Of a stretch of 42,498 nt of DNA, positions 1 through 42,498 are shown piece after piece. Numbering within the stretch: the first letter of the stretch is position 1; every line of letters starts with the position of its first letter. The position numbers were made by a program, and so were the translations under genes. A model generated the notes under the pieces. It made no database searches. It was not told where the DNA came from and saw nothing but the letters and a program-made list of their open reading frames with translations. This stretch comes from Alphaproteobacteria bacterium. GTDB taxonomy: Bacteria > Pseudomonadota > Alphaproteobacteria > Paracaedibacterales > CAIOTO01. Where the stretch lies: the NCBI GenBank assembly GCA_030727085.1, contig JANRCF010000035.1, positions 3,820 through 46,317 on the forward strand, written 5' to 3'.

Positions 1-822
1 AGATAGTATTACATAACCTATGAGTGCGACCATTGTACATTGAAGTCCAATATGAGTGGGCTCCTCAGCAATTTTAGTTACATAGAAATTTGTGTATGTG
101 GTTGGCAGCCAATTAGTAGTACCAACGAGCGTTCCAACAAAAATGACGATAGAGCGTCGTAGCCATAAGCAATGGATGTCTTGTTGGGCATTTTCTGTTG
201 ACGTGGTTGCTGGTGGTTGGAGATCTATTAAGATTTTCCTCATGCCAAAGCTCCAAAACGCGGCAAGCCCTCCTAATAAAAAACCAACGCGCCATAACCA
301 GGGCATATCTCGCTGAGAATACAAACATATGGTAGCAAAGCCGAACCCAATCAGGCTGCCGATGGTGCCTGATGCGACAAGAATTCCACTTACAAAACCA
401 AGGCTCTTTTTGTGGTATTCCATTAAATATGTGCCAGCGTTTGTATATTCCCCCCCGAGTGAAAATCCTTGCAATAATCTTAGAAGAACAAATAGAAACG
501 TAGCTACAATACCCATTGTTTCGTAGCCTGGCAATAATCCAATACCAAGGGCAGGGAAAATTGCCCATTTAACTGCATTTAAGAGTGCCATTTTTCGGCC
601 GTATATATCAGAAAAATAACCAAAGATCATTCCGCCAATGGGTCTTATAACAAAAGCTGCGCCGAATAAGAAAAGACTAAGGATATGGGCTTTTCTGACT
701 CCCATATCAGGAAAAAAATAGGGTGTAACAATAGATCCAATATGGGCGAATAATAAAAAATCATAATAGTCAAGAATGTTGCCGAGCAGAACGGCGAGGG
801 TAACCTTGATACGCGAGGACAT
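1..822 (-). CDS. MFS transporter, metabolite:H+ symporter (ProP-like) family; N-terminal 274 aa, gene continues past the left window edge
   Basis: Absent from the ORF track because it has no stop codon inside the window. Reverse-strand ATG at 822..820 is followed by 274 sense codons down to base 1, checked codon by codon with no in-frame stop. The translation MSSRIKVTLAVLLGNILDYYDFLLFAHIGS...FVIRPIGGMIFGYFSDIYGRKMAL...LLRLLQGFSLGGEY carries the MFS loop 2-3 signature (G-x3-D-x2-GRK) and an MHS/ProP-type N-terminus. Confidence 0.8.
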   Translation of the reverse strand, partial: MSSRIKVTLAVLLGNILDYYDFLLFAHIGSIVTPYFFPDMGVRKAHILSLFLFGAAFVIRPIGGMIFGYFSDIYGRKMALLNAVKWAIFPALGIGLLPGYETMGIVATFLFVLLRLLQGFSLGGEYTNAGTYLMEYHKKSLGFVSGILVASGTIGSLIGFGFATICLYSQRDMPWLWRVGFLLGGLAAFWSFGMRKILIDLQPPATTSTENAQQDIHCLWLRRSIVIFVGTLVGTTNWLPTTYTNFYVTKIAEEPTHIGLQCTMVALIGYVILS

Positions 823-1050
823 AGACGATTCCTTTGTAAATTTCTGATGTTAACCACTTTTTTAATATAAAAGATAAATTGTCAAAAACAATAGTTTTAA
901 GAGCAATATTTTTTTGAAAGATAGTTTATTTTTCGTCATCGATGTGTCAGAGGCTGACTCGTCTGTTTGAAAATCAGGATATTGACGTGATTTAAGGTGT
1001 TCTATAGGATTTATTGGTGATATTATAAATTTAAGTTACGAGTATGAAAA

Positions 1051-1947
1051 ATGATTCACAATAACGTTAACATTTGTCAGTTTATTTTGCCAGATTACGC
1101 GGTTGAACAATTCTTTACTGATGGCTATGTCGTTTGTAAGAATCGTTACGCATTGGATGAAGTTACTAAAATCAAGCAATGTGCGGATCATTTGCGCCAA
1201 AAAGCTGAACTGCTCTACTCTCACATCACAGAAAATAATATTAATGAATTAGGCTCTTATGCCTTGAGTGATGACGCCGCTTTTGATGTCCATTTTATTA
1301 ATTCTAATGGTGAAAACAACCTTTACTACGTTGATTATGAGGGGGCACGGTTCATACTAGGAAGTGCTAATGCGAAAATGGTAATTCATCGCATTGTGTG
1401 GGCTGGCGGCGCTGAGCCTTATTTGCTGGAAGTTTCGCGACAAGACAAACTACTGCGCCCAGTTTCTCAGCTTCTTCGGAGCAATACTGCGGATCATCTT
1501 ATCAATCAAATCCATTTTAAGATGCAAGGCGACGGTGTTGAATTTAAATGGCATCAAGATGTTATGAATAGGCGCTCATATGGAAAGCGGTGGGCTGATG
1601 TAAATGGAACAGGTAGCTTTGTGCAAACATTTATCGTGCTGGATGATACGACGTCAGAAAATGGCACGCTTAATCTTGTGAAAGGGCTACCGCCACAGGG
1701 TGATCTTTTTTTAGAAACTGTAAAAGATTCAGAGCAATTGAGAAAAGTGGCGAGGCTCGATGAGGCGTTCCCATTGGAATTAAATGTCGGTGATGTTTTG
1801 TTTATGCACCCCTATACGGTTCATGGCAGCGAGCCTAATAATTCCAGCCAAATACGCAGGCTTTTGATTAATGGTTTTTCCTGTCCTGGTGCGAATAAGG
1901 GCGATTATCCAGGTGTTGGAAGCGCAAAAGAGATTGATTTGGGTTGA
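1051..1947 (+). CDS. Phytanoyl-CoA dioxygenase (PhyH) family Fe(II)/2-oxoglutarate-dependent oxygenase
   Basis: 298-aa ORF. It has the facial-triad pattern FKWHQD (H-x-D) and a distal MHPYTVHGSEPNNS...IRR (His plus 2OG-binding Arg), which is typical of the PhyH family. Confidence 0.75.
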   Translation: MIHNNVNICQFILPDYAVEQFFTDGYVVCKNRYALDEVTKIKQCADHLRQKAELLYSHITENNINELGSYALSDDAAFDVHFINSNGENNLYYVDYEGARFILGSANAKMVIHRIVWAGGAEPYLLEVSRQDKLLRPVSQLLRSNTADHLINQIHFKMQGDGVEFKWHQDVMNRRSYGKRWADVNGTGSFVQTFIVLDDTTSENGTLNLVKGLPPQGDLFLETVKDSEQLRKVARLDEAFPLELNVGDVLFMHPYTVHGSEPNNSSQIRRLLINGFSCPGANKGDYPGVGSAKEIDLG

Positions 1948-1997
1948 GGCAAATTCCATTTGGTACAAGAGAAGTAAAAGCGACGAGAAATCAGAAA

Positions 1998-3593
1998 TTA
2001 CATCAGATTCTTTTGATAAAAATCATTAAGGTAGTTAGTTTTAAGCTTCATAAGCCTTTCAGCTGTTTCTTTGTTTTTCTTAAGATATGGTAGCATTTCT
2101 GCATATTTTTGTGGGGTCAGTGTGTTTGCAATTCGAATGATATCATCGGTGTTTTCAGCAATTAATATGCCGCGCGCGTCAAAATAGTCGGTGACATTTG
2201 GGCAGCCTAAGTAGATTGGTACAGTAAGCGTGAGAAAACAACTTGTTAGTTTTTCGGTCATATAATTATATTGCCTGCAGTTTTCAATCGCTATGTTAAA
2301 TTGCCCGCTTAAAATCCATTTCTTTGAATCATCAGGCATTTTCCGATCTTTGAATTTTGTAGAATAACTATCAATAGCGCGGTTTGAAACATAGAATTTA
2401 CGAGGGATGGCTGTTATTTCTGCTTCACGTTCCCAAAATTTTAAACGGGAGGTATATGTGCGTGATGGGTCTTGTAGATAGTTTGTGTCTCCAACAGCGC
2501 CCAGGGATAATAAATACCCTAATTCAAACGGTTTGTTATCAAGTTGGGTGCCAGCAAAGTTATCCCAATTTTCGACTAAATGGCCTGGGATAATCCTTTC
2601 ATTTTTTGTACCTAATGGCAGGCCTGTGAAGACCAAATCGTAACCATCCGAAATACGCCTTAGAAAGATTTTGTACTCAGTTTCTGTGCTAGCAAAGCTA
2701 CAATAGTGAAGAGGTTCTGATTCATGAAATGCGATATTGATAACGAGCGGATTGATTCGACCCTCGACCGTGTAGTTCGTATACATCGGTAATCTATGCA
2801 TGATGTAGTAGAATTTTTTACCCTCTACGTTGTGTGAGTAGTAATATCGTTCATGTCTCCATTCAAGTGTTCCAGGTTCTTTGATGGATGTTTCTTTTTC
2901 AGGGTTAATGCCAAAGGCTGTTGGGTTTTGTATAAATGGACTTTTGTAAAAGCTCAATTCGCTGTTATTATTTAATTGTACATCAAGGCCGCGGTTGATC
3001 ATTGATTTGAAGCAAATAGGTATTGCATTAAATTTTGATGGAGAGAGACGCACAATGACTTTGTATGTTTTGAACCGCAATAATGCTTCTGCAGCCATCC
3101 ATGCACGATGTACTTCGCTGCTATCTTTGATGCAGACTTCAACAATGGGTGCCGTTGGTGAAAGGTCAGTTTTGGGTTGTGATAAGAAATCCACAAATGG
3201 ATTACCTTCGCATGGCCATAAGCGTTCCTTATAGAGGGTGATGTTGAACCAGGAGTTCGGATCGCGGTGTGTTTTTCGCTCGCCTTGCCAGCCATGTTTC
3301 ATAAAGTGATCGATAGGTGTTAAGCCTGTTTTATCGAGGTCTTCTTTGTATTGGTCTTTATAAAAATTCTCATCGAAATAAGGTTCTATTAGTTTTTTTT
3401 GTTGTTCGTAGGAAAGCTGTGCCAAGGTTTCAGTTGTGGGTAAGGCAGTGTTTACTGGTGGAGTAGAGGTAGCAGGTTGCTGCGCTATTACGGTGAAAGA
3501 AAAATTGATCGTGACAATGAAAGTTAACGTAAAATAAAGAATGTATTTTTTCATAAAATCATCAATGAGAAGTATGTATTTAAAATTTAGCAT
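1998..3593 (-). CDS. Signal-peptide/anchor protein with a C-terminal GT10 (alpha-1,3/4-fucosyltransferase-like) glycosyltransferase domain
   Basis: 531-aa ORF. The more likely start is the ATG at 3554 (MKKYILYFTLTFIVTINFSFTVIAQQ, a hydrophobic signal or anchor). The C-terminal QFNIAIENCRQYNYMTEKLTSCFLTLTVPIYLGCPNVTDYFD matches the GT10 signature seen in Helicobacter FucT (FNLCFENSxxxGYVTEK...IPIYWGxP). The N-terminal part has an FDENFYKDQY...HFMKHGWQGER motif common in bacterial glycosyltransferase-associated proteins. Confidence 0.6.
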   Translation of the reverse strand: MLNFKYILLIDDFMKKYILYFTLTFIVTINFSFTVIAQQPATSTPPVNTALPTTETLAQLSYEQQKKLIEPYFDENFYKDQYKEDLDKTGLTPIDHFMKHGWQGERKTHRDPNSWFNITLYKERLWPCEGNPFVDFLSQPKTDLSPTAPIVEVCIKDSSEVHRAWMAAEALLRFKTYKVIVRLSPSKFNAIPICFKSMINRGLDVQLNNNSELSFYKSPFIQNPTAFGINPEKETSIKEPGTLEWRHERYYYSHNVEGKKFYYIMHRLPMYTNYTVEGRINPLVINIAFHESEPLHYCSFASTETEYKIFLRRISDGYDLVFTGLPLGTKNERIIPGHLVENWDNFAGTQLDNKPFELGYLLSLGAVGDTNYLQDPSRTYTSRLKFWEREAEITAIPRKFYVSNRAIDSYSTKFKDRKMPDDSKKWILSGQFNIAIENCRQYNYMTEKLTSCFLTLTVPIYLGCPNVTDYFDARGILIAENTDDIIRIANTLTPQKYAEMLPYLKKNKETAERLMKLKTNYLNDFYQKNLM

Positions 3594-3778
3594 TAATGCA
3601 ATAATTTTGTAAAGTTAGATTATGCGGGCTTGATACTAGCAAAATTACATAATTTGAATCGCTCACTAAGCATTATAATAATGAGTGTGACAGTATCAGC
3701 GATACGGTCATTTTTTCCTTGTTGTGACAGTTCTACTTTTATGGCATAGCTTAAGTAACACCTTAAAAAAGATTTTGC

Positions 3779-5776
3779 ATGTCCTCTCCAACGATCACTC
3801 ACAAGCCACTTCAAATAGTATCGCCATTCTCGCCTGCAGGTGATCAACCGGCGGCCATAGCTGCCCTAATTGATGGGTTGAATCAGAATGAGAAAAATCA
3901 AGTTCTACTTGGTGTAACTGGATCAGGCAAAACCTTTACAATAGCGAATGTGATTCAGGCGGTGCAACGGCCAGCGATTATTTTGGCGCCAAATAAAACG
4001 CTAGCGGCGCAGTTGTATGCCGAAATGCAAAGTTTTTTCCCACATAACGCGGTTGAATATTTTGTGTCGTATTATGATTATTATCAGCCAGAGGCATATG
4101 TGCCGCGCTCTGATACATTCATTGAAAAGACGGCTGCTATTAACGAACAGATCGATCGCATGCGTCATTCGGCTACACGGGCATTGCTTGAACGATCTGA
4201 TGTAATTGTGGTGGCGTCAGTGTCATGCATCTACGGTATTGGCGGCGTTGAAACGTATAGCGAAATGGTGCTTGAACTACGTAAAGGCATGTCCCTTGAT
4301 CGCACGAATTTACTGCGTAAATTGACCGAGCTTCAATACAAACGAAATGACATTGCTTTTGTGCGTGGTACGTTTCGGGTGCGTGGTGATATTCTTGATA
4401 TTTTTCCGTCACACTTTGATGAACGCGCTTGGAAGATTAGTTTTTTTGGCGATGAGCTTGAAGAGATTGTTGAAGTCGATGCGTTAACAGGTGAGCGTTT
4501 TGAAAAGCTAGATAAAGTAATTGTTTATCCCAATAGTCACTATGTGACGCCTGGACGTACAATTCAGCAAGCGATTAAGCAAATTCAAAGTGATCTTATA
4601 ATAAGGTTGGCAGAGTTTCGCCAAGACAATAAATTGCTTGAGGCGCAACGTCTTGAGCAGCGCACCATGTTTGATCTTGAAATGATGGCAGCAACTGGCT
4701 CATGTGCGGGTATTGAAAATTATTCGCGATATCTGACGGGTAGGGCGCCAGGCTCTGCTCCACCGACGTTGTTTGAATATTTACCAAATGATGCTTTGTT
4801 GATCATTGACGAGAGTCACGTTGCCGTACCCCAGCTGGGTGCGATGTATAAGGGCGATAAAGCACGTAAAACGACATTATCCGATTATGGGTTTCGCTTG
4901 CCTTCCTGCAAAGATAATCGTCCGTTGATGTTCGAGGAATGGGAAGCTATGCGCCCGCAAACAGTGTTTGTATCAGCAACGCCTGGTCCATTTGAGCTTG
5001 ATCAAACGCAAGGTGTATTTGTCGAGCAATTGATTCGCCCGACTGGCTTAGTTGATCCTATGTGCGAGATTCACCCTTGTGAGAATCAAGTGGATGATTT
5101 GATTCATGAATGCAAAGCGACGGTTGCAAAAGGGTATCGTATTTTGGTAACTACACTTACAAAACGGATGGCGGAATCACTGACGGATTACCTAACGGAG
5201 GCAGGCCTTAAAACATGTTATCTGCATTCGGATATTGATACGTTAGAGCGTATTCAGATTCTGCAGCAATTGCGTAAGGGTACGCATGATGTGTTGGTGG
5301 GTATTAACTTGCTTCGTGAAGGGTTAGACATTCCTGAATGCGGTTTGGTTGCAATTTTGGATGCCGATAAAGAAGGGTTTTTACGTTCTAAAACATCTTT
5401 GATACAAACGATTGGGCGTGCTGCACGAAATGTGGATGGTCGCGTAATTTTATATGCGGACAAGATGACAAAGTCAATGGAAGGCGCATTGGCTGAAACG
5501 GATCGTCGTCGTGAGAAACAAGTTGAGTATAACGAAGCACATGGTATTACGCCGCAATCTATCCGTAAAGATTTAGCGCAATCGATGGATATGGATGGCG
5601 TAGGGGCTGCTGCCGAAAAGGCTGAAAAGTTGCATATTGATATAACCAAGATTGCGAAGCAAATTGCGGATTTGGAAAAGAAAATGCGCAAAGCCGCTGG
5701 TGATTTAGATTTTGAAAAGGCGGCGCAGTTCAGAGATGAGTTGAAGCAACTGAGGGAGATTCAGCTGACGTTGTAA
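3779..5776 (+). CDS. uvrB: Excinuclease ABC subunit B
   Basis: 665 aa. It shows [11 protein letters not shown], the Walker A motif [10 protein letters not shown], helicase motifs ([23 protein letters not shown]) and a C-terminal UVR domain ([28 protein letters not shown]). Confidence 0.97.
5462..5776. repeat. Direct repeat copy 1 (3' terminal 315 bp of uvrB)
   Basis: Aligns without indels to 8372..8686. By hand count there are about 35 mismatches in 315 positions. Confidence 0.95.
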
Positions 5777-5882
5777 TTTAATTGCATTTTTCACCACAAC
5801 CATTCAGGCTATTCCTGTTATCATCGTGCTCTTTTTGTGGGGCTCTGCTCTTTGAAAGCACATAGCTATTCATTTATTTTAC

Positions 5883-5927
5883 GCACTAATTGCCATTGTG
5901 TCCGAGTCCGGAGATGGCAATTAGCGC
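5883..5927. other. Stem-loop between convergent uvrB and the 751-aa ORF (possible bidirectional terminator, no clear U-tract)
   Basis: gcactaattgccat (5883..5896) pairs with atggcaattagcgc (5914..5927) at 13/14 positions around a 17-nt loop. No flanking T-run is present on either strand, so a terminator function is uncertain. Confidence 0.35.
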
Positions 5928-5962
5928 GTCCAAAAGTGATAAAAAAAGTGAGTGATTACATT

Positions 5963-8218
5963 TTATTTTTCATTCACGGCAGCTGTGGTTGAACGTGCTG
6001 CGCCAGCCGCTTCTGCAGAACGCGCCCTGTGCTGAATCGTTTTTATATATATTTCATTAACATATGATTGTAAATATGCTCGGTAACCATCTACAACAAA
6101 CTCAACGACAACATTAATATCGTCTTCTAACGTGTCTTCATCCACATCATGTGATTGTGCAAAGTCAGAGATATATCTTCGTGTTAAGTTTTCAATGTCT
6201 GACATTGTTGATTGAGGTGTTGCACCACGTCGAACGAGCTCTCTTGCTAATCTAATAGCCTTTTTATGTGCCTCTTTTTGAGTAATGTCTTCACGAGGCT
6301 CTCTTGCTGCTGTACGCGCTTCATCTCTACAATCTTCTTTGTAAAAAATATTAAATGCATTTTTTATAAACATTCGAACTAATAGAGGGCCCTCTGCTTT
6401 TGCGAAAATGCTATCCAATTCTGGGTCCTCAAGGCCACGAAGGCCTGTTACGGCTCGATTAACGGCGCCTTCGGTGCAAATTTCTACGCCTTTAACACCT
6501 ATCCTATTGCTATAGAAAGTCCGCTGAGGTGCGGGCGTTTCTGATAAGAACCCATGGATCCACAACTGAATTTTTATTTCTCTTTCAGCGGCATCTGGAT
6601 AACGCTTGTGAATATATTTGAAAACTTCCCCAACTATTTTAACAGCTTTTTTATCTTCAAGCACTTCGAATAAAATTCTTATGTTATCAGCGGTGCTTCT
6701 GGTTGATATGTCAGCCATACTTCTTAGTTTATCAGCGATTAGATGTTTCAACACGTCAGCTTTTAAGGCAGGCTGAGGCACTCCCTGCCAAGCAGCATCT
6801 AAATCTATATGATTAATTATAGCTTGATTTAAAGAAAGAAATTCTGTTTCCTCCTCGTCTTCTTCATCCTCACCTTCATCTTCATCTACATACAGTGGCA
6901 TTGCAACTATGTATTTATGATAATCATCAATAGAACCCAACATTCGAGCAAGTAAGTTATTAGTTTGGTATGGTCGTTGCCTTCTTCTTTCTACACTGTG
7001 CATTACTTCATTTTTCACATTGTTTGGCACATTTGTGAATAGCAAACGTATTACTTGATTGTTATAATAGAGACGCATTTTTTCTAGGTTTGAATCTAAA
7101 TAACGTTCAGACGAATAAGGGTATTCTAAAATCTTTGCCAGATCTTCTGGTGGGTTTTCTAGTTGGTAACGAATGTATTCATGAAGCTGTTTGTCCTCAT
7201 TAAGAGGTCTTGTTGTTGATAGCATTTTAGATTTTTCAGGATGATGAACAAAATCAGCTAGATTTATGTGTAAACGACAGTAATGTTTAGCAACAAGTAC
7301 GGGGTCAAGTGCATAAACTTGCTTGTGATTTAATAAGAATCGAGATGCTGCAATGTTTTTGTACTCAGTTCGCATAAATTTATTAAATGCAAAGTTAATT
7401 GCACTTTTATTTGCAAATAATTTAGCGTGATTGTAATGCGTGATTTCTGTTGGAAGGTCACATAAAAGCGTTGCTATTGTCATATTATTAACGTTAAGTG
7501 CTTCTATAAGAGCTCCAGCAAGGGTTTGTTGAGTTAGCTCGAACGCACCTCTTAATCGCAACAGACGTGACACCGTTAACCGATGATTTAGTTTGACGCT
7601 ATGCATTAATTGTTCGCTAAGCCATATCGAAAAGTTATTTTCACTTTCTTTCTTTTCTTCAGGATTATTTAATGAAATTGCAGCTGTAAACTTATTGAAC
7701 TTAGGTTCCCACTCATTCTTTATATAATTCTCTTCGCTTGGCATGACAATATATTGTTTTCGCCTATGGGTCGTATTACCTCTAAGAAGAAGTTCAAATC
7801 TATCTCGTTGTTGTTTTAGGTCCTCTGGTTTCAATCTTTTTTGTAAGGCATAAATAATGTCTGGATTACTTCCTTCCTCTGCTAATTTTTCAAATTGTTC
7901 AACTACTAAAGAATAGCTTGGTTGCAGTCTTTTTGCTTTGTAAAATATATTGATAAGATCAATACTTTCAAGCGCGATTGCATAGCTAAAACTTTCATCA
8001 ACTGCTTCTTGGCTTGGCTGTATCAACTTAGTTGAGTCAAGCAATTCACTGAATTCAACTATATTTTGAAGATTTGCTGTCCATAACAATTTATTGTCAA
8101 GATCATTTTGCTCTATCCCAGGAGTATCTATTTTTTCCGCTGTAAAACCCTGGTGCACAAAAGACGATGCTATTGAAAAAGCAGTGACTATCAAAAGTTC
8201 TTTATATAAAATTTTCAT
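5963..8218 (-). CDS. Hypothetical secreted protein, 751 aa, with an internal poly-acidic tract; no recognisable domain
   Basis: Long uninterrupted ORF with an N-terminal signal-like segment MKILYKELLIVTAFSIASSFVHQGFTA. It contains the acidic run DEDEGEDEEDEEETE. It is AT-rich: a 60-nt spot count at 6061..6120 gives 32% GC, against 53% at uvrB 4801..4860. Confidence 0.6.
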   Translation of the reverse strand: MKILYKELLIVTAFSIASSFVHQGFTAEKIDTPGIEQNDLDNKLLWTANLQNIVEFSELLDSTKLIQPSQEAVDESFSYAIALESIDLINIFYKAKRLQPSYSLVVEQFEKLAEEGSNPDIIYALQKRLKPEDLKQQRDRFELLLRGNTTHRRKQYIVMPSEENYIKNEWEPKFNKFTAAISLNNPEEKKESENNFSIWLSEQLMHSVKLNHRLTVSRLLRLRGAFELTQQTLAGALIEALNVNNMTIATLLCDLPTEITHYNHAKLFANKSAINFAFNKFMRTEYKNIAASRFLLNHKQVYALDPVLVAKHYCRLHINLADFVHHPEKSKMLSTTRPLNEDKQLHEYIRYQLENPPEDLAKILEYPYSSERYLDSNLEKMRLYYNNQVIRLLFTNVPNNVKNEVMHSVERRRQRPYQTNNLLARMLGSIDDYHKYIVAMPLYVDEDEGEDEEDEEETEFLSLNQAIINHIDLDAAWQGVPQPALKADVLKHLIADKLRSMADISTRSTADNIRILFEVLEDKKAVKIVGEVFKYIHKRYPDAAEREIKIQLWIHGFLSETPAPQRTFYSNRIGVKGVEICTEGAVNRAVTGLRGLEDPELDSIFAKAEGPLLVRMFIKNAFNIFYKEDCRDEARTAAREPREDITQKEAHKKAIRLARELVRRGATPQSTMSDIENLTRRYISDFAQSHDVDEDTLEDDINVVVEFVVDGYRAYLQSYVNEIYIKTIQHRARSAEAAGAARSTTAAVNEK

Positions 8219-8371
8219 ATATTTTTCCTTAATTTTATAATATATAATTTATTAAATAATATAATTTATTTTAACTTTATAAGCCAGTGTTTCTATTTTG
8301 TCAATTTTATCTTGCACTTCATATCAATGTGCTCTGAATCTTTGTATTTAAAATTGAGTCGAAGATTTATA

Positions 8372-8686
8372 AAGATGACAAAGTCAATGGAGGGTGCGTT
8401 GGCTGAAACGGATCGCCGCCGTGAGAAACAGACTGAGTATAACGAAGCACATGGTATTACGCCGCAATCTATTCGTAAAGATTTAGCGCAATCGATGGAT
8501 ATGGATGGTGTGGGTGCTGCCGCTGAAAAGGTTGCTAAACTGCATATTGATATTACAAAAATTGCGAAGCAAATTGCAGATCTAGAAAAGAAAATGCGCA
8601 AAGCCGCGGGGGATTTGGATTTTGAAAAAGCCGCGCAGTTTAGAGATGAGTTGAAGCAGCTACGGGACATTCAGCTGACGTTGTGA
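8372..8686 (+). pseudogene. Duplicated 3' fragment of uvrB (C-terminal ~104 codons including the UVR domain); direct repeat copy 2
   Basis: The ORF 8312..8686 translates to ...[104 protein letters not shown]. From KMTKSM onward this differs from the UvrB C-terminus at 4 residues. The frame is intact through a TGA stop, and the upstream 20 codons are unrelated sequence. Confidence 0.85.
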
Positions 8687-8750
8687 ATATGAAGGGAGGC
8701 TAATGACACTGGTATTCATAAAGTCCTCGAGCAATCCTAAACCTGCGCAC

Positions 8751-10145
8751 TTAGCTGTATCTATCTTCTAATTCTGCTAATGAAAGCCTCTCGCTCACTG
8801 TAAAGCCCAGCTTTGTAAGTTTTTCAAATAAGTCATGTAGATGGCCCTTTCCTACATACGCAAAAGCAGATTTGAACACCCTTTGATTTAATGCCATTAT
8901 TCTTTGAATCCAAATATTGTTCCTTTCAAGAAGGTTTAGTGAATTATCTTTGATAAGTTCGTTGGAATAAAAATTACCATAGCCCATCGCGGATTCAAAA
9001 GTTACTTGTTTAGATTTTTGTTTTGCTTCGTCTGGATGTGTTTGTAATGATTCGATTCTATTTTTGAAAGCATAAAAACCATTTTCACAATTTTTATCGA
9101 TTGTTTCTATAAGTTCTTGTGCGCAAGATTCGTTGTAACGGTCAGCAGATTCTTCAAAAGCATAGAGCGTTTTTCCACATGATGATGTCATGTAATGTAA
9201 ATGATCGTCCATCCCGCCACATATAGGTCTTGTATAGGATGTATCACCCGTAAAACTTTCGTGCAGGAATTCTAATGCTATGGGATGTAGTTCTTTACCA
9301 TTGCGTGAAGGGACTATGGCAATCTTACCCTTTATTTTTAACTTCTTTGGATAAGATGCAGGCCAATCTTTGGTTGATCCAAAATCAGCTTCTACATTAT
9401 CATCAGTGACTATTATGCCTGCGTTTTCATACCAGAAATTGTTTGAATCAAAGATTTTAGACATTTGTGTATTAACATCTTTTTGGAGTTTTTCTTCGTT
9501 TATACTATCATCGGAATTTAGGTAGTATTGTTTAAGCGTTTCACTAAGATAGAATTCTCGAACATATTTCTGTATCTTTTGCATCCGTCTTTCTGTCATG
9601 TAAGGGGTAAGATTTTCATCTTCCTCAACATCATGATTTTCTTCTGAAATTTCAGATGTCAGCCCAGGTAAAAGCTTGCCACAAATTTCATTTATTACAA
9701 AATCTGACGCGTTAATAATATCATGCGCTATTCTGTAAGTTAGCATGCACCCCAAAGGAACAGTGTGGGTTGTACCTAGAATCAACATTTTTTGTCCATT
9801 TCGAAATGTGACCTCATAGATAGGAGGGCAAGGATGTTCAGGATATTTTGTTAAACGTAGATCAATACGTGGATCAATAGCCCGTTTGAGCATTTCTTGT
9901 GCGATTGGGATTAGTGATAAACGAGAAGTTGTTTCATGTAGCTCTAAGAAATGGACCACAGTCCGCATGGATGTTTCTTCAGTTTTTAATGGATGTATCA
10001 CGCCTGAATTTATTAATGGCATAGCAGATTCTGGTGAATTTTTATCATTATTGCAGGCAGCATAAGCACAATCTGTAATGATATGGCATAGCACTATGAT
10101 AGATATCTTGATGTATTTATTATAAGGATTGATTTTAATTATCAT
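8751..10145 (-). CDS. Secreted TraB/GumN (Tiki-like) family protein
   Basis: 464 aa with a hydrophobic N-terminus (ISIIVLCHIITDCAYA). It has MLILGTTHTVPL near the N-terminus and FAYVGKGHLHDLFEKLTKLGFTV near the C-terminus. These fit the GxxH ... VGxxHL...G..V pattern of the TraB/PrgY/GumN family. AT-rich (about 37% GC in a 60-nt spot count). Confidence 0.55.
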   Translation of the reverse strand: MIIKINPYNKYIKISIIVLCHIITDCAYAACNNDKNSPESAMPLINSGVIHPLKTEETSMRTVVHFLELHETTSRLSLIPIAQEMLKRAIDPRIDLRLTKYPEHPCPPIYEVTFRNGQKMLILGTTHTVPLGCMLTYRIAHDIINASDFVINEICGKLLPGLTSEISEENHDVEEDENLTPYMTERRMQKIQKYVREFYLSETLKQYYLNSDDSINEEKLQKDVNTQMSKIFDSNNFWYENAGIIVTDDNVEADFGSTKDWPASYPKKLKIKGKIAIVPSRNGKELHPIALEFLHESFTGDTSYTRPICGGMDDHLHYMTSSCGKTLYAFEESADRYNESCAQELIETIDKNCENGFYAFKNRIESLQTHPDEAKQKSKQVTFESAMGYGNFYSNELIKDNSLNLLERNNIWIQRIMALNQRVFKSAFAYVGKGHLHDLFEKLTKLGFTVSERLSLAELEDRYS

Positions 10146-10307
10146 TTTTATTTACGGATCTGGTCTTAAGTATAATGGCTAATTTATATATAGGCATTAT
10201 TATTTTATTTTCAAGTTTTTTTGTTTAAAAGACTGAAAAGCAACACAGGGATTCTAAATTGGCACGTAGACGCTAATACATGTCACATAGAGAAGGCTGT
10301 TTTAACG

Positions 10308-11399
10308 TTAAGTAAGATCTTTAGCTGATGGATTTTTTCGTGTTGTGCGTCCCATCATTTCCCTAACCAACACACCAATAACGGCTGCTGTTGGAATTGC
10401 CAGCAAAATCCCGGCAAAACCAAACCATGTGCCCCCTGCAAGCAACGAAAATAAAATAATAACTGGGTGTAGACCAATACGCCCTCCAACAAACCAAGGC
10501 GTTAGAATCTTTCCTTCAATCAATAATACGAAAAAGAATACAAATATAATGCTTATAACTTGTCCCCAGCTTACGAATGTTGTGAATGCAATGCTAAGTG
10601 ATGCGCACAAACCAATTATCATGCCTAAGTAGGGTATAAAGGTTAAAACACCTGTCATTATCCCTAAAAACCAAAATTTCTCAATCCCTGTGAGAAAAAG
10701 CCCAATCACGCAGAGCGCTCCCACTGCCATGCAGACAGTTGATTGGCCAATAAGATAGGCGGTTAATGTAGCATCGATACGTTTGAAGATGCGGCGGACT
10801 GTTGGTGCTATCGTGTCTGGTAAACGTTGATTGACATTGTGAATAAGTTTAGGCCAATCGCGTAGCATATAAAACATGATGACTGGCGTTAAAATAGCAA
10901 GTGTGAGGATATTTGCCAGCAGCATACCATTGCTGAGTAGGTTTATGATCAATTGAACTGACCATTTAACGATATCACCTAAATAGGCGGAAACTTGTCC
11001 GCGTATATTGGTGGCTGTAAGTGGATCTCCACTTATAGATGATAAGAGCGGCTGTATCTTGGCCATAACATGTTCAGCAAAATTAGGGATGCCCTTTACA
11101 AGTGAAACAAGTTCATTTTGCAAATAGGGTAATACCACTGAACTCACAAGAAACAGTACGATCAGGAATGTTAGAATTATTAACCCTGCGGCAATGCTGC
11201 GTGGTATGTAGCGTTCAAGTCGGTGCGCGATTTTATTAAAAAGATAAGCGCCAATAAAAGCAGTAAAAAATGGTTCACCAATGCCATCAAGGCTGTGAAT
11301 GATGCCGGCACTGATCACTACAGTGAGTATGATTACCAGGAACCACCTGAAAAAATTTGGATGCGCGATAAAAGTGGACAAAGATCTTTGCATAGACAA
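10308..11399 (-). CDS. AI-2E family transporter (PerM/YhhT-like permease)
   Basis: 363 aa, polytopic membrane protein. The C-terminal LLIEGKILTPWFVGGRIGLHPVIILFSLLAGGTWFGFAGILLAIPTAAVIGVL is the characteristic AI-2E/UPF0118 block. Confidence 0.85.
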   Translation of the reverse strand: MSMQRSLSTFIAHPNFFRWFLVIILTVVISAGIIHSLDGIGEPFFTAFIGAYLFNKIAHRLERYIPRSIAAGLIILTFLIVLFLVSSVVLPYLQNELVSLVKGIPNFAEHVMAKIQPLLSSISGDPLTATNIRGQVSAYLGDIVKWSVQLIINLLSNGMLLANILTLAILTPVIMFYMLRDWPKLIHNVNQRLPDTIAPTVRRIFKRIDATLTAYLIGQSTVCMAVGALCVIGLFLTGIEKFWFLGIMTGVLTFIPYLGMIIGLCASLSIAFTTFVSWGQVISIIFVFFFVLLIEGKILTPWFVGGRIGLHPVIILFSLLAGGTWFGFAGILLAIPTAAVIGVLVREMMGRTTRKNPSAKDLT

Positions 11400-11961
11400 A
11401 GCCTGATAAAAGTGTTGTTGCTAGTGTGCCATAGATTAACGCACTAGAAAAGAGGGGATAAAAATTAAGAGGTGGGAGGAGGGGGATTAAGAGTAACCAG
11501 CCCACGAGTGACATTTGTAGGCCTGTATTATATTTGCTGATTCTTATGGGGTTAAGTGTGTATGGAATCTTTTTTTTCTTGATCCAAAGGCCCCCAAGCA
11601 CAATAAGTAAATCTCTAAACACAACAATACTTATAAGCCAAAAGGGTAGTTTTCCTATCACAAAAAGACCTACACAAACGCATGTAACAAAGACTTTGTC
11701 GGCAATTGGGTCAAAGGTTCGGCCAAACTCAGATTCAATTCCTAAAAAACGTGCACTGGCGCCATCAAGCCAGTCGGTAAGGCTTGCAAAACAGACAAGC
11801 CAGAATGCCAAGGTAGCATGATTGGCAAGTAAGGCCCAAAGCACAAAAGGGCCCGCCAAAAGACGAAGCCCTGTTAATGCTTGTGGAATCCAAAAGTAAG
11901 GACGGAAGTTAGCCAACAATTTCTGTCCTGCTAAAGAAGTATGAAATTTCAGATGCTGCAT
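11287..11961 (-). CDS. pgsA: CDP-diacylglycerol--glycerol-3-phosphate 3-phosphatidyltransferase
   Basis: Carries the CDP-alcohol phosphatidyltransferase motif [27 protein letters not shown] (D-G-x2-A-R-x8-G-x3-D-x3-D). The listed ORF reaches 12117, but that part overlaps ndk out of frame. I place the start at ATG 11961 (MQHLKFH...); TTG codons at 11919 and 11916 are alternatives. Confidence 0.85.
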
Positions 11962-12331
11962 TTTCTTCGGAATCTGATCCATGCACAGAGTTTGCTTCAA
12001 TAGATTCAGCAAATTCTTTGCGAATTGTGCCTTCAGCTGCGTTTGCTGGGTTTGTTGCTCCCATAATATCACGATACTTAACAACAGCATCGCTTCCTTC
12101 GAGTACTTGTACAACAACAGGGCCTGTTGTCATGAATTCACACAAATCACTGAAAAATGAGCGTTCTGCGTGAACGGCATAAAAGCCTTCTGCTTGTGCG
12201 CGTGTTAACCAAAGGCGCTTTTGCGCGATAATACGAAGACCAGCATCTTCGATTTTTGCATTGATCTTTCCAGTAAGGTTGCGACGTGTAACATCGGGCT
12301 TTAGGATGGAAAGTGTTTGTTGAACAGACAT
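11909..12331 (-). CDS. ndk: Nucleoside diphosphate kinase
   Basis: 140 aa. [32 protein letters not shown] and NSVHGSDS (active-site His) are canonical Ndk blocks. Confidence 0.97.
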
Positions 12332-12649
12332 GTTGGTACCTTAAAATTTATCAAATTGTTATCCTTATTTAATAGGATAAAAAAGTTGAAAAAGCAAGGG
12401 TAAGTCGCTGGAGGTTTTGTTTCTATAGAAAATGCGCTGATTTTGTTTGTTTTTTTGCTACACAAAACATGAAAATATATAAGCGCTGTGTAAGTGGTAA
12501 ATGGCAGTTCTTGTTTTTGTATGAATGTCATTAAGTTGACATCCGTAATACTTATACTGTAGAAAGTAAATATGCCTTTGATCAGCCTGAGGCTTGCGTA
12601 ATACTTTTCATCCGTACTTTAACCGTTTTTTAAGAGTTAGCGATTTAAT

Positions 12650-13237
12650 ATGATCTTAGTGCAAAAACGAATGTATCAGCCTCTGATGAAAAATCGATTG
12701 AAGATTAAGAGAAATCTTAAGTATATTTTTCCATTTTGTGGTTTTTCAGTGCTTTTATTCGTTTTTTTGGGCGTTGGTATACGTACTCATATTATCTCAG
12801 ATGCTTTTTCGTCATTCAATCTTAATTATGCATCAAATCTAAAATATGGGGGGCATAATCAAAAAGGTCAGCCATTTCATATCCAGTCTGAACGTGGCAC
12901 CGAGCTTTCCGACAAAGAAGTTGTGTTTGATCAATTGAAAGCTGCTGTTGATCTTAAAAAAGGAGAGACGCTTAATATCGAGGCGAACAGAGGTGCGTTT
13001 GATAAGGCATCAAAAACAATGGAACTTAATGGAAATGTGCGACTTAAGCACGCTAATGGCTTGACATTACACACGACAGAGGCGACCATTAATATGGCGA
13101 ATGGTTCAGCAGAAAATAACTCTCCTATCGAAGGCACAAGTGATCGTGCTCATATAAAAGCTAAAGGTTTTCGTATGGAAGGGGAAAATCAAATCGTATT
13201 TTTAGGTAATCCAGAGCTAACAATTCGTGCACATTAA
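12650..13237 (+). CDS. lptC: LPS export system protein LptC (by context and topology)
   Basis: 195 aa with a single N-terminal TM segment (IFPFCGFSVLLFVFLGVGI) followed by a beta-rich periplasmic part. It sits immediately upstream of the lptA-lptB-rpoN cluster. Sequence-level recognition is weak. Confidence 0.6.
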   Translation: MILVQKRMYQPLMKNRLKIKRNLKYIFPFCGFSVLLFVFLGVGIRTHIISDAFSSFNLNYASNLKYGGHNQKGQPFHIQSERGTELSDKEVVFDQLKAAVDLKKGETLNIEANRGAFDKASKTMELNGNVRLKHANGLTLHTTEATINMANGSAENNSPIEGTSDRAHIKAKGFRMEGENQIVFLGNPELTIRAH

Positions 13238-13275
13238 ATAAGTTCGTTGTGTAATTAATTTGAAGAAAAGGTTTA

Positions 13276-13698
13276 TTGTTTATGGAAGTTAAATCTAGAA
13301 AATATTTTATTAGGGATATTTACCTTTATCTAATGTGCGCTATAGCATGTCTTATGATTACGTTTAAAACAACCGAGCTTTGCCGTAATTTTGTTGAAAT
13401 GTATAATGCGCCCAGAATTTCTCTTCCCGACGAACTAGGAGCTGTCAGTTTTGGCGAGAGAAGAGATGTGTATAAAAATTTAACTCCTGAGAAAATAGAA
13501 GAGCTTCGGCAACAAAAAATTAAACTCTATAACAGCGAGAAAGCAAACATAGAGATTGATTCTAAAAATAAAATAAAGACTCATATTTTACAAAACATGC
13601 TAGACATTTTTGTGTGGATGTTAATGTTTATACCGCATCTATATTTCGCAAGAATTTCTCGTTCCCAAAAATCTAACAGTTCAGATGATCATAAATGA
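13276..13698 (+). CDS. Hypothetical small membrane protein inserted between lptC and lptA
   Basis: 140-aa ORF (TTG at 13276, or ATG at 13282). It has hydrophobic segments near both ends (IYLYLMCAIACLMITF and MLDIFVWMLMFIPHLYF). Its stop overlaps the lptA start in an ATGA at 13695..13698. Confidence 0.45.
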   Translation: MFMEVKSRKYFIRDIYLYLMCAIACLMITFKTTELCRNFVEMYNAPRISLPDELGAVSFGERRDVYKNLTPEKIEELRQQKIKLYNSEKANIEIDSKNKIKTHILQNMLDIFVWMLMFIPHLYFARISRSQKSNSSDDHK

Positions 13699-14273
13699 AA
13701 GTAGCCATACATATTGTGTATGTTTTTTTTAGTGTTGTTCTTTCTGTAAAAGCAGAAGGTGATATGGTTATTCGTGGCGAAACAATGCGTCACGATACAA
13801 AAGAGAATATTACAACCGCCGATGGTGGTTTAGGTTTTGCAACAGCTGATTGGGGCACAAACAAAACATTGAAAAAATTGCAAGCTAGAGTAATTAGTGC
13901 AAAGACGTATAAAAATACTGCTGAATTAACCAAAGACATATCCGCTAATGTTAAGACTGATGCAGCTACAGATAGCTTTGGTCAAGATATAGAATGGCTC
14001 GAGGCTAAAGATCACGTTCAAGTGACATTTCCAAATCGAACCATGACGGCTGATTATTGTAAAAGCCAGGGGAAAAAAATTAACTGCACAGGAAATGTGA
14101 CTATCATTTCGGGCAGAAATCACGTAAAAGGTGACAAAGGGTCCTTTGATCTTGAAAAAGACCAATATGAAATTTCAACAAATCAAGCGACTAAACAGCA
14201 AGTTGAAGCAACGCTTTATTCAGCTAAGAATCAGATTGAATCATCGCCTGGCTTAGCTGCTGTGGGCGCATAG
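13695..14273 (+). CDS. lptA: LPS transport periplasmic protein LptA (OstA-like)
   Basis: 192 aa with the signal peptide [20 protein letters not shown]. It has beta-rich OstA-like repeats (ITTADGG..., [30 protein letters not shown]). It lies directly upstream of lptB. Confidence 0.65.
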
Positions 14274-14283
14274 GAATCTATAC

Positions 14284-15036
14284 ATGCCAACTACTCCCGT
14301 TCAATCAGCGGCTCCATCAACGCTTATTGCTAAGCAAATCAGCAAAACATATGGTAAACGGCCTATTCTGCAAGGGGTTGATTTAAGCCTGACAGAGGGT
14401 GAAGCTGTTGGTCTATTAGGGCCTAATGGTGCTGGTAAGACAACCTGTTTTTCAATTTTGACGGGGCTTGTAAAGCCCGATCTTGGAAAAATTTATTTGA
14501 ATGGTGACGATATTACACACACGCCACTTTATTTTAGAGCGCGTAGTGGTATTGGGTATTTACCGCAAGATGCGTCGATTTTTCGTGGCATGACAGTTGA
14601 AGAAAATATACTGGCAGCGCTTGAGTTATATGAAAAAGATTATGACAAACGACAAACATTTTTGAACTTATTGCTGGATGAATTTTCAATCAGTCATTTG
14701 CGTGGGTCGCCTGCGATTGCATTGTCAGGTGGTGAACGCCGCCGCGTGGAAATTGCTAGGGCTCTTGCAACACGTCCGCATTTTTTGTTGTTGGATGAAC
14801 CTTTGGCAGGTATTGACCCGATTGCGGTGGGCGAAATTCGTGAAGTTATTTTGCATTTAAAATCGCTTGGAATCGGAATTTTGATTACGGACCATAATGT
14901 GCGTGAGACACTGGATATTGTTGATCGTGCGTACATCATTGCAGGCGGTCAAGTCTTGTGTGAAGGTACACCGGAAGAAATCATTAGTAATGAAAATGTT
15001 CGCCGTGTTTATTTGGGTGAACGGTTTAGTCTTTGA
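14284..15036 (+). CDS. lptB: LPS export ABC transporter ATP-binding protein
   Basis: 250 aa. Walker [10 protein letters not shown], signature [15 protein letters not shown] and Walker B LLLDEP. The position between lptA and rpoN is the conserved one. Confidence 0.93.
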
Positions 15037-15176
15037 GACGCGGTGTTTTTTCCCTCCAGCGTCAATCTTTTCCGCTATACGTAACAAATGGAAATATCAC
15101 TCTTCCTTCAAAAAACACATAAAAATCCATTCCTCGTTTACTTAGAATAAAGGATTGTCTCTTTATACTGAAAAGT

Positions 15177-16562
15177 ATGATGAGACATGAACAAAATATA
15201 TCGGTTCGCCAGACCACCGAACTATCGATGACGCCGCGCTTGCAGCAGGCGATTGCCCTGTTGCAACTATCAACGGCCGAATTGAATGCATATGTGGATC
15301 AGCAACTGCTGGAAAACCCGCTTTTATTGCAAGAGCAGGATAATTCTTTTGATGCGCCTGATAATAGTAATGATTCAGACAATGATGGGTCTGATACTTT
15401 TGATGAACCTGGTTCGGCTTCCTCTGATGATGCAAATCAAACGCCATTATGGAAATCACACAAGACACTGGGCGAATATTTAATTGAGCAAATTCATATG
15501 GCATTGCCAGATGATGTAGATCAGCTGATTGCTTTTGAATTGATGCTGCATCTTGATGAAGATGGATTGCTTGATGAAGATTGGGTCGAGGTGGCCGAGG
15601 TTTTAGGTGTGACAGATGGCCAGGTCGAATACGTTCTTAGCATTTTACAAAACTTTGATCCGCCTGGAATTTTTGCGCGTTCGGTTTCTGAATCGCTTAA
15701 GATCCAATTGATCGAGAAAAATAGTATTGATATAAGCCAGCTTGATGTGATGCTTAACGCGTTTCAACAGTTAGATCGTCATGATATTACTGAAGTCGCT
15801 AAGACAGCGCAGATCAATCTCAACGCGTTTAAAGAATTCTTGGGGCAGTTGCGGCATTTGCAATTTAGACCTGCTCATGCTTTTGTGCAAGATGATACTG
15901 TTGCCAGTATTATACATGATGTTCGTGTCGTTGCGCAGTCGGATGGCACGTTAGCAGTTGCGCTTAATTTTAGTAATCAGCCGCGTGTGTTGGTCAATAG
16001 CCAATATTATAATGATATCAAGGGCAAAGTGAGTCGCGCCGAGGAGCTAACTTACCTTAAAGAAAAATTTGCGGCGGCTAATTGGTTGATTCAGTCGCTT
16101 CAAAAACGTGCGGTGACATTGCTGCAGGCATCGTCTGAGATTGTGCATTGGCAGCAAGATTTTTTTGCATCATCTAATAATGCCTTAAAACCAATGACAC
16201 TTAAAGAAATTGCGGATGCGGCCGGTGTTCATGAGAGTACGGTCAGCCGTATTACTACCGCTAAGTATATCCAGACCCCCCGTGGGATGTTTGAACTGAA
16301 AAGCTTATTTGTGAGCTCCGTTGGTGTAAAGCACAATAGTGCCAATACATCATCAAATGAAATTCAAAGTGCATTGAAGCAAATCATTCAGGAAGAACCT
16401 AAAAATAGTCCTTTATCAGATGAAGATTTGGTTGGAATTTTACAGTCAAAAGGGCTTGCCGTGGCCCGACGCACAATATCGAAATATCGCACGATTTTGG
16501 GTATTGCATCATCGAGCGATCGCAAACGGCACTATGCGATGAAGCAATCGCTGGGGAGGTAG
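15177..16562 (+). CDS. rpoN: RNA polymerase sigma-54 factor
   Basis: 461 aa. N-terminal region I LSMTPRLQQAIALLQLS, an acidic region II, the HTH block GVHESTVSRI and the RpoN box ARRTISKYR. Confidence 0.95.
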   Translation: MMRHEQNISVRQTTELSMTPRLQQAIALLQLSTAELNAYVDQQLLENPLLLQEQDNSFDAPDNSNDSDNDGSDTFDEPGSASSDDANQTPLWKSHKTLGEYLIEQIHMALPDDVDQLIAFELMLHLDEDGLLDEDWVEVAEVLGVTDGQVEYVLSILQNFDPPGIFARSVSESLKIQLIEKNSIDISQLDVMLNAFQQLDRHDITEVAKTAQINLNAFKEFLGQLRHLQFRPAHAFVQDDTVASIIHDVRVVAQSDGTLAVALNFSNQPRVLVNSQYYNDIKGKVSRAEELTYLKEKFAAANWLIQSLQKRAVTLLQASSEIVHWQQDFFASSNNALKPMTLKEIADAAGVHESTVSRITTAKYIQTPRGMFELKSLFVSSVGVKHNSANTSSNEIQSALKQIIQEEPKNSPLSDEDLVGILQSKGLAVARRTISKYRTILGIASSSDRKRHYAMKQSLGR

Positions 16563-16725
16563 ATGAAAGCACAGAATTAAGTTATTTTTTTGCTACAAGA
16601 ACAGCTTGTGCAATGGCTTCATTCACCTTCGATGTTCAAATGATTTAGAAATATTACTTGGGGGTTCCTCATGATGGGTAGTGGAAGGTTCTAGGGGTAA
16701 TCTTGAATTTATGTTTGTCTAAGAT

Positions 16726-17052
16726 TTAGTGTGTTTTCTTCGTTGATTGAACAGCTGTTCCTGTGACTAGAACTTCACTTAAACCCTCTGCAATATTTGA
16801 TATCGAAAATCGAATCGCGACAATAGCGTCTGCTCCTATTGAATTTGCTTCAGCAATCATGCGTTCTGTAGCTTGCTGTCGAGCTTCCGATAAAAGCCCT
16901 GTGTAACTCTCAATTTCCCCGCCCGTGATAACTTTAAAACTTGCACGAAAATGTGCACCCACATGCCGGGTTCTAACAGTGTTTCCTGATACAATACCGA
17001 TAGTTTTGTATGTATTTCCATCAAAAAATTGATCTTGTGTAGTCAGTAGCAT
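16726..17052 (-). CDS. YbjQ family (UPF0145) protein
   Basis: 108 aa. IVSGNTVRTRHVGAHFRASFKVITGGEIESYTGLLSEARQQATERMIAEANSIGADAIVAIRF is typical of the YbjQ/UPF0145 family. Confidence 0.85.
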   Translation of the reverse strand: MLLTTQDQFFDGNTYKTIGIVSGNTVRTRHVGAHFRASFKVITGGEIESYTGLLSEARQQATERMIAEANSIGADAIVAIRFSISNIAEGLSEVLVTGTAVQSTKKTH

Positions 17053-17267
17053 AATTAACCATTTATGAAGATTAGATTTGGCTGTGATTTTACAGGTAAT
17101 AAATGTGTTTTGAAAAGATATAAGATGTTGCAGTGCGTAAATTTTTCTGATTGGTGTTTTCTATCATTGCCAATTAAATATTTAATGTCCTATCAATCCT
17201 TGAAACTTATTTTGTAAACCTGGTATGTTTAAAATGAATCAATAAACAATTATTAGAAGCCTCACTT

Positions 17268-20200
17268 TTGACTGAAAAAACCTCTTCATCTTCTTCCCCC
17301 CCCTACGACGGTTTCATACATCTTCGAGTGCACTCAGCCTATTCGCTGACCGAAGGGGCTATTTTGATGAAGAGTCTGCCAAAGCTGTGTCAAAAACAAA
17401 AAATGCCAGCCGTTGCATTGACTGATACGAATAACATGTTTGGTGCGTTGGAATTTTCGATGGCTGCGGCGGATGCGGGGATTCAGCCCATTATTGGCTG
17501 CCAGCTGACGGTTGATTTAAGCGCACATTTTTCAAAAATCACGACGACTCCAGCGTCGATGGTTTTCCTTGCTCAAAACGAAGCTGGTTACATGAACCTA
17601 ATGAAACTTGTAAGCCTTGCATATTTTAAGGAACAAGGATTGATTGGGCCGCACATTACAATGGCCGAACTTGCTAAGCATACGGATGGCGTGATTTGTT
17701 TGACGGGGGCGCATGAGGGGTCTCTTGCGCAATTGTTGCAGCTTACATCTGAAGACTCGCGTAAGGAATATGCTGATTCCTTCACAAAAACACTGCTCGA
17801 TCTGTTCCCGAATCGTTTGTATATGGAATTGCAACGCCACGGCATACCGCTTCAACAGCAGTTAGAGCCTGACTTTCTTGATCTTGCGATTCGTTTTGAC
17901 ATACCACTTGTAGCAACGAATAATGTGTTTTTTGGCACACCCGATATGTATGACGCGCATGATGCGCTGCTGTGTATTGCGGCCGGTACCTATGTGGAAC
18001 AAGATCAACGTCGCACCGAAACGCCGCGTCATTATTTTAGGTCGGCGGCCGAGATGAAAGAGGCTTTTGCAGATCTACCTGAGGCGACCCAGAATACAGT
18101 TGTGATCGCGCGTCGTTGTTATTACAGGCCGCTGCCGCGCAAACCTATTTTGCCGAGTTTTCCGACGGTTTCAGGGCGTAGTGAAACGGAAGAAATGTGG
18201 GATCAGTCCCATGCAGGTCTTGAAGTGCGTTTGACAGAGGAAGTTTTTAATCGCTTTCTAACTGAGCAACATGAAGAACTACGTGCGCAATACATAGAAC
18301 GTCTGCGATACGAGCTTGGTATCATTGAACGGATGGGGTTCCCTGGGTACTTTTTGATCGTATCTGACTTCATCAAATGGGCAAAAGATCGAGGAATTCC
18401 TGTGGGGCCAGGCCGTGGTTCAGGGGCGGGCTCGCTTGTCGCATGGTCACTGCTTATTACCGATATGGATCCCATCCGATTTAATCTGCTGTTCGAGCGT
18501 TTCTTGAACCCAGAACGTGTTTCAATGCCTGACTTTGACGTGGACTTTTGCCAAGATCGCCGTGATGAAGTGATCCGTTATGTGTGTGAAAAATACGGTA
18601 TGGATCGCGTGGCGCATATTATCACGTTTGGTAAATTGCAGGCGCGTATCGTGATTCGTGACGTGGGGCGCGTGCTGCAGATGCCGTATGGGCAGATTGA
18701 TCGTATTTGTAAGATGATTCCGAATAATCCGGCGAATCCTATGACACTGGCGCAATCGATCGAACATGAACCGCTTTTAAAACAGCAACGTGATGACGAC
18801 GAAATGGTTGCACGGTTAATGGATATGGGGATGAAGCTTGAGGGCTTATATCGTCACGCATCGACGCATGCGGCGGGTGTTGTGATTGGTGATCGTCCGC
18901 TTGATGAACTGGTGCCGCTATATCGCGATGAAAAGTCTGACTTGGCTGTGACGCAGTTCAATATGAAATATGTTGAAACAGCCGGGCTGGTGAAGTTCGA
19001 CTTTTTGGGGCTTAAGACGCTGACCGTCGTTGAATCATGCTGCCAATTGGTGAGAAACCTAACGGGCAAAGATTTCCGCATTCATACCATTCCATTGGAT
19101 GATCCGGCTACGTTTGCGCTGCTGTGCCGTGTTGAGGCTGTCGGCATATTCCAGCTTGAAAGTGCTGGTATGCGTGATGTGTTGCGGAAACTTCAGCCTG
19201 ACCGATTTGAAGATTTAATCGCGCTTGTGGCGCTCTATCGTCCAGGGCCCATGGATGATATTCCGCGCTATCTTGCATGTAAGCATGGCGAGGAAGCCGT
19301 TACATACTTGCACCCGCTGTTGAAAGATATTCTAGAGCCAACCTATGGCGTTATGGTTTACCAAGAACAAGTTATGCAGATCGCACAGGTCTTGGGTGGC
19401 TATACACTTGGTGCCGCTGACTTGCTACGTCGTGCAATGGGTAAGAAAATTAAGTCCGAAATGGATGCGCAGCGTGCCTTATTTACTGAAGGCGCCATTA
19501 AAAATGGTATTAAACCGAATATTGCGTCACAGATTTTCGATCAAATGGCAAAGTTCGCAGGGTACGGTTTTAACAAGTCGCACTCGGCGCCATATGCGTT
19601 GTTGGCTTACCAAACGGCGTATTTAAAAGCCAATTATCCGCTGCAATTTTTTGCAGCAACCATGACATTAGATATGCACAATACCGATAAACTGAATGTA
19701 TATCGTCAAGACCTTGATCGCCAAGAAATCCCCTTGTTGCCCCCAAGTGTGAATGAATCTGATGTGACTTTCACGGTTGAAGGTCATGGTATCAGGTATG
19801 CGCTGGCTGGGCTTAAAGGGGTAGGGGCGCAGGCGATGGAATCACTTGTTGCAGAGCGTACTAAAAATGGTGCATTCAAAAATTTACGTGATTTTGCAAC
19901 GCGCATTGACCCTGGCGTTATCAACAAACGGCAGCTTGAAAATATGGTAAACGCGGGCGCTTTTGATTGTTTGCATAATAATCGCCGGCAATTAAGTGAA
20001 GGCTTAGAGGCGTTACTTGGGATTTCTCAGCAAATACGATCTGAAAAATCAAGTAAACAACGCATGTTGTTTGGCAGCACAGCCACTGAAACCGAAAAAG
20101 ATGTGCCGCTACCAAATGTGATGGAATGGACACCGCTTGATCGTTTGCAAAAGGAATTCGATGCGATTGGGTTTTACTTAAGCGCACATCCTCTTGATAT

Positions 20201-20735
20201 GTATAAAGATGTGCTTGATCAATTAGGTGTTGTGAAGTCATGTGATTTGCTTGAGCGTGCAACGAGCAGCAATCAAACTGTCGCACTTGCAGGGATTATC
20301 TTAACGAAGCAAGAACGTACATCCAAAAAAGGCGATCGATTTGCCTTTGTGTCATTGACCGATTTGACAGGCGTGTTTGAGGTTGCATTTTTTTCAGAAG
20401 CCTTTGCATCGGTGCGTGATAAGTTGATTCCAGGGCAAGCAGTATATGTAACTGGGAATTTACGTGCGGACGGTGATGAAAGTTTTAGGCTAACGGGGAA
20501 CGGGCTGGAACCGTTAGATAACAAGGCTAAAGTTGATTCGTTGGAGCTATCTATTGACCCTAAACGGGCGAATGTCGCGCACCTTGGCGAGATAGTGCAG
20601 GGCCTTAGAAAGGGTCGAACAGTGCTTCATTTTTTGGTGCCGGTTGCAGGGATTGGTACGATTAAGGTGACACTTTCCGGTGGGTATGACGTAACGCCAA
20701 ATCAAAAAGCGACGCTGCTGCAAGTGTGTGGGTGA
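17268..20735 (+). CDS. dnaE: DNA polymerase III subunit alpha
   Basis: 1155 aa with an apparent TTG start. PHP domain FIHLRVHSAYSLTEG, polymerase core (GPGRGSGAGSLVAWSLLITDMDP, PDFDVDF, FQLES, ALYRPGP, FNKSHSAPYAL) and a C-terminal OB region. Confidence 0.97.
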   Translation: MTEKTSSSSSPPYDGFIHLRVHSAYSLTEGAILMKSLPKLCQKQKMPAVALTDTNNMFGALEFSMAAADAGIQPIIGCQLTVDLSAHFSKITTTPASMVFLAQNEAGYMNLMKLVSLAYFKEQGLIGPHITMAELAKHTDGVICLTGAHEGSLAQLLQLTSEDSRKEYADSFTKTLLDLFPNRLYMELQRHGIPLQQQLEPDFLDLAIRFDIPLVATNNVFFGTPDMYDAHDALLCIAAGTYVEQDQRRTETPRHYFRSAAEMKEAFADLPEATQNTVVIARRCYYRPLPRKPILPSFPTVSGRSETEEMWDQSHAGLEVRLTEEVFNRFLTEQHEELRAQYIERLRYELGIIERMGFPGYFLIVSDFIKWAKDRGIPVGPGRGSGAGSLVAWSLLITDMDPIRFNLLFERFLNPERVSMPDFDVDFCQDRRDEVIRYVCEKYGMDRVAHIITFGKLQARIVIRDVGRVLQMPYGQIDRICKMIPNNPANPMTLAQSIEHEPLLKQQRDDDEMVARLMDMGMKLEGLYRHASTHAAGVVIGDRPLDELVPLYRDEKSDLAVTQFNMKYVETAGLVKFDFLGLKTLTVVESCCQLVRNLTGKDFRIHTIPLDDPATFALLCRVEAVGIFQLESAGMRDVLRKLQPDRFEDLIALVALYRPGPMDDIPRYLACKHGEEAVTYLHPLLKDILEPTYGVMVYQEQVMQIAQVLGGYTLGAADLLRRAMGKKIKSEMDAQRALFTEGAIKNGIKPNIASQIFDQMAKFAGYGFNKSHSAPYALLAYQTAYLKANYPLQFFAATMTLDMHNTDKLNVYRQDLDRQEIPLLPPSVNESDVTFTVEGHGIRYALAGLKGVGAQAMESLVAERTKNGAFKNLRDFATRIDPGVINKRQLENMVNAGAFDCLHNNRRQLSEGLEALLGISQQIRSEKSSKQRMLFGSTATETEKDVPLPNVMEWTPLDRLQKEFDAIGFYLSAHPLDMYKDVLDQLGVVKSCDLLERATSSNQTVALAGIILTKQERTSKKGDRFAFVSLTDLTGVFEVAFFSEAFASVRDKLIPGQAVYVTGNLRADGDESFRLTGNGLEPLDNKAKVDSLELSIDPKRANVAHLGEIVQGLRKGRTVLHFLVPVAGIGTIKVTLSGGYDVTPNQKATLLQVCG
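20695..20735. repeat. 41-bp direct repeat copy 1 (last 13 codons plus stop of dnaE)
   Basis: The sequence cgccaaatcaaaaagcgacgctgctgcaagtgtgtgggtga recurs at 21746..21786 with a single mismatch. Confidence 0.95.
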
Positions 20736-20744
20736 GAAATATTT

Positions 20745-21740
20745 ATGATGAACGAAAGTGAAATCCTTCTTTATACGACAAAAGAAGGTAATGTAAAAGT
20801 TGATGTGATTTATGGCGATCAGACGATTTGGCTGAGTCAAAAGAAAATGGCATTGCTTTTTGGGGTGGATATCAGAACCATTAGTGAGCATTTTCAGAAC
20901 ATATTTAATAGTGGTGAATTGCTTAAAGATTCAGTTATCCGGAATTTCCGGAATACTGCAACAGATGGCAAAAACTACACCACTCAATTTTACAATTTGG
21001 ATGCCATTATTGCAGTTGGTTATCGTGTTAATTCAAAGCAAGCAACGGAATTTAGAATTTGGGCAACCAATATCTTAAAAGAATTTATCATCAAAGGTTT
21101 TGTTCTTGATTCAGACAGACTTAAAAATGGTGCTAAATTTGGCCACGATTATTTTGATGAATTGCTTGAAAAGATCAGAGAGATCAGGGCCTCTGAACGA
21201 CGATTCTATCAGAAAATAACGGATATTTATGCTGAATGTTCTGCAGATTATGATCCGGCTAGTAGTGTCACAAAGGAATTCTACGCTAAAGTTCAAAATA
21301 AATTGCATTTCGCGATTCATGGGCATACTGCTGCCGAGCTAATTCATGAGCGTGTTAATCATATAAAGCCATTTATGGGGCTAACAACATGGAAGAATGC
21401 GCCAAATGAGAAGATACTAAAATCAGATGTAAGCGTTGCAAAAAATTATTTGTCAGGGGAAGAGATCAAAGAATTAAACCATATTGTGACAATGTATCTT
21501 GATTATGCAGAGCTTCAGGCATCAAAGCAGAAATTAATGCGCATGGATGATTGGGTTGTGAAATTAGATGCATTTCTGTCATTTAACGATTACAGCATTT
21601 TAGCTCATGCTGGCAAGATTAGTGCAGAGATTGCAAAGGCCCTTGCCGAAGAAGAATTTGATAAGTACAGAGTTATTCAAGATCAGTTGTATCAATCTGA
21701 TTTTGATAAACTTATTGGTGAAGTTAAGCAGAAGAGTTAG
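20745..21740 (+). CDS. rhuM: RhuM family virulence/DNA-binding protein
   Basis: 331 aa. The N-terminal block ILLYTTKEGNVKVDVIYGDQTIWLSQKKMALLFGVDIRTISEHFQNIF...YNLDAIIAVGYRVNSKQATEFRIWATNILKEFIIKGFVLDSDRLKNG is the hallmark of the RhuM family. AT-rich (33% GC at 21001..21060, against 57% in dnaE at 18421..18480). Confidence 0.8.
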   Translation: MMNESEILLYTTKEGNVKVDVIYGDQTIWLSQKKMALLFGVDIRTISEHFQNIFNSGELLKDSVIRNFRNTATDGKNYTTQFYNLDAIIAVGYRVNSKQATEFRIWATNILKEFIIKGFVLDSDRLKNGAKFGHDYFDELLEKIREIRASERRFYQKITDIYAECSADYDPASSVTKEFYAKVQNKLHFAIHGHTAAELIHERVNHIKPFMGLTTWKNAPNEKILKSDVSVAKNYLSGEEIKELNHIVTMYLDYAELQASKQKLMRMDDWVVKLDAFLSFNDYSILAHAGKISAEIAKALAEEEFDKYRVIQDQLYQSDFDKLIGEVKQKS

Positions 21741-21745
21741 AGTGG

Positions 21746-21786
21746 CGCCGAATCAAAAAGCGACGCTGCTGCAAGTGTGTGGGTGA
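21746..21786. repeat. 41-bp direct repeat copy 2 (orphan copy of the dnaE 3' end)
   Basis: cgccgaatcaaaaagcgacgctgctgcaagtgtgtgggtga matches 20695..20735 at 40/41 positions. It begins 5 nt after the rhuM stop. Confidence 0.95.
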
Positions 21787-22034
21787 TTTGTTTTATAGCA
21801 ATTCTAAGTTGGAATTGAATGCCTATAGCAAGATCATTCCTTCCATCTTTGCTTTTAGCCACGCCGAGACAAGCTGCGATGGCGAATTCATGAGCAGTTT
21901 ATGAGTGAATCGTTATATATAAGCTCTTCATTACGAATGTCACACGACTCACTCCTCATCAAAAAACTAGACAAACACAGTTCTTCTTTGTAACTTAGCT
22001 ACACACCCATTCTTAAAAAGAGAAAACAAATATC

Positions 22035-22709
22035 ATGGGAGAAAACCACCCAGTGAAAAGCTCGGCTTTTAGACTTTATGGTCGGCAAAAAACACGTGCG
22101 CTCAATGATCGACAATGTGAGTTGATGGAACAATTATTGCCTAATCTTGATGTATCAATTTCCGATTTATCTAAGAAAGAAGGCTCTGTTCTTGAAATAG
22201 GTTTTGGGTTTGGTGAACACTTAGCACATATCGCAGAAAAAAGCCCAGATACATTCCATATCGGCTTTGAACCCTTTACCAACGGTGTCGCATCACTATT
22301 ACAGCATATAGATGACAAAGAACTTAGAAATATCAATCTTCATCAAGGCGATGTACGTCACTTTTTTCCTGAAATGCCAGATCAATTATTTTCAAGCATT
22401 TATTTGCTATATCCAGATCCATGGCCTAAAAAACGCCATTTCAAACGTCGTTTCATACAAAAAGAAACGCTTGCAACAATGCATCGCTTGCTTGCCCCCA
22501 AGGGAACACTTTATGTTGCCAGTGATCATGACACCTATCAAGCTTGGATAGAAGAACATATACAAGCCATTGAAGCCGCTAAAACGTTTGAATGGACAAA
22601 CAAACCAACAAAAGATATAGCATGGGCTGGCTGGATCAGAACGCGCTATGAAGAAAAAGCCTTTCGTGAAGGGCGCACTCCGCGCTATTATGTGCTCACA
22701 AAGAAATAA
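22035..22709 (+). CDS. trmB: tRNA (guanine-N7)-methyltransferase
   Basis: 224 aa. Shows [10 protein letters not shown] (the SAM motif) and [20 protein letters not shown], the TrmB signature. Confidence 0.93.
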
Positions 22710-22738
22710 CGCTTGATAAAATAGTAAAAAGGACATTT

Positions 22739-23266
22739 ATGGACATCTCTAAAATACCCGCTGGTAAGAATACTCCATGGGATATCAATGTTATTATTGA
22801 AATTCCACAAGGTGAGGCAAAAATTAAATATGAATTTGACAAAGATTCAGGCGCAATTTTCGTTGATCGTTTCTTAAAAACACCCATGTATTATCCTGCG
22901 AATTATGGATTTATCCCGCATACGCTGGCAGATGATGGTGACCCGCTTGATGTATTCGTTGTTGGTGAAAGCCCTATCGTGCCAGGTGCTGTGATTCGTG
23001 TGCGCCCAATCGGTGTGATGGTTATGGAAGATGAAAAAGGTATGGATGAAAAGGTTATCGCTGTTCCTGTTGACTCGCTGAATCCATTTTATGGCTCGGT
23101 CAAAGATATAAAAGATTTGCCAGAAATCATATGTAAGCAAATCACACACTTCTTTACGCACTACAAAGACTTTGAAGAAGGCAAATGGGTTAAAATAAAA
23201 TCGTGGGAAAATGCAGAAACAGCTGCAAAAATTATTGAACAGACGATAGAGAACGCGAAGAAGTAG
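22739..23266 (+). CDS. ppa: Inorganic pyrophosphatase (family I)
   Basis: 175 aa. Shows IIEIPQG...[32 protein letters not shown] and DEKVIAVP, the canonical family I PPase blocks. Confidence 0.95.
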
Positions 23267-23275
23267 AAAGCTTAT

Positions 23276-23393
23276 ACCGTCATTGCGCTGCGCCAGGCCG
23301 TAGCTTTAGCAAAAAATGGAGCCTAGCAGACGTGGTTAATCTAGATATCTTATCTATGAATGGTCACGTCTCTGCAAGGCCTGCCGCGACGGT
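23276..23393. repeat. Imperfect nested palindromic intergenic element
   Basis: Four complementary block pairs are nested: accgtc (23276) with gacggt (23388), caggcc with ggcctg, agacgtg (23328) with cacgtct (23365), and tagata (23342) with tatcta (23351). The spacers between blocks are unequal in the two arms. Confidence 0.4.
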
Positions 23394-23413
23394 CCATGCA
23401 GTAAAGGATATTT

Positions 23414-23701
23414 ATGTTTCCTACCTATAAACATCACATTTTTATATGTCAAAACGAACGTGCTAATGGGCATGCAAGGGGTTGCTGCGCGTCAAAGGGA
23501 TCAATTGACCTGCTTACTTATATGAAAGAGCGCATCAAAGAATTAGGCCTTAAAGATATACGTGTTAACAAGGCTGGCTGCTTTAATGAATGTGAAAAGG
23601 GCCCCATCATGGTCGTTTATCCAGAAGGAAAATGGTTTTGCGTAAAAAGCAAAAGCGATGTTGATGGGATATTGGAGCAGATACAAGAAAACGCGATATA
23701 A
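23414..23701 (+). CDS. Thioredoxin-like (2Fe-2S) ferredoxin domain protein
   Basis: 95 aa. Cys pattern HIFICQNERANGHARGCC ... AGCFNECEKGPIMVVYPEG, typical of the 2Fe-2S thioredoxin-like ferredoxin family. Confidence 0.8.
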   Translation: MFPTYKHHIFICQNERANGHARGCCASKGSIDLLTYMKERIKELGLKDIRVNKAGCFNECEKGPIMVVYPEGKWFCVKSKSDVDGILEQIQENAI

Positions 23702-23803
23702 TCAACATGATTATTTCAACTTATCCTCTTAGAAACTCAGGTATTATTCTCTTCTTTTTTCTGTTAATATTTTTGAAAACTGCAGTGTTTATATAAGAAT
23801 CCC

Positions 23804-25603
23804 ATGAAAAATTCAGCCACCTTACCAAGAACAATCGCACCATTTGTATGGCATTTTCTCAAACCGTACAAAATTTATATGATTGGTTTCGTCGCGTGCG
23901 CTGTGGTGTCCGGCTTATTTACTATTATTTTTTCAACCTTGCTTAAAATTATTATTGATACAATAGACACCACTACTAGCGCATCGCAGCACAGCATCCC
24001 TCTGCTGCAGTTGCTTTTTTGGCCAAGCATAGGATTCATCATTAATTTTGAAATTCACAACACAATGTGGCGTCTCATGAATTGCATTAATTATAAAATT
24101 CAGCCTCTCATCAAAAATAACATTATTCAAGAAACCTTTAATTATGTAACTCGCCACTCACATCAATTTTTTCAAGATCAAATGGCGGGCAAGCTTTCTA
24201 ATAATGTCACGATTTTAGCGAATAGCATTGAACGTGCTGTACATGATTTATCCCGGCATATCATTCGTGGGGCTGTCATGGTGTGTGCTACTTTTATAAC
24301 GTTATACCTTGTGCATCCTGATTTTTTTTGGTGCTTTCTCATTTGGGCCGTCTTGTTTGGAATAGGTAGCTTTTGGGCTTCACAGAAAAGCATTTCGCTT
24401 GTTGATCATTTAGCGTCCACAGAGTCAGCTGTATCAGGAAATCTTGTAGATAGCATTAGCAACATCCAGAATATTCGTTACTTTTCTATGTTTAATTTTG
24501 AATCATCGTATCTTTTGAAAACGCTGTCGTTAATGAGGCTAGCTTTTCGGAAAAAAGAAAAATTTATGATTATTTATTGGAGTTTTCAAGGAATATCCCA
24601 AACGGCGATGTTAGCTGTTATGGCCTATTTATTGATAAATCTGCGACAAAAAGGTCTTGTAAGCGCCGGTGATTTTGCTCTCATTTTAACACTTTGTACC
24701 GAGGTTGGGTTCATTGTTTGGTGGACGATGGAGCAAATTGATAACTTGAATGATACCATTGGAAAATGCAATCAAAGTTTACGTGCTCTTTTTGCGCCAC
24801 TTGAAATCACAGATACACAAAATGCAAATGAGCTAATAATTACTCATGGGAAAATTCAATTTAAAGATGTTTTTTTTCATTATAAAAATACAAAAGCTCT
24901 TTTTGAAAACCAATCAATCACAATTGAACCAGGACAAAAGGTTGGACTTGTTGGCTATTCGGGTAGTGGAAAATCAACATTCGTCAACCTAATCTTGCGT
25001 CTTTATGACATTAACAACGGATATATTTTAATTGATGGACAAGATATAGCAACCGTCACACAAGATTCTTTACGCGCACATATCGGTATGATCCCTCAAG
25101 ATTCATCGTTATTTCACCGCACGCTCATGGAAAATATACGATATGGCAGAGTTGGTGCTACTGAAGATGAGGTCATTGATGCGACTAAACGCGCACATGC
25201 ACACGATTTTATAGAACAGCTTCCTGAAGGATATGCATCCCTTGTGGGCGAGCGCGGCATCAAGCTTTCAGGCGGGCAGCGCCAACGTATTGCCATCGCA
25301 CGCGCAATGCTAAAAAATGCGCCAATTCTAATTTTAGATGAGGCTACATCAGCACTGGATTCTGTGACTGAACATTTAATTCAAGTAGCAATTACTGAGT
25401 TGATGCGCGGCAAGACGAGCCTTGTTATTGCACACCGTTTATCAACATTACTACACATGGATCGGATTTTAGTATTTGATCAAGGTAAAATAGTACAAGA
25501 TGGCACGCATGATGAGCTGCTCGGCAAACCGGGAATGTATAAGACACTATGGGATGCGCAGGTTGGTGGATTCTTAGGAGATGGCGAGACTGTTTCTAAT
25601 TAA
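23804..25603 (+). CDS. ABC transporter permease/ATP-binding fusion (MsbA-like type I exporter)
   Basis: 599 aa. The N-terminal half is a six-TM exporter domain. The C-terminal NBD has GYSGSGKST, LSGGQRQRIAIARA, ILILDEATSALD and AHRLST. Confidence 0.9.
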   Translation: MKNSATLPRTIAPFVWHFLKPYKIYMIGFVACAVVSGLFTIIFSTLLKIIIDTIDTTTSASQHSIPLLQLLFWPSIGFIINFEIHNTMWRLMNCINYKIQPLIKNNIIQETFNYVTRHSHQFFQDQMAGKLSNNVTILANSIERAVHDLSRHIIRGAVMVCATFITLYLVHPDFFWCFLIWAVLFGIGSFWASQKSISLVDHLASTESAVSGNLVDSISNIQNIRYFSMFNFESSYLLKTLSLMRLAFRKKEKFMIIYWSFQGISQTAMLAVMAYLLINLRQKGLVSAGDFALILTLCTEVGFIVWWTMEQIDNLNDTIGKCNQSLRALFAPLEITDTQNANELIITHGKIQFKDVFFHYKNTKALFENQSITIEPGQKVGLVGYSGSGKSTFVNLILRLYDINNGYILIDGQDIATVTQDSLRAHIGMIPQDSSLFHRTLMENIRYGRVGATEDEVIDATKRAHAHDFIEQLPEGYASLVGERGIKLSGGQRQRIAIARAMLKNAPILILDEATSALDSVTEHLIQVAITELMRGKTSLVIAHRLSTLLHMDRILVFDQGKIVQDGTHDELLGKPGMYKTLWDAQVGGFLGDGETVSN

Positions 25604-25655
25604 GTGAGTAGAAAGAAAAGGATGTAATTTCTTATCACACCCTCTACTCCTCATG

Positions 25656-26711
25656 TTAAGACGGATAAACACCTGTTTTTTCTTTATACAAACAAATTTC
25701 ATAAAAAATTCGCGCTAAATTATCAAGCAGCATTGCAAGTTTTTTAGAATCAGGATAAGCATCACGTTCGGAGTCGCGTAACGCAGGAGCACAAACGTCA
25801 ACATAACCTTCAAAGCCGTATTGATAGGCCACACGTTTTAAAATCAAATACTGATAAAGTGCAAAAATATGAGAGGATACAGCTAGTACTTTTTGATCTT
25901 TGGATAAAGACTTCTGTTTGAAGAATAATGCCAACGTGCTTTCAGTTGTTGCCCGCATTCCAATTGGGTGCGCATCATCAATAATAATTACTGGTAATTT
26001 CATAAACGCTGATTCTTTTTTAGATTGATTATAAACCCATTCAAGACCGACCTTTTCTGAATCAGCCTTTAATATGTTTAATGCCTCTATTGATCCATTT
26101 TTAGTAAGCATTTCTTTTTCAACGTTATTAAAAGAACGTTTTCCCGTCAGAATATATATAGTTGATAAATCTGATTTAATTTTATTTTTATTAATTAATG
26201 TATTTAGAAAGTTTATTCGAGACTGAAAATCCCCTATGGTTGAGCCTAATAAAAGAATTGATGAGAAGGTGGAAGATGCTGGATATGCCGCAGCTCCCAT
26301 ATTTAAGCCCTTTATATTATCTACTTTTGGCGACAAAATAAGATCTAGCAACCTTTGAATGTTATTTGCCTTTCCATCATACGCCATATCCCAACGCTCT
26401 ACTCCTGGCTTTGCAAACCATGCATACTTTGGATAACGAGGATCTTTTCCTTGAATAAGATTTTTAACATTTTTACAATGTGGTGAATCAAGTTCAGCCA
26501 TCATTGCAGGCCAATTTTCTTTCGCAGGCATTCCTTTTATACGAACACCTGACTGCCCCAAAATCTCAATAACTGTATCTGTTACCATTCCATCAGCATG
26601 GATCAAATCACTAATTTGCGTAGAAAGTGGCTGTGATTCGTTTTTGTTTTCCTTGCATGAAACAGCAAAAACAACAGCAACAAGAAATATATATTTTTTA
26701 ATTAGCGACAT
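25656..26711 (-). CDS. Lipoprotein with a possible DUF218/YdcF-ElyC-like domain
   Basis: 351 aa with a lipobox-like N-terminus MSLIKKYIFLVAVVFAVSC. ILLLGST..DFQSRINFL...IYILTGKR, ...MRATTESTLALFF... and KVLAVSSHIFALYQYLILKR resemble the DUF218 pattern (vvLG..R...sG / nT.eNa / lVTs.fHm.Ra). The domain call is tentative. The gene is very AT-rich and lies 30 nt downstream of tamB. Confidence 0.5.
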   Translation of the reverse strand: MSLIKKYIFLVAVVFAVSCKENKNESQPLSTQISDLIHADGMVTDTVIEILGQSGVRIKGMPAKENWPAMMAELDSPHCKNVKNLIQGKDPRYPKYAWFAKPGVERWDMAYDGKANNIQRLLDLILSPKVDNIKGLNMGAAAYPASSTFSSILLLGSTIGDFQSRINFLNTLINKNKIKSDLSTIYILTGKRSFNNVEKEMLTKNGSIEALNILKADSEKVGLEWVYNQSKKESAFMKLPVIIIDDAHPIGMRATTESTLALFFKQKSLSKDQKVLAVSSHIFALYQYLILKRVAYQYGFEGYVDVCAPALRDSERDAYPDSKKLAMLLDNLARIFYEICLYKEKTGVYPS

Positions 26712-26741
26712 TTTTCTTTCCTTAAACTATTTATAGAATTC

Positions 26742-29700
26742 TTAATATCTAAAGAGCCAGCTGAGTCCTGCTCCACTGCCAGCATTTTTTTCACCAACCT
26801 CAAGGTCTAAATAAACATTTTTAGCTAATGCTGTCGATACAGTTGCTTTGCTTCCTGCGCTGCCAATACTTTGATCAATGGAAACACGCATATTTTCAAA
26901 TTCTTTTCCAATACTAAGCGCTTGTGTTGCTGTTTGCCCAGACTCCTCTGTATTTGCCTTTATTGCATTTTCTTTAAGTTCAAAGGTATCAAAGCCAAAA
27001 GAGCTACGAAGGTTTTCTAAGAAATTCATTCCCTTTTTATCATTTAATGATGTCCCGATAGAGGCCAGCTGAACACTTTGCCCAGTCGAAATTTTATTTA
27101 ATTCTTTTCCAAAAAGAAGTCGCGCCAATACTTCATCTTCTTGCAGGGCAGGGTCAGATACAAATGAAATCTTCGGCGAAGGCGCATACCCGGAAACTTG
27201 CAAATATACTGTAACATCTTCAACTTCACGCATTGCTACAAGCCAAATATTTGGGGCATTCCTATGTTCACGATCAAATGTAATTTTGGCCTCACTAATT
27301 TTAAGAGGCTTTCCGAAGAACGAAAGCTTTCCCTTTGTTGCGTTAAGCGTTCCCTCTAAATAGGGCGATGAGATATCACCTTTAACCATAATAAACCCAG
27401 TCCACTGGCTCATTAATCCCAAATCCAAATCGCGGATGTAAAAGTTTTTATCAATAGTTAAAGCAAGCTCAATTGGAAAAAGAGGGGAGGCAGACTTCTG
27501 CTTTTCCTTCTTTTGCACCTCAAGTTCTTTAATTTCAATATAAGACACATCATCATTTGAAAATTCTTCAAGCATAATAAGGGATGGTGATAATGTCACA
27601 GCACCTGTAATTTTACTTTGAAGGCCGGGGCCATTAATTTTAATATCGCCCGTTGCGCGTATCGTCATATCATCACGGTGCACAACAATAAGATCATTCA
27701 GTTTTAAGTTTAGTGCAAAATTAGGCAACGCCAAACCAACAAACTCAAAACCACCCATAATATCAACAGTTCCCAAATGTGAATTTTTGTTGACATTATT
27801 TGGATCACGTACATCGTTTCCTGCCAAACGTTCAATCATCAATTTTTTGCCAGACGCCTTTAGTGTGCCGGCAATATTAGCAATATGAGTTCCATTATCG
27901 GCACTATCATAAAGTCCATCACGTGCATTAATACGTCCTGACATATTAATATCCGCCAAAGTTCCTTCAACGTTCAAATTCAAATTTAGAATGCCACCTA
28001 AACGATCATGTGTATTAAATAGCGATGAAAGCAATGACACATCTAACTCGCCCGCAACATTAAAGTTAACTGTGTTTTTCAAAAATGTTGAAGCATCTAA
28101 AGAAATAGAACCTTTTGCCTTAAAAATTTGTGCTTTGCGGCGTTGTGTATGCATATCAATTAAAAGTTGTTTTGCCTGGCGTTCAAGTTGAATCGTCCAT
28201 GAGAAATCTTTAAAAAGTGTATTATTAGTCAATGGGCTCGATAAATACGGAATTAATTTGCTTAAAACAAACTGCCCCTTCCACTGGTCAAAGGGATGAT
28301 GTATTTCAATTTTACCATTAAGTAACCCATCCATATCCCAAGACGGCACAAACATACGCGCTGTTATAAGAGGAATATTTTCAAAGATAATTTGTTTTTC
28401 TTTTTCCACACAATGAATGCTGCCTTTTTGGCCAACACGCATTGAAAAACTAGGGATTTTTTCTACATTAAAACCAATCGATACAGATTCTTTTAGTGCA
28501 ATTATGTGTTTTTGATAGGCCAATTGAAATGATTCTAATTGAAATATTTGCTTTTGAAACAATAGGTGCCCTTTGGCTGAGCCATGCGGCAGATGTGCGA
28601 TATCTCCAGCGCCTGTTGTAAGGTTAAGCACGCCATTAACTTTATTGAATTGAACTGTAGCGGCTGTCTTTCCAAAGGTAGCTCCCCCGACCGTAGCTTC
28701 TGGCAATGTGCATGACAGAGTCCCGCTTAATGTGTGGTCTAGGTGAAAAGTAGCATGTCCGGCGCCATAAACTGTATCATTCGTCAATTTTGCGCAATCA
28801 ATATCAAAGGCACCTTCAATTCGTGCGCCAGTTGCATTTATATGAATTGCGACCACATTATTTCCGACCCATTGCCATGTGGGTTTAAGGCGCATTAAAT
28901 ATCCGTTACGATTAAGCGCAGCAGTACCCTCAAACACATGATCATTAATTTTAAATGTAAACAAATCTGTGTGGTCATCAAGTGAAAGCCCCTTAGGGCT
29001 GTGCAATGTAATTGCATGACCGTTAACTGCAAGTGTCGCCTTTTTAAGGCAGACATTAATGCCAATATTACCGAGGTCACCCGTAAATTGAAACGCCGTT
29101 GTTTCCCAATGTCCACTGCCATCAATATGCGCTGTCTGTTCTTGGAGCGCCCATGTAGCCTTAAACGTTAAATCTGTTCCCCCATCGTGTGATCCTTGAC
29201 CATCCAACACAATACGATCTGGATCATATGACAAGTTTCCTTTGCCTCGAACGTGAGCCTCTTGTGTGCGTGCAACGATGTTTTTAATGTGTGTTGTGCG
29301 CTGTTCAAGCATTTGCTTAATGCTTAAATCGAGCGAAATATCAGTGTCCGTGCTTTTTACATGAACACGTGTATTGCTGCCAACTGTTGATAACTGCACT
29401 ATGGTTTTTTTATGTTGTGTATTGATCGTTACATCACCAACTGGCAAAAACGTATCTAAATTTTCAATTTGAATAGCGCCTTCGACCGTTATAGGGGAGC
29501 CGTTCAGCATACCCACACGATCAATCAAACGAAGGTTAGCCGTTGCGCCCGCGGCCTTTGGTGAAAAACGAAATGAGCCCTCAACAGGCGCGTCATCGTT
29601 CGTGGCCTTTGTGATTGATTTTAGCTCGACAAGCGATTCAACCCCTTGTTTTTGAAAATGAAAAGACAAATTGGCAGCAGGTGTTTTTAAAACATTAATA

Positions 29701-30137
29701 TGCACACGTTTCAGCACTGTTTGATCAAGCACAATCGGCAAAACCGTTGTTAGCATCGTGGGTAGTTGATTTGTTGTTTTTTGGCTTGCACTCGCCGTTT
29801 TCTGATGCCATTCAAGCTGGTTAACCGTAATTGATTCAATCTGCATCTTTCCACGCAACAACATGCGTGCCGCAACATTAACGTGTAAATCGTGCACCTC
29901 TGCTAATGCGCCCGATGAATCTGCAATGTGGATGGATTTAACGCTAAGATGAAAAGGCAATATCCCATGCACGCCATCGACTTTAACGGACACACCATGG
30001 GGCGCTGCCACACGTGACACAATACGCTGCACAAGGTGTGATTTAACATATGGAATTTGGATGCAAGCCAGCGTTACTACCACCATAGTGATAAGTGTCA
30101 TACTGATATTTTTAAAATGGCGCATTGATATTGGCAC
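26742..30137 (-). CDS. tamB: Translocation and assembly module protein TamB (DUF490 family)
   Basis: 1131 aa. It has an N-terminal membrane anchor (ISMTLITMVVVTLACIQI), a long beta-rich body, and a C-terminal DUF490-like end (...SVQLASIG...VYLDLEVGEKNAGSGAGLSWLFRY). Confidence 0.8.
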   Translation of the reverse strand: MPISMRHFKNISMTLITMVVVTLACIQIPYVKSHLVQRIVSRVAAPHGVSVKVDGVHGILPFHLSVKSIHIADSSGALAEVHDLHVNVAARMLLRGKMQIESITVNQLEWHQKTASASQKTTNQLPTMLTTVLPIVLDQTVLKRVHINVLKTPAANLSFHFQKQGVESLVELKSITKATNDDAPVEGSFRFSPKAAGATANLRLIDRVGMLNGSPITVEGAIQIENLDTFLPVGDVTINTQHKKTIVQLSTVGSNTRVHVKSTDTDISLDLSIKQMLEQRTTHIKNIVARTQEAHVRGKGNLSYDPDRIVLDGQGSHDGGTDLTFKATWALQEQTAHIDGSGHWETTAFQFTGDLGNIGINVCLKKATLAVNGHAITLHSPKGLSLDDHTDLFTFKINDHVFEGTAALNRNGYLMRLKPTWQWVGNNVVAIHINATGARIEGAFDIDCAKLTNDTVYGAGHATFHLDHTLSGTLSCTLPEATVGGATFGKTAATVQFNKVNGVLNLTTGAGDIAHLPHGSAKGHLLFQKQIFQLESFQLAYQKHIIALKESVSIGFNVEKIPSFSMRVGQKGSIHCVEKEKQIIFENIPLITARMFVPSWDMDGLLNGKIEIHHPFDQWKGQFVLSKLIPYLSSPLTNNTLFKDFSWTIQLERQAKQLLIDMHTQRRKAQIFKAKGSISLDASTFLKNTVNFNVAGELDVSLLSSLFNTHDRLGGILNLNLNVEGTLADINMSGRINARDGLYDSADNGTHIANIAGTLKASGKKLMIERLAGNDVRDPNNVNKNSHLGTVDIMGGFEFVGLALPNFALNLKLNDLIVVHRDDMTIRATGDIKINGPGLQSKITGAVTLSPSLIMLEEFSNDDVSYIEIKELEVQKKEKQKSASPLFPIELALTIDKNFYIRDLDLGLMSQWTGFIMVKGDISSPYLEGTLNATKGKLSFFGKPLKISEAKITFDREHRNAPNIWLVAMREVEDVTVYLQVSGYAPSPKISFVSDPALQEDEVLARLLFGKELNKISTGQSVQLASIGTSLNDKKGMNFLENLRSSFGFDTFELKENAIKANTEESGQTATQALSIGKEFENMRVSIDQSIGSAGSKATVSTALAKNVYLDLEVGEKNAGSGAGLSWLFRY

Positions 30138-30167
30138 GCGTGTTCCTTTTATTGTGTTAAATTGTCG

Positions 30168-30211
30168 GCCTCAGCTCATTCTTTTGACAGCCTCAGCTCA
30201 TTTTTGTCATT
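30168..30211. repeat. Tandem 22-bp direct duplication in the tamB/rnc intergenic region
   Basis: gcctcagctcattcttttgaca (30168..30189) is followed by gcctcagctcatttttgtcatt (30190..30211). The first 13 nt of each unit are identical. Confidence 0.7.
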
Positions 30212-30290
30212 CCTGCGAAGGTCTTAAATGTATATTTCAATCAAAGCTTTTAAATACTTTTTTATGGATCTCCACCTTCGCGAGGATGAC
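30205..30290. repeat. GTCAT-type palindromic (REP-like) element
   Basis: gtcattcctgcgaaggt (30205..30221) matches the reverse complement of accttcgcgaggatgac (30274..30290) at 14/17 positions, with a 52-nt spacer. The arm sequence resembles the GTCAT-YC-GCGAA-type palindromic repeats common in several proteobacterial genomes. A related half-site gtcatccgcggatttgatcc lies at 31122..31141. Confidence 0.45.
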
Positions 30291-30426
30291 AAGGGGCAAT
30301 TACATTTTCCACAGACTAACACAGATCACAAATTATTTAATCATCCGATATCATTAATATGATATTCTACCCACAACTTTTGCGACTACATGTTGCAAAC
30401 CAACCAAAAACGAACACGAGCCACGC

Positions 30427-31104
30427 ATGTCAAAATCCACTCAACCTCTTGAAACTATTATTGGCTATACATTCAAATCCCCTGCTTTGCTTGAAAAGGC
30501 ATTGTCCCACCCTAGTGCCGCCCAGCGTAATAAGGACTTTGAGCGCTTTGAATTTCTTGGTGATCGCGTGCTTGGACTTACCATGGCGGCTGTATTATTG
30601 GAACTTTTCCCAACGGAGCCTGAAGGGCATCTGGCAAAACGTCAAGCCGTGCTGGTATCGCGTGAATCGTGCCAGACAGTAGCTAGTCTCATTCAACTAG
30701 AAACACACATCAAGGCCGTGTGTGATTTGGGTGTGCACGAATCAAATATGATGGCAATACTTGCGGATGCGGTAGAGGCGCTACTAGGCGCAATGTATCT
30801 GGACGATGGGATAGCACCTTGTCACACATTCGTGCGACGCTTTTGGGCTGATTTGTTTCATAATTCAAAGGAGCCCCCAAAGGATGCGAAATCGAGCTTA
30901 CAAGAATGGCTGCAAAAACGTGGAAAACCAACACCTGTTTATACACCAACGGATGTGACGGGGCCTGCACATAATCCAACATTTGAGTGCGAAGTTCAGC
31001 TGGAAGGATTGCCGTTGTTTAAAGGCACAGGGCGTAACCGCCGCATGGCTGAGCAAGATGCAGCAAAGTCTGCGATGATATGGATTAACTCTGCTGCGCG
31101 TTAG
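30427..31104 (+). CDS. rnc: Ribonuclease III
   Basis: 225 aa. It has the RNase III signature FERFEFLGDRVLGL, then LADAVEALLGAMYLD, and a C-terminal dsRBD (KSSLQEWLQKRGKPTPVY...GTGRNRRMAEQDAAKSA). Confidence 0.95.
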   Translation: MSKSTQPLETIIGYTFKSPALLEKALSHPSAAQRNKDFERFEFLGDRVLGLTMAAVLLELFPTEPEGHLAKRQAVLVSRESCQTVASLIQLETHIKAVCDLGVHESNMMAILADAVEALLGAMYLDDGIAPCHTFVRRFWADLFHNSKEPPKDAKSSLQEWLQKRGKPTPVYTPTDVTGPAHNPTFECEVQLEGLPLFKGTGRNRRMAEQDAAKSAMIWINSAAR

Positions 31105-31302
31105 CTGGACTTCTTTAACTTGTCATCCGCGGATTTGATCCACTACTGTACGAACGTTGTTCAATAAAGTAGCTTTTATTTAAATAATCTAAATATTTCA
31201 TTCAAATTAACTAAATATTAATTCTTCCATGTCAAAGTTTTCATAGATGGTGGAGGTTTATTATTCAAATTTCCTCATTTCATAGAAAATTAGGAGGTTT
31301 AA

Positions 31303-32763
31303 ATGAAATTTAAATTAAAATTACTCGGCACGTGTTTAGGCCTTGCTTTATCGTGCACAAGTTCATACGCCGTGTCTGGTGTAAGTGACGCATTAAATGC
31401 ACTAGGAACCGGCGTTAGTGCATTAACTACTAAAGTAATTGCACCTGCAAATACGAGTGATATTGCTGATTTAAGCACCACTGTTGTAGCAAACCTTACT
31501 ACTACACAGTTTGCCGCGTTATCTACAGTTCAAATACCTGCATTAACAACAGCACAACTCGCGGCCGTCACAACAGGGCAAATTGGTGCGATGACATCGG
31601 CGCAAGCCAAAGTTTTAACGTCAACACAAATTGCAGCCCTTCCTTCTATTAGCCGCATGGGTTCAGATGTCATCACAGCGATTACAACAGCTGCACTGCC
31701 AAGCTTGTCAACATCATTGCTGACTACGCTAACAACAGCACAAATAGCCGCGCTAACAACAGCACAAATAGCCTCGTTAACAACGGCACAAGTTGCAGCT
31801 ATAACGACAGAACAAATGCCTGTATTGTCAACAGCAGAGCTTTCTGCTATGACAACAGCACAATTTGCTGCATTAACATCAACCCAACTCAATACATTAT
31901 CCAACGTAAAAGTCGCAAGTCTTTCGTCAGCAAAAGTAGCTGCTATGCCAACGTCAGTGGTTACTGGTTTGTCAACAGCCTTAGTGCCTTATATAGCTGA
32001 TACGGCGATACCATATTTAACAACAGCCCAAATAGCTGCAATACAATCTGCTCAATTAGCTGTTTTAGACCTGACACAAGTCAATGCGCTTACATCAAGT
32101 CAAATGAGTGCTATAGGCAGTGCTGTGTTTTCAGCGTTAACGTCACGTCAAATCCCAGCCTTGCATGCATCAGCTTTTGCTGGCATACCAACTTCCGTGA
32201 TGAGCGCCATAACACTCGGCCAAATTACAGCGCTTACTACAACTCAATTAAATGCCTTTTCGTCCTCTCAATTAAATTCCATACCAACAGCAACTTTTAC
32301 GACATTAACAACAGGTGCTTCAGGGCAAATCGCAAGCTTGCCAACATCACTTATTGCAAATATTACTACTGCATATATGACAGCCTTAGCAACAAATCAG
32401 CTAACATCTTTAACAACAGCTCAGGTAAACGCCATGACCTCTGCACAGGTTAGTGCATTGGCAGCAACAATGAGCACTCTGCTATCAAATCAATTTGCTG
32501 GATTGTCTTCGTCAAATCTTGCTGGTTTATCCACAGCAGCATTAACAGCTCTAGGCTCCGACCAACTGCGGTCAATACCTGCAGCCGCTATACCAGGCCT
32601 CCCATTGGGTTTAACTTCAGATTTATTGTCAGCAATGATTTCTAGCACGACAACCAGCTTTACACCCGCACAAGCACGTGCCTTTACGTCATCTCAGTTT
32701 TCTTCAACTGCGCTGGCTGGCAACACCAACATGACTTCATGGAGGGCTCTCGCTATTGCATAG
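31303..32763 (+). CDS. Secreted tandem-octapeptide-repeat protein (about 45 LTTAQIAA-like units)
   Basis: 486 aa with a strong RBS (aggaggtttaaATG) and the signal peptide MKFKLKLLGTCLGLALSCTSSYA. Residues 65 to about 432 parse into 8-residue units with consensus [LIM]-[TS]-[TS]-x-Q-[ILVF]-x-[AS]. Confidence 0.7.
   Translation: MKFKLKLLGTCLGLALSCTSSYAVSGVSDALNALGTGVSALTTKVIAPANTSDIADLSTTVVANLTTTQFAALSTVQIPALTTAQLAAVTTGQIGAMTSAQAKVLTSTQIAALPSISRMGSDVITAITTAALPSLSTSLLTTLTTAQIAALTTAQIASLTTAQVAAITTEQMPVLSTAELSAMTTAQFAALTSTQLNTLSNVKVASLSSAKVAAMPTSVVTGLSTALVPYIADTAIPYLTTAQIAAIQSAQLAVLDLTQVNALTSSQMSAIGSAVFSALTSRQIPALHASAFAGIPTSVMSAITLGQITALTTTQLNAFSSSQLNSIPTATFTTLTTGASGQIASLPTSLIANITTAYMTALATNQLTSLTTAQVNAMTSAQVSALAATMSTLLSNQFAGLSSSNLAGLSTAALTALGSDQLRSIPAAAIPGLPLGLTSDLLSAMISSTTTSFTPAQARAFTSSQFSSTALAGNTNMTSWRALAIA
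31495..32598 (+). repeat. In-frame 24-nt periodic coding repeat array
   Basis: Adjacent units are nearly identical at DNA level, for example ctaacaacagcacaaatagccgcg (31729..31752), ctaacaacagcacaaatagcctcg (31753..31776) and ttaacaacggcacaagttgcagct (31777..31800). Confidence 0.85.
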
Positions 32764-32789
32764 TTTAGCAGCTTATAAAGTAATAATTT

Positions 32790-32816
32790 GCGGGGGCATT
32801 ATGCCTCCGTTCTTTT
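32790..32816 (+). terminator. Rho-independent terminator after the repeat-protein gene
   Basis: The stem GGGGGCA (32792..32798) pairs with TGCCTCC (32802..32808): 7 bp including one G-U, with a 3-nt loop. It is followed by gttctttt. Confidence 0.6.
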
Positions 32817-32914
32817 GCGTAAATACATCAATTTTATTTAAAATTTTATATTGAAAAGCTTTTTGAAATCTTTCACACTTATTACTATGAAATAATTATT
32901 TTTAGGAAATTCTT

Positions 32915-35452
32915 ATGAAAAAGCGATCATTCATTCTTGCCTTGCTCATGTCTACCTCATTTACGTGCGGAGTCGCATTGGCAACAACAAGCGATCCCTT
33001 AGAAAACGAATTGTCTGAAGGGCTGCATATAGCGGCAACAGAAGGTCTGTCTGCGGATGTCTTGTCTGAAAAGTCAGGAACAGTGCTAACAACAAACGAC
33101 CCAACAGGAAATGTCTTGTATGGAGGGCAGCAAGCACATGAACTTTTTCAAAAGCAATCACTAAACATATCGTACTTTCTTGCATGCAAAGTAAAGGAAA
33201 GACACAGCTTTAAAACGCTTTACGAAGATGCGGCAAACCTTAGGAAAGATGTTGCTGAAAGAACAAACACGCTCAATGCGCAAGATTTTGGCGTTTTACG
33301 CACCCCAGAAAGCGTGCCATGGGCAGCTGGTGCGACTACTCCTGTTTTGCAATATCCAGATATGACCAGAACAGTTACTGAACACTTAGTATCACTAGAC
33401 AAAACAGAAGAATTTGCCCGACTTGGTGACGAGCTTGAATATCGCTATCGCACACGAACAGTTGCTGAATGGTTGGCTCTTGCAGAAACCGAACACACCG
33501 AGAATAATCAATTAAAAACATTTTTACAACGTGTTCTTACTGGACAACGTGACCCAGAGAATAAAGATGGTTGTATGTGGTTGTTTGATAAAGAAAAAGA
33601 TTGGGTAGATGTTGATGGTGCTAAAGTATTTAAACCAAATCCATTGACTATGTATCGGTATAGTCGGTGGCTTAAAGCCGCATATGAATTTGCAACACAT
33701 AAAGAAGACCCATACGATCTATCTGAAAAAATAAACATTACACTTTCTTACGTTGAGGTGAGATTCAGTGGCACAGATGTTCATTCACGTGGTTTTATGT
33801 TTCCAAGCGATTCTGACAGTAAGCCTGATCTTTCAGACCGTCCTTTTGCTCTTTGCCACCCACCCACAAATAGCGTCGAATATCATTTAGGAAAATGTCA
33901 TGATGCGTTTGAAGCAGCACGCCGTTGCACAGGTGATGTAGGGGCAAAAATTAGAAAAATTCTTGGCTTTACACATGTTTGGTCAGTAACTATGCCTTAT
34001 GCCAGAGGCTCTGCTGCCGATAATGAATTTCTTACCACCGCTTTGTTTGTTTATCATAAGTTAGGCTTGCCAAAACGTGACGTTCTTCGCAAAGCAGATG
34101 AGTATGCACAAGCGTCTTTTACCGCGCAACAATTCGCAAACAAAATGCTTGAATTAGGCATCGAAGAGTTAGATCCATTACCATTCACAATGGAAGAGTT
34201 TTTAAAGACATTAATTCCTGCTGCACTTGATGAACAAGCCTTAGCTTTGAGAAAAAGTGAAGAAGAAAAAGCAGAATTAACCGCAGCGAAAGGAAACACC
34301 GTTCCAAAAGAATACCCGGATTCAATTTTTGGTGTATCTGCAAAACCTGGCATGTACGTATTAGATAATTTAGTTCACCATTTGAATGAAAGGCCTGCAT
34401 ATTTTGATCTTTTAAATTACATTACGGGACATATCAAAGGTATTGTGTCAAGAATACCAGGCGTTGATGCAGATGCTTATCAAAGACTACAAGTACCTCT
34501 CGCAAAATTGGCGCCATGTGAAACAGCATTTACTGCTGCACTGATGTATCAAAGTGACGACGCAACAACATATGAAAACATCAAGCGCTATTACGAATTA
34601 TATAATGAAACAAAACCTTACGCTGAAGGCACAGAAATGGTAAATAATTTACTATTTCAAGCATTATGTTTGCACAATAATATTGTCCCGCAATTAATGG
34701 ATGGGACGTCATTGATAAGCCCGCAAAAGCCAGATGCTCCTTTAATAAATCCACTGTTTAAAGGGCGCCATGTGGTTGCCACTACTCAGGAAACAGCAGA
34801 TAGAATAAGTGGCCATTTGAATGAAACGTTTGATCCAGCCGCGCGTACTACGCAGTTATGTGAAATAATGAAAAGACATGGTTCCGACAAAAGTACTGTT
34901 CACAACTACACAAGAATGTATCAGTTCTTACTTGAATCAAAACGCGAGACAGCGACAAACGTTTTTGAAATTGGAATTGCTTCTACCGATCCTCAGTTTG
35001 CTTACACAATGGGTAAAGATGGAACAGTAGGTGCATCTTTGCGTGGATGGCGTGAATTTTTTCCAAATGCGCGTATCTATGGTGCGGACATTGATGCTAA
35101 AGCCTTATTTCAAGAAGAACGCATTAACACCTATTTTGTGGATCAATTAAAGACAGATGCGATCTCAACTATGTTCGCTCAAATTCCTGTTGCAGGTTTT
35201 GACGTAATGATTGATGACGGACTGCACTGTTTTGAGGCAAATGATATTTTCTTTAAAGCAGCAATTGATAAGTTGACGCCAGGTGGAATCTATATCATTG
35301 AAGATATTGCCCCCCGAGGCGTCCCTCTCGTTTTGAAATTACTCGAAGAAATTTCTGGTGAATATGATGCGGCATTTATTCAATTGCCAACCGCACCTGC
35401 GCGATTTGACAATAATATTTTTGTGGTATTTAAAAAAGCAATAGAGGTTTAG
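32915..35452 (+). CDS. Secreted 845-aa protein: unknown N-terminal ~640 aa fused to a C-terminal class I SAM-dependent methyltransferase domain
   Basis: Signal peptide MKKRSFILALLMSTSFTCGVALA. The C-terminal ~200 aa (nt ~34860..35452) reads HGSDKSTVHNYTRMYQFLL...VFEIGIAS...GASLRGWREFFPNARIYGADID...FDVMIDDGLH...LTPGGIYIIEDI. This gives Rossmann MTase motif I, post-I and motif II/III in canonical order. Confidence 0.7.
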   Translation: MKKRSFILALLMSTSFTCGVALATTSDPLENELSEGLHIAATEGLSADVLSEKSGTVLTTNDPTGNVLYGGQQAHELFQKQSLNISYFLACKVKERHSFKTLYEDAANLRKDVAERTNTLNAQDFGVLRTPESVPWAAGATTPVLQYPDMTRTVTEHLVSLDKTEEFARLGDELEYRYRTRTVAEWLALAETEHTENNQLKTFLQRVLTGQRDPENKDGCMWLFDKEKDWVDVDGAKVFKPNPLTMYRYSRWLKAAYEFATHKEDPYDLSEKINITLSYVEVRFSGTDVHSRGFMFPSDSDSKPDLSDRPFALCHPPTNSVEYHLGKCHDAFEAARRCTGDVGAKIRKILGFTHVWSVTMPYARGSAADNEFLTTALFVYHKLGLPKRDVLRKADEYAQASFTAQQFANKMLELGIEELDPLPFTMEEFLKTLIPAALDEQALALRKSEEEKAELTAAKGNTVPKEYPDSIFGVSAKPGMYVLDNLVHHLNERPAYFDLLNYITGHIKGIVSRIPGVDADAYQRLQVPLAKLAPCETAFTAALMYQSDDATTYENIKRYYELYNETKPYAEGTEMVNNLLFQALCLHNNIVPQLMDGTSLISPQKPDAPLINPLFKGRHVVATTQETADRISGHLNETFDPAARTTQLCEIMKRHGSDKSTVHNYTRMYQFLLESKRETATNVFEIGIASTDPQFAYTMGKDGTVGASLRGWREFFPNARIYGADIDAKALFQEERINTYFVDQLKTDAISTMFAQIPVAGFDVMIDDGLHCFEANDIFFKAAIDKLTPGGIYIIEDIAPRGVPLVLKLLEEISGEYDAAFIQLPTAPARFDNNIFVVFKKAIEV

Positions 35453-35663
35453 GCCAAAGTTCGAAATTAAAACAATAATGGCTGATTTTGAATAAAACTT
35501 AATAACCAAAAATACCGTCATGGCCCGCCTGCTTTGCAGATTCGCCATGGCGGCAGCTTATGCTTTGATTTAATTAAAATTATTACGACTTGTGCAGATA
35601 ATTTTTGACTTGCCCTGAGAGAAACTATTTTTTTCGTGAGTACTTTGTATTGTTATATTTCAC

Positions 35664-35693
35664 TTGCAATCAACCAGGCAATCTACTTATACT
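35664..35693 (+). promoter_or_regulatory. Candidate sigma-70 promoter for the ABC importer operon
   Basis: TTGCAA (35664..35669), an 18-nt spacer, then TATACT (35688..35693), about 115 nt upstream of the substrate-binding protein start. Pattern match only. Confidence 0.35.
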
Positions 35694-35806
35694 AGAATTG
35701 GTTTTTTTAATGTGATCACCTAATATGATGCACCATTCCTTTTTTAACGCTTATCATACACATTTTCGATTTAGCCACTTTACATGGCAATTTCGAACAA
35801 TAGGAT

Positions 35807-36853
35807 ATGAATCAAAGCAAAATGAAAGTGAATGTTACAATGAAAAATCTCAAAATTATCTTAATCAGCGTTAGTATTTTAGCTGGCCTTAGTTTCCTTC
35901 TTTTAAAAAAATCCCCCAATAAAGTTGATGACGCAAAATCAACTCTTCCCCTTGTTTGTTTATCGCAAATCATTGAACATCCAGCGCTTGATGAAGAGCG
36001 TCGTGGCATAATCGATGCCTTAAAGACCGCTGGTTATATCGACGGCAAAACGATTAAAATCATTTACCAGAACGCCCAAGGGAACCTAGCAACTGCCACG
36101 CAAATCGCAAAAATGCAAGCAGGAGCAAATCCAGCGGTGCTGGTTGGTATTTCAACGCCATCTGCGCAAGCACTACTATCTGTAGCAACAGCGCAAAAAA
36201 TCCCGCTTGTCTTCACGGCTGTGACTGATCCATATGATGCAAAGTTGGTGAAATCACCTGATGCGCCTGCTGACCCTAAGAATGCTGTTTTCGGTATATC
36301 TGACGCGCTGCCCCTGGCAAGCCAAATTACATTGATGCGCGAATTTTTGCCTAACCTTAAAACAATCGGCGTTATTTATAATGCGGGCGAAGTCAATTCA
36401 ACCCACATGGTGAGCGAACTTAAAGCATTGTGTGAAAGGGAAGGTCTCACCCTTATCCCAGCCATTGCCACAAAGACAGGTGATGTTTCTGGTGCAGCGC
36501 AAAGCCTAGTGGGGCGTGTTGATGCGATTTATGTACCCAATGATAACACAGCCGTTTCGGCTATGAGCAGTATCGTGCAAATTGCTGAGAAAGCAAAGCT
36601 GCCCCTTTTCGCAGGCGACACGGGATCGGTGCAAAATGGCGCGCTCGCGACCCGCGGGTACGACCGTTTTAAGCTTGGCCAGAAAACAGGCGCACTTATC
36701 ATACGCATTTTAAGACGCGAAAAAATTGAAAAGATCGTTGATGCATCGCATGATTTGCATGTATATGTTAATGAAAAAACACGTAAGACATTAGGAATCA
36801 CTTTGCCGGTCAGTCTCCAGAAAAATGTTATCCTTGTAGGAACAGAAAAATGA
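35807..36853 (+). CDS. ABC transporter substrate-binding protein (ABC_sub_bind / COG2984-type)
   Basis: 348 aa with an N-terminal anchor or signal (LKIILISVSILAGLSFLLL). The periplasmic-binding-protein-like body reads SQIIEHPALDEERRGIIDAL...VGISTPSAQA...PLVFTAVTDP...VPNDNTAVSA. It is followed by its matching permease and ATPase, with 4-nt and 9-nt junctions. Confidence 0.8.
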   Translation: MNQSKMKVNVTMKNLKIILISVSILAGLSFLLLKKSPNKVDDAKSTLPLVCLSQIIEHPALDEERRGIIDALKTAGYIDGKTIKIIYQNAQGNLATATQIAKMQAGANPAVLVGISTPSAQALLSVATAQKIPLVFTAVTDPYDAKLVKSPDAPADPKNAVFGISDALPLASQITLMREFLPNLKTIGVIYNAGEVNSTHMVSELKALCEREGLTLIPAIATKTGDVSGAAQSLVGRVDAIYVPNDNTAVSAMSSIVQIAEKAKLPLFAGDTGSVQNGALATRGYDRFKLGQKTGALIIRILRREKIEKIVDASHDLHVYVNEKTRKTLGITLPVSLQKNVILVGTEK

Positions 36854-37737
36854 ACGTTATACAACTGACGGGTGCGCTCGAGCTCGGCTTGATTTACAGC
36901 ATCGTCGCCATGGGCATTTATTTGTCTTTCCGCACACTGCAATTTCCAGACATGACCGTTGATGGCAGTTTCCCACTCGGCGCGGCCATTTGCGCTACAT
37001 GCGTACTTTATGGAATGCACCCACTTACAGCAACATTAATGGCAATGCTGGGCGGCGCATTTAGTGGTTTCATAACGGCATTGATGGCAACACGCCTCAA
37101 AATGCTTAATCTGCTTGCAGGTATTTTAACGATGATTGCGCTTTATTCGGTGAATTTACGTATCATGGGGCGTCCTAATATGTCACTTTCGGGTGAGAAA
37201 ACTGTTTTTAATGAATTTTTCAGCTATCTTGCGATTCCGTCTGTTTCAACGTTACTGCTGCCATTGCTCGTCATTGTAATCATTGTTGCACTGCTTGCAT
37301 TATTGTTCCTTAGAACAGAGCTGGGCCTAGGCCTTCGCGCCGCCGGCAGTAATGCTAAAATGGCACGCGCAAAGGGAATCAATGATCAATGCATGATTCA
37401 ACTCGGTCTTAGTATTTCCAATAGCTTTGTGGCGTTAGCCGGCGCCCTGTTTGCGCAAACACAAGGATTTGCCGACGTTACTATGGGGACAGGAACCATT
37501 GTTTACGGACTAGCTGCAGTCATTTTAGGTGAAGCGCTGCTGTCAACACGCACCATTAAACAAGCATTATTGGCGTGTATTTTAGGTGCTATTTTATATC
37601 GTTTTGTTATTTCAATTGCACTGAATACGCATGAATTTGGTTTGCACGCATCCGATCTGCAACTTGTTACGGCAATTATCATGGTGCTCGCAATGCAGGT
37701 GCCAGCGCTTAAGCGTCACATTAAAGTTATTCGTTAG
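36850..37737 (+). CDS. ABC transporter permease (COG4120-type, branched-chain-permease-like)
   Basis: 295 aa, polytopic. The start overlaps the upstream stop (ATGA). GLIYSIVAMGIYLSFR...FPDMTVDGSFPLGAA and GLRAAGSNAKMARAKGIN match this permease family. Confidence 0.8.
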   Translation: MNVIQLTGALELGLIYSIVAMGIYLSFRTLQFPDMTVDGSFPLGAAICATCVLYGMHPLTATLMAMLGGAFSGFITALMATRLKMLNLLAGILTMIALYSVNLRIMGRPNMSLSGEKTVFNEFFSYLAIPSVSTLLLPLLVIVIIVALLALLFLRTELGLGLRAAGSNAKMARAKGINDQCMIQLGLSISNSFVALAGALFAQTQGFADVTMGTGTIVYGLAAVILGEALLSTRTIKQALLACILGAILYRFVISIALNTHEFGLHASDLQLVTAIIMVLAMQVPALKRHIKVIR

Positions 37738-37746
37738 GGGACGGAC

Positions 37747-38535
37747 ATGATTACACTAACCGACATTCATGTTGTTTTCTCACCCGACACGATTCGTGAA
37801 CGCAAAGCACTTAACGGACTTTCCCTCACCATCGAAGAAGGCGAGTTCCTAACGGTCATCGGCAGTAATGGCGCAGGTAAGTCAACCTTGCTCAACACAA
37901 TTGCCGGCGAGATTTTGCCAACATCTGGCACGATTATGATTGACGATGATAATGTTAGCCAAAAAGAAAGCTTTGCTCGTTCAAATTCTGTTGCACGTGT
38001 GTTTCAAGACCCACTGGCAGGAACCTGCGGTGATTTAACCGTCGCTGAAAATATGGCACTTGCCATGGCACGTGGACACTGTCGGGGTTTTAAAAAAGCA
38101 TTGCCCAAAGCACGACGCGAATCAATTCGTGATATGCTAGCTGGCTTAAAGCTAGGGTTAGAGTATCGCCTAGATACATCCATGGCGTCTTTATCAGGCG
38201 GACAACGTCAAGCGATTAGCCTATTGATGGCAACGCTTAGCCCACTTAAGATTCTGCTGCTAGATGAGCACACCTCCGCCCTTGACCCGAAGACAGCTGC
38301 GTTTGTGATGGATTTAAGCAAACAAATTATTACTGAACATAAATTGACTGCATTGATGGTCACGCATAGCTTGCAACAAGCACTAGATGTGGGTACGCGC
38401 ACGGTAATGCTGCATGGAGGCCGCGTGATTTTTGATGTTCGTGGAGAAGAACGTGCCGCGCTTACTGTGCAGGATTTACTTGCTCAGTTTGGTAAAAACA
38501 TAGACGACGATCGGTTGTTGTTGCAACGCGGGTAA
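37747..38535 (+). CDS. ABC transporter ATP-binding protein (COG1101-type)
   Basis: 262 aa. Walker A GSNGAGKST, signature LSGGQRQAISL, Walker B LLLDEHTSALD and H-loop VTHS. Confidence 0.9.
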   Translation: MITLTDIHVVFSPDTIRERKALNGLSLTIEEGEFLTVIGSNGAGKSTLLNTIAGEILPTSGTIMIDDDNVSQKESFARSNSVARVFQDPLAGTCGDLTVAENMALAMARGHCRGFKKALPKARRESIRDMLAGLKLGLEYRLDTSMASLSGGQRQAISLLMATLSPLKILLLDEHTSALDPKTAAFVMDLSKQIITEHKLTALMVTHSLQQALDVGTRTVMLHGGRVIFDVRGEERAALTVQDLLAQFGKNIDDDRLLLQRG

Positions 38536-38539
38536 CATT

Positions 38540-39583
38540 ATGTCTAAAACTGCTATCGTGCTATTTAATCTAGGTGGGCCAGACTCTCTTCCTGCTGTTA
38601 AGCCATTCCTGTTCAATCTATTCAATGATCCGGCGATTCTACGCATGCCTGCATTGCCACGTTATCTACTGGCAAAACTGATATCTGCCTTGCGTAACAA
38701 AAAAGCACGCGGCATTTATGAACGCATGGGTGGCAGATCGCCAATTCTCCCCAACACAATTGCACAGGCTAATGCGCTTGAAAGGGCGCTGAACAACCAA
38801 GGTCTAAACGCCAAAGCATTCGTGTGCATGCGTTATTGGTATCCAATGTCAGCTGAAGTTGTGCAGGCTGTCCACGCGTTCTCGCCCGACCGAATTATTT
38901 TGCTCCCGCTTTATCCGCAGTTTTCAACCACTACAACTCAGTCATCATTTAAGGATTGGGATGCTGCCTGGAGAAAAGCCGGGCTGCCTATTATCCCAAC
39001 AGATAGGATTGGCTGCTATCCTATCAATACGCATATGATTCGCGCTTTTGCTGAATTATCACTGCCAGCTATAAACCAAGCTGCAACACACGGTCGGCCA
39101 ATGGTTTTGTTCTCGGCGCATGGTTTGCCGCAGTCGGTCATTGCTGATGGCGACCCCTATCAATATCAGGTTGAACAAACAGCACTTCATTTAAAGGCTG
39201 AATTAATAACGCGTTTGGGCGACGCATTTGATAGCATCGTCTGCTATCAAAGCAAAGTTGGTCCTAAAAAATGGATTGATCCAGCAACGGATAAAGTTAT
39301 TGAAGATGCAGCAAAACAAAAACGCCCAATCGTTGTTGTACCAATCGCTTTTGTTTCAGATCATTCGGAAACACTGGTTGAGCTTGATCAAGATTATCGT
39401 GATTTAGCGCAGCAGAACGGTGCGCCATATTATGGTCGCGTGCCAAGCTTGGCATGCCACCCTTTGTTTATCGATGCATTAGCAGGTCAAGTTCAACGTA
39501 TCCTTAATAAGGATAGTGTTGAAAAAATATGCAGCAGTGGTATGATTTGTTTTTGCAAAACATTAAAAACAGACGTCAATTAA
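38540..39583 (+). CDS. hemH: Ferrochelatase
   Basis: 347 aa. Shows AIVLFNLGGPDS, FLFNLFNDP, SPILPNT, MRYWYP, LPLYPQFSTTT, FSAHGLP and FVSDHSETLVELD, the canonical HemH blocks. Confidence 0.93.
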   Translation: MSKTAIVLFNLGGPDSLPAVKPFLFNLFNDPAILRMPALPRYLLAKLISALRNKKARGIYERMGGRSPILPNTIAQANALERALNNQGLNAKAFVCMRYWYPMSAEVVQAVHAFSPDRIILLPLYPQFSTTTTQSSFKDWDAAWRKAGLPIIPTDRIGCYPINTHMIRAFAELSLPAINQAATHGRPMVLFSAHGLPQSVIADGDPYQYQVEQTALHLKAELITRLGDAFDSIVCYQSKVGPKKWIDPATDKVIEDAAKQKRPIVVVPIAFVSDHSETLVELDQDYRDLAQQNGAPYYGRVPSLACHPLFIDALAGQVQRILNKDSVEKICSSGMICFCKTLKTDVN

Positions 39584-39599
39584 ACTGTCGGATAAAATA

Positions 39600-40568
39600 A
39601 TGAACAAAACAATTATTCAAAAAGGCCGTGATGTTTTAGCACACGAGGTCAAAGGCCTTCTTGCTTTAGCAGATTCTCTAGGTGAATTATTTGAATCAGC
39701 CGTGAAAACGATTGCTGAGACAAAAGGCCGCCTTATCGTAAGCGGCGTTGGTAAAAGTGGTCACGTAGGCCGTAAAATGGCTGCGACGTTTGCATCAACT
39801 GGTCAACCCGCATTCTTTGTTCATGCAGCAGAGGCCGGCCATGGCGATCTTGGTATGATTACAAAAGACGATACGCTATTGCTGATTTCTTATTCTGGCG
39901 AGGCAAATGAACTGCACTCTCTGTTCCATTACGCGCACCGCTTGCAACTGCCAATCATTTCAATTACATCAAAAAACACGTCATTGTTGGCGACTCATTC
40001 AAACATTACATTAGTGTTGCCTGATGTTGGTGAAGCGTGCCCGATGGGGCTTGCGCCGACAACGTCAACAACGCTTACCATGGCGCTGGGAGATGCACTT
40101 GCAGTTGCGTTGCTATCGCTCCGTGGATTCACAAAACAAGATTTTAATACATTCCATCCAGGCGGAAATCTAGGCCATCAGCTGCGTTCCATCAAAGATT
40201 TTATGCATCACGGCGATCGCGTACCGCTCGCACAACCAAATACACCAATAACGGAGTGTTTGATGCGCATGTCTAGCTCTGGTTTTGGCTGTGTAGGTAT
40301 TTTAGATGAAAATGCATGCCTTTCTGGGATTATAACAGATGGTGACTTGCGCCGACATATAAGTGATAACTTACTTCAGTTAAAAGCCAGTGACGTCATG
40401 ACAAAAGATCCAGTCACGATTGCGCCAGACGTATTGATGGGCGATGCACTTGCACTATTTGAGAAAAAATCCATTACAAACGTCTTTGTGGTCGATCAAA
40501 CTCGTGCTAAGAATAATGTGCTCGGGATCTTACATTTGCATGATTGCTTGCGTGGGAAGATAATTTAA
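39600..40568 (+). CDS. kdsD: Arabinose-5-phosphate isomerase (KpsF/GutQ family, SIS + tandem CBS)
   Basis: 322 aa. SIS domain GRLIVSGVGKSGHVGRKMAATFASTGQPAFFVH and LLLISYSGEA, then FHPGG and two CBS-like segments (GCVGILDENACLSGIITDGDLRR; NVFVVDQ...VLGILHLHDCL). Confidence 0.9.
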   Translation: MNKTIIQKGRDVLAHEVKGLLALADSLGELFESAVKTIAETKGRLIVSGVGKSGHVGRKMAATFASTGQPAFFVHAAEAGHGDLGMITKDDTLLLISYSGEANELHSLFHYAHRLQLPIISITSKNTSLLATHSNITLVLPDVGEACPMGLAPTTSTTLTMALGDALAVALLSLRGFTKQDFNTFHPGGNLGHQLRSIKDFMHHGDRVPLAQPNTPITECLMRMSSSGFGCVGILDENACLSGIITDGDLRRHISDNLLQLKASDVMTKDPVTIAPDVLMGDALALFEKKSITNVFVVDQTRAKNNVLGILHLHDCLRGKII

Positions 40569-40596
40569 GAATTAAAAAACAAATTGGAGAATAATA

Positions 40597-41304
40597 ATGA
40601 TTAAAACGTTTGGGAAAATACTGTGTGCGGTTGCTGTGATGGCGTCGCACGGTTGGGCTGCCGAGAATTCAATTGAATTTAACTCAGAACATTTCAAATA
40701 TATATCTTTAACGGTAGAAGATAAACCTGAATTTGAAGAACTCAGCATGCAACATAATGCGCAAGAGAATGTCCCTATTGTAGAAGGTGTTTTTGATAAT
40801 CATGTTGCGCGCCGTAATGCCGGAAATGCTTGGCATATGTTAATGGTACGCGATCTTGAAACAAATGAACTAGTCGCTGCACTTTCAATGGGGCGCATTC
40901 CAAGTGTTGTAGAAAAGTACAATCCTGAAAGTCATGCGGATATCTTAGCTTATTTCCAAACGTTAGGTGTTATTAATGAAGATAAAACCCGCATTGATGA
41001 CAAAGGAATTGGGCATTATATTCTGATGGCTGACATGGAAAAAATGAATTCATACCTTACAGAGCTACATACAACTGCATTTGCGCATTGCCAAATACTT
41101 TCAGAAACAGAATGCCTTTTGCCTATTGAAAAGACACGAGCAGCATTCGTCGGTCTATTTGTTCGCCCAGGGGCACCAGATACTGCAGCAATGACTGACG
41201 CTGGTTATAGATTAACTTATACAAGTGAAACATCTGATACCCCGAATGAATCACGTTGGTATGCTGATAAAATAACTAACGTTTGGACGCAAGAAATTAG
41301 ATAA
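40597..41304 (+). CDS. Hypothetical secreted protein
   Basis: 235-aa ORF with the signal peptide MIKTFGKILCAVAVMASHGWA and an RBS-like ggaga upstream. No motif recognised. Confidence 0.5.
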   Translation: MIKTFGKILCAVAVMASHGWAAENSIEFNSEHFKYISLTVEDKPEFEELSMQHNAQENVPIVEGVFDNHVARRNAGNAWHMLMVRDLETNELVAALSMGRIPSVVEKYNPESHADILAYFQTLGVINEDKTRIDDKGIGHYILMADMEKMNSYLTELHTTAFAHCQILSETECLLPIEKTRAAFVGLFVRPGAPDTAAMTDAGYRLTYTSETSDTPNESRWYADKITNVWTQEIR

Positions 41305-41831
41305 ATAAGCGCAATATGGCCATCATAAACCAATCTGTGGATTTCTAAGGCGTACTTTTGTTTATCTAATGTTTCCTTCAAAAGCCTTAGATGGTAAAAC
41401 TATCTACGATTTCAAAGGCTTGTTATCTTGTGAGAATTTCCGGCTTGGAATTTCAACATTTTGATTCACGATGAGTATAAAAGGCGTTTAATTAATCTTA
41501 TTTTTCATGGCAGTATCTTAGAATTTCTGAGGTACTGTTTTTTTAAAGATCCCAACTGGTTGTCAGCTTAATTGCTCATAGGTTTCGCTTATGACGGCTG
41601 ATATAAAAGCCAACTCCCTGAGCAAATTTATTTAACATGAACACTTTCTATTTTGAATGTATTAAGTTTTTTGAAAAAGCCTGCTAGATCTGTTTTTTTT
41701 AAGAGATCGTCTGATAGATTTTGTTTCGAATTGATATGGCACACAAGCGTTCAGTTGGCTTTAATTTAATCCTTAGAATTCGACGATCTCAGTCTCAAAC
41801 TATGTGAACCTATACAACACTAAAAAACATC

Positions 41832-41860
41832 TTGCAAAAATTCGTGGAATTGACTATAAA
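41832..41860 (+). promoter_or_regulatory. Candidate sigma-70 promoter of tRNA-Arg
   Basis: TTGCAA (41832..41837), a 17-nt spacer, then TATAAA (41855..41860). The -10 element ends 12 nt before the first tRNA base. Confidence 0.5.
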
Positions 41861-41872
41861 CAATTATGCCAT

Positions 41873-41949
41873 GCACCCATAGCTCAATTGGATAGAGCGT
41901 CAGACTACGGATCTGAAGGTTAGGAGTTCGACTCTCTTTGGGTGCGCCA
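41873..41949 (+). tRNA. tRNA-Arg (anticodon ACG), CCA encoded
   Basis: Hand-folded cloverleaf. Acceptor stem GCACCCA/TGGGTGC, D arm GCTC-AATTGGATA-GAGC, anticodon arm TCAGA-CTACGGA-TCTGA (anticodon ACG), variable loop AGGTT, T arm AGGAG-TTCGACT-CTCTT, discriminator G and 3' CCA. Confidence 0.95.
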
Positions 41950-42151
41950 TTTAAACTGCAGGTTTTGGAGCAGTTTTTGGTTTTCCTAAAAAATGGTAGG
42001 TAGCACATAAGTGCAGAAAAAATAATGTTTTTGCCTAATTATTGCTCCAAATAAAGACTCATAAATTAATTTAGAGGCTGCTATGTGACTTTTAAGAAGT
42101 CAGTATTTTAGCCAAATAAAAACTAATAATAAAAATAAAGAAAGTATATTT

Positions 42152-42498
42152 ATGAAATATCTTAAATTATATCCCGTGATTTGTTTGCTTCTAAGCTCTT
42201 TCGTTCTCAGTGGTTGTAGTGCAGTTATGGCTGGAAAAAGAAGCACGTATAAAGGTGACCCAAAGATTCTAACCATTGGGCAGACACGTATGGTAGTTGA
42301 ATCTACGTTAGGAGCCCCTGACATGTCCTCCCCCTTAGATGGAGGTAAACAAAGAGTGATTTATAGAATGGATCCAGATGCACACACGCGAGGGGCTAGG
42401 AATGCAGCAGTTGCTGGACATATTGTTGCGGATGTTCTTACACTTGGACTTTGGGAAATTGCAGGGACGCCAACCGAATTGGCCGCCCAGGATGAGAT
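42152..42498 (+). CDS. Putative lipoprotein, N-terminal 115 codons, continues past the right window edge
   Basis: Absent from the ORF track because it has no stop in the window. ATG at 42152 gives MKYLKLYPVICLLLSSFVLSGCSAVMAGKRSTYKGDPKILTIGQTRMVVESTLGAPD..., with the canonical lipobox LSGC. The frame stays open to base 42498. Confidence 0.6.
   Translation, partial: MKYLKLYPVICLLLSSFVLSGCSAVMAGKRSTYKGDPKILTIGQTRMVVESTLGAPDMSSPLDGGKQRVIYRMDPDAHTRGARNAAVAGHIVADVLTLGLWEIAGTPTELAAQDE

Follow-up and report, generated by a model that had tools for sequence, protein, structure and literature searches.

Why does the end of a housekeeping repair gene occur twice, once on each side of an orphan gene? 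The question is raised by a stretch of 42,498 nucleotides of alphaproteobacterial DNA (hereafter the window), whose host belongs to a group of uncultured bacteria that are probably intracellular. The original prediction had described a duplication of the uvrB 3' end that brackets one orphan gene, and both a repeat search and BLAST recover it as a direct repeat in the same orientation with a period of 2910, no gaps, and 88.6% identity (E = 5e-114; Table 1). The earlier count of about 35 differences, including four amino acid changes and a differing stop codon, was close to the recount, which gave 36 differences and no indels, spread as 4, 4, and 28 over the first, second, and third codon positions. 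The four replacements from copy 1 to copy 2 are V582T, A615V, E616A, and E660D, and the stop codon is TAA in copy 1 and TGA in copy 2. The left edge of the repeat is abrupt (5462/8372), with the initial 20 nt being the same in both copies, while the homology ends on the right at the stop codon.

Table 1. Features of the uvrB and dnaE loci in the window.
Feature	Coordinates	Strand	Basis or remark
Intact uvrB, 665 aa	3779..5776	+	Pfam: UvrB_inter, Helicase_C, UvrB, UVR
Copy 1, functional uvrB 3' end (codons 562-665 + TAA)	5462..5776	+	Repeat search, BLAST, codon comparison
Cargo-specific spacer, 186 bp, separating uvrB from the convergent orphan gene	5777..5962		Homology with the copy 2 side does not extend past the stop codon
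Cargo gene, 751 aa	5963..8218	-	ORF; N-terminal hydrophobic signal-like segment, conserved C-terminal helical domain
AT-rich region upstream of the cargo gene, 19% GC	8219..8371		Right edge is a non-homologous junction with copy 2
Copy 2, putatively stranded uvrB 3' end of another haplotype (104 codons + TGA, frame intact)	8372..8686	+	Repeat search, BLAST, codon comparison
TraB/PrgY/GumN family gene, 464 aa	8751..10145	-	Comparison with L001 and L002
AI-2E family transporter gene, first conserved right-hand neighbour	10308..11399	-	Pfam match
dnaE 3' end, last 41 nt (13 codons + TGA), left copy of the second repeat	20695..20735	+	Repeat comparison
dnaE cargo, RhuM-family gene, starting 9 nt past the dnaE stop	20745..21740	+	Pfam Virulence_RhuM, E = 1.9e-112
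Putatively stranded dnaE 3'-end copy	21746..21786	+	40/41 nt identical to 20695-20735

A formal comparison of the two 315-nt copies (Nei-Gojobori) yielded 29.5 synonymous and 5.5 non-synonymous differences, corresponding to a dS of 0.70, a dN of 0.023, and a dN/dS of 0.032, far from 1; a binomial test rejected the neutral expectation (p = 7e-15). Functional uvrB ends gave similar values when compared with each other, namely 0.038 for copy 1 against the closest strain, L108, and 0.042 for the relatives L001 against L002. The dN/dS of 0.03 supports the proposal that each copy was a working uvrB end while they diverged; the tails differ almost solely at synonymous sites, probably because both evolved within working uvrB genes of different lineages.

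The further suggestion that copy 1 was imported as a surrogate end is not supported. The UvrB protein of the window differs from that of L108 at three amino acids (94% identity to that of L001). Against L108, the dS of copy 1 (0.27) matches that of the uvrB gene body (0.19), and copy 2 is the outlier, being as distant from the L108 end as from copy 1 (dS 0.70). In another strain, L085, the functional uvrB end is of the copy 2 type, with 4 of 119 positions differing from copy 2, all of them synonymous, versus 13 of 119 from copy 1. A look for relatives with an empty site had also been suggested, and in L001 uvrB indeed runs straight into the homologue of window positions 8687-13248; copy 2 is collinear with the L001 uvrB end and its downstream DNA. 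A second empty site is found in L108, where an Rpn-family gene lies directly 3' of uvrB; the same gene follows the uvrB remnant in L085, and the uvrB-end/Rpn stretches of the two strains are 98.1% identical over 791 nt. Their 15 mismatches are unevenly distributed, with 12 in the 239-nt uvrB part and 3 in the 552 nt of the adjoining Rpn region, and in L85b 10 copy-1-type sites occur in succession (P = 0.004). Such mosaic haplotypes point to frequent homologous exchange at the uvrB locus.

The DNA between the copies has features of its own. At 5881-5929 the spacer folds into a strong hairpin, probably the terminator, with an energy of -29.9 kcal/mol and a z of -6.6. The 751-aa cargo protein has no match in Pfam, NCBIfam, or PADLOC, and among 5.8 billion proteins only its own 90%-identity cluster was found; 74 remote homologues share a region of residues ~460-725. 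Residues 440-751 were modeled by AF2 with a pLDDT of 83.7, and this model has no fold match in the PDB. The GC contrast of 53% for uvrB and 32% for the cargo given originally was overstated, as the measured values are 44.6% for uvrB and 36.6% for the orphan gene, with 40.6% for the whole window. To the right of copy 2, the TraB/PrgY/GumN family gene sits directly 3' of uvrB in L001 and is missing in L002, where the AI-2E family transporter gene takes that position; the TraB/PrgY/GumN family gene is itself a variable uvrB neighbour. A 462-aa reverse-strand gene, presumably homologous to it, is located between uvrB and a uvrB remnant in GCA_041443025.1.

The arrangement is not restricted to the window, as other cargos are present at uvrB in L085, L108, and GCA_041443025.1. 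At least four independent uvrB remnants are known, each with its own left boundary and its own cargo, measuring 315 nt (window), 239 nt (L085), ~180 nt or ~59 codons (GCA_041443025.1), and 87 nt (second tier of L108). All of them derive from within the final 105 uvrB codons, and in every case the stop codon is the right limit of homology and the downstream cassettes start precisely there. The array is stacked in L108 and L085, with two cargo/remnant tiers in one strain. Three of these cases outside the window came from a search for remnant-like proteins, and their frequency is therefore biased upward. The same form of insertion had been reported at dnaE, and a 41-nt repeat does flank a rhuM gene there, its sole mismatch being synonymous (CCA/CCG); as far as sequence can tell, this locus fits the uvrB pattern. 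The RhuM-family gene matches the candidate single-gene defence family PDC-S05 in PADLOC (E = 5.6e-151). Another instance is suggested by the gene tables for related contigs, where an orphan and then a fragment of MOSC come after a MOSC gene.

A dedicated, undescribed docking device had been proposed for these insertions. The absence of integrases and transposases from the window, on which this proposal drew, agrees with a domain scan that detected neither in the scanned ORFs of at least 100 aa, and neither the 42-kb window nor the short related contigs yielded a recombinase. The cargo ends of the window and L085 share no motif, including the AT-rich region that borders copy 2. Together with the varying left boundaries, these results argue against a fixed attachment site, and the four different remnant starts in uvrB speak against the proposed device. 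Varying remnant starts, unshared cargo ends, and no recombinase are what homology-anchored recombination predicts, for which precedents are available (PMC3240628, PMC2935791, PMC5361080, PMC2853133).

We therefore favor, with a probability of roughly 0.6 for the reading as a whole, that copy 2 represents a uvrB tail stranded by recombination with a diverged relative, in which uvrB homology served on one side only. The donor would differ by ~11% of nucleotides in the segment and carry a different gene just 3' of uvrB. Either a fragment that begins inside the uvrB 3' end and includes the gene next to it would circularise and enter via a single homologous crossover inside uvrB, or a linear fragment would pair with uvrB by homology and be joined illegitimately, at its far end, within the resident uvrB 3' end. 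Both routes would deliver the same product: uvrB remains whole, an accessory gene sits right behind its stop codon, and another uvrB tail lies beyond the cargo. Further rounds would stack additional cargo-plus-remnant units. Repeats that are short and diverged would be likely to survive, since recombination between long identical ones would remove the cargo. The duplication, its constraint pattern, the empty sites, the recurrence with varying cargo and boundaries, and the lack of a recombinase or common ends are observations; a one-sided role of homology, any way of DNA delivery, and any assignment of the foreign copy are inferences. One point against such recombination is that all cassettes start precisely at the stop codon and all remnants lie within the last 105 codons, which is not obviously expected from random joints; selection against long repeats or a truncated UvrB could be the cause of these positions.

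The closest experimental likeness comes from E. coli, where DNA with one-sided homology to the lacZ end was integrated mostly by single crossovers of circular molecules, duplicating 109-950 bp of the lacZ end (Amarir-Bouhram 2011, PMC3240628). Here too, a duplicated gene end flanks the inserted DNA, with the size range and topology seen at uvrB, although that experiment relied on a laboratory plasmid with identical homology, whereas the uvrB case concerns a natural population of an uncultured host and ~11% divergence. Displacement of rhs C-terminal ends through circular intermediates (Jackson 2009, PMC2935791) and of T6SS effectors, ascribed to homology-facilitated illegitimate recombination (Kirchberger 2017, PMC5361080), likewise gives an intact gene followed by dissociated 3' fragments that retain conserved sequence. 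Newcomers enter beside the intact gene and push older ends downstream into arrays, and neither of the two proposed routes (one crossover with a circular intermediate, or illegitimate recombination facilitated by homology) involves a dedicated recombinase. In these systems, however, a non-homologous 3' end comes in and supplies a new toxin tip and immunity gene, making diversity the selected product, whereas uvrB is a housekeeping repair gene with near-synonymous competing 3' ends, and its cargo is a separate gene encoded on the other strand. The uvrB tail that was duplicated looks like a by-product.

A more elaborate alternative, which we consider doubtful, is an integrase-free cassette system, in which the cargo and a gene 3'-end fragment would exit as a circle via the flanking repeats and re-dock in any relative, perhaps helped by a nuclease such as the Rpn/PDDEXK_2 protein of L108 and L085. 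The recurrence with at least four cargos at uvrB plus dnaE, the possible MOSC case, the stacked arrays, and the boundary lying at the stop codon every time would suit such a system, as would the presence within the array of an Rpn-family recombination-promoting nuclease gene (TIGR01784, 99.7 bits; PF12784); Rpn proteins are reported to increase RecA-independent recombination in E. coli (PMC5350276). However, the Rpn gene of L108 looks like cargo itself, Rpn proteins are described also as defence toxins (PMC10400941), and the window and L082, a strain with 95.8% identity, have the architecture without an Rpn-like gene in the window. Moreover, no circle or excision product was seen, and general recombination suffices for everything observed.

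Phage 21 and e14 keep their target gene icd intact by providing an alternative 3' end; the displaced end stays behind as a pseudo-fragment, separated from its replacement by mainly synonymous differences. The uvrB locus resembles this in its intact target gene, its leftover end, and its mainly synonymous differences, and it might be the relic of a comparable site-specific integrative element (or of an integrase-less ICE derivative) that brought a surrogate uvrB end and whose tyrosine or serine recombinase is encoded elsewhere. The order of intact gene, cargo, and displaced end is that produced when an integrase targets the 3' end of a protein-coding gene, the identical initial 20 nt of both copies can be read as a core site, and the 41 nt of the dnaE repeat are typical of an attachment site. 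Nevertheless, we find this origin unlikely: phage 21 and e14 bring their own integrase and rely on a single fixed core site, whereas uvrB shows a single-gene cargo, no recombinase in the window or the short related contigs, four different start positions of the remnants across related strains, and no sequence common to the cargo ends of the window and L085. Repeats of 315 and 239 nt at ~89% identity are also unlike a short identical core.

Still less probable is a target duplication in place, after which the copies would have diverged within the lineage and copy 2 would have been kept by selection, for example as a small UVR-domain protein. The copies resemble each other (88.6%) more than they do the L001 uvrB end (80.6% and 83.2%), and the frame of copy 2 is open, with an ATG at 8375 and an NCBI annotation as a 103-aa protein. 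Long target duplications around genes without mobility functions are documented for restriction-modification genes (Furuta, Abe and Kobayashi 2010, PMC2853133, citing Nobusato 2000), with inserts of <20 kb and a GC content below that of the genome. The direct repeats flanking them span 30 to ~420 bp, occur only once in a genome that lacks the insert, and often overlap a gene 3' end. The dnaE pair (40/41) resembles these cases. However, the published repeats are nearly identical (e.g., 417/423), as duplication at insertion predicts, whereas those at uvrB are 88.6% identical with synonymous-only divergence and would therefore derive from different lineages. The functional end of L085 is of the copy 2 type and remote from copy 1, which is at odds with copy 2 being a paralogue born in the window lineage, and the dS between the copies exceeds that of the uvrB body between the window and L108. 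The ATG lacks a convincing ribosome-binding site when the sequence is read directly, promoter-like matches are at background level, and the oldest remnant (L108) is short and has unique replacements. The data can be explained without selection acting on copy 2 at its present position.

Finally, a chimera assembled from two co-occurring strains might be suspected of sequences that are all metagenome-assembled when several uvrB haplotypes co-exist in the databases, but it is extremely improbable and assembly error can be ruled out, as the independent ENA assembly L081 has the identical arrangement (3 mismatches in 18.2 kb), one contig of L082, from another sequencing run, crosses both cargo junctions, and the junction 8371|8372 requires real reads that link AT-rich cargo DNA to uvrB sequence. 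Without a dedicated insertion enzyme in sight, the compared loci thus suggest that accessory genes have recombined beside uvrB repeatedly in this bacterial group.

The window carries a complete uvrB gene whose 3′ end, codons 562 to 665 plus the stop codon (copy 1), recurs downstream as a second, stranded tail (copy 2). The two copies form a direct repeat with a period of 2910 bp and align with 0 gaps at 88.6% identity (BLAST E = 5e-114), the homology starting sharply at the first base of both copies and ending at the stop codon. Between them, 36 differences were counted (4, 4, and 28 at codon positions 1, 2, and 3, respectively), but only 4 of the 104 residues are changed (V582T, A615V, E616A, and E660D), and the stop codons are TAA and TGA. 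According to the Nei-Gojobori method, this amounts to 29.5 synonymous and 5.5 non-synonymous differences, corresponding to a dS of 0.70, a dN of 0.023, and a dN/dS of 0.032 (replacement deficit, p = 7e-15). The original prediction of an indel-free repeat with about 35 differences, the same four replacements, and two different stop codons is thus accurate, and the dN/dS that it proposed to compute is not near 1.

The DNA between the copies consists of a spacer with a strong hairpin, an orphan gene on the reverse strand, and an AT-rich stretch (see table). The cargo is indeed poorer in GC than uvrB, as had been predicted, but the contrast (36.6% for the orphan, 44.6% for uvrB, and 40.6% for the window) is much smaller than the anticipated 32% versus 53%. 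No integrase or transposase domain was found in the ORFs scanned across the window, again in line with the prediction. An assembly artefact, which had been named as a possible refutation, is ruled out: the independent ENA assembly L081 shows the same structure with 3 mismatches in 18.2 kb, and L082, a contig of a 95.8% identical strain from another sequencing run, spans both cargo junctions. Copy 2 is annotated as a small UVR-domain protein (MDP4725120.1), the form in which such stranded core-gene fragments enter the annotation.

Coordinates of the features discussed, each in the numbering of its own sequence
Sequence	Feature	Coordinates	Strand	Remarks
Window	uvrB, complete	3779-5776		Pfam UvrB_inter, Helicase_C, UvrB, UVR
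Window	Copy 1, functional uvrB 3′ end	5462-5776		
Window	Spacer between the copies			186 bp
Window	Strong hairpin	5881-5929		-29.9 kcal/mol, z = -6.6
Window	Orphan gene, 751 aa	5963-8218	-	Between the copies
Window	AT-rich stretch between the copies			153 bp, 19% GC
Window	Copy 2, stranded uvrB 3′ end	8372-8686		Mosaic-block uvrB 3′ haplotype
Window	TraB/PrgY/GumN-family gene, 464 aa	8751-10145	-	Present in L001, absent from L002
Window	Last 41 nt of dnaE	20695-20735		
Window	Repeat of dnaE end	21746-21786		40/41 identical; mismatch synonymous (CCA/CCG)
Window	Gene for ALTTAQ-repeat protein, 486 aa	31303-32763	+	Pfam PF20080, 10 stretches
Window	DNA repeats of ALTTAQ-repeat protein	31544-31913		24-nt period
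L001	GNAT acetyltransferase gene	17980-18576		Between lptB and rpoN; absent from window
L002	51-bp direct repeat, first copy	16226-16276		Terminator-like hairpin (CCCCCCTCTTGAAGCAATTCAACGAGGG)
L002	51-bp direct repeat, second copy	17726-17775		86% identity
L085	uvrB 3′ haplotype	1632-1870		Mosaic-block haplotype
L085	Segment across uvrB-Rpn junction	1632-2422		Aligned with L108 6155-6945
L108	uvrB 3′ haplotype	6155-6393		Mosaic-block haplotype
L108	Second uvrB remnant	7408-7494		Last 28 uvrB codons + stop; ~77% nt identity, in frame

The closest named UvrB relatives belong to Candidatus Paracaedibacteraceae (88% amino acid identity) and Candidatus Finniella (72%), and because of these neighbors the source would be, by UvrB similarity alone, an uncultured alphaproteobacterium of the protist-symbiont kind. 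L001, the closest species-level genome (UvrB 94% identical in amino acids and ~83% in nucleotides), provides the empty site that the original prediction had suggested searching for: the homologue of window 8687-13248 lies directly after uvrB, and copy 2 with its downstream DNA is collinear with the uvrB end of L001. In L002, a locus of another relative, the AI-2E transporter gene comes straight after uvrB and the 464-aa TraB/GumN-like gene is missing, so that the position behind uvrB is variable at more than one level. In the interval from the 464-aa gene to the AI-2E gene, tblastn and short blastn detected no third uvrB remnant, either in the window or in L001. In relatives with 96% amino acid identity (a 15045-bp contig of GCA_041443025.1 and a contig of ERZ1426842), the neighbors of uvrB are quite different (e.g., ddl-ftsQ), which places uvrB at a synteny breakpoint. 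L001 also differs from the window by an additional GNAT acetyltransferase gene, at which no flanking repeat was detected.

Further cases were sought through the cluster of the copy-2 small protein and through close UvrB relatives, and three more were found, so that the architecture at the uvrB end does recur with other cargo. In L085 (a related-strain contig from Logan, SRR21700158), the uvrB end is followed by three small reverse-strand orphan ORFs, a 239-nt uvrB remnant, and a reverse-strand Rpn/PDDEXK_2 gene. In L108 (Logan, SRR24908252), the closest strain, whose UvrB is 3 residues off that of the window (uvrB 95.7% identical in nucleotides), the same Rpn-family gene (TIGR01784, 99.7 bits) lies directly after uvrB and is followed by an 87-nt uvrB remnant. 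As the two contigs match at 98.1% identity across the uvrB-Rpn junction, L108 represents the empty site for the L085 insertion; the 87-nt remnant is older than the tier of the 239-nt remnant, and together both strains display a two-tier stack of cargo-plus-remnant units, in which the Rpn gene of L108 itself looks like cargo. The third case is known from a gene table, that of a 5749-bp contig of GCA_041443025.1, in which uvrB is followed by a reverse-strand gene of 462 aa, then by a UVR fragment of 65 aa with UvrB homology from about GVGAAAEK onward (~59 codons), and finally by the AI-2E transporter gene.

The left boundaries of the remnants differ from case to case: they start at repeat position 1 (window), at position 77 (L085), at approximately codon 607 (GCA_041443025.1), and at the last 87 nt (L108), giving lengths of 315, 239, about 180, and 87 nt, respectively. 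On the right, every remnant ends at the stop codon, and five unrelated sequences lie beyond it. The ends of the cargo in the window, in L085, and at dnaE have only chance matches of 7-10 nt in common. Most free-standing UvrB C-terminal proteins that could have been additional remnants turned out to be genes truncated at contig ends, and L083 and L084 (long contigs from unrelated long-read assemblies) contain frameshift-split uvrB genes rather than duplications. Both of these contigs carry DpnI-like genes after uvrB, and L084 a reverse transcriptase gene as well. A metagenome scan with the 104-aa tail yielded a single close relative, L086, which carries no remnant.

As to the origin of the two tails, the functional uvrB end of L085 has 4 differences from copy 2 in 119 sites, every one of them synonymous, against 13 in 119 from copy 1. 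The functional end of L085 is thus of the copy-2 type, so this haplotype forms the end of a working uvrB in other members of the population. In comparison with L108, dS is 0.19 for the uvrB body of the window and 0.27 for copy 1, so copy 1 fits the window's own uvrB, whereas copy 2, with a dS of 0.70, belongs to an outlier lineage. The dN/dS between the copies falls within the range of 0.017 to 0.105 seen among undoubted functional ends. Both the dS of 0.70 against 0.19 for the body and the copy-2-type functional end of L085 agree with an origin of the copies in different lineages, and the earlier proposal that each tail evolved as part of a working uvrB, one of them coming from a diverged relative, is supported by the dN/dS and the L085 allele. 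Duplication in place, with the copies later diverging under selection, does not fit, because the copy-2 type is functional in L085 and because the two copies are more than three times as far apart in dS as the uvrB body is from that of L108.

Which copy was imported does not emerge from the distances to L001 and L002, and a site-by-site comparison with L108 and L085 gives a mosaic with no single switch point marking the imported copy, because short-tract exchange appears to be common here. L085 and L108 have 15 mismatches, 12 of them within the 239 nt of uvrB and only 3 within the 552-nt Rpn region, a pattern that suggests short-tract conversion, whether of remnants with functional copies or of one strain with another. 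A run of 10 copy-1-type sites is significant for the sequence labeled L85b only (run test, P = 0.004), and the UvrB proteins of the clade combine the V/T, AE/VA, and E/D variants in several ways. Homologous exchange or short-tract gene conversion is evidently a common event at the uvrB 3′ end.

The arrangement fits recombination anchored by one-sided uvrB homology between relatives that carry different genes behind uvrB. When E. coli was offered homology to the end of lacZ on one side only, single crossovers of circular molecules accounted for 56 of 60 integrants, and those that were sequenced carried a duplication of 109-950 bp from the end of the gene (PMC3240628). The 87-315 nt observed here compare well with this range and with the 100-1000-bp duplication of the anchor end characteristic of the process. 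In the circular form of this mechanism, a fragment reaching from inside the uvrB 3′ end through the neighboring gene would close into a circle, and one crossover within uvrB would integrate it, thereby duplicating exactly the carried piece of uvrB; the cargo would land directly past the stop codon, and a sharp junction would be left at the point of circle closure. In the linear form, known as homology-facilitated illegitimate recombination, the fragment would instead be attached at its far end by an illegitimate joint within the resident uvrB tail. As a later step, recombination between the repeats might release a circle of one period, able to dock in any relative. Short, diverged repeats probably have the better chance of being retained, since recombination between long identical ones would delete the cargo.

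Several known systems resemble the arrangement in part. One is insertion with long target duplication (Furuta 2010), in which inserts of <20 kb are flanked by repeats of >30 bp that are single-copy in the empty genome; restriction-modification genes have been found inserted in this manner, without mobility genes and with duplicated targets that measure 30 to about 420 bp (PMC2853133). Here, the insert of 2.6 kb, flanked by the 315-bp repeat, likewise lacks mobility genes, L001 has a single copy with the same downstream DNA, and L108 is empty for L085. On the other hand, the cargo consists of the 751-aa protein, and of a RhuM gene at dnaE, rather than of R and M homologues, and the uvrB repeats are not near-identical (88.6%, dS 0.70), whereas the dnaE pair (40/41) would be. 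C-terminal displacement arrays, as known for rhs, cdiA, and T6SS effector-immunity loci, also combine an intact gene with dissociated conserved 3′ fragments, of which the window has one and L085 and L108 together have two tiers. In the rhs model, circles push the old tip to a silent downstream position (PMC2935791), and the T6SS arrays have been attributed to homology-facilitated illegitimate recombination (PMC5361080). Such arrays acquire a non-homologous toxin tip with an immunity gene, whereas the uvrB ends are allelic and the cargo is a separate reverse-strand gene, found only beside copy 2. An integrase-type element that supplies a surrogate 3′ end (like phage 21/e14 or an integrase-less ICE derivative) would explain the direct repeat of the target's 3′ end, but neither the scanned ORFs of the window nor the gene tables of L085 and L108 contain a tyrosine or serine recombinase, the four different remnant starts do not agree with a fixed crossover core, and conserved element ends (arm sites) are missing. 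With variable boundaries, no common ends, no recombinase in the window, and long diverged repeats, the arrangement does not fit a fixed-site recombinase.

The claim of a new docking device is not supported; the anatomy matches one-sided homology recombination, a known process with known analogues. What it works on in this clade of uncultured symbionts are housekeeping genes, whose fossil ends are left behind as a stack that can still be read. Two regularities stay odd: every cassette starts exactly at the stop codon, and all remnants derive from the last 105 codons of uvrB, which is not obviously expected from random joints. These boundaries could result from selection that disfavors both long repeats and fragments of truncated UvrB, with room left for something more specific. 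A far-reaching version, which we consider rather improbable, holds that the units are self-perpetuating, homology-addressed cassettes: the 2910-bp circle would re-dock in the same conserved gene of any relative, forming integron-like but integrase-free stacks of accessory, effector, or defense genes behind housekeeping genes in protist-associated, Paracaedibacteraceae-like bacteria, and the locus-borne Rpn-family nuclease might assist. A gene of this family of recombination-promoting nucleases sits in the array of both L108 and L085. Rpn proteins are reported to raise RecA-independent recombination in E. coli (PMC5350276) and are described as defense toxins as well (PMC10400941); a role of the nuclease in the arrays is speculation.

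The 751-aa cargo protein falls only into its own 90%-identity cluster in a collection of 5.8 billion proteins. An exhaustive HMMER search added 74 distant relatives, at about 30% identity and with a best E-value of about 1e-34. They are mostly 500-750 aa long, with many shorter ones, and have in common a C-terminal region of about 250 residues, in which invariant R, T-G-L-R-G, D, and E positions lie within a motif like VTGLRG..DPELD. The AlphaFold (AF2) model of residues 440-751 is confident and all-helical (pLDDT 83.7, pTM 0.74), yet no fold match was found in the PDB. Searches of Pfam, NCBIfam, and PADLOC gave no match for the cargo, including none to a toxin or immunity protein, and no relative tested matched Pfam. 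The orphan is a member of an uncharacterized family with a C-terminal helical domain.

The predicted recurrence at dnaE was found as well, in the form of a 41-nt repeat of the gene's end around a RhuM-family gene, which starts 9 nt past the dnaE stop codon, is the only gene between the repeats, and matches the PADLOC candidate single-gene defense family PDC-S05. As at uvrB, the remnant ends at the stop codon with native DNA beyond; with its 41 nt, the repeat is compatible with import or in-place duplication and too short to discriminate between them. Further leads come from other loci. In L002, a direct repeat brackets an orphan reverse-strand gene of 358 aa (no Pfam match) between an ABC-F-type ATPase gene and ftsH. 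According to its gene table, the 15045-bp contig (JGI 3300059473 / GCA_041443025.1) has a MOSC gene of 266 aa followed by an orphan of 476 aa and then a MOSC fragment of 68 aa, the uvrB pattern at another gene, and in the ERZ1426842 contig, a 442-aa ORF with a peptidyl-tRNA hydrolase match adjoins pth. Taken together with uvrB and dnaE, these leads make the stranded-end pattern look general in the clade, although most of those outside uvrB and dnaE come from gene tables. The window also encodes a protein of ALTTAQ repeats, listed in the table.

The stranded tails constitute a record of past exchanges at one locus, each preserving the state of an allele that ended a working uvrB in a different lineage, and the order, length, and divergence of the remnants therefore give the relative history of gene arrivals. 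The locus also shows that accessory genes, here an orphan that encodes a novel but conserved domain, a RhuM-type defense candidate, and an Rpn-family nuclease, enter the genomes of uncultured, probably intracellular, Paracaedibacteraceae-like bacteria beside housekeeping genes and without mobile-element machinery. If the pattern is genome-wide, short in-frame core-gene fragments could be used as markers of recently acquired genes and would also help to measure recombination between diverged symbiont lineages in metagenomes.

Follow-up and report, generated by a model that had tools for sequence, protein, structure and literature searches.

Several systems are known in which a repetitive exported protein is encoded beside a glycosylating enzyme, namely AIDA-I/Aah, TibA/TibC, HMW1/HMW1C and the serine-rich repeat proteins of Gram-positive bacteria. 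Their transferases are cytoplasmic and act before export, and their repeats are β-helices or disordered, not helical screws. The locus described here is proposed to follow the same logic, with a repeat protein (the rod) beside an enzyme (the partner). No homology of the rod or the enzyme to these systems was detected.

The 8-mer helical screw is known from the HeliScrew designs, which have an apolar core and a Ser/Thr N-cap; this architecture was described as nearly absent from nature, with one PDB example, 7QLR (bioRxiv 10.64898/2025.12.04.691947). AvrB of Pseudomonas syringae O-rhamnosylates threonine, and its sole known substrate is a host protein; its RGSAA motif and D297 are in contact with UDP-rhamnose (PMC10866546). 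The first description of the AvrB-type rhamnosyltransferase family dates from 2024 and covers it solely as a plant-pathogen effector.

In the window, that is, the whole 42,498-nucleotide stretch of alphaproteobacterial DNA that was analysed, the rod gene lies between rnc and the partner gene. The features of this region are as follows.

30427..31104, + strand: rnc (RNase III), the upstream neighbour conserved in the genus (Pfam, synteny)
31292..31297, + strand: Shine-Dalgarno sequence AGGAGG, 5 nt before the ATG at 31303 (read directly)
31303..32763, + strand: open reading frame of the rod gene, 486 aa (read from the sequence)
31303..31371, + strand: predicted Sec signal peptide, residues 1-23 (MKFKLKLLGTCLGLALSCTSSYA / VSG) (read from the sequence, orthologue comparison)
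31372..31470, + strand: N-terminal cap region, residues 24-56 (orthologue alignment)
31471..32574, + strand: ALTTAQ octad array, residues 57-424, about 46 units (PF20080, unit parse, lag-8 identity, AF2/DSSP, 9ZEM)
31730..31803, + strand: near-identical units LTTAQIAA / LTTAQIAS / LTTAQVAA (TRF)
32575..32763, + strand: C-terminal non-repeat tail, residues 425-486, and stop codon (orthologue alignments)
32790..32820, + strand: intrinsic-terminator-like hairpin followed by TCTTTT (9 bp, 6 G-C pairs; centroid -14.7 kcal/mol)
32872..32899, + strand: sigma-70-like promoter match upstream of the partner gene (weak, by consensus match only; the count of such matches is not above that in shuffles)
32915..35452, + strand: partner gene, 845 aa, with signal peptide, AvrB-like domain and MycE/TylE-type methyltransferase (profile searches, co-occurrence)
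34004..34099, + strand: candidate catalytic motif R364-G-S-A-A368 ... D395 of the partner (invariant columns, HMMER alignment to AvrB chains)

The N-terminal region of the rod reads as a signal peptide with a basic n-region, a hydrophobic core and a small-x-small c-region, and cleavage by signal peptidase I after SYA is favoured. The SYA/SYS motif is retained in the sister genus, where the Cys is absent in the orthologue alignment. A lipobox (ALSC, Cys18) is confined to the source genus; since it is only weak and is missing from the sister genus, a lipoprotein reading was rejected. The rod is thus predicted to be Sec-exported, as a mature protein of 46 kDa with 4% charged residues and 31% Ser+Thr. 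The N-terminal cap consists of units that are loosely octad-like, with the sequence GxxxLLNxVGxxVSAL...DIAxL conserved among orthologues, and its pLDDT in the AF2 model climbs from 63 to 93. The C-terminal tail contains the conserved motifs IPAAAIPG and FTPAQARAFTxxQF and a Trp close to the end, whereas residues 416-486 are modelled at pLDDT below 50. The GC-rich 9-bp hairpin and T tract at 32790-32820 agree with the proposal that the gene forms its own transcription unit with a terminator. The GC content, put at about 48% in the earlier note, was measured as 44.1%. Its description as native-like is misleading: the GC3 of the rod gene, 0.30, equals that of the accessory partner gene (0.30), whereas rnc and a long gene at 17268-20735 have values of 0.42-0.45. 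Synteny shows that the site 3' of rnc is variable across the genus.

In an autocorrelation of the protein sequence, lags 8, 16 and 24 stand out, with residue identities of 0.26, 0.23 and 0.26 versus about 0.10 elsewhere. The lag-8 identity of residues 57-424 was 0.30, compared with 0.116 ± 0.016 in 2000 shuffles, the highest of which reached 0.172 (z = 11.5), so that the 8-residue period is far above chance. A dynamic-programming parse gave 48 units, the majority of which fall into four blocks that keep phase (57-112, 119-334, 338-385 and 393-424), with inserts of 6, 3, 7 and 12 residues between blocks; the three units of irregular length counted in the earlier note come close to this parse. 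Together, the open reading frame, the 48-unit parse and the lag-8 score bear out its description of a signal-peptide protein built almost solely of octapeptide repeats. The octad consensus is L-T-T-A-Q-[LIV]-A-A. Position 1 is L/I/M/F/V in 46/48 units, and position 6 is aliphatic or aromatic in 45/48. Thr or Ser occupies position 2 in 35/48 units and position 3 in 43/48 (24 Thr, 19 Ser; one unit has Pro there), and position 8 is Ala or Ser in 35/48. Gln, which had been called near-invariant at position 5, is present in 28/48 units (58%).

The array had not been recognised as a named repeat family. It matches Pfam PF20080, "ALTTAQ repeat" (ALTTAQ_rpt), with a score of 170.1 bits (cut-off 26.4; E = 6.8e-51) over 10 matched stretches, and a six-frame genome search recovers the same PF20080 gene. 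On this sequence evidence, the rod is a repeat-only member of PF20080, which is a catalogued family whose function is uncharacterised. A search found 437 relatives at E ≤ 1e-3, nearly all with PF20080; the family's hundreds of proteins span Rhizobiales, Hyphomonadaceae, Burkholderiales, Magnetococcales and others, and the closest outside homologue is just 40% identical. The octad consensus is common to these proteins and the rod. In contrast to them, the rod is short (about 46 units), consists of repeats only, has a Sec signal peptide and is without the C-terminal PF26745 or calpain domains of most listed relatives, in which a calpain-type protease (PF00648) or PF26745 domain is fused to the ALTTAQ array. 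PF20080 proteins have been given automatic names such as "heme utilization protein" or "trimeric autotransporter adhesin". The name "ALTTAQ" was found in no paper in the literature searched, and NCBIfam has no family matching the rod. Pfam gave no other accessory domain in the rod protein. As the earlier note had stated, there is neither an autotransporter barrel nor an RTX region: Pfam and NCBIfam gave no match to an autotransporter β-barrel, a YadA anchor or RTX Gly-rich nonapeptide repeats at E up to 1, and the autotransporter and RTX assignments were rejected. A leucine-rich repeat assignment was also rejected. LRR_EndoS reached 28.2 bits for the whole protein, yet no single stretch passes, and the AF2 model is without strands. 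LRR matches in the PDB are weak (E of 4e-8 and worse, low coverage) and arise because of the 24-residue (3 x 8) Leu periodicity.

The AF2 model of the rod has a mean pLDDT of 80.3; 230 residues, mainly in the region of about 50-330, reach at least 90. It contains only helices and no strands; the helices are 5-6 residues long, one per octad. DSSP assigns coil to positions 1-2 in 41-42 of 44 units and helix to positions 3-7 in 37-44 units. The top sequence match in the PDB is 9ZEM, the designed 8-mer helical screw HeliScrew4 (phmmer, E = 3.3e-11). Foldseek of the rod model against the PDB gave nothing at E 1e-3 or better; the top matches were mesothelin and importin-type solenoids with TM-scores of at most 0.42, and 9ZEM and 7QLR were absent among the 50 matches listed. 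From the model and the sequence match to 9ZEM, the rod is predicted to fold as one continuous α-helical screw, an α rather than a β solenoid. From the coil at positions 1-2 and the helix at positions 3-7, Thr2 is assigned as the N-cap, Thr/Ser3 as N1 and Gln5 as the N3 residue of a capping box, which would give the conserved Gln a structural explanation. In this model, Gln5 is best read as a capping-box residue and not as part of a modification ladder. By analogy with the designed screws, Leu1 and [LIV]6, probably together with Ala8, would pack the apolar core, and Thr/Ser3 at N1 and positions 4 and 7 would face the solvent. Such a rod would be long and almost uncharged, and hydroxyl groups would cover its surface. 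The solenoid-type fold with a Gln/Thr ladder that had been suggested thus stands, as a prediction, as regards a regular superhelical repeat, whereas the β type and the ladder do not agree with the AF2/DSSP helices and the 9ZEM match. A β-solenoid or ice-nucleation-like fold was rejected, as the model is all helices.

The rod resembles the HeliScrew designs in its 8-residue unit with one predicted short helix each (LTPEQIAA in the design, LTTAQIAA in the rod) and in its predicted apolar core and Thr/Ser N-cap. It differs at N1, where the designs have Pro and the rod has Thr/Ser, and in its surface, which is charged in the designs. Pro at N1 is frequent in designed and random screws and is not defining for the fold.

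At the DNA level, near-identity of neighbouring units is limited to 2-3 units. TRF found a period of 24 with 3.8 copies and 80% matches at 31730-31803, where the longest run common to adjacent units, as read in the copies, is about 20 nt; elsewhere, unit pairs are 60-72% identical, and the claim of nearly identical neighbours does not extend to them. Orthologues that are 40-76% identical are collinear unit for unit across two genera, with lengths of 470-493 aa and one exact 16-residue (2-unit) indel between close relatives. This collinearity indicates that the array is not slippage-prone. The proposed variation of copy number by slippage accordingly finds little in its favour, and slippage-driven hypervariability was rejected.

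The partner looks, from its domain matches, like an exported protein-sugar transferase fused to a sugar methylase. Its AvrB-like, putative Fido domain has a conserved core at about residues 275-410, and the MycE/TylE-type sugar O-methyltransferase domain is C-terminal (about residues 643-845). Nine orthologues share R364-G365-S366-A367 and D395 without exception. From Arg to Asp the distance is +31, equal to that of AvrB R266-G267-S-A269-A270 ... D297, with the limit that the HMMER alignment puts the conserved Asp 2 residues off D297 owing to a loop gap. The Pfam profile PF05394 gave 13.6-16.1 bits on the partner protein of the window, below the cut-off of 23.2, and is matched by 9 of 31 family representatives (best E = 8.1e-8). 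These 31 representatives came from an exhaustive HMMER search of 1.84 billion proteins, and a word-indexed search with the partner N-domain gave only 3 relatives; the profile of the 31 matches only AvrB in the PDB (E = 7.9e-6). AF2 of the partner N-domain, from a 3-sequence alignment, had a mean pLDDT of 38.7. Across the SAM-binding core, the methyltransferase domain matches MycE (3SSM) at E = 2.1e-12 as a single sequence and 1.8e-14 as a profile, and TylE (8IA9) at 7e-11 and 1.4e-13, respectively. Gln methylation was rejected, as this methyltransferase is of the sugar O-methyltransferase type. Of the two modifications raised in the earlier note, that of Thr is indirectly favoured by the partner enzyme, and that of Gln is not. 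Elsewhere in the family, the AvrB-like domain is fused to DUF3431, GT2/Fringe-like domains, FkbM or carbohydrate-binding modules. In two genomes (G001, G003) the enzyme is split into two genes, with a signal peptide on each half, in line with a shared compartment.

The likeness of the partner to AvrB and AvrC of P. syringae lies in local homology of the Fido core, the R-G-S-A-A motif and the Asp 31 residues downstream (PMC10866546); the prototype acceptor of these enzymes is threonine. The differences are a Sec signal peptide in place of type III secretion, the fusion to a methyltransferase, and a domain of about 400 residues of which only about 95 can be aligned.

Among 62 genomes of the order, the ALTTAQ gene and the AvrB-like gene are found in the identical 8, and searches of the remaining 54 gave neither; these genomes are related, and the pattern perhaps reflects 3-5 independent gain or loss events. 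The two genes are adjacent in six genomes (G000, G005, G003, G004, G007 and G008) and an ENA contig, and lie at contig ends in G025. In the sister genus the pair sits in a different genomic context, and it is kept in two gene orientations. In some genomes the enzyme is present together with another ALTTAQ protein, which is shorter (307-324 aa), about 30% identical and encoded on the opposite strand. The rod gene and the downstream enzyme gene form an accessory two-gene module.

Among 30 unrelated ALTTAQ loci, a TPR-GT41 protein O-glycosyltransferase adjoins the repeat gene at 8, and the other 22 have no adjacent transferase; no AvrB-like gene was found at the 30. No GT41 (PF13844) was found in five module-bearing genomes (G000, G005, G007, G008 and G025). 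The rod and its partner are like the ALTTAQ and TPR-GT41 pairs in that a Thr-rich ALTTAQ rod lies beside a candidate protein O-glycosyltransferase. They differ in that the partner is non-homologous, with an AvrB-like Fido domain and a MycE-type methyltransferase. The rod and its partner both have a Sec signal peptide. ALTTAQ rods thus appear to be recurrently partnered with protein O-glycosyltransferases.

The co-occurrence with the AvrB-like enzyme and the GT41 neighbours at 8/30 loci led us to read the rod as a probable glycosylation substrate. The best explanation overall is an exported ALTTAQ α-screw rod in a two-gene module with an AvrB-like enzyme, of which the rod is the probable acceptor; we give this reading a probability of about 0.55. 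The exposed Thr/Ser residues of the rod would be O-glycosylated by the AvrB-like Fido domain of the partner, and the attached sugar would then be methylated by the MycE/TylE-type domain. Both reactions would take place outside the bacterial cytoplasm with host-derived donors, and this intracellular alphaproteobacterium would thereby obtain a fibre, secreted or in its envelope, with a coat of sugar. As nucleotide sugars and SAM are absent from the periplasm, this scheme requires crossing of the outer membrane. No clear route was found, only a Secretin_N_2-type secretin without an adjacent gsp operon, and VirB4 was not found. ATP/ADP translocases are encoded in four relatives. RmlC was not found in G005, G007 and G008, which fits the use of host sugar donors. 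The enzyme-substrate relation of partner and rod, and the place where it would operate, are held tentatively, at somewhat under even odds. A further version is rather doubtful, namely that a Sec-exported AvrB-type Fido O-glycosyltransferase, with a deoxysugar O-methyltransferase fused to it, has the rod as its dedicated endogenous acceptor. The following points speak against a substrate role. In the model, conservation of Thr2, Thr3 and Gln5 is largely explained by helix capping alone; and since AvrB is known to act on a host protein, the enzyme could likewise be an effector directed at the host.

These points recur in a different account of the locus, which seems unlikely: rod and enzyme might be independent exported effectors or envelope proteins, merely co-inherited on one accessory island. 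The rod would then serve, unmodified, as a passive structural spacer, a coat or an adhesin, and the targets of the enzyme would be host proteins, like the one known substrate of AvrB (PMC10866546). The terminator and promoter-like site between the two genes are in line with separate roles, as are the many ALTTAQ proteins with other C-terminal domains, the 22/30 loci without an adjacent transferase, and a helix capping that would account for the Thr and Gln positions. Against mere co-inheritance stand the exact agreement of presence and absence in 62 genomes and a pair kept in two contexts and two orientations. ALTTAQ proteins elsewhere pair independently with GT41 O-glycosyltransferases, and the rod has Thr/Ser at N1 in 43/48 units, whereas designed screws favour Pro.

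The rod might also be a partner without being a substrate: as a scaffold, a stalk or a targeting module, it would bind either the enzyme or the target of the enzyme. Such a role would have a parallel in the direct fusion of ALTTAQ arrays to enzymatic or calcium-binding domains in many proteins, most relatives having a PF00648 or PF26745 domain, and a length of 470-493 aa across genera is as expected of a spacer of defined length. The enzyme is, however, also kept in genomes with the ALTTAQ protein of 307-324 aa, which means that it does not go with one exact length of rod, and we regard a pure scaffold as distinctly improbable. Least of all is expected from a β-type solenoid with a functional Gln/Thr ladder, in which slippage would make the surface protein phase- or size-variable. 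The short, regular period, the 2-3 adjacent units near-identical in DNA and the one 2-unit indel between close relatives would suit it. The confident AF2 model is of helices only, however, the nearest solved sequence is an α-helical screw (9ZEM), most units are only 60-72% identical in DNA, collinearity unit for unit persists at 40% orthologue identity, and the methyltransferase of the partner resembles sugar O-methyltransferases and not a Gln methylase. This alternative is considered to have hardly any likelihood.

The source group consists of small-genome bacteria, in which the rod gene is always accompanied by the gene of the exported partner enzyme (8/8 carriers).

The repeat itself was already catalogued; what is new is the gene of the partner. 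Unlike the preprint's picture of an 8-mer screw nearly absent from nature, the ALTTAQ family, with this confidently predicted 46-unit member, suggests a fold common in bacterial exported proteins, and the size of 46 kDa makes the rod tractable for structure determination. Replacement of GT41 at this locus by an unrelated AvrB-like Fido enzyme is as expected if the rod is a glycosylation scaffold. If the acceptor reading is true, the module would represent a second, non-GT41, non-homologous bacterial route to the sugar-coating of helical-screw proteins, and the partner would be the first Fido glycosyltransferase with a bacterial self-substrate. The enzyme of this intracellular symbiont would draw on nucleotide sugar and SAM supplied by the host and would be active outside the bacterial cytoplasm. 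A Sec-exported AvrB relative with a sugar methyltransferase beside its candidate substrate would widen this enzyme class and would provide a simple two-protein test system.

The repeat (rod) gene and the large gene lying 3' of it (the partner) have the following features.

31292-31297, + strand: strong Shine-Dalgarno sequence AGGAGG, 5' of the rod gene
31303..32763, + strand: ALTTAQ rod gene, sole long frame over the stretch; 486 aa
32790-32820: terminator-like hairpin and T tract, 3' of the rod gene
32915..35452, + strand: partner gene, 845 aa; AvrB-like Fido domain and MycE/TylE-type sugar O-methyltransferase

The hairpin and T tract agree with the claim of the earlier note that the gene has its own terminator. 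AT-rich short tandem repeats are found in the intergenic DNA on both flanks of the rod gene: 31174-31219 (22 nt x 2.1) upstream, and 32877-32916 (17 nt x 2.4) immediately 5' of the partner start codon.

The rod begins with a predicted signal peptide (MKFKLKLLGTCLGLALSCTSSYA, followed by VSG), and the remainder is governed by an 8-residue period. Identity is 0.23-0.26 at lags of 8, 16, and 24 residues, compared with about 0.10 elsewhere; within residues 57-424 the lag-8 identity is 0.30, against 0.116 ± 0.016 in shuffled sequences (z = 11.5). Profile parsing gave 48 units with the consensus L-T-T-A-Q-[LIV]-A-A, mostly in four in-phase blocks, with inserts of 6, 3, 7, and 12 residues. The description of an octapeptide-repeat protein in the earlier note was thus accurate, except that Gln at position 5, called near-invariant, is found in 28 of the 48 units. 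The mature protein (463 aa, 46.1 kDa) contains 19% Ala and 31% Ser plus Thr, and only 4.1% charged residues.

The array had been thought not to belong to a named repeat family. It matches Pfam PF20080, "ALTTAQ repeat" (E = 6.8e-51; 170 bits against a cut-off of 26.4), and no other domain in the protein qualified in Pfam and NCBIfam profile searches. The profile search therefore supplied a family but not a function, as the name carries none; the word ALTTAQ was absent from the literature searched. At least 437 relatives were found among 5.8 billion proteins (8000 candidates scored), the best being 40% identical. PF20080 is present in almost every one of them, and the majority also have a C-terminal PF26745 or calpain-type protease domain; the named genomes include Rhizobium, Mesorhizobium, Hyphomonadaceae, Limnohabitans, Burkholderiales, and Magnetococcales. 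Judged by its sequence, the rod is a genuine member of this catalogued but unstudied family. It is unusual among its relatives in being short and repeat-only and in having a Sec signal peptide.

The AlphaFold2 model of the rod (74-sequence alignment; mean pLDDT 80.3) contains short helices only, one per octad, and 230 residues, chiefly between about 50 and 330, have a pLDDT of 90 or more. DSSP assigned coil to octad positions 1-2 in 41-42 of 44 units and helix to positions 3-7 in 37-44 of 44. This means that, in the model, Thr/Ser2 is the helix N-cap, Thr/Ser3 is at N1, and Gln5 is at N3. A classical capping box has the form S/T-x-x-E/Q, and Gln5 at N3 completes such a box; in the predicted structure, the conserved Gln and one of the Thr residues serve to cap the helix. 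Of the solenoid-type fold with a ladder of Gln and Thr proposed previously, the regular repeat fold is retained in the prediction, whereas the ladder gives way to the capping roles of Gln5 and Thr2. By analogy with designed screws, the apolar core would be formed by Leu1 and Leu/Ile/Val6, and probably also by Ala8.

The top sequence match of the rod in the PDB was 9ZEM, "HeliScrew4" (E = 3.3e-11), a designed protein of 8-residue LTPEQIAA-like units, whose crystal structure at 2.2 Å is a tightly wound α-helical screw that has Ser/Thr N-caps and packs around an apolar core (bioRxiv 10.64898/2025.12.04.691947). The same preprint names 7QLR as the one natural case among PDB entries and raises the question of why nature uses this fold so seldom. 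The ALTTAQ family looks like a natural counterpart of this fold. Foldseek with the complete 486-residue model gave no significant match in the PDB. The likeness need not be independent convergence, since the design tools were trained on natural sequences. The designs prefer Pro at N1, whereas N1 in the rod is Thr/Ser in 43 of 48 units and Pro in one; the exposed N1 hydroxyl therefore seems to be a trait of the natural repeat that is not demanded by the fold. On this modeling, the protein is most likely an exported α-helical-screw rod.

Near identity of neighboring units had suggested that copy number could vary by slippage or recombination. Close copies at the DNA level are confined to the units at 31730-31803 (shared run of about 20 nt), and other pairs are 60-72% identical. 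Orthologues in the same genus (482 aa, 72% identical by BLAST, in G005; 470 aa, 76%, on an ENA metagenome contig) and in the sister genus (488 aa in G007 and 493 aa in G008; 40-42%) are all collinear unit by unit, and the collinearity extends to the irregular units and to the non-repeat regions at both termini. The sole whole-unit change is an exact deletion of 16 residues (two units) in the ENA relative. The array thus appears to be old, positionally stable, and conserved in length, rather than a slippage-prone contingency locus, and the proposed variation is unsupported.

The C-terminal domain of the partner (residues about 643-845) matches MycE (3SSM; E = 2e-12, or 1.8e-14 by profile) and also TylE (8IA9). 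The N-domain belongs to a rare family: a word-indexed search gave three relatives, and exhaustive HMMER (1.84 billion proteins) gave 31 representatives, with the conserved core ...HPP...FE.AR...TMP.ARGSAA.NE...H.LGLP...D..AQ. Nine of the 31 match Pfam AvrB_AvrC (best E = 8.1e-8), and the family profile matched AvrB chains alone in the whole PDB (E = 7.9e-6). In AvrB, R266 and G267 touch the β-phosphate, A269 and A270 touch the sugar and α-phosphate, and D297 touches rhamnose; R266A and D297A weaken activity (PMC10866546). The partner residues R364-G365-S366-A367 and D395 are invariant in nine orthologues with the same +31 spacing to Asp as in AvrB, whereas the gapped loop alignment by HMMER places the Asp two residues off. 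Because the partner itself scores below the Pfam threshold (16 bits versus 23.2) and the AlphaFold2 model of this domain has a pLDDT of 38.7, too low for fold assignment, we call it AvrB-like, not a demonstrated family member. Elsewhere, the domain is fused with a DUF3431 or GT2/Fringe-like region (L059, G004, 1221-4007; L060, G025, 2-1978), with an FkbM methyltransferase, or with the starch/glycogen-binding modules CBM48, CBM20, and CBM56. These fusions point to carbohydrate chemistry; by its domain architectures, the family is modular and carbohydrate-associated.

The partner lies 3' of the rod gene in both genera, with orthologues 77% and about 40% identical. The rod gene is downstream of tamB-rnc in the same genus, and at a different site in the sister genus, after an opposite-strand gene (product ParA-like by eye). 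At the same site, two same-genus genomes, G001 (locus L058) and G003 (locus L055), have on the opposite strand an ALTTAQ protein that differs from the rod and is shorter (307-324 aa, about 30% identical); their partner is split into two genes, each half with a predicted signal peptide of its own, and this is an argument for genuine export of both activities. Gene calling in the ENA relative (L070, 5341-7932) yields two partner products, 214 and 643 aa long; a frameshift, a misassembly, or a split point unlike that in G001 and G003 could account for this. PF20080 and the partner N-domain were detected in an identical set of 8 of 62 genomes of the order (three genera, two families) and neither in the remaining 54, although the genomes are related, so that only a handful of independent events are represented. 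Both genes are missing from G002, G006, and G009, and this concordance within the genus argues for joint gain and loss. In G002 (L067) and G006 (L068), tamB-rnc is retained and is followed by small genes unrelated to the module, which marks the post-rnc site as a variable slot for accessory genes. GC3 is 0.30 in both module genes, 0.33 in tamB, and 0.42-0.45 in rnc and the long gene 17268-20735; the low GC3 of the two genes fits an accessory module. The GC of the rod gene, put at about 48% in the earlier note, was measured at 44.1%, a value raised by Ala and Thr codons.

The main argument for the rod as an acceptor substrate comes from a comparison with unrelated loci. In 8 of 30 such ALTTAQ loci, a TPR-GT41 protein (PF13844, E ≤ 1e-67) directly adjoins the repeat gene; no relative of the AvrB-like enzyme was found in these 30 loci, and no GT41 in five module-bearing genomes of the order. 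Depending on the lineage, two unrelated classes of candidate Ser/Thr-directed glycosyltransferase thus stand beside ALTTAQ rods. Since a strictly co-occurring, predicted-exported AvrB-like/MycE-like enzyme adjoins the rod, the partner would O-glycosylate its exposed Thr/Ser and methylate the sugar. This is the best available functional hypothesis, held tentatively at a little under even odds.

The predicted Sec signals on both proteins would place their meeting outside the cytoplasm, and the periplasm contains neither nucleotide sugars nor SAM. Relatives, whose genomes span 1.3-2.0 Mb, encode ATP/ADP translocases, proteins characteristic of an obligate intracellular lifestyle. The presence of a TrcR regulator is consistent with an alphaproteobacterium. 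No RmlC was found in the near-complete genomes that carry the module. The simplest reconciliation would be that rod and enzyme end up on the surface of the bacterium or in the cytosol of the host, with donors taken from the host. Passage through the outer membrane is the weakest link of this model: a single Secretin_N_2-type secretin was found (G000 contig 69, L063, 1911-3584, 557 aa), followed by a 641-aa ORF without a Pfam match; no gsp operon was recognized beside it, and VirB4 was not found.

Taken together, the combined explanation that we favor, an exported helical-screw rod of the ALTTAQ family that forms an accessory module with its AvrB-like/MycE-like neighbor and would be modified by it, has a probability of roughly 0.55 as a whole. 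The repeat family itself was already catalogued; the new element is the strictly co-occurring, predicted-exported neighbor. Caulobacter vibrioides, a cultivable model that served as a control genome, was positive for both PF20080 and GT41 (PF13844), and could be a tractable system for ALTTAQ proteins.
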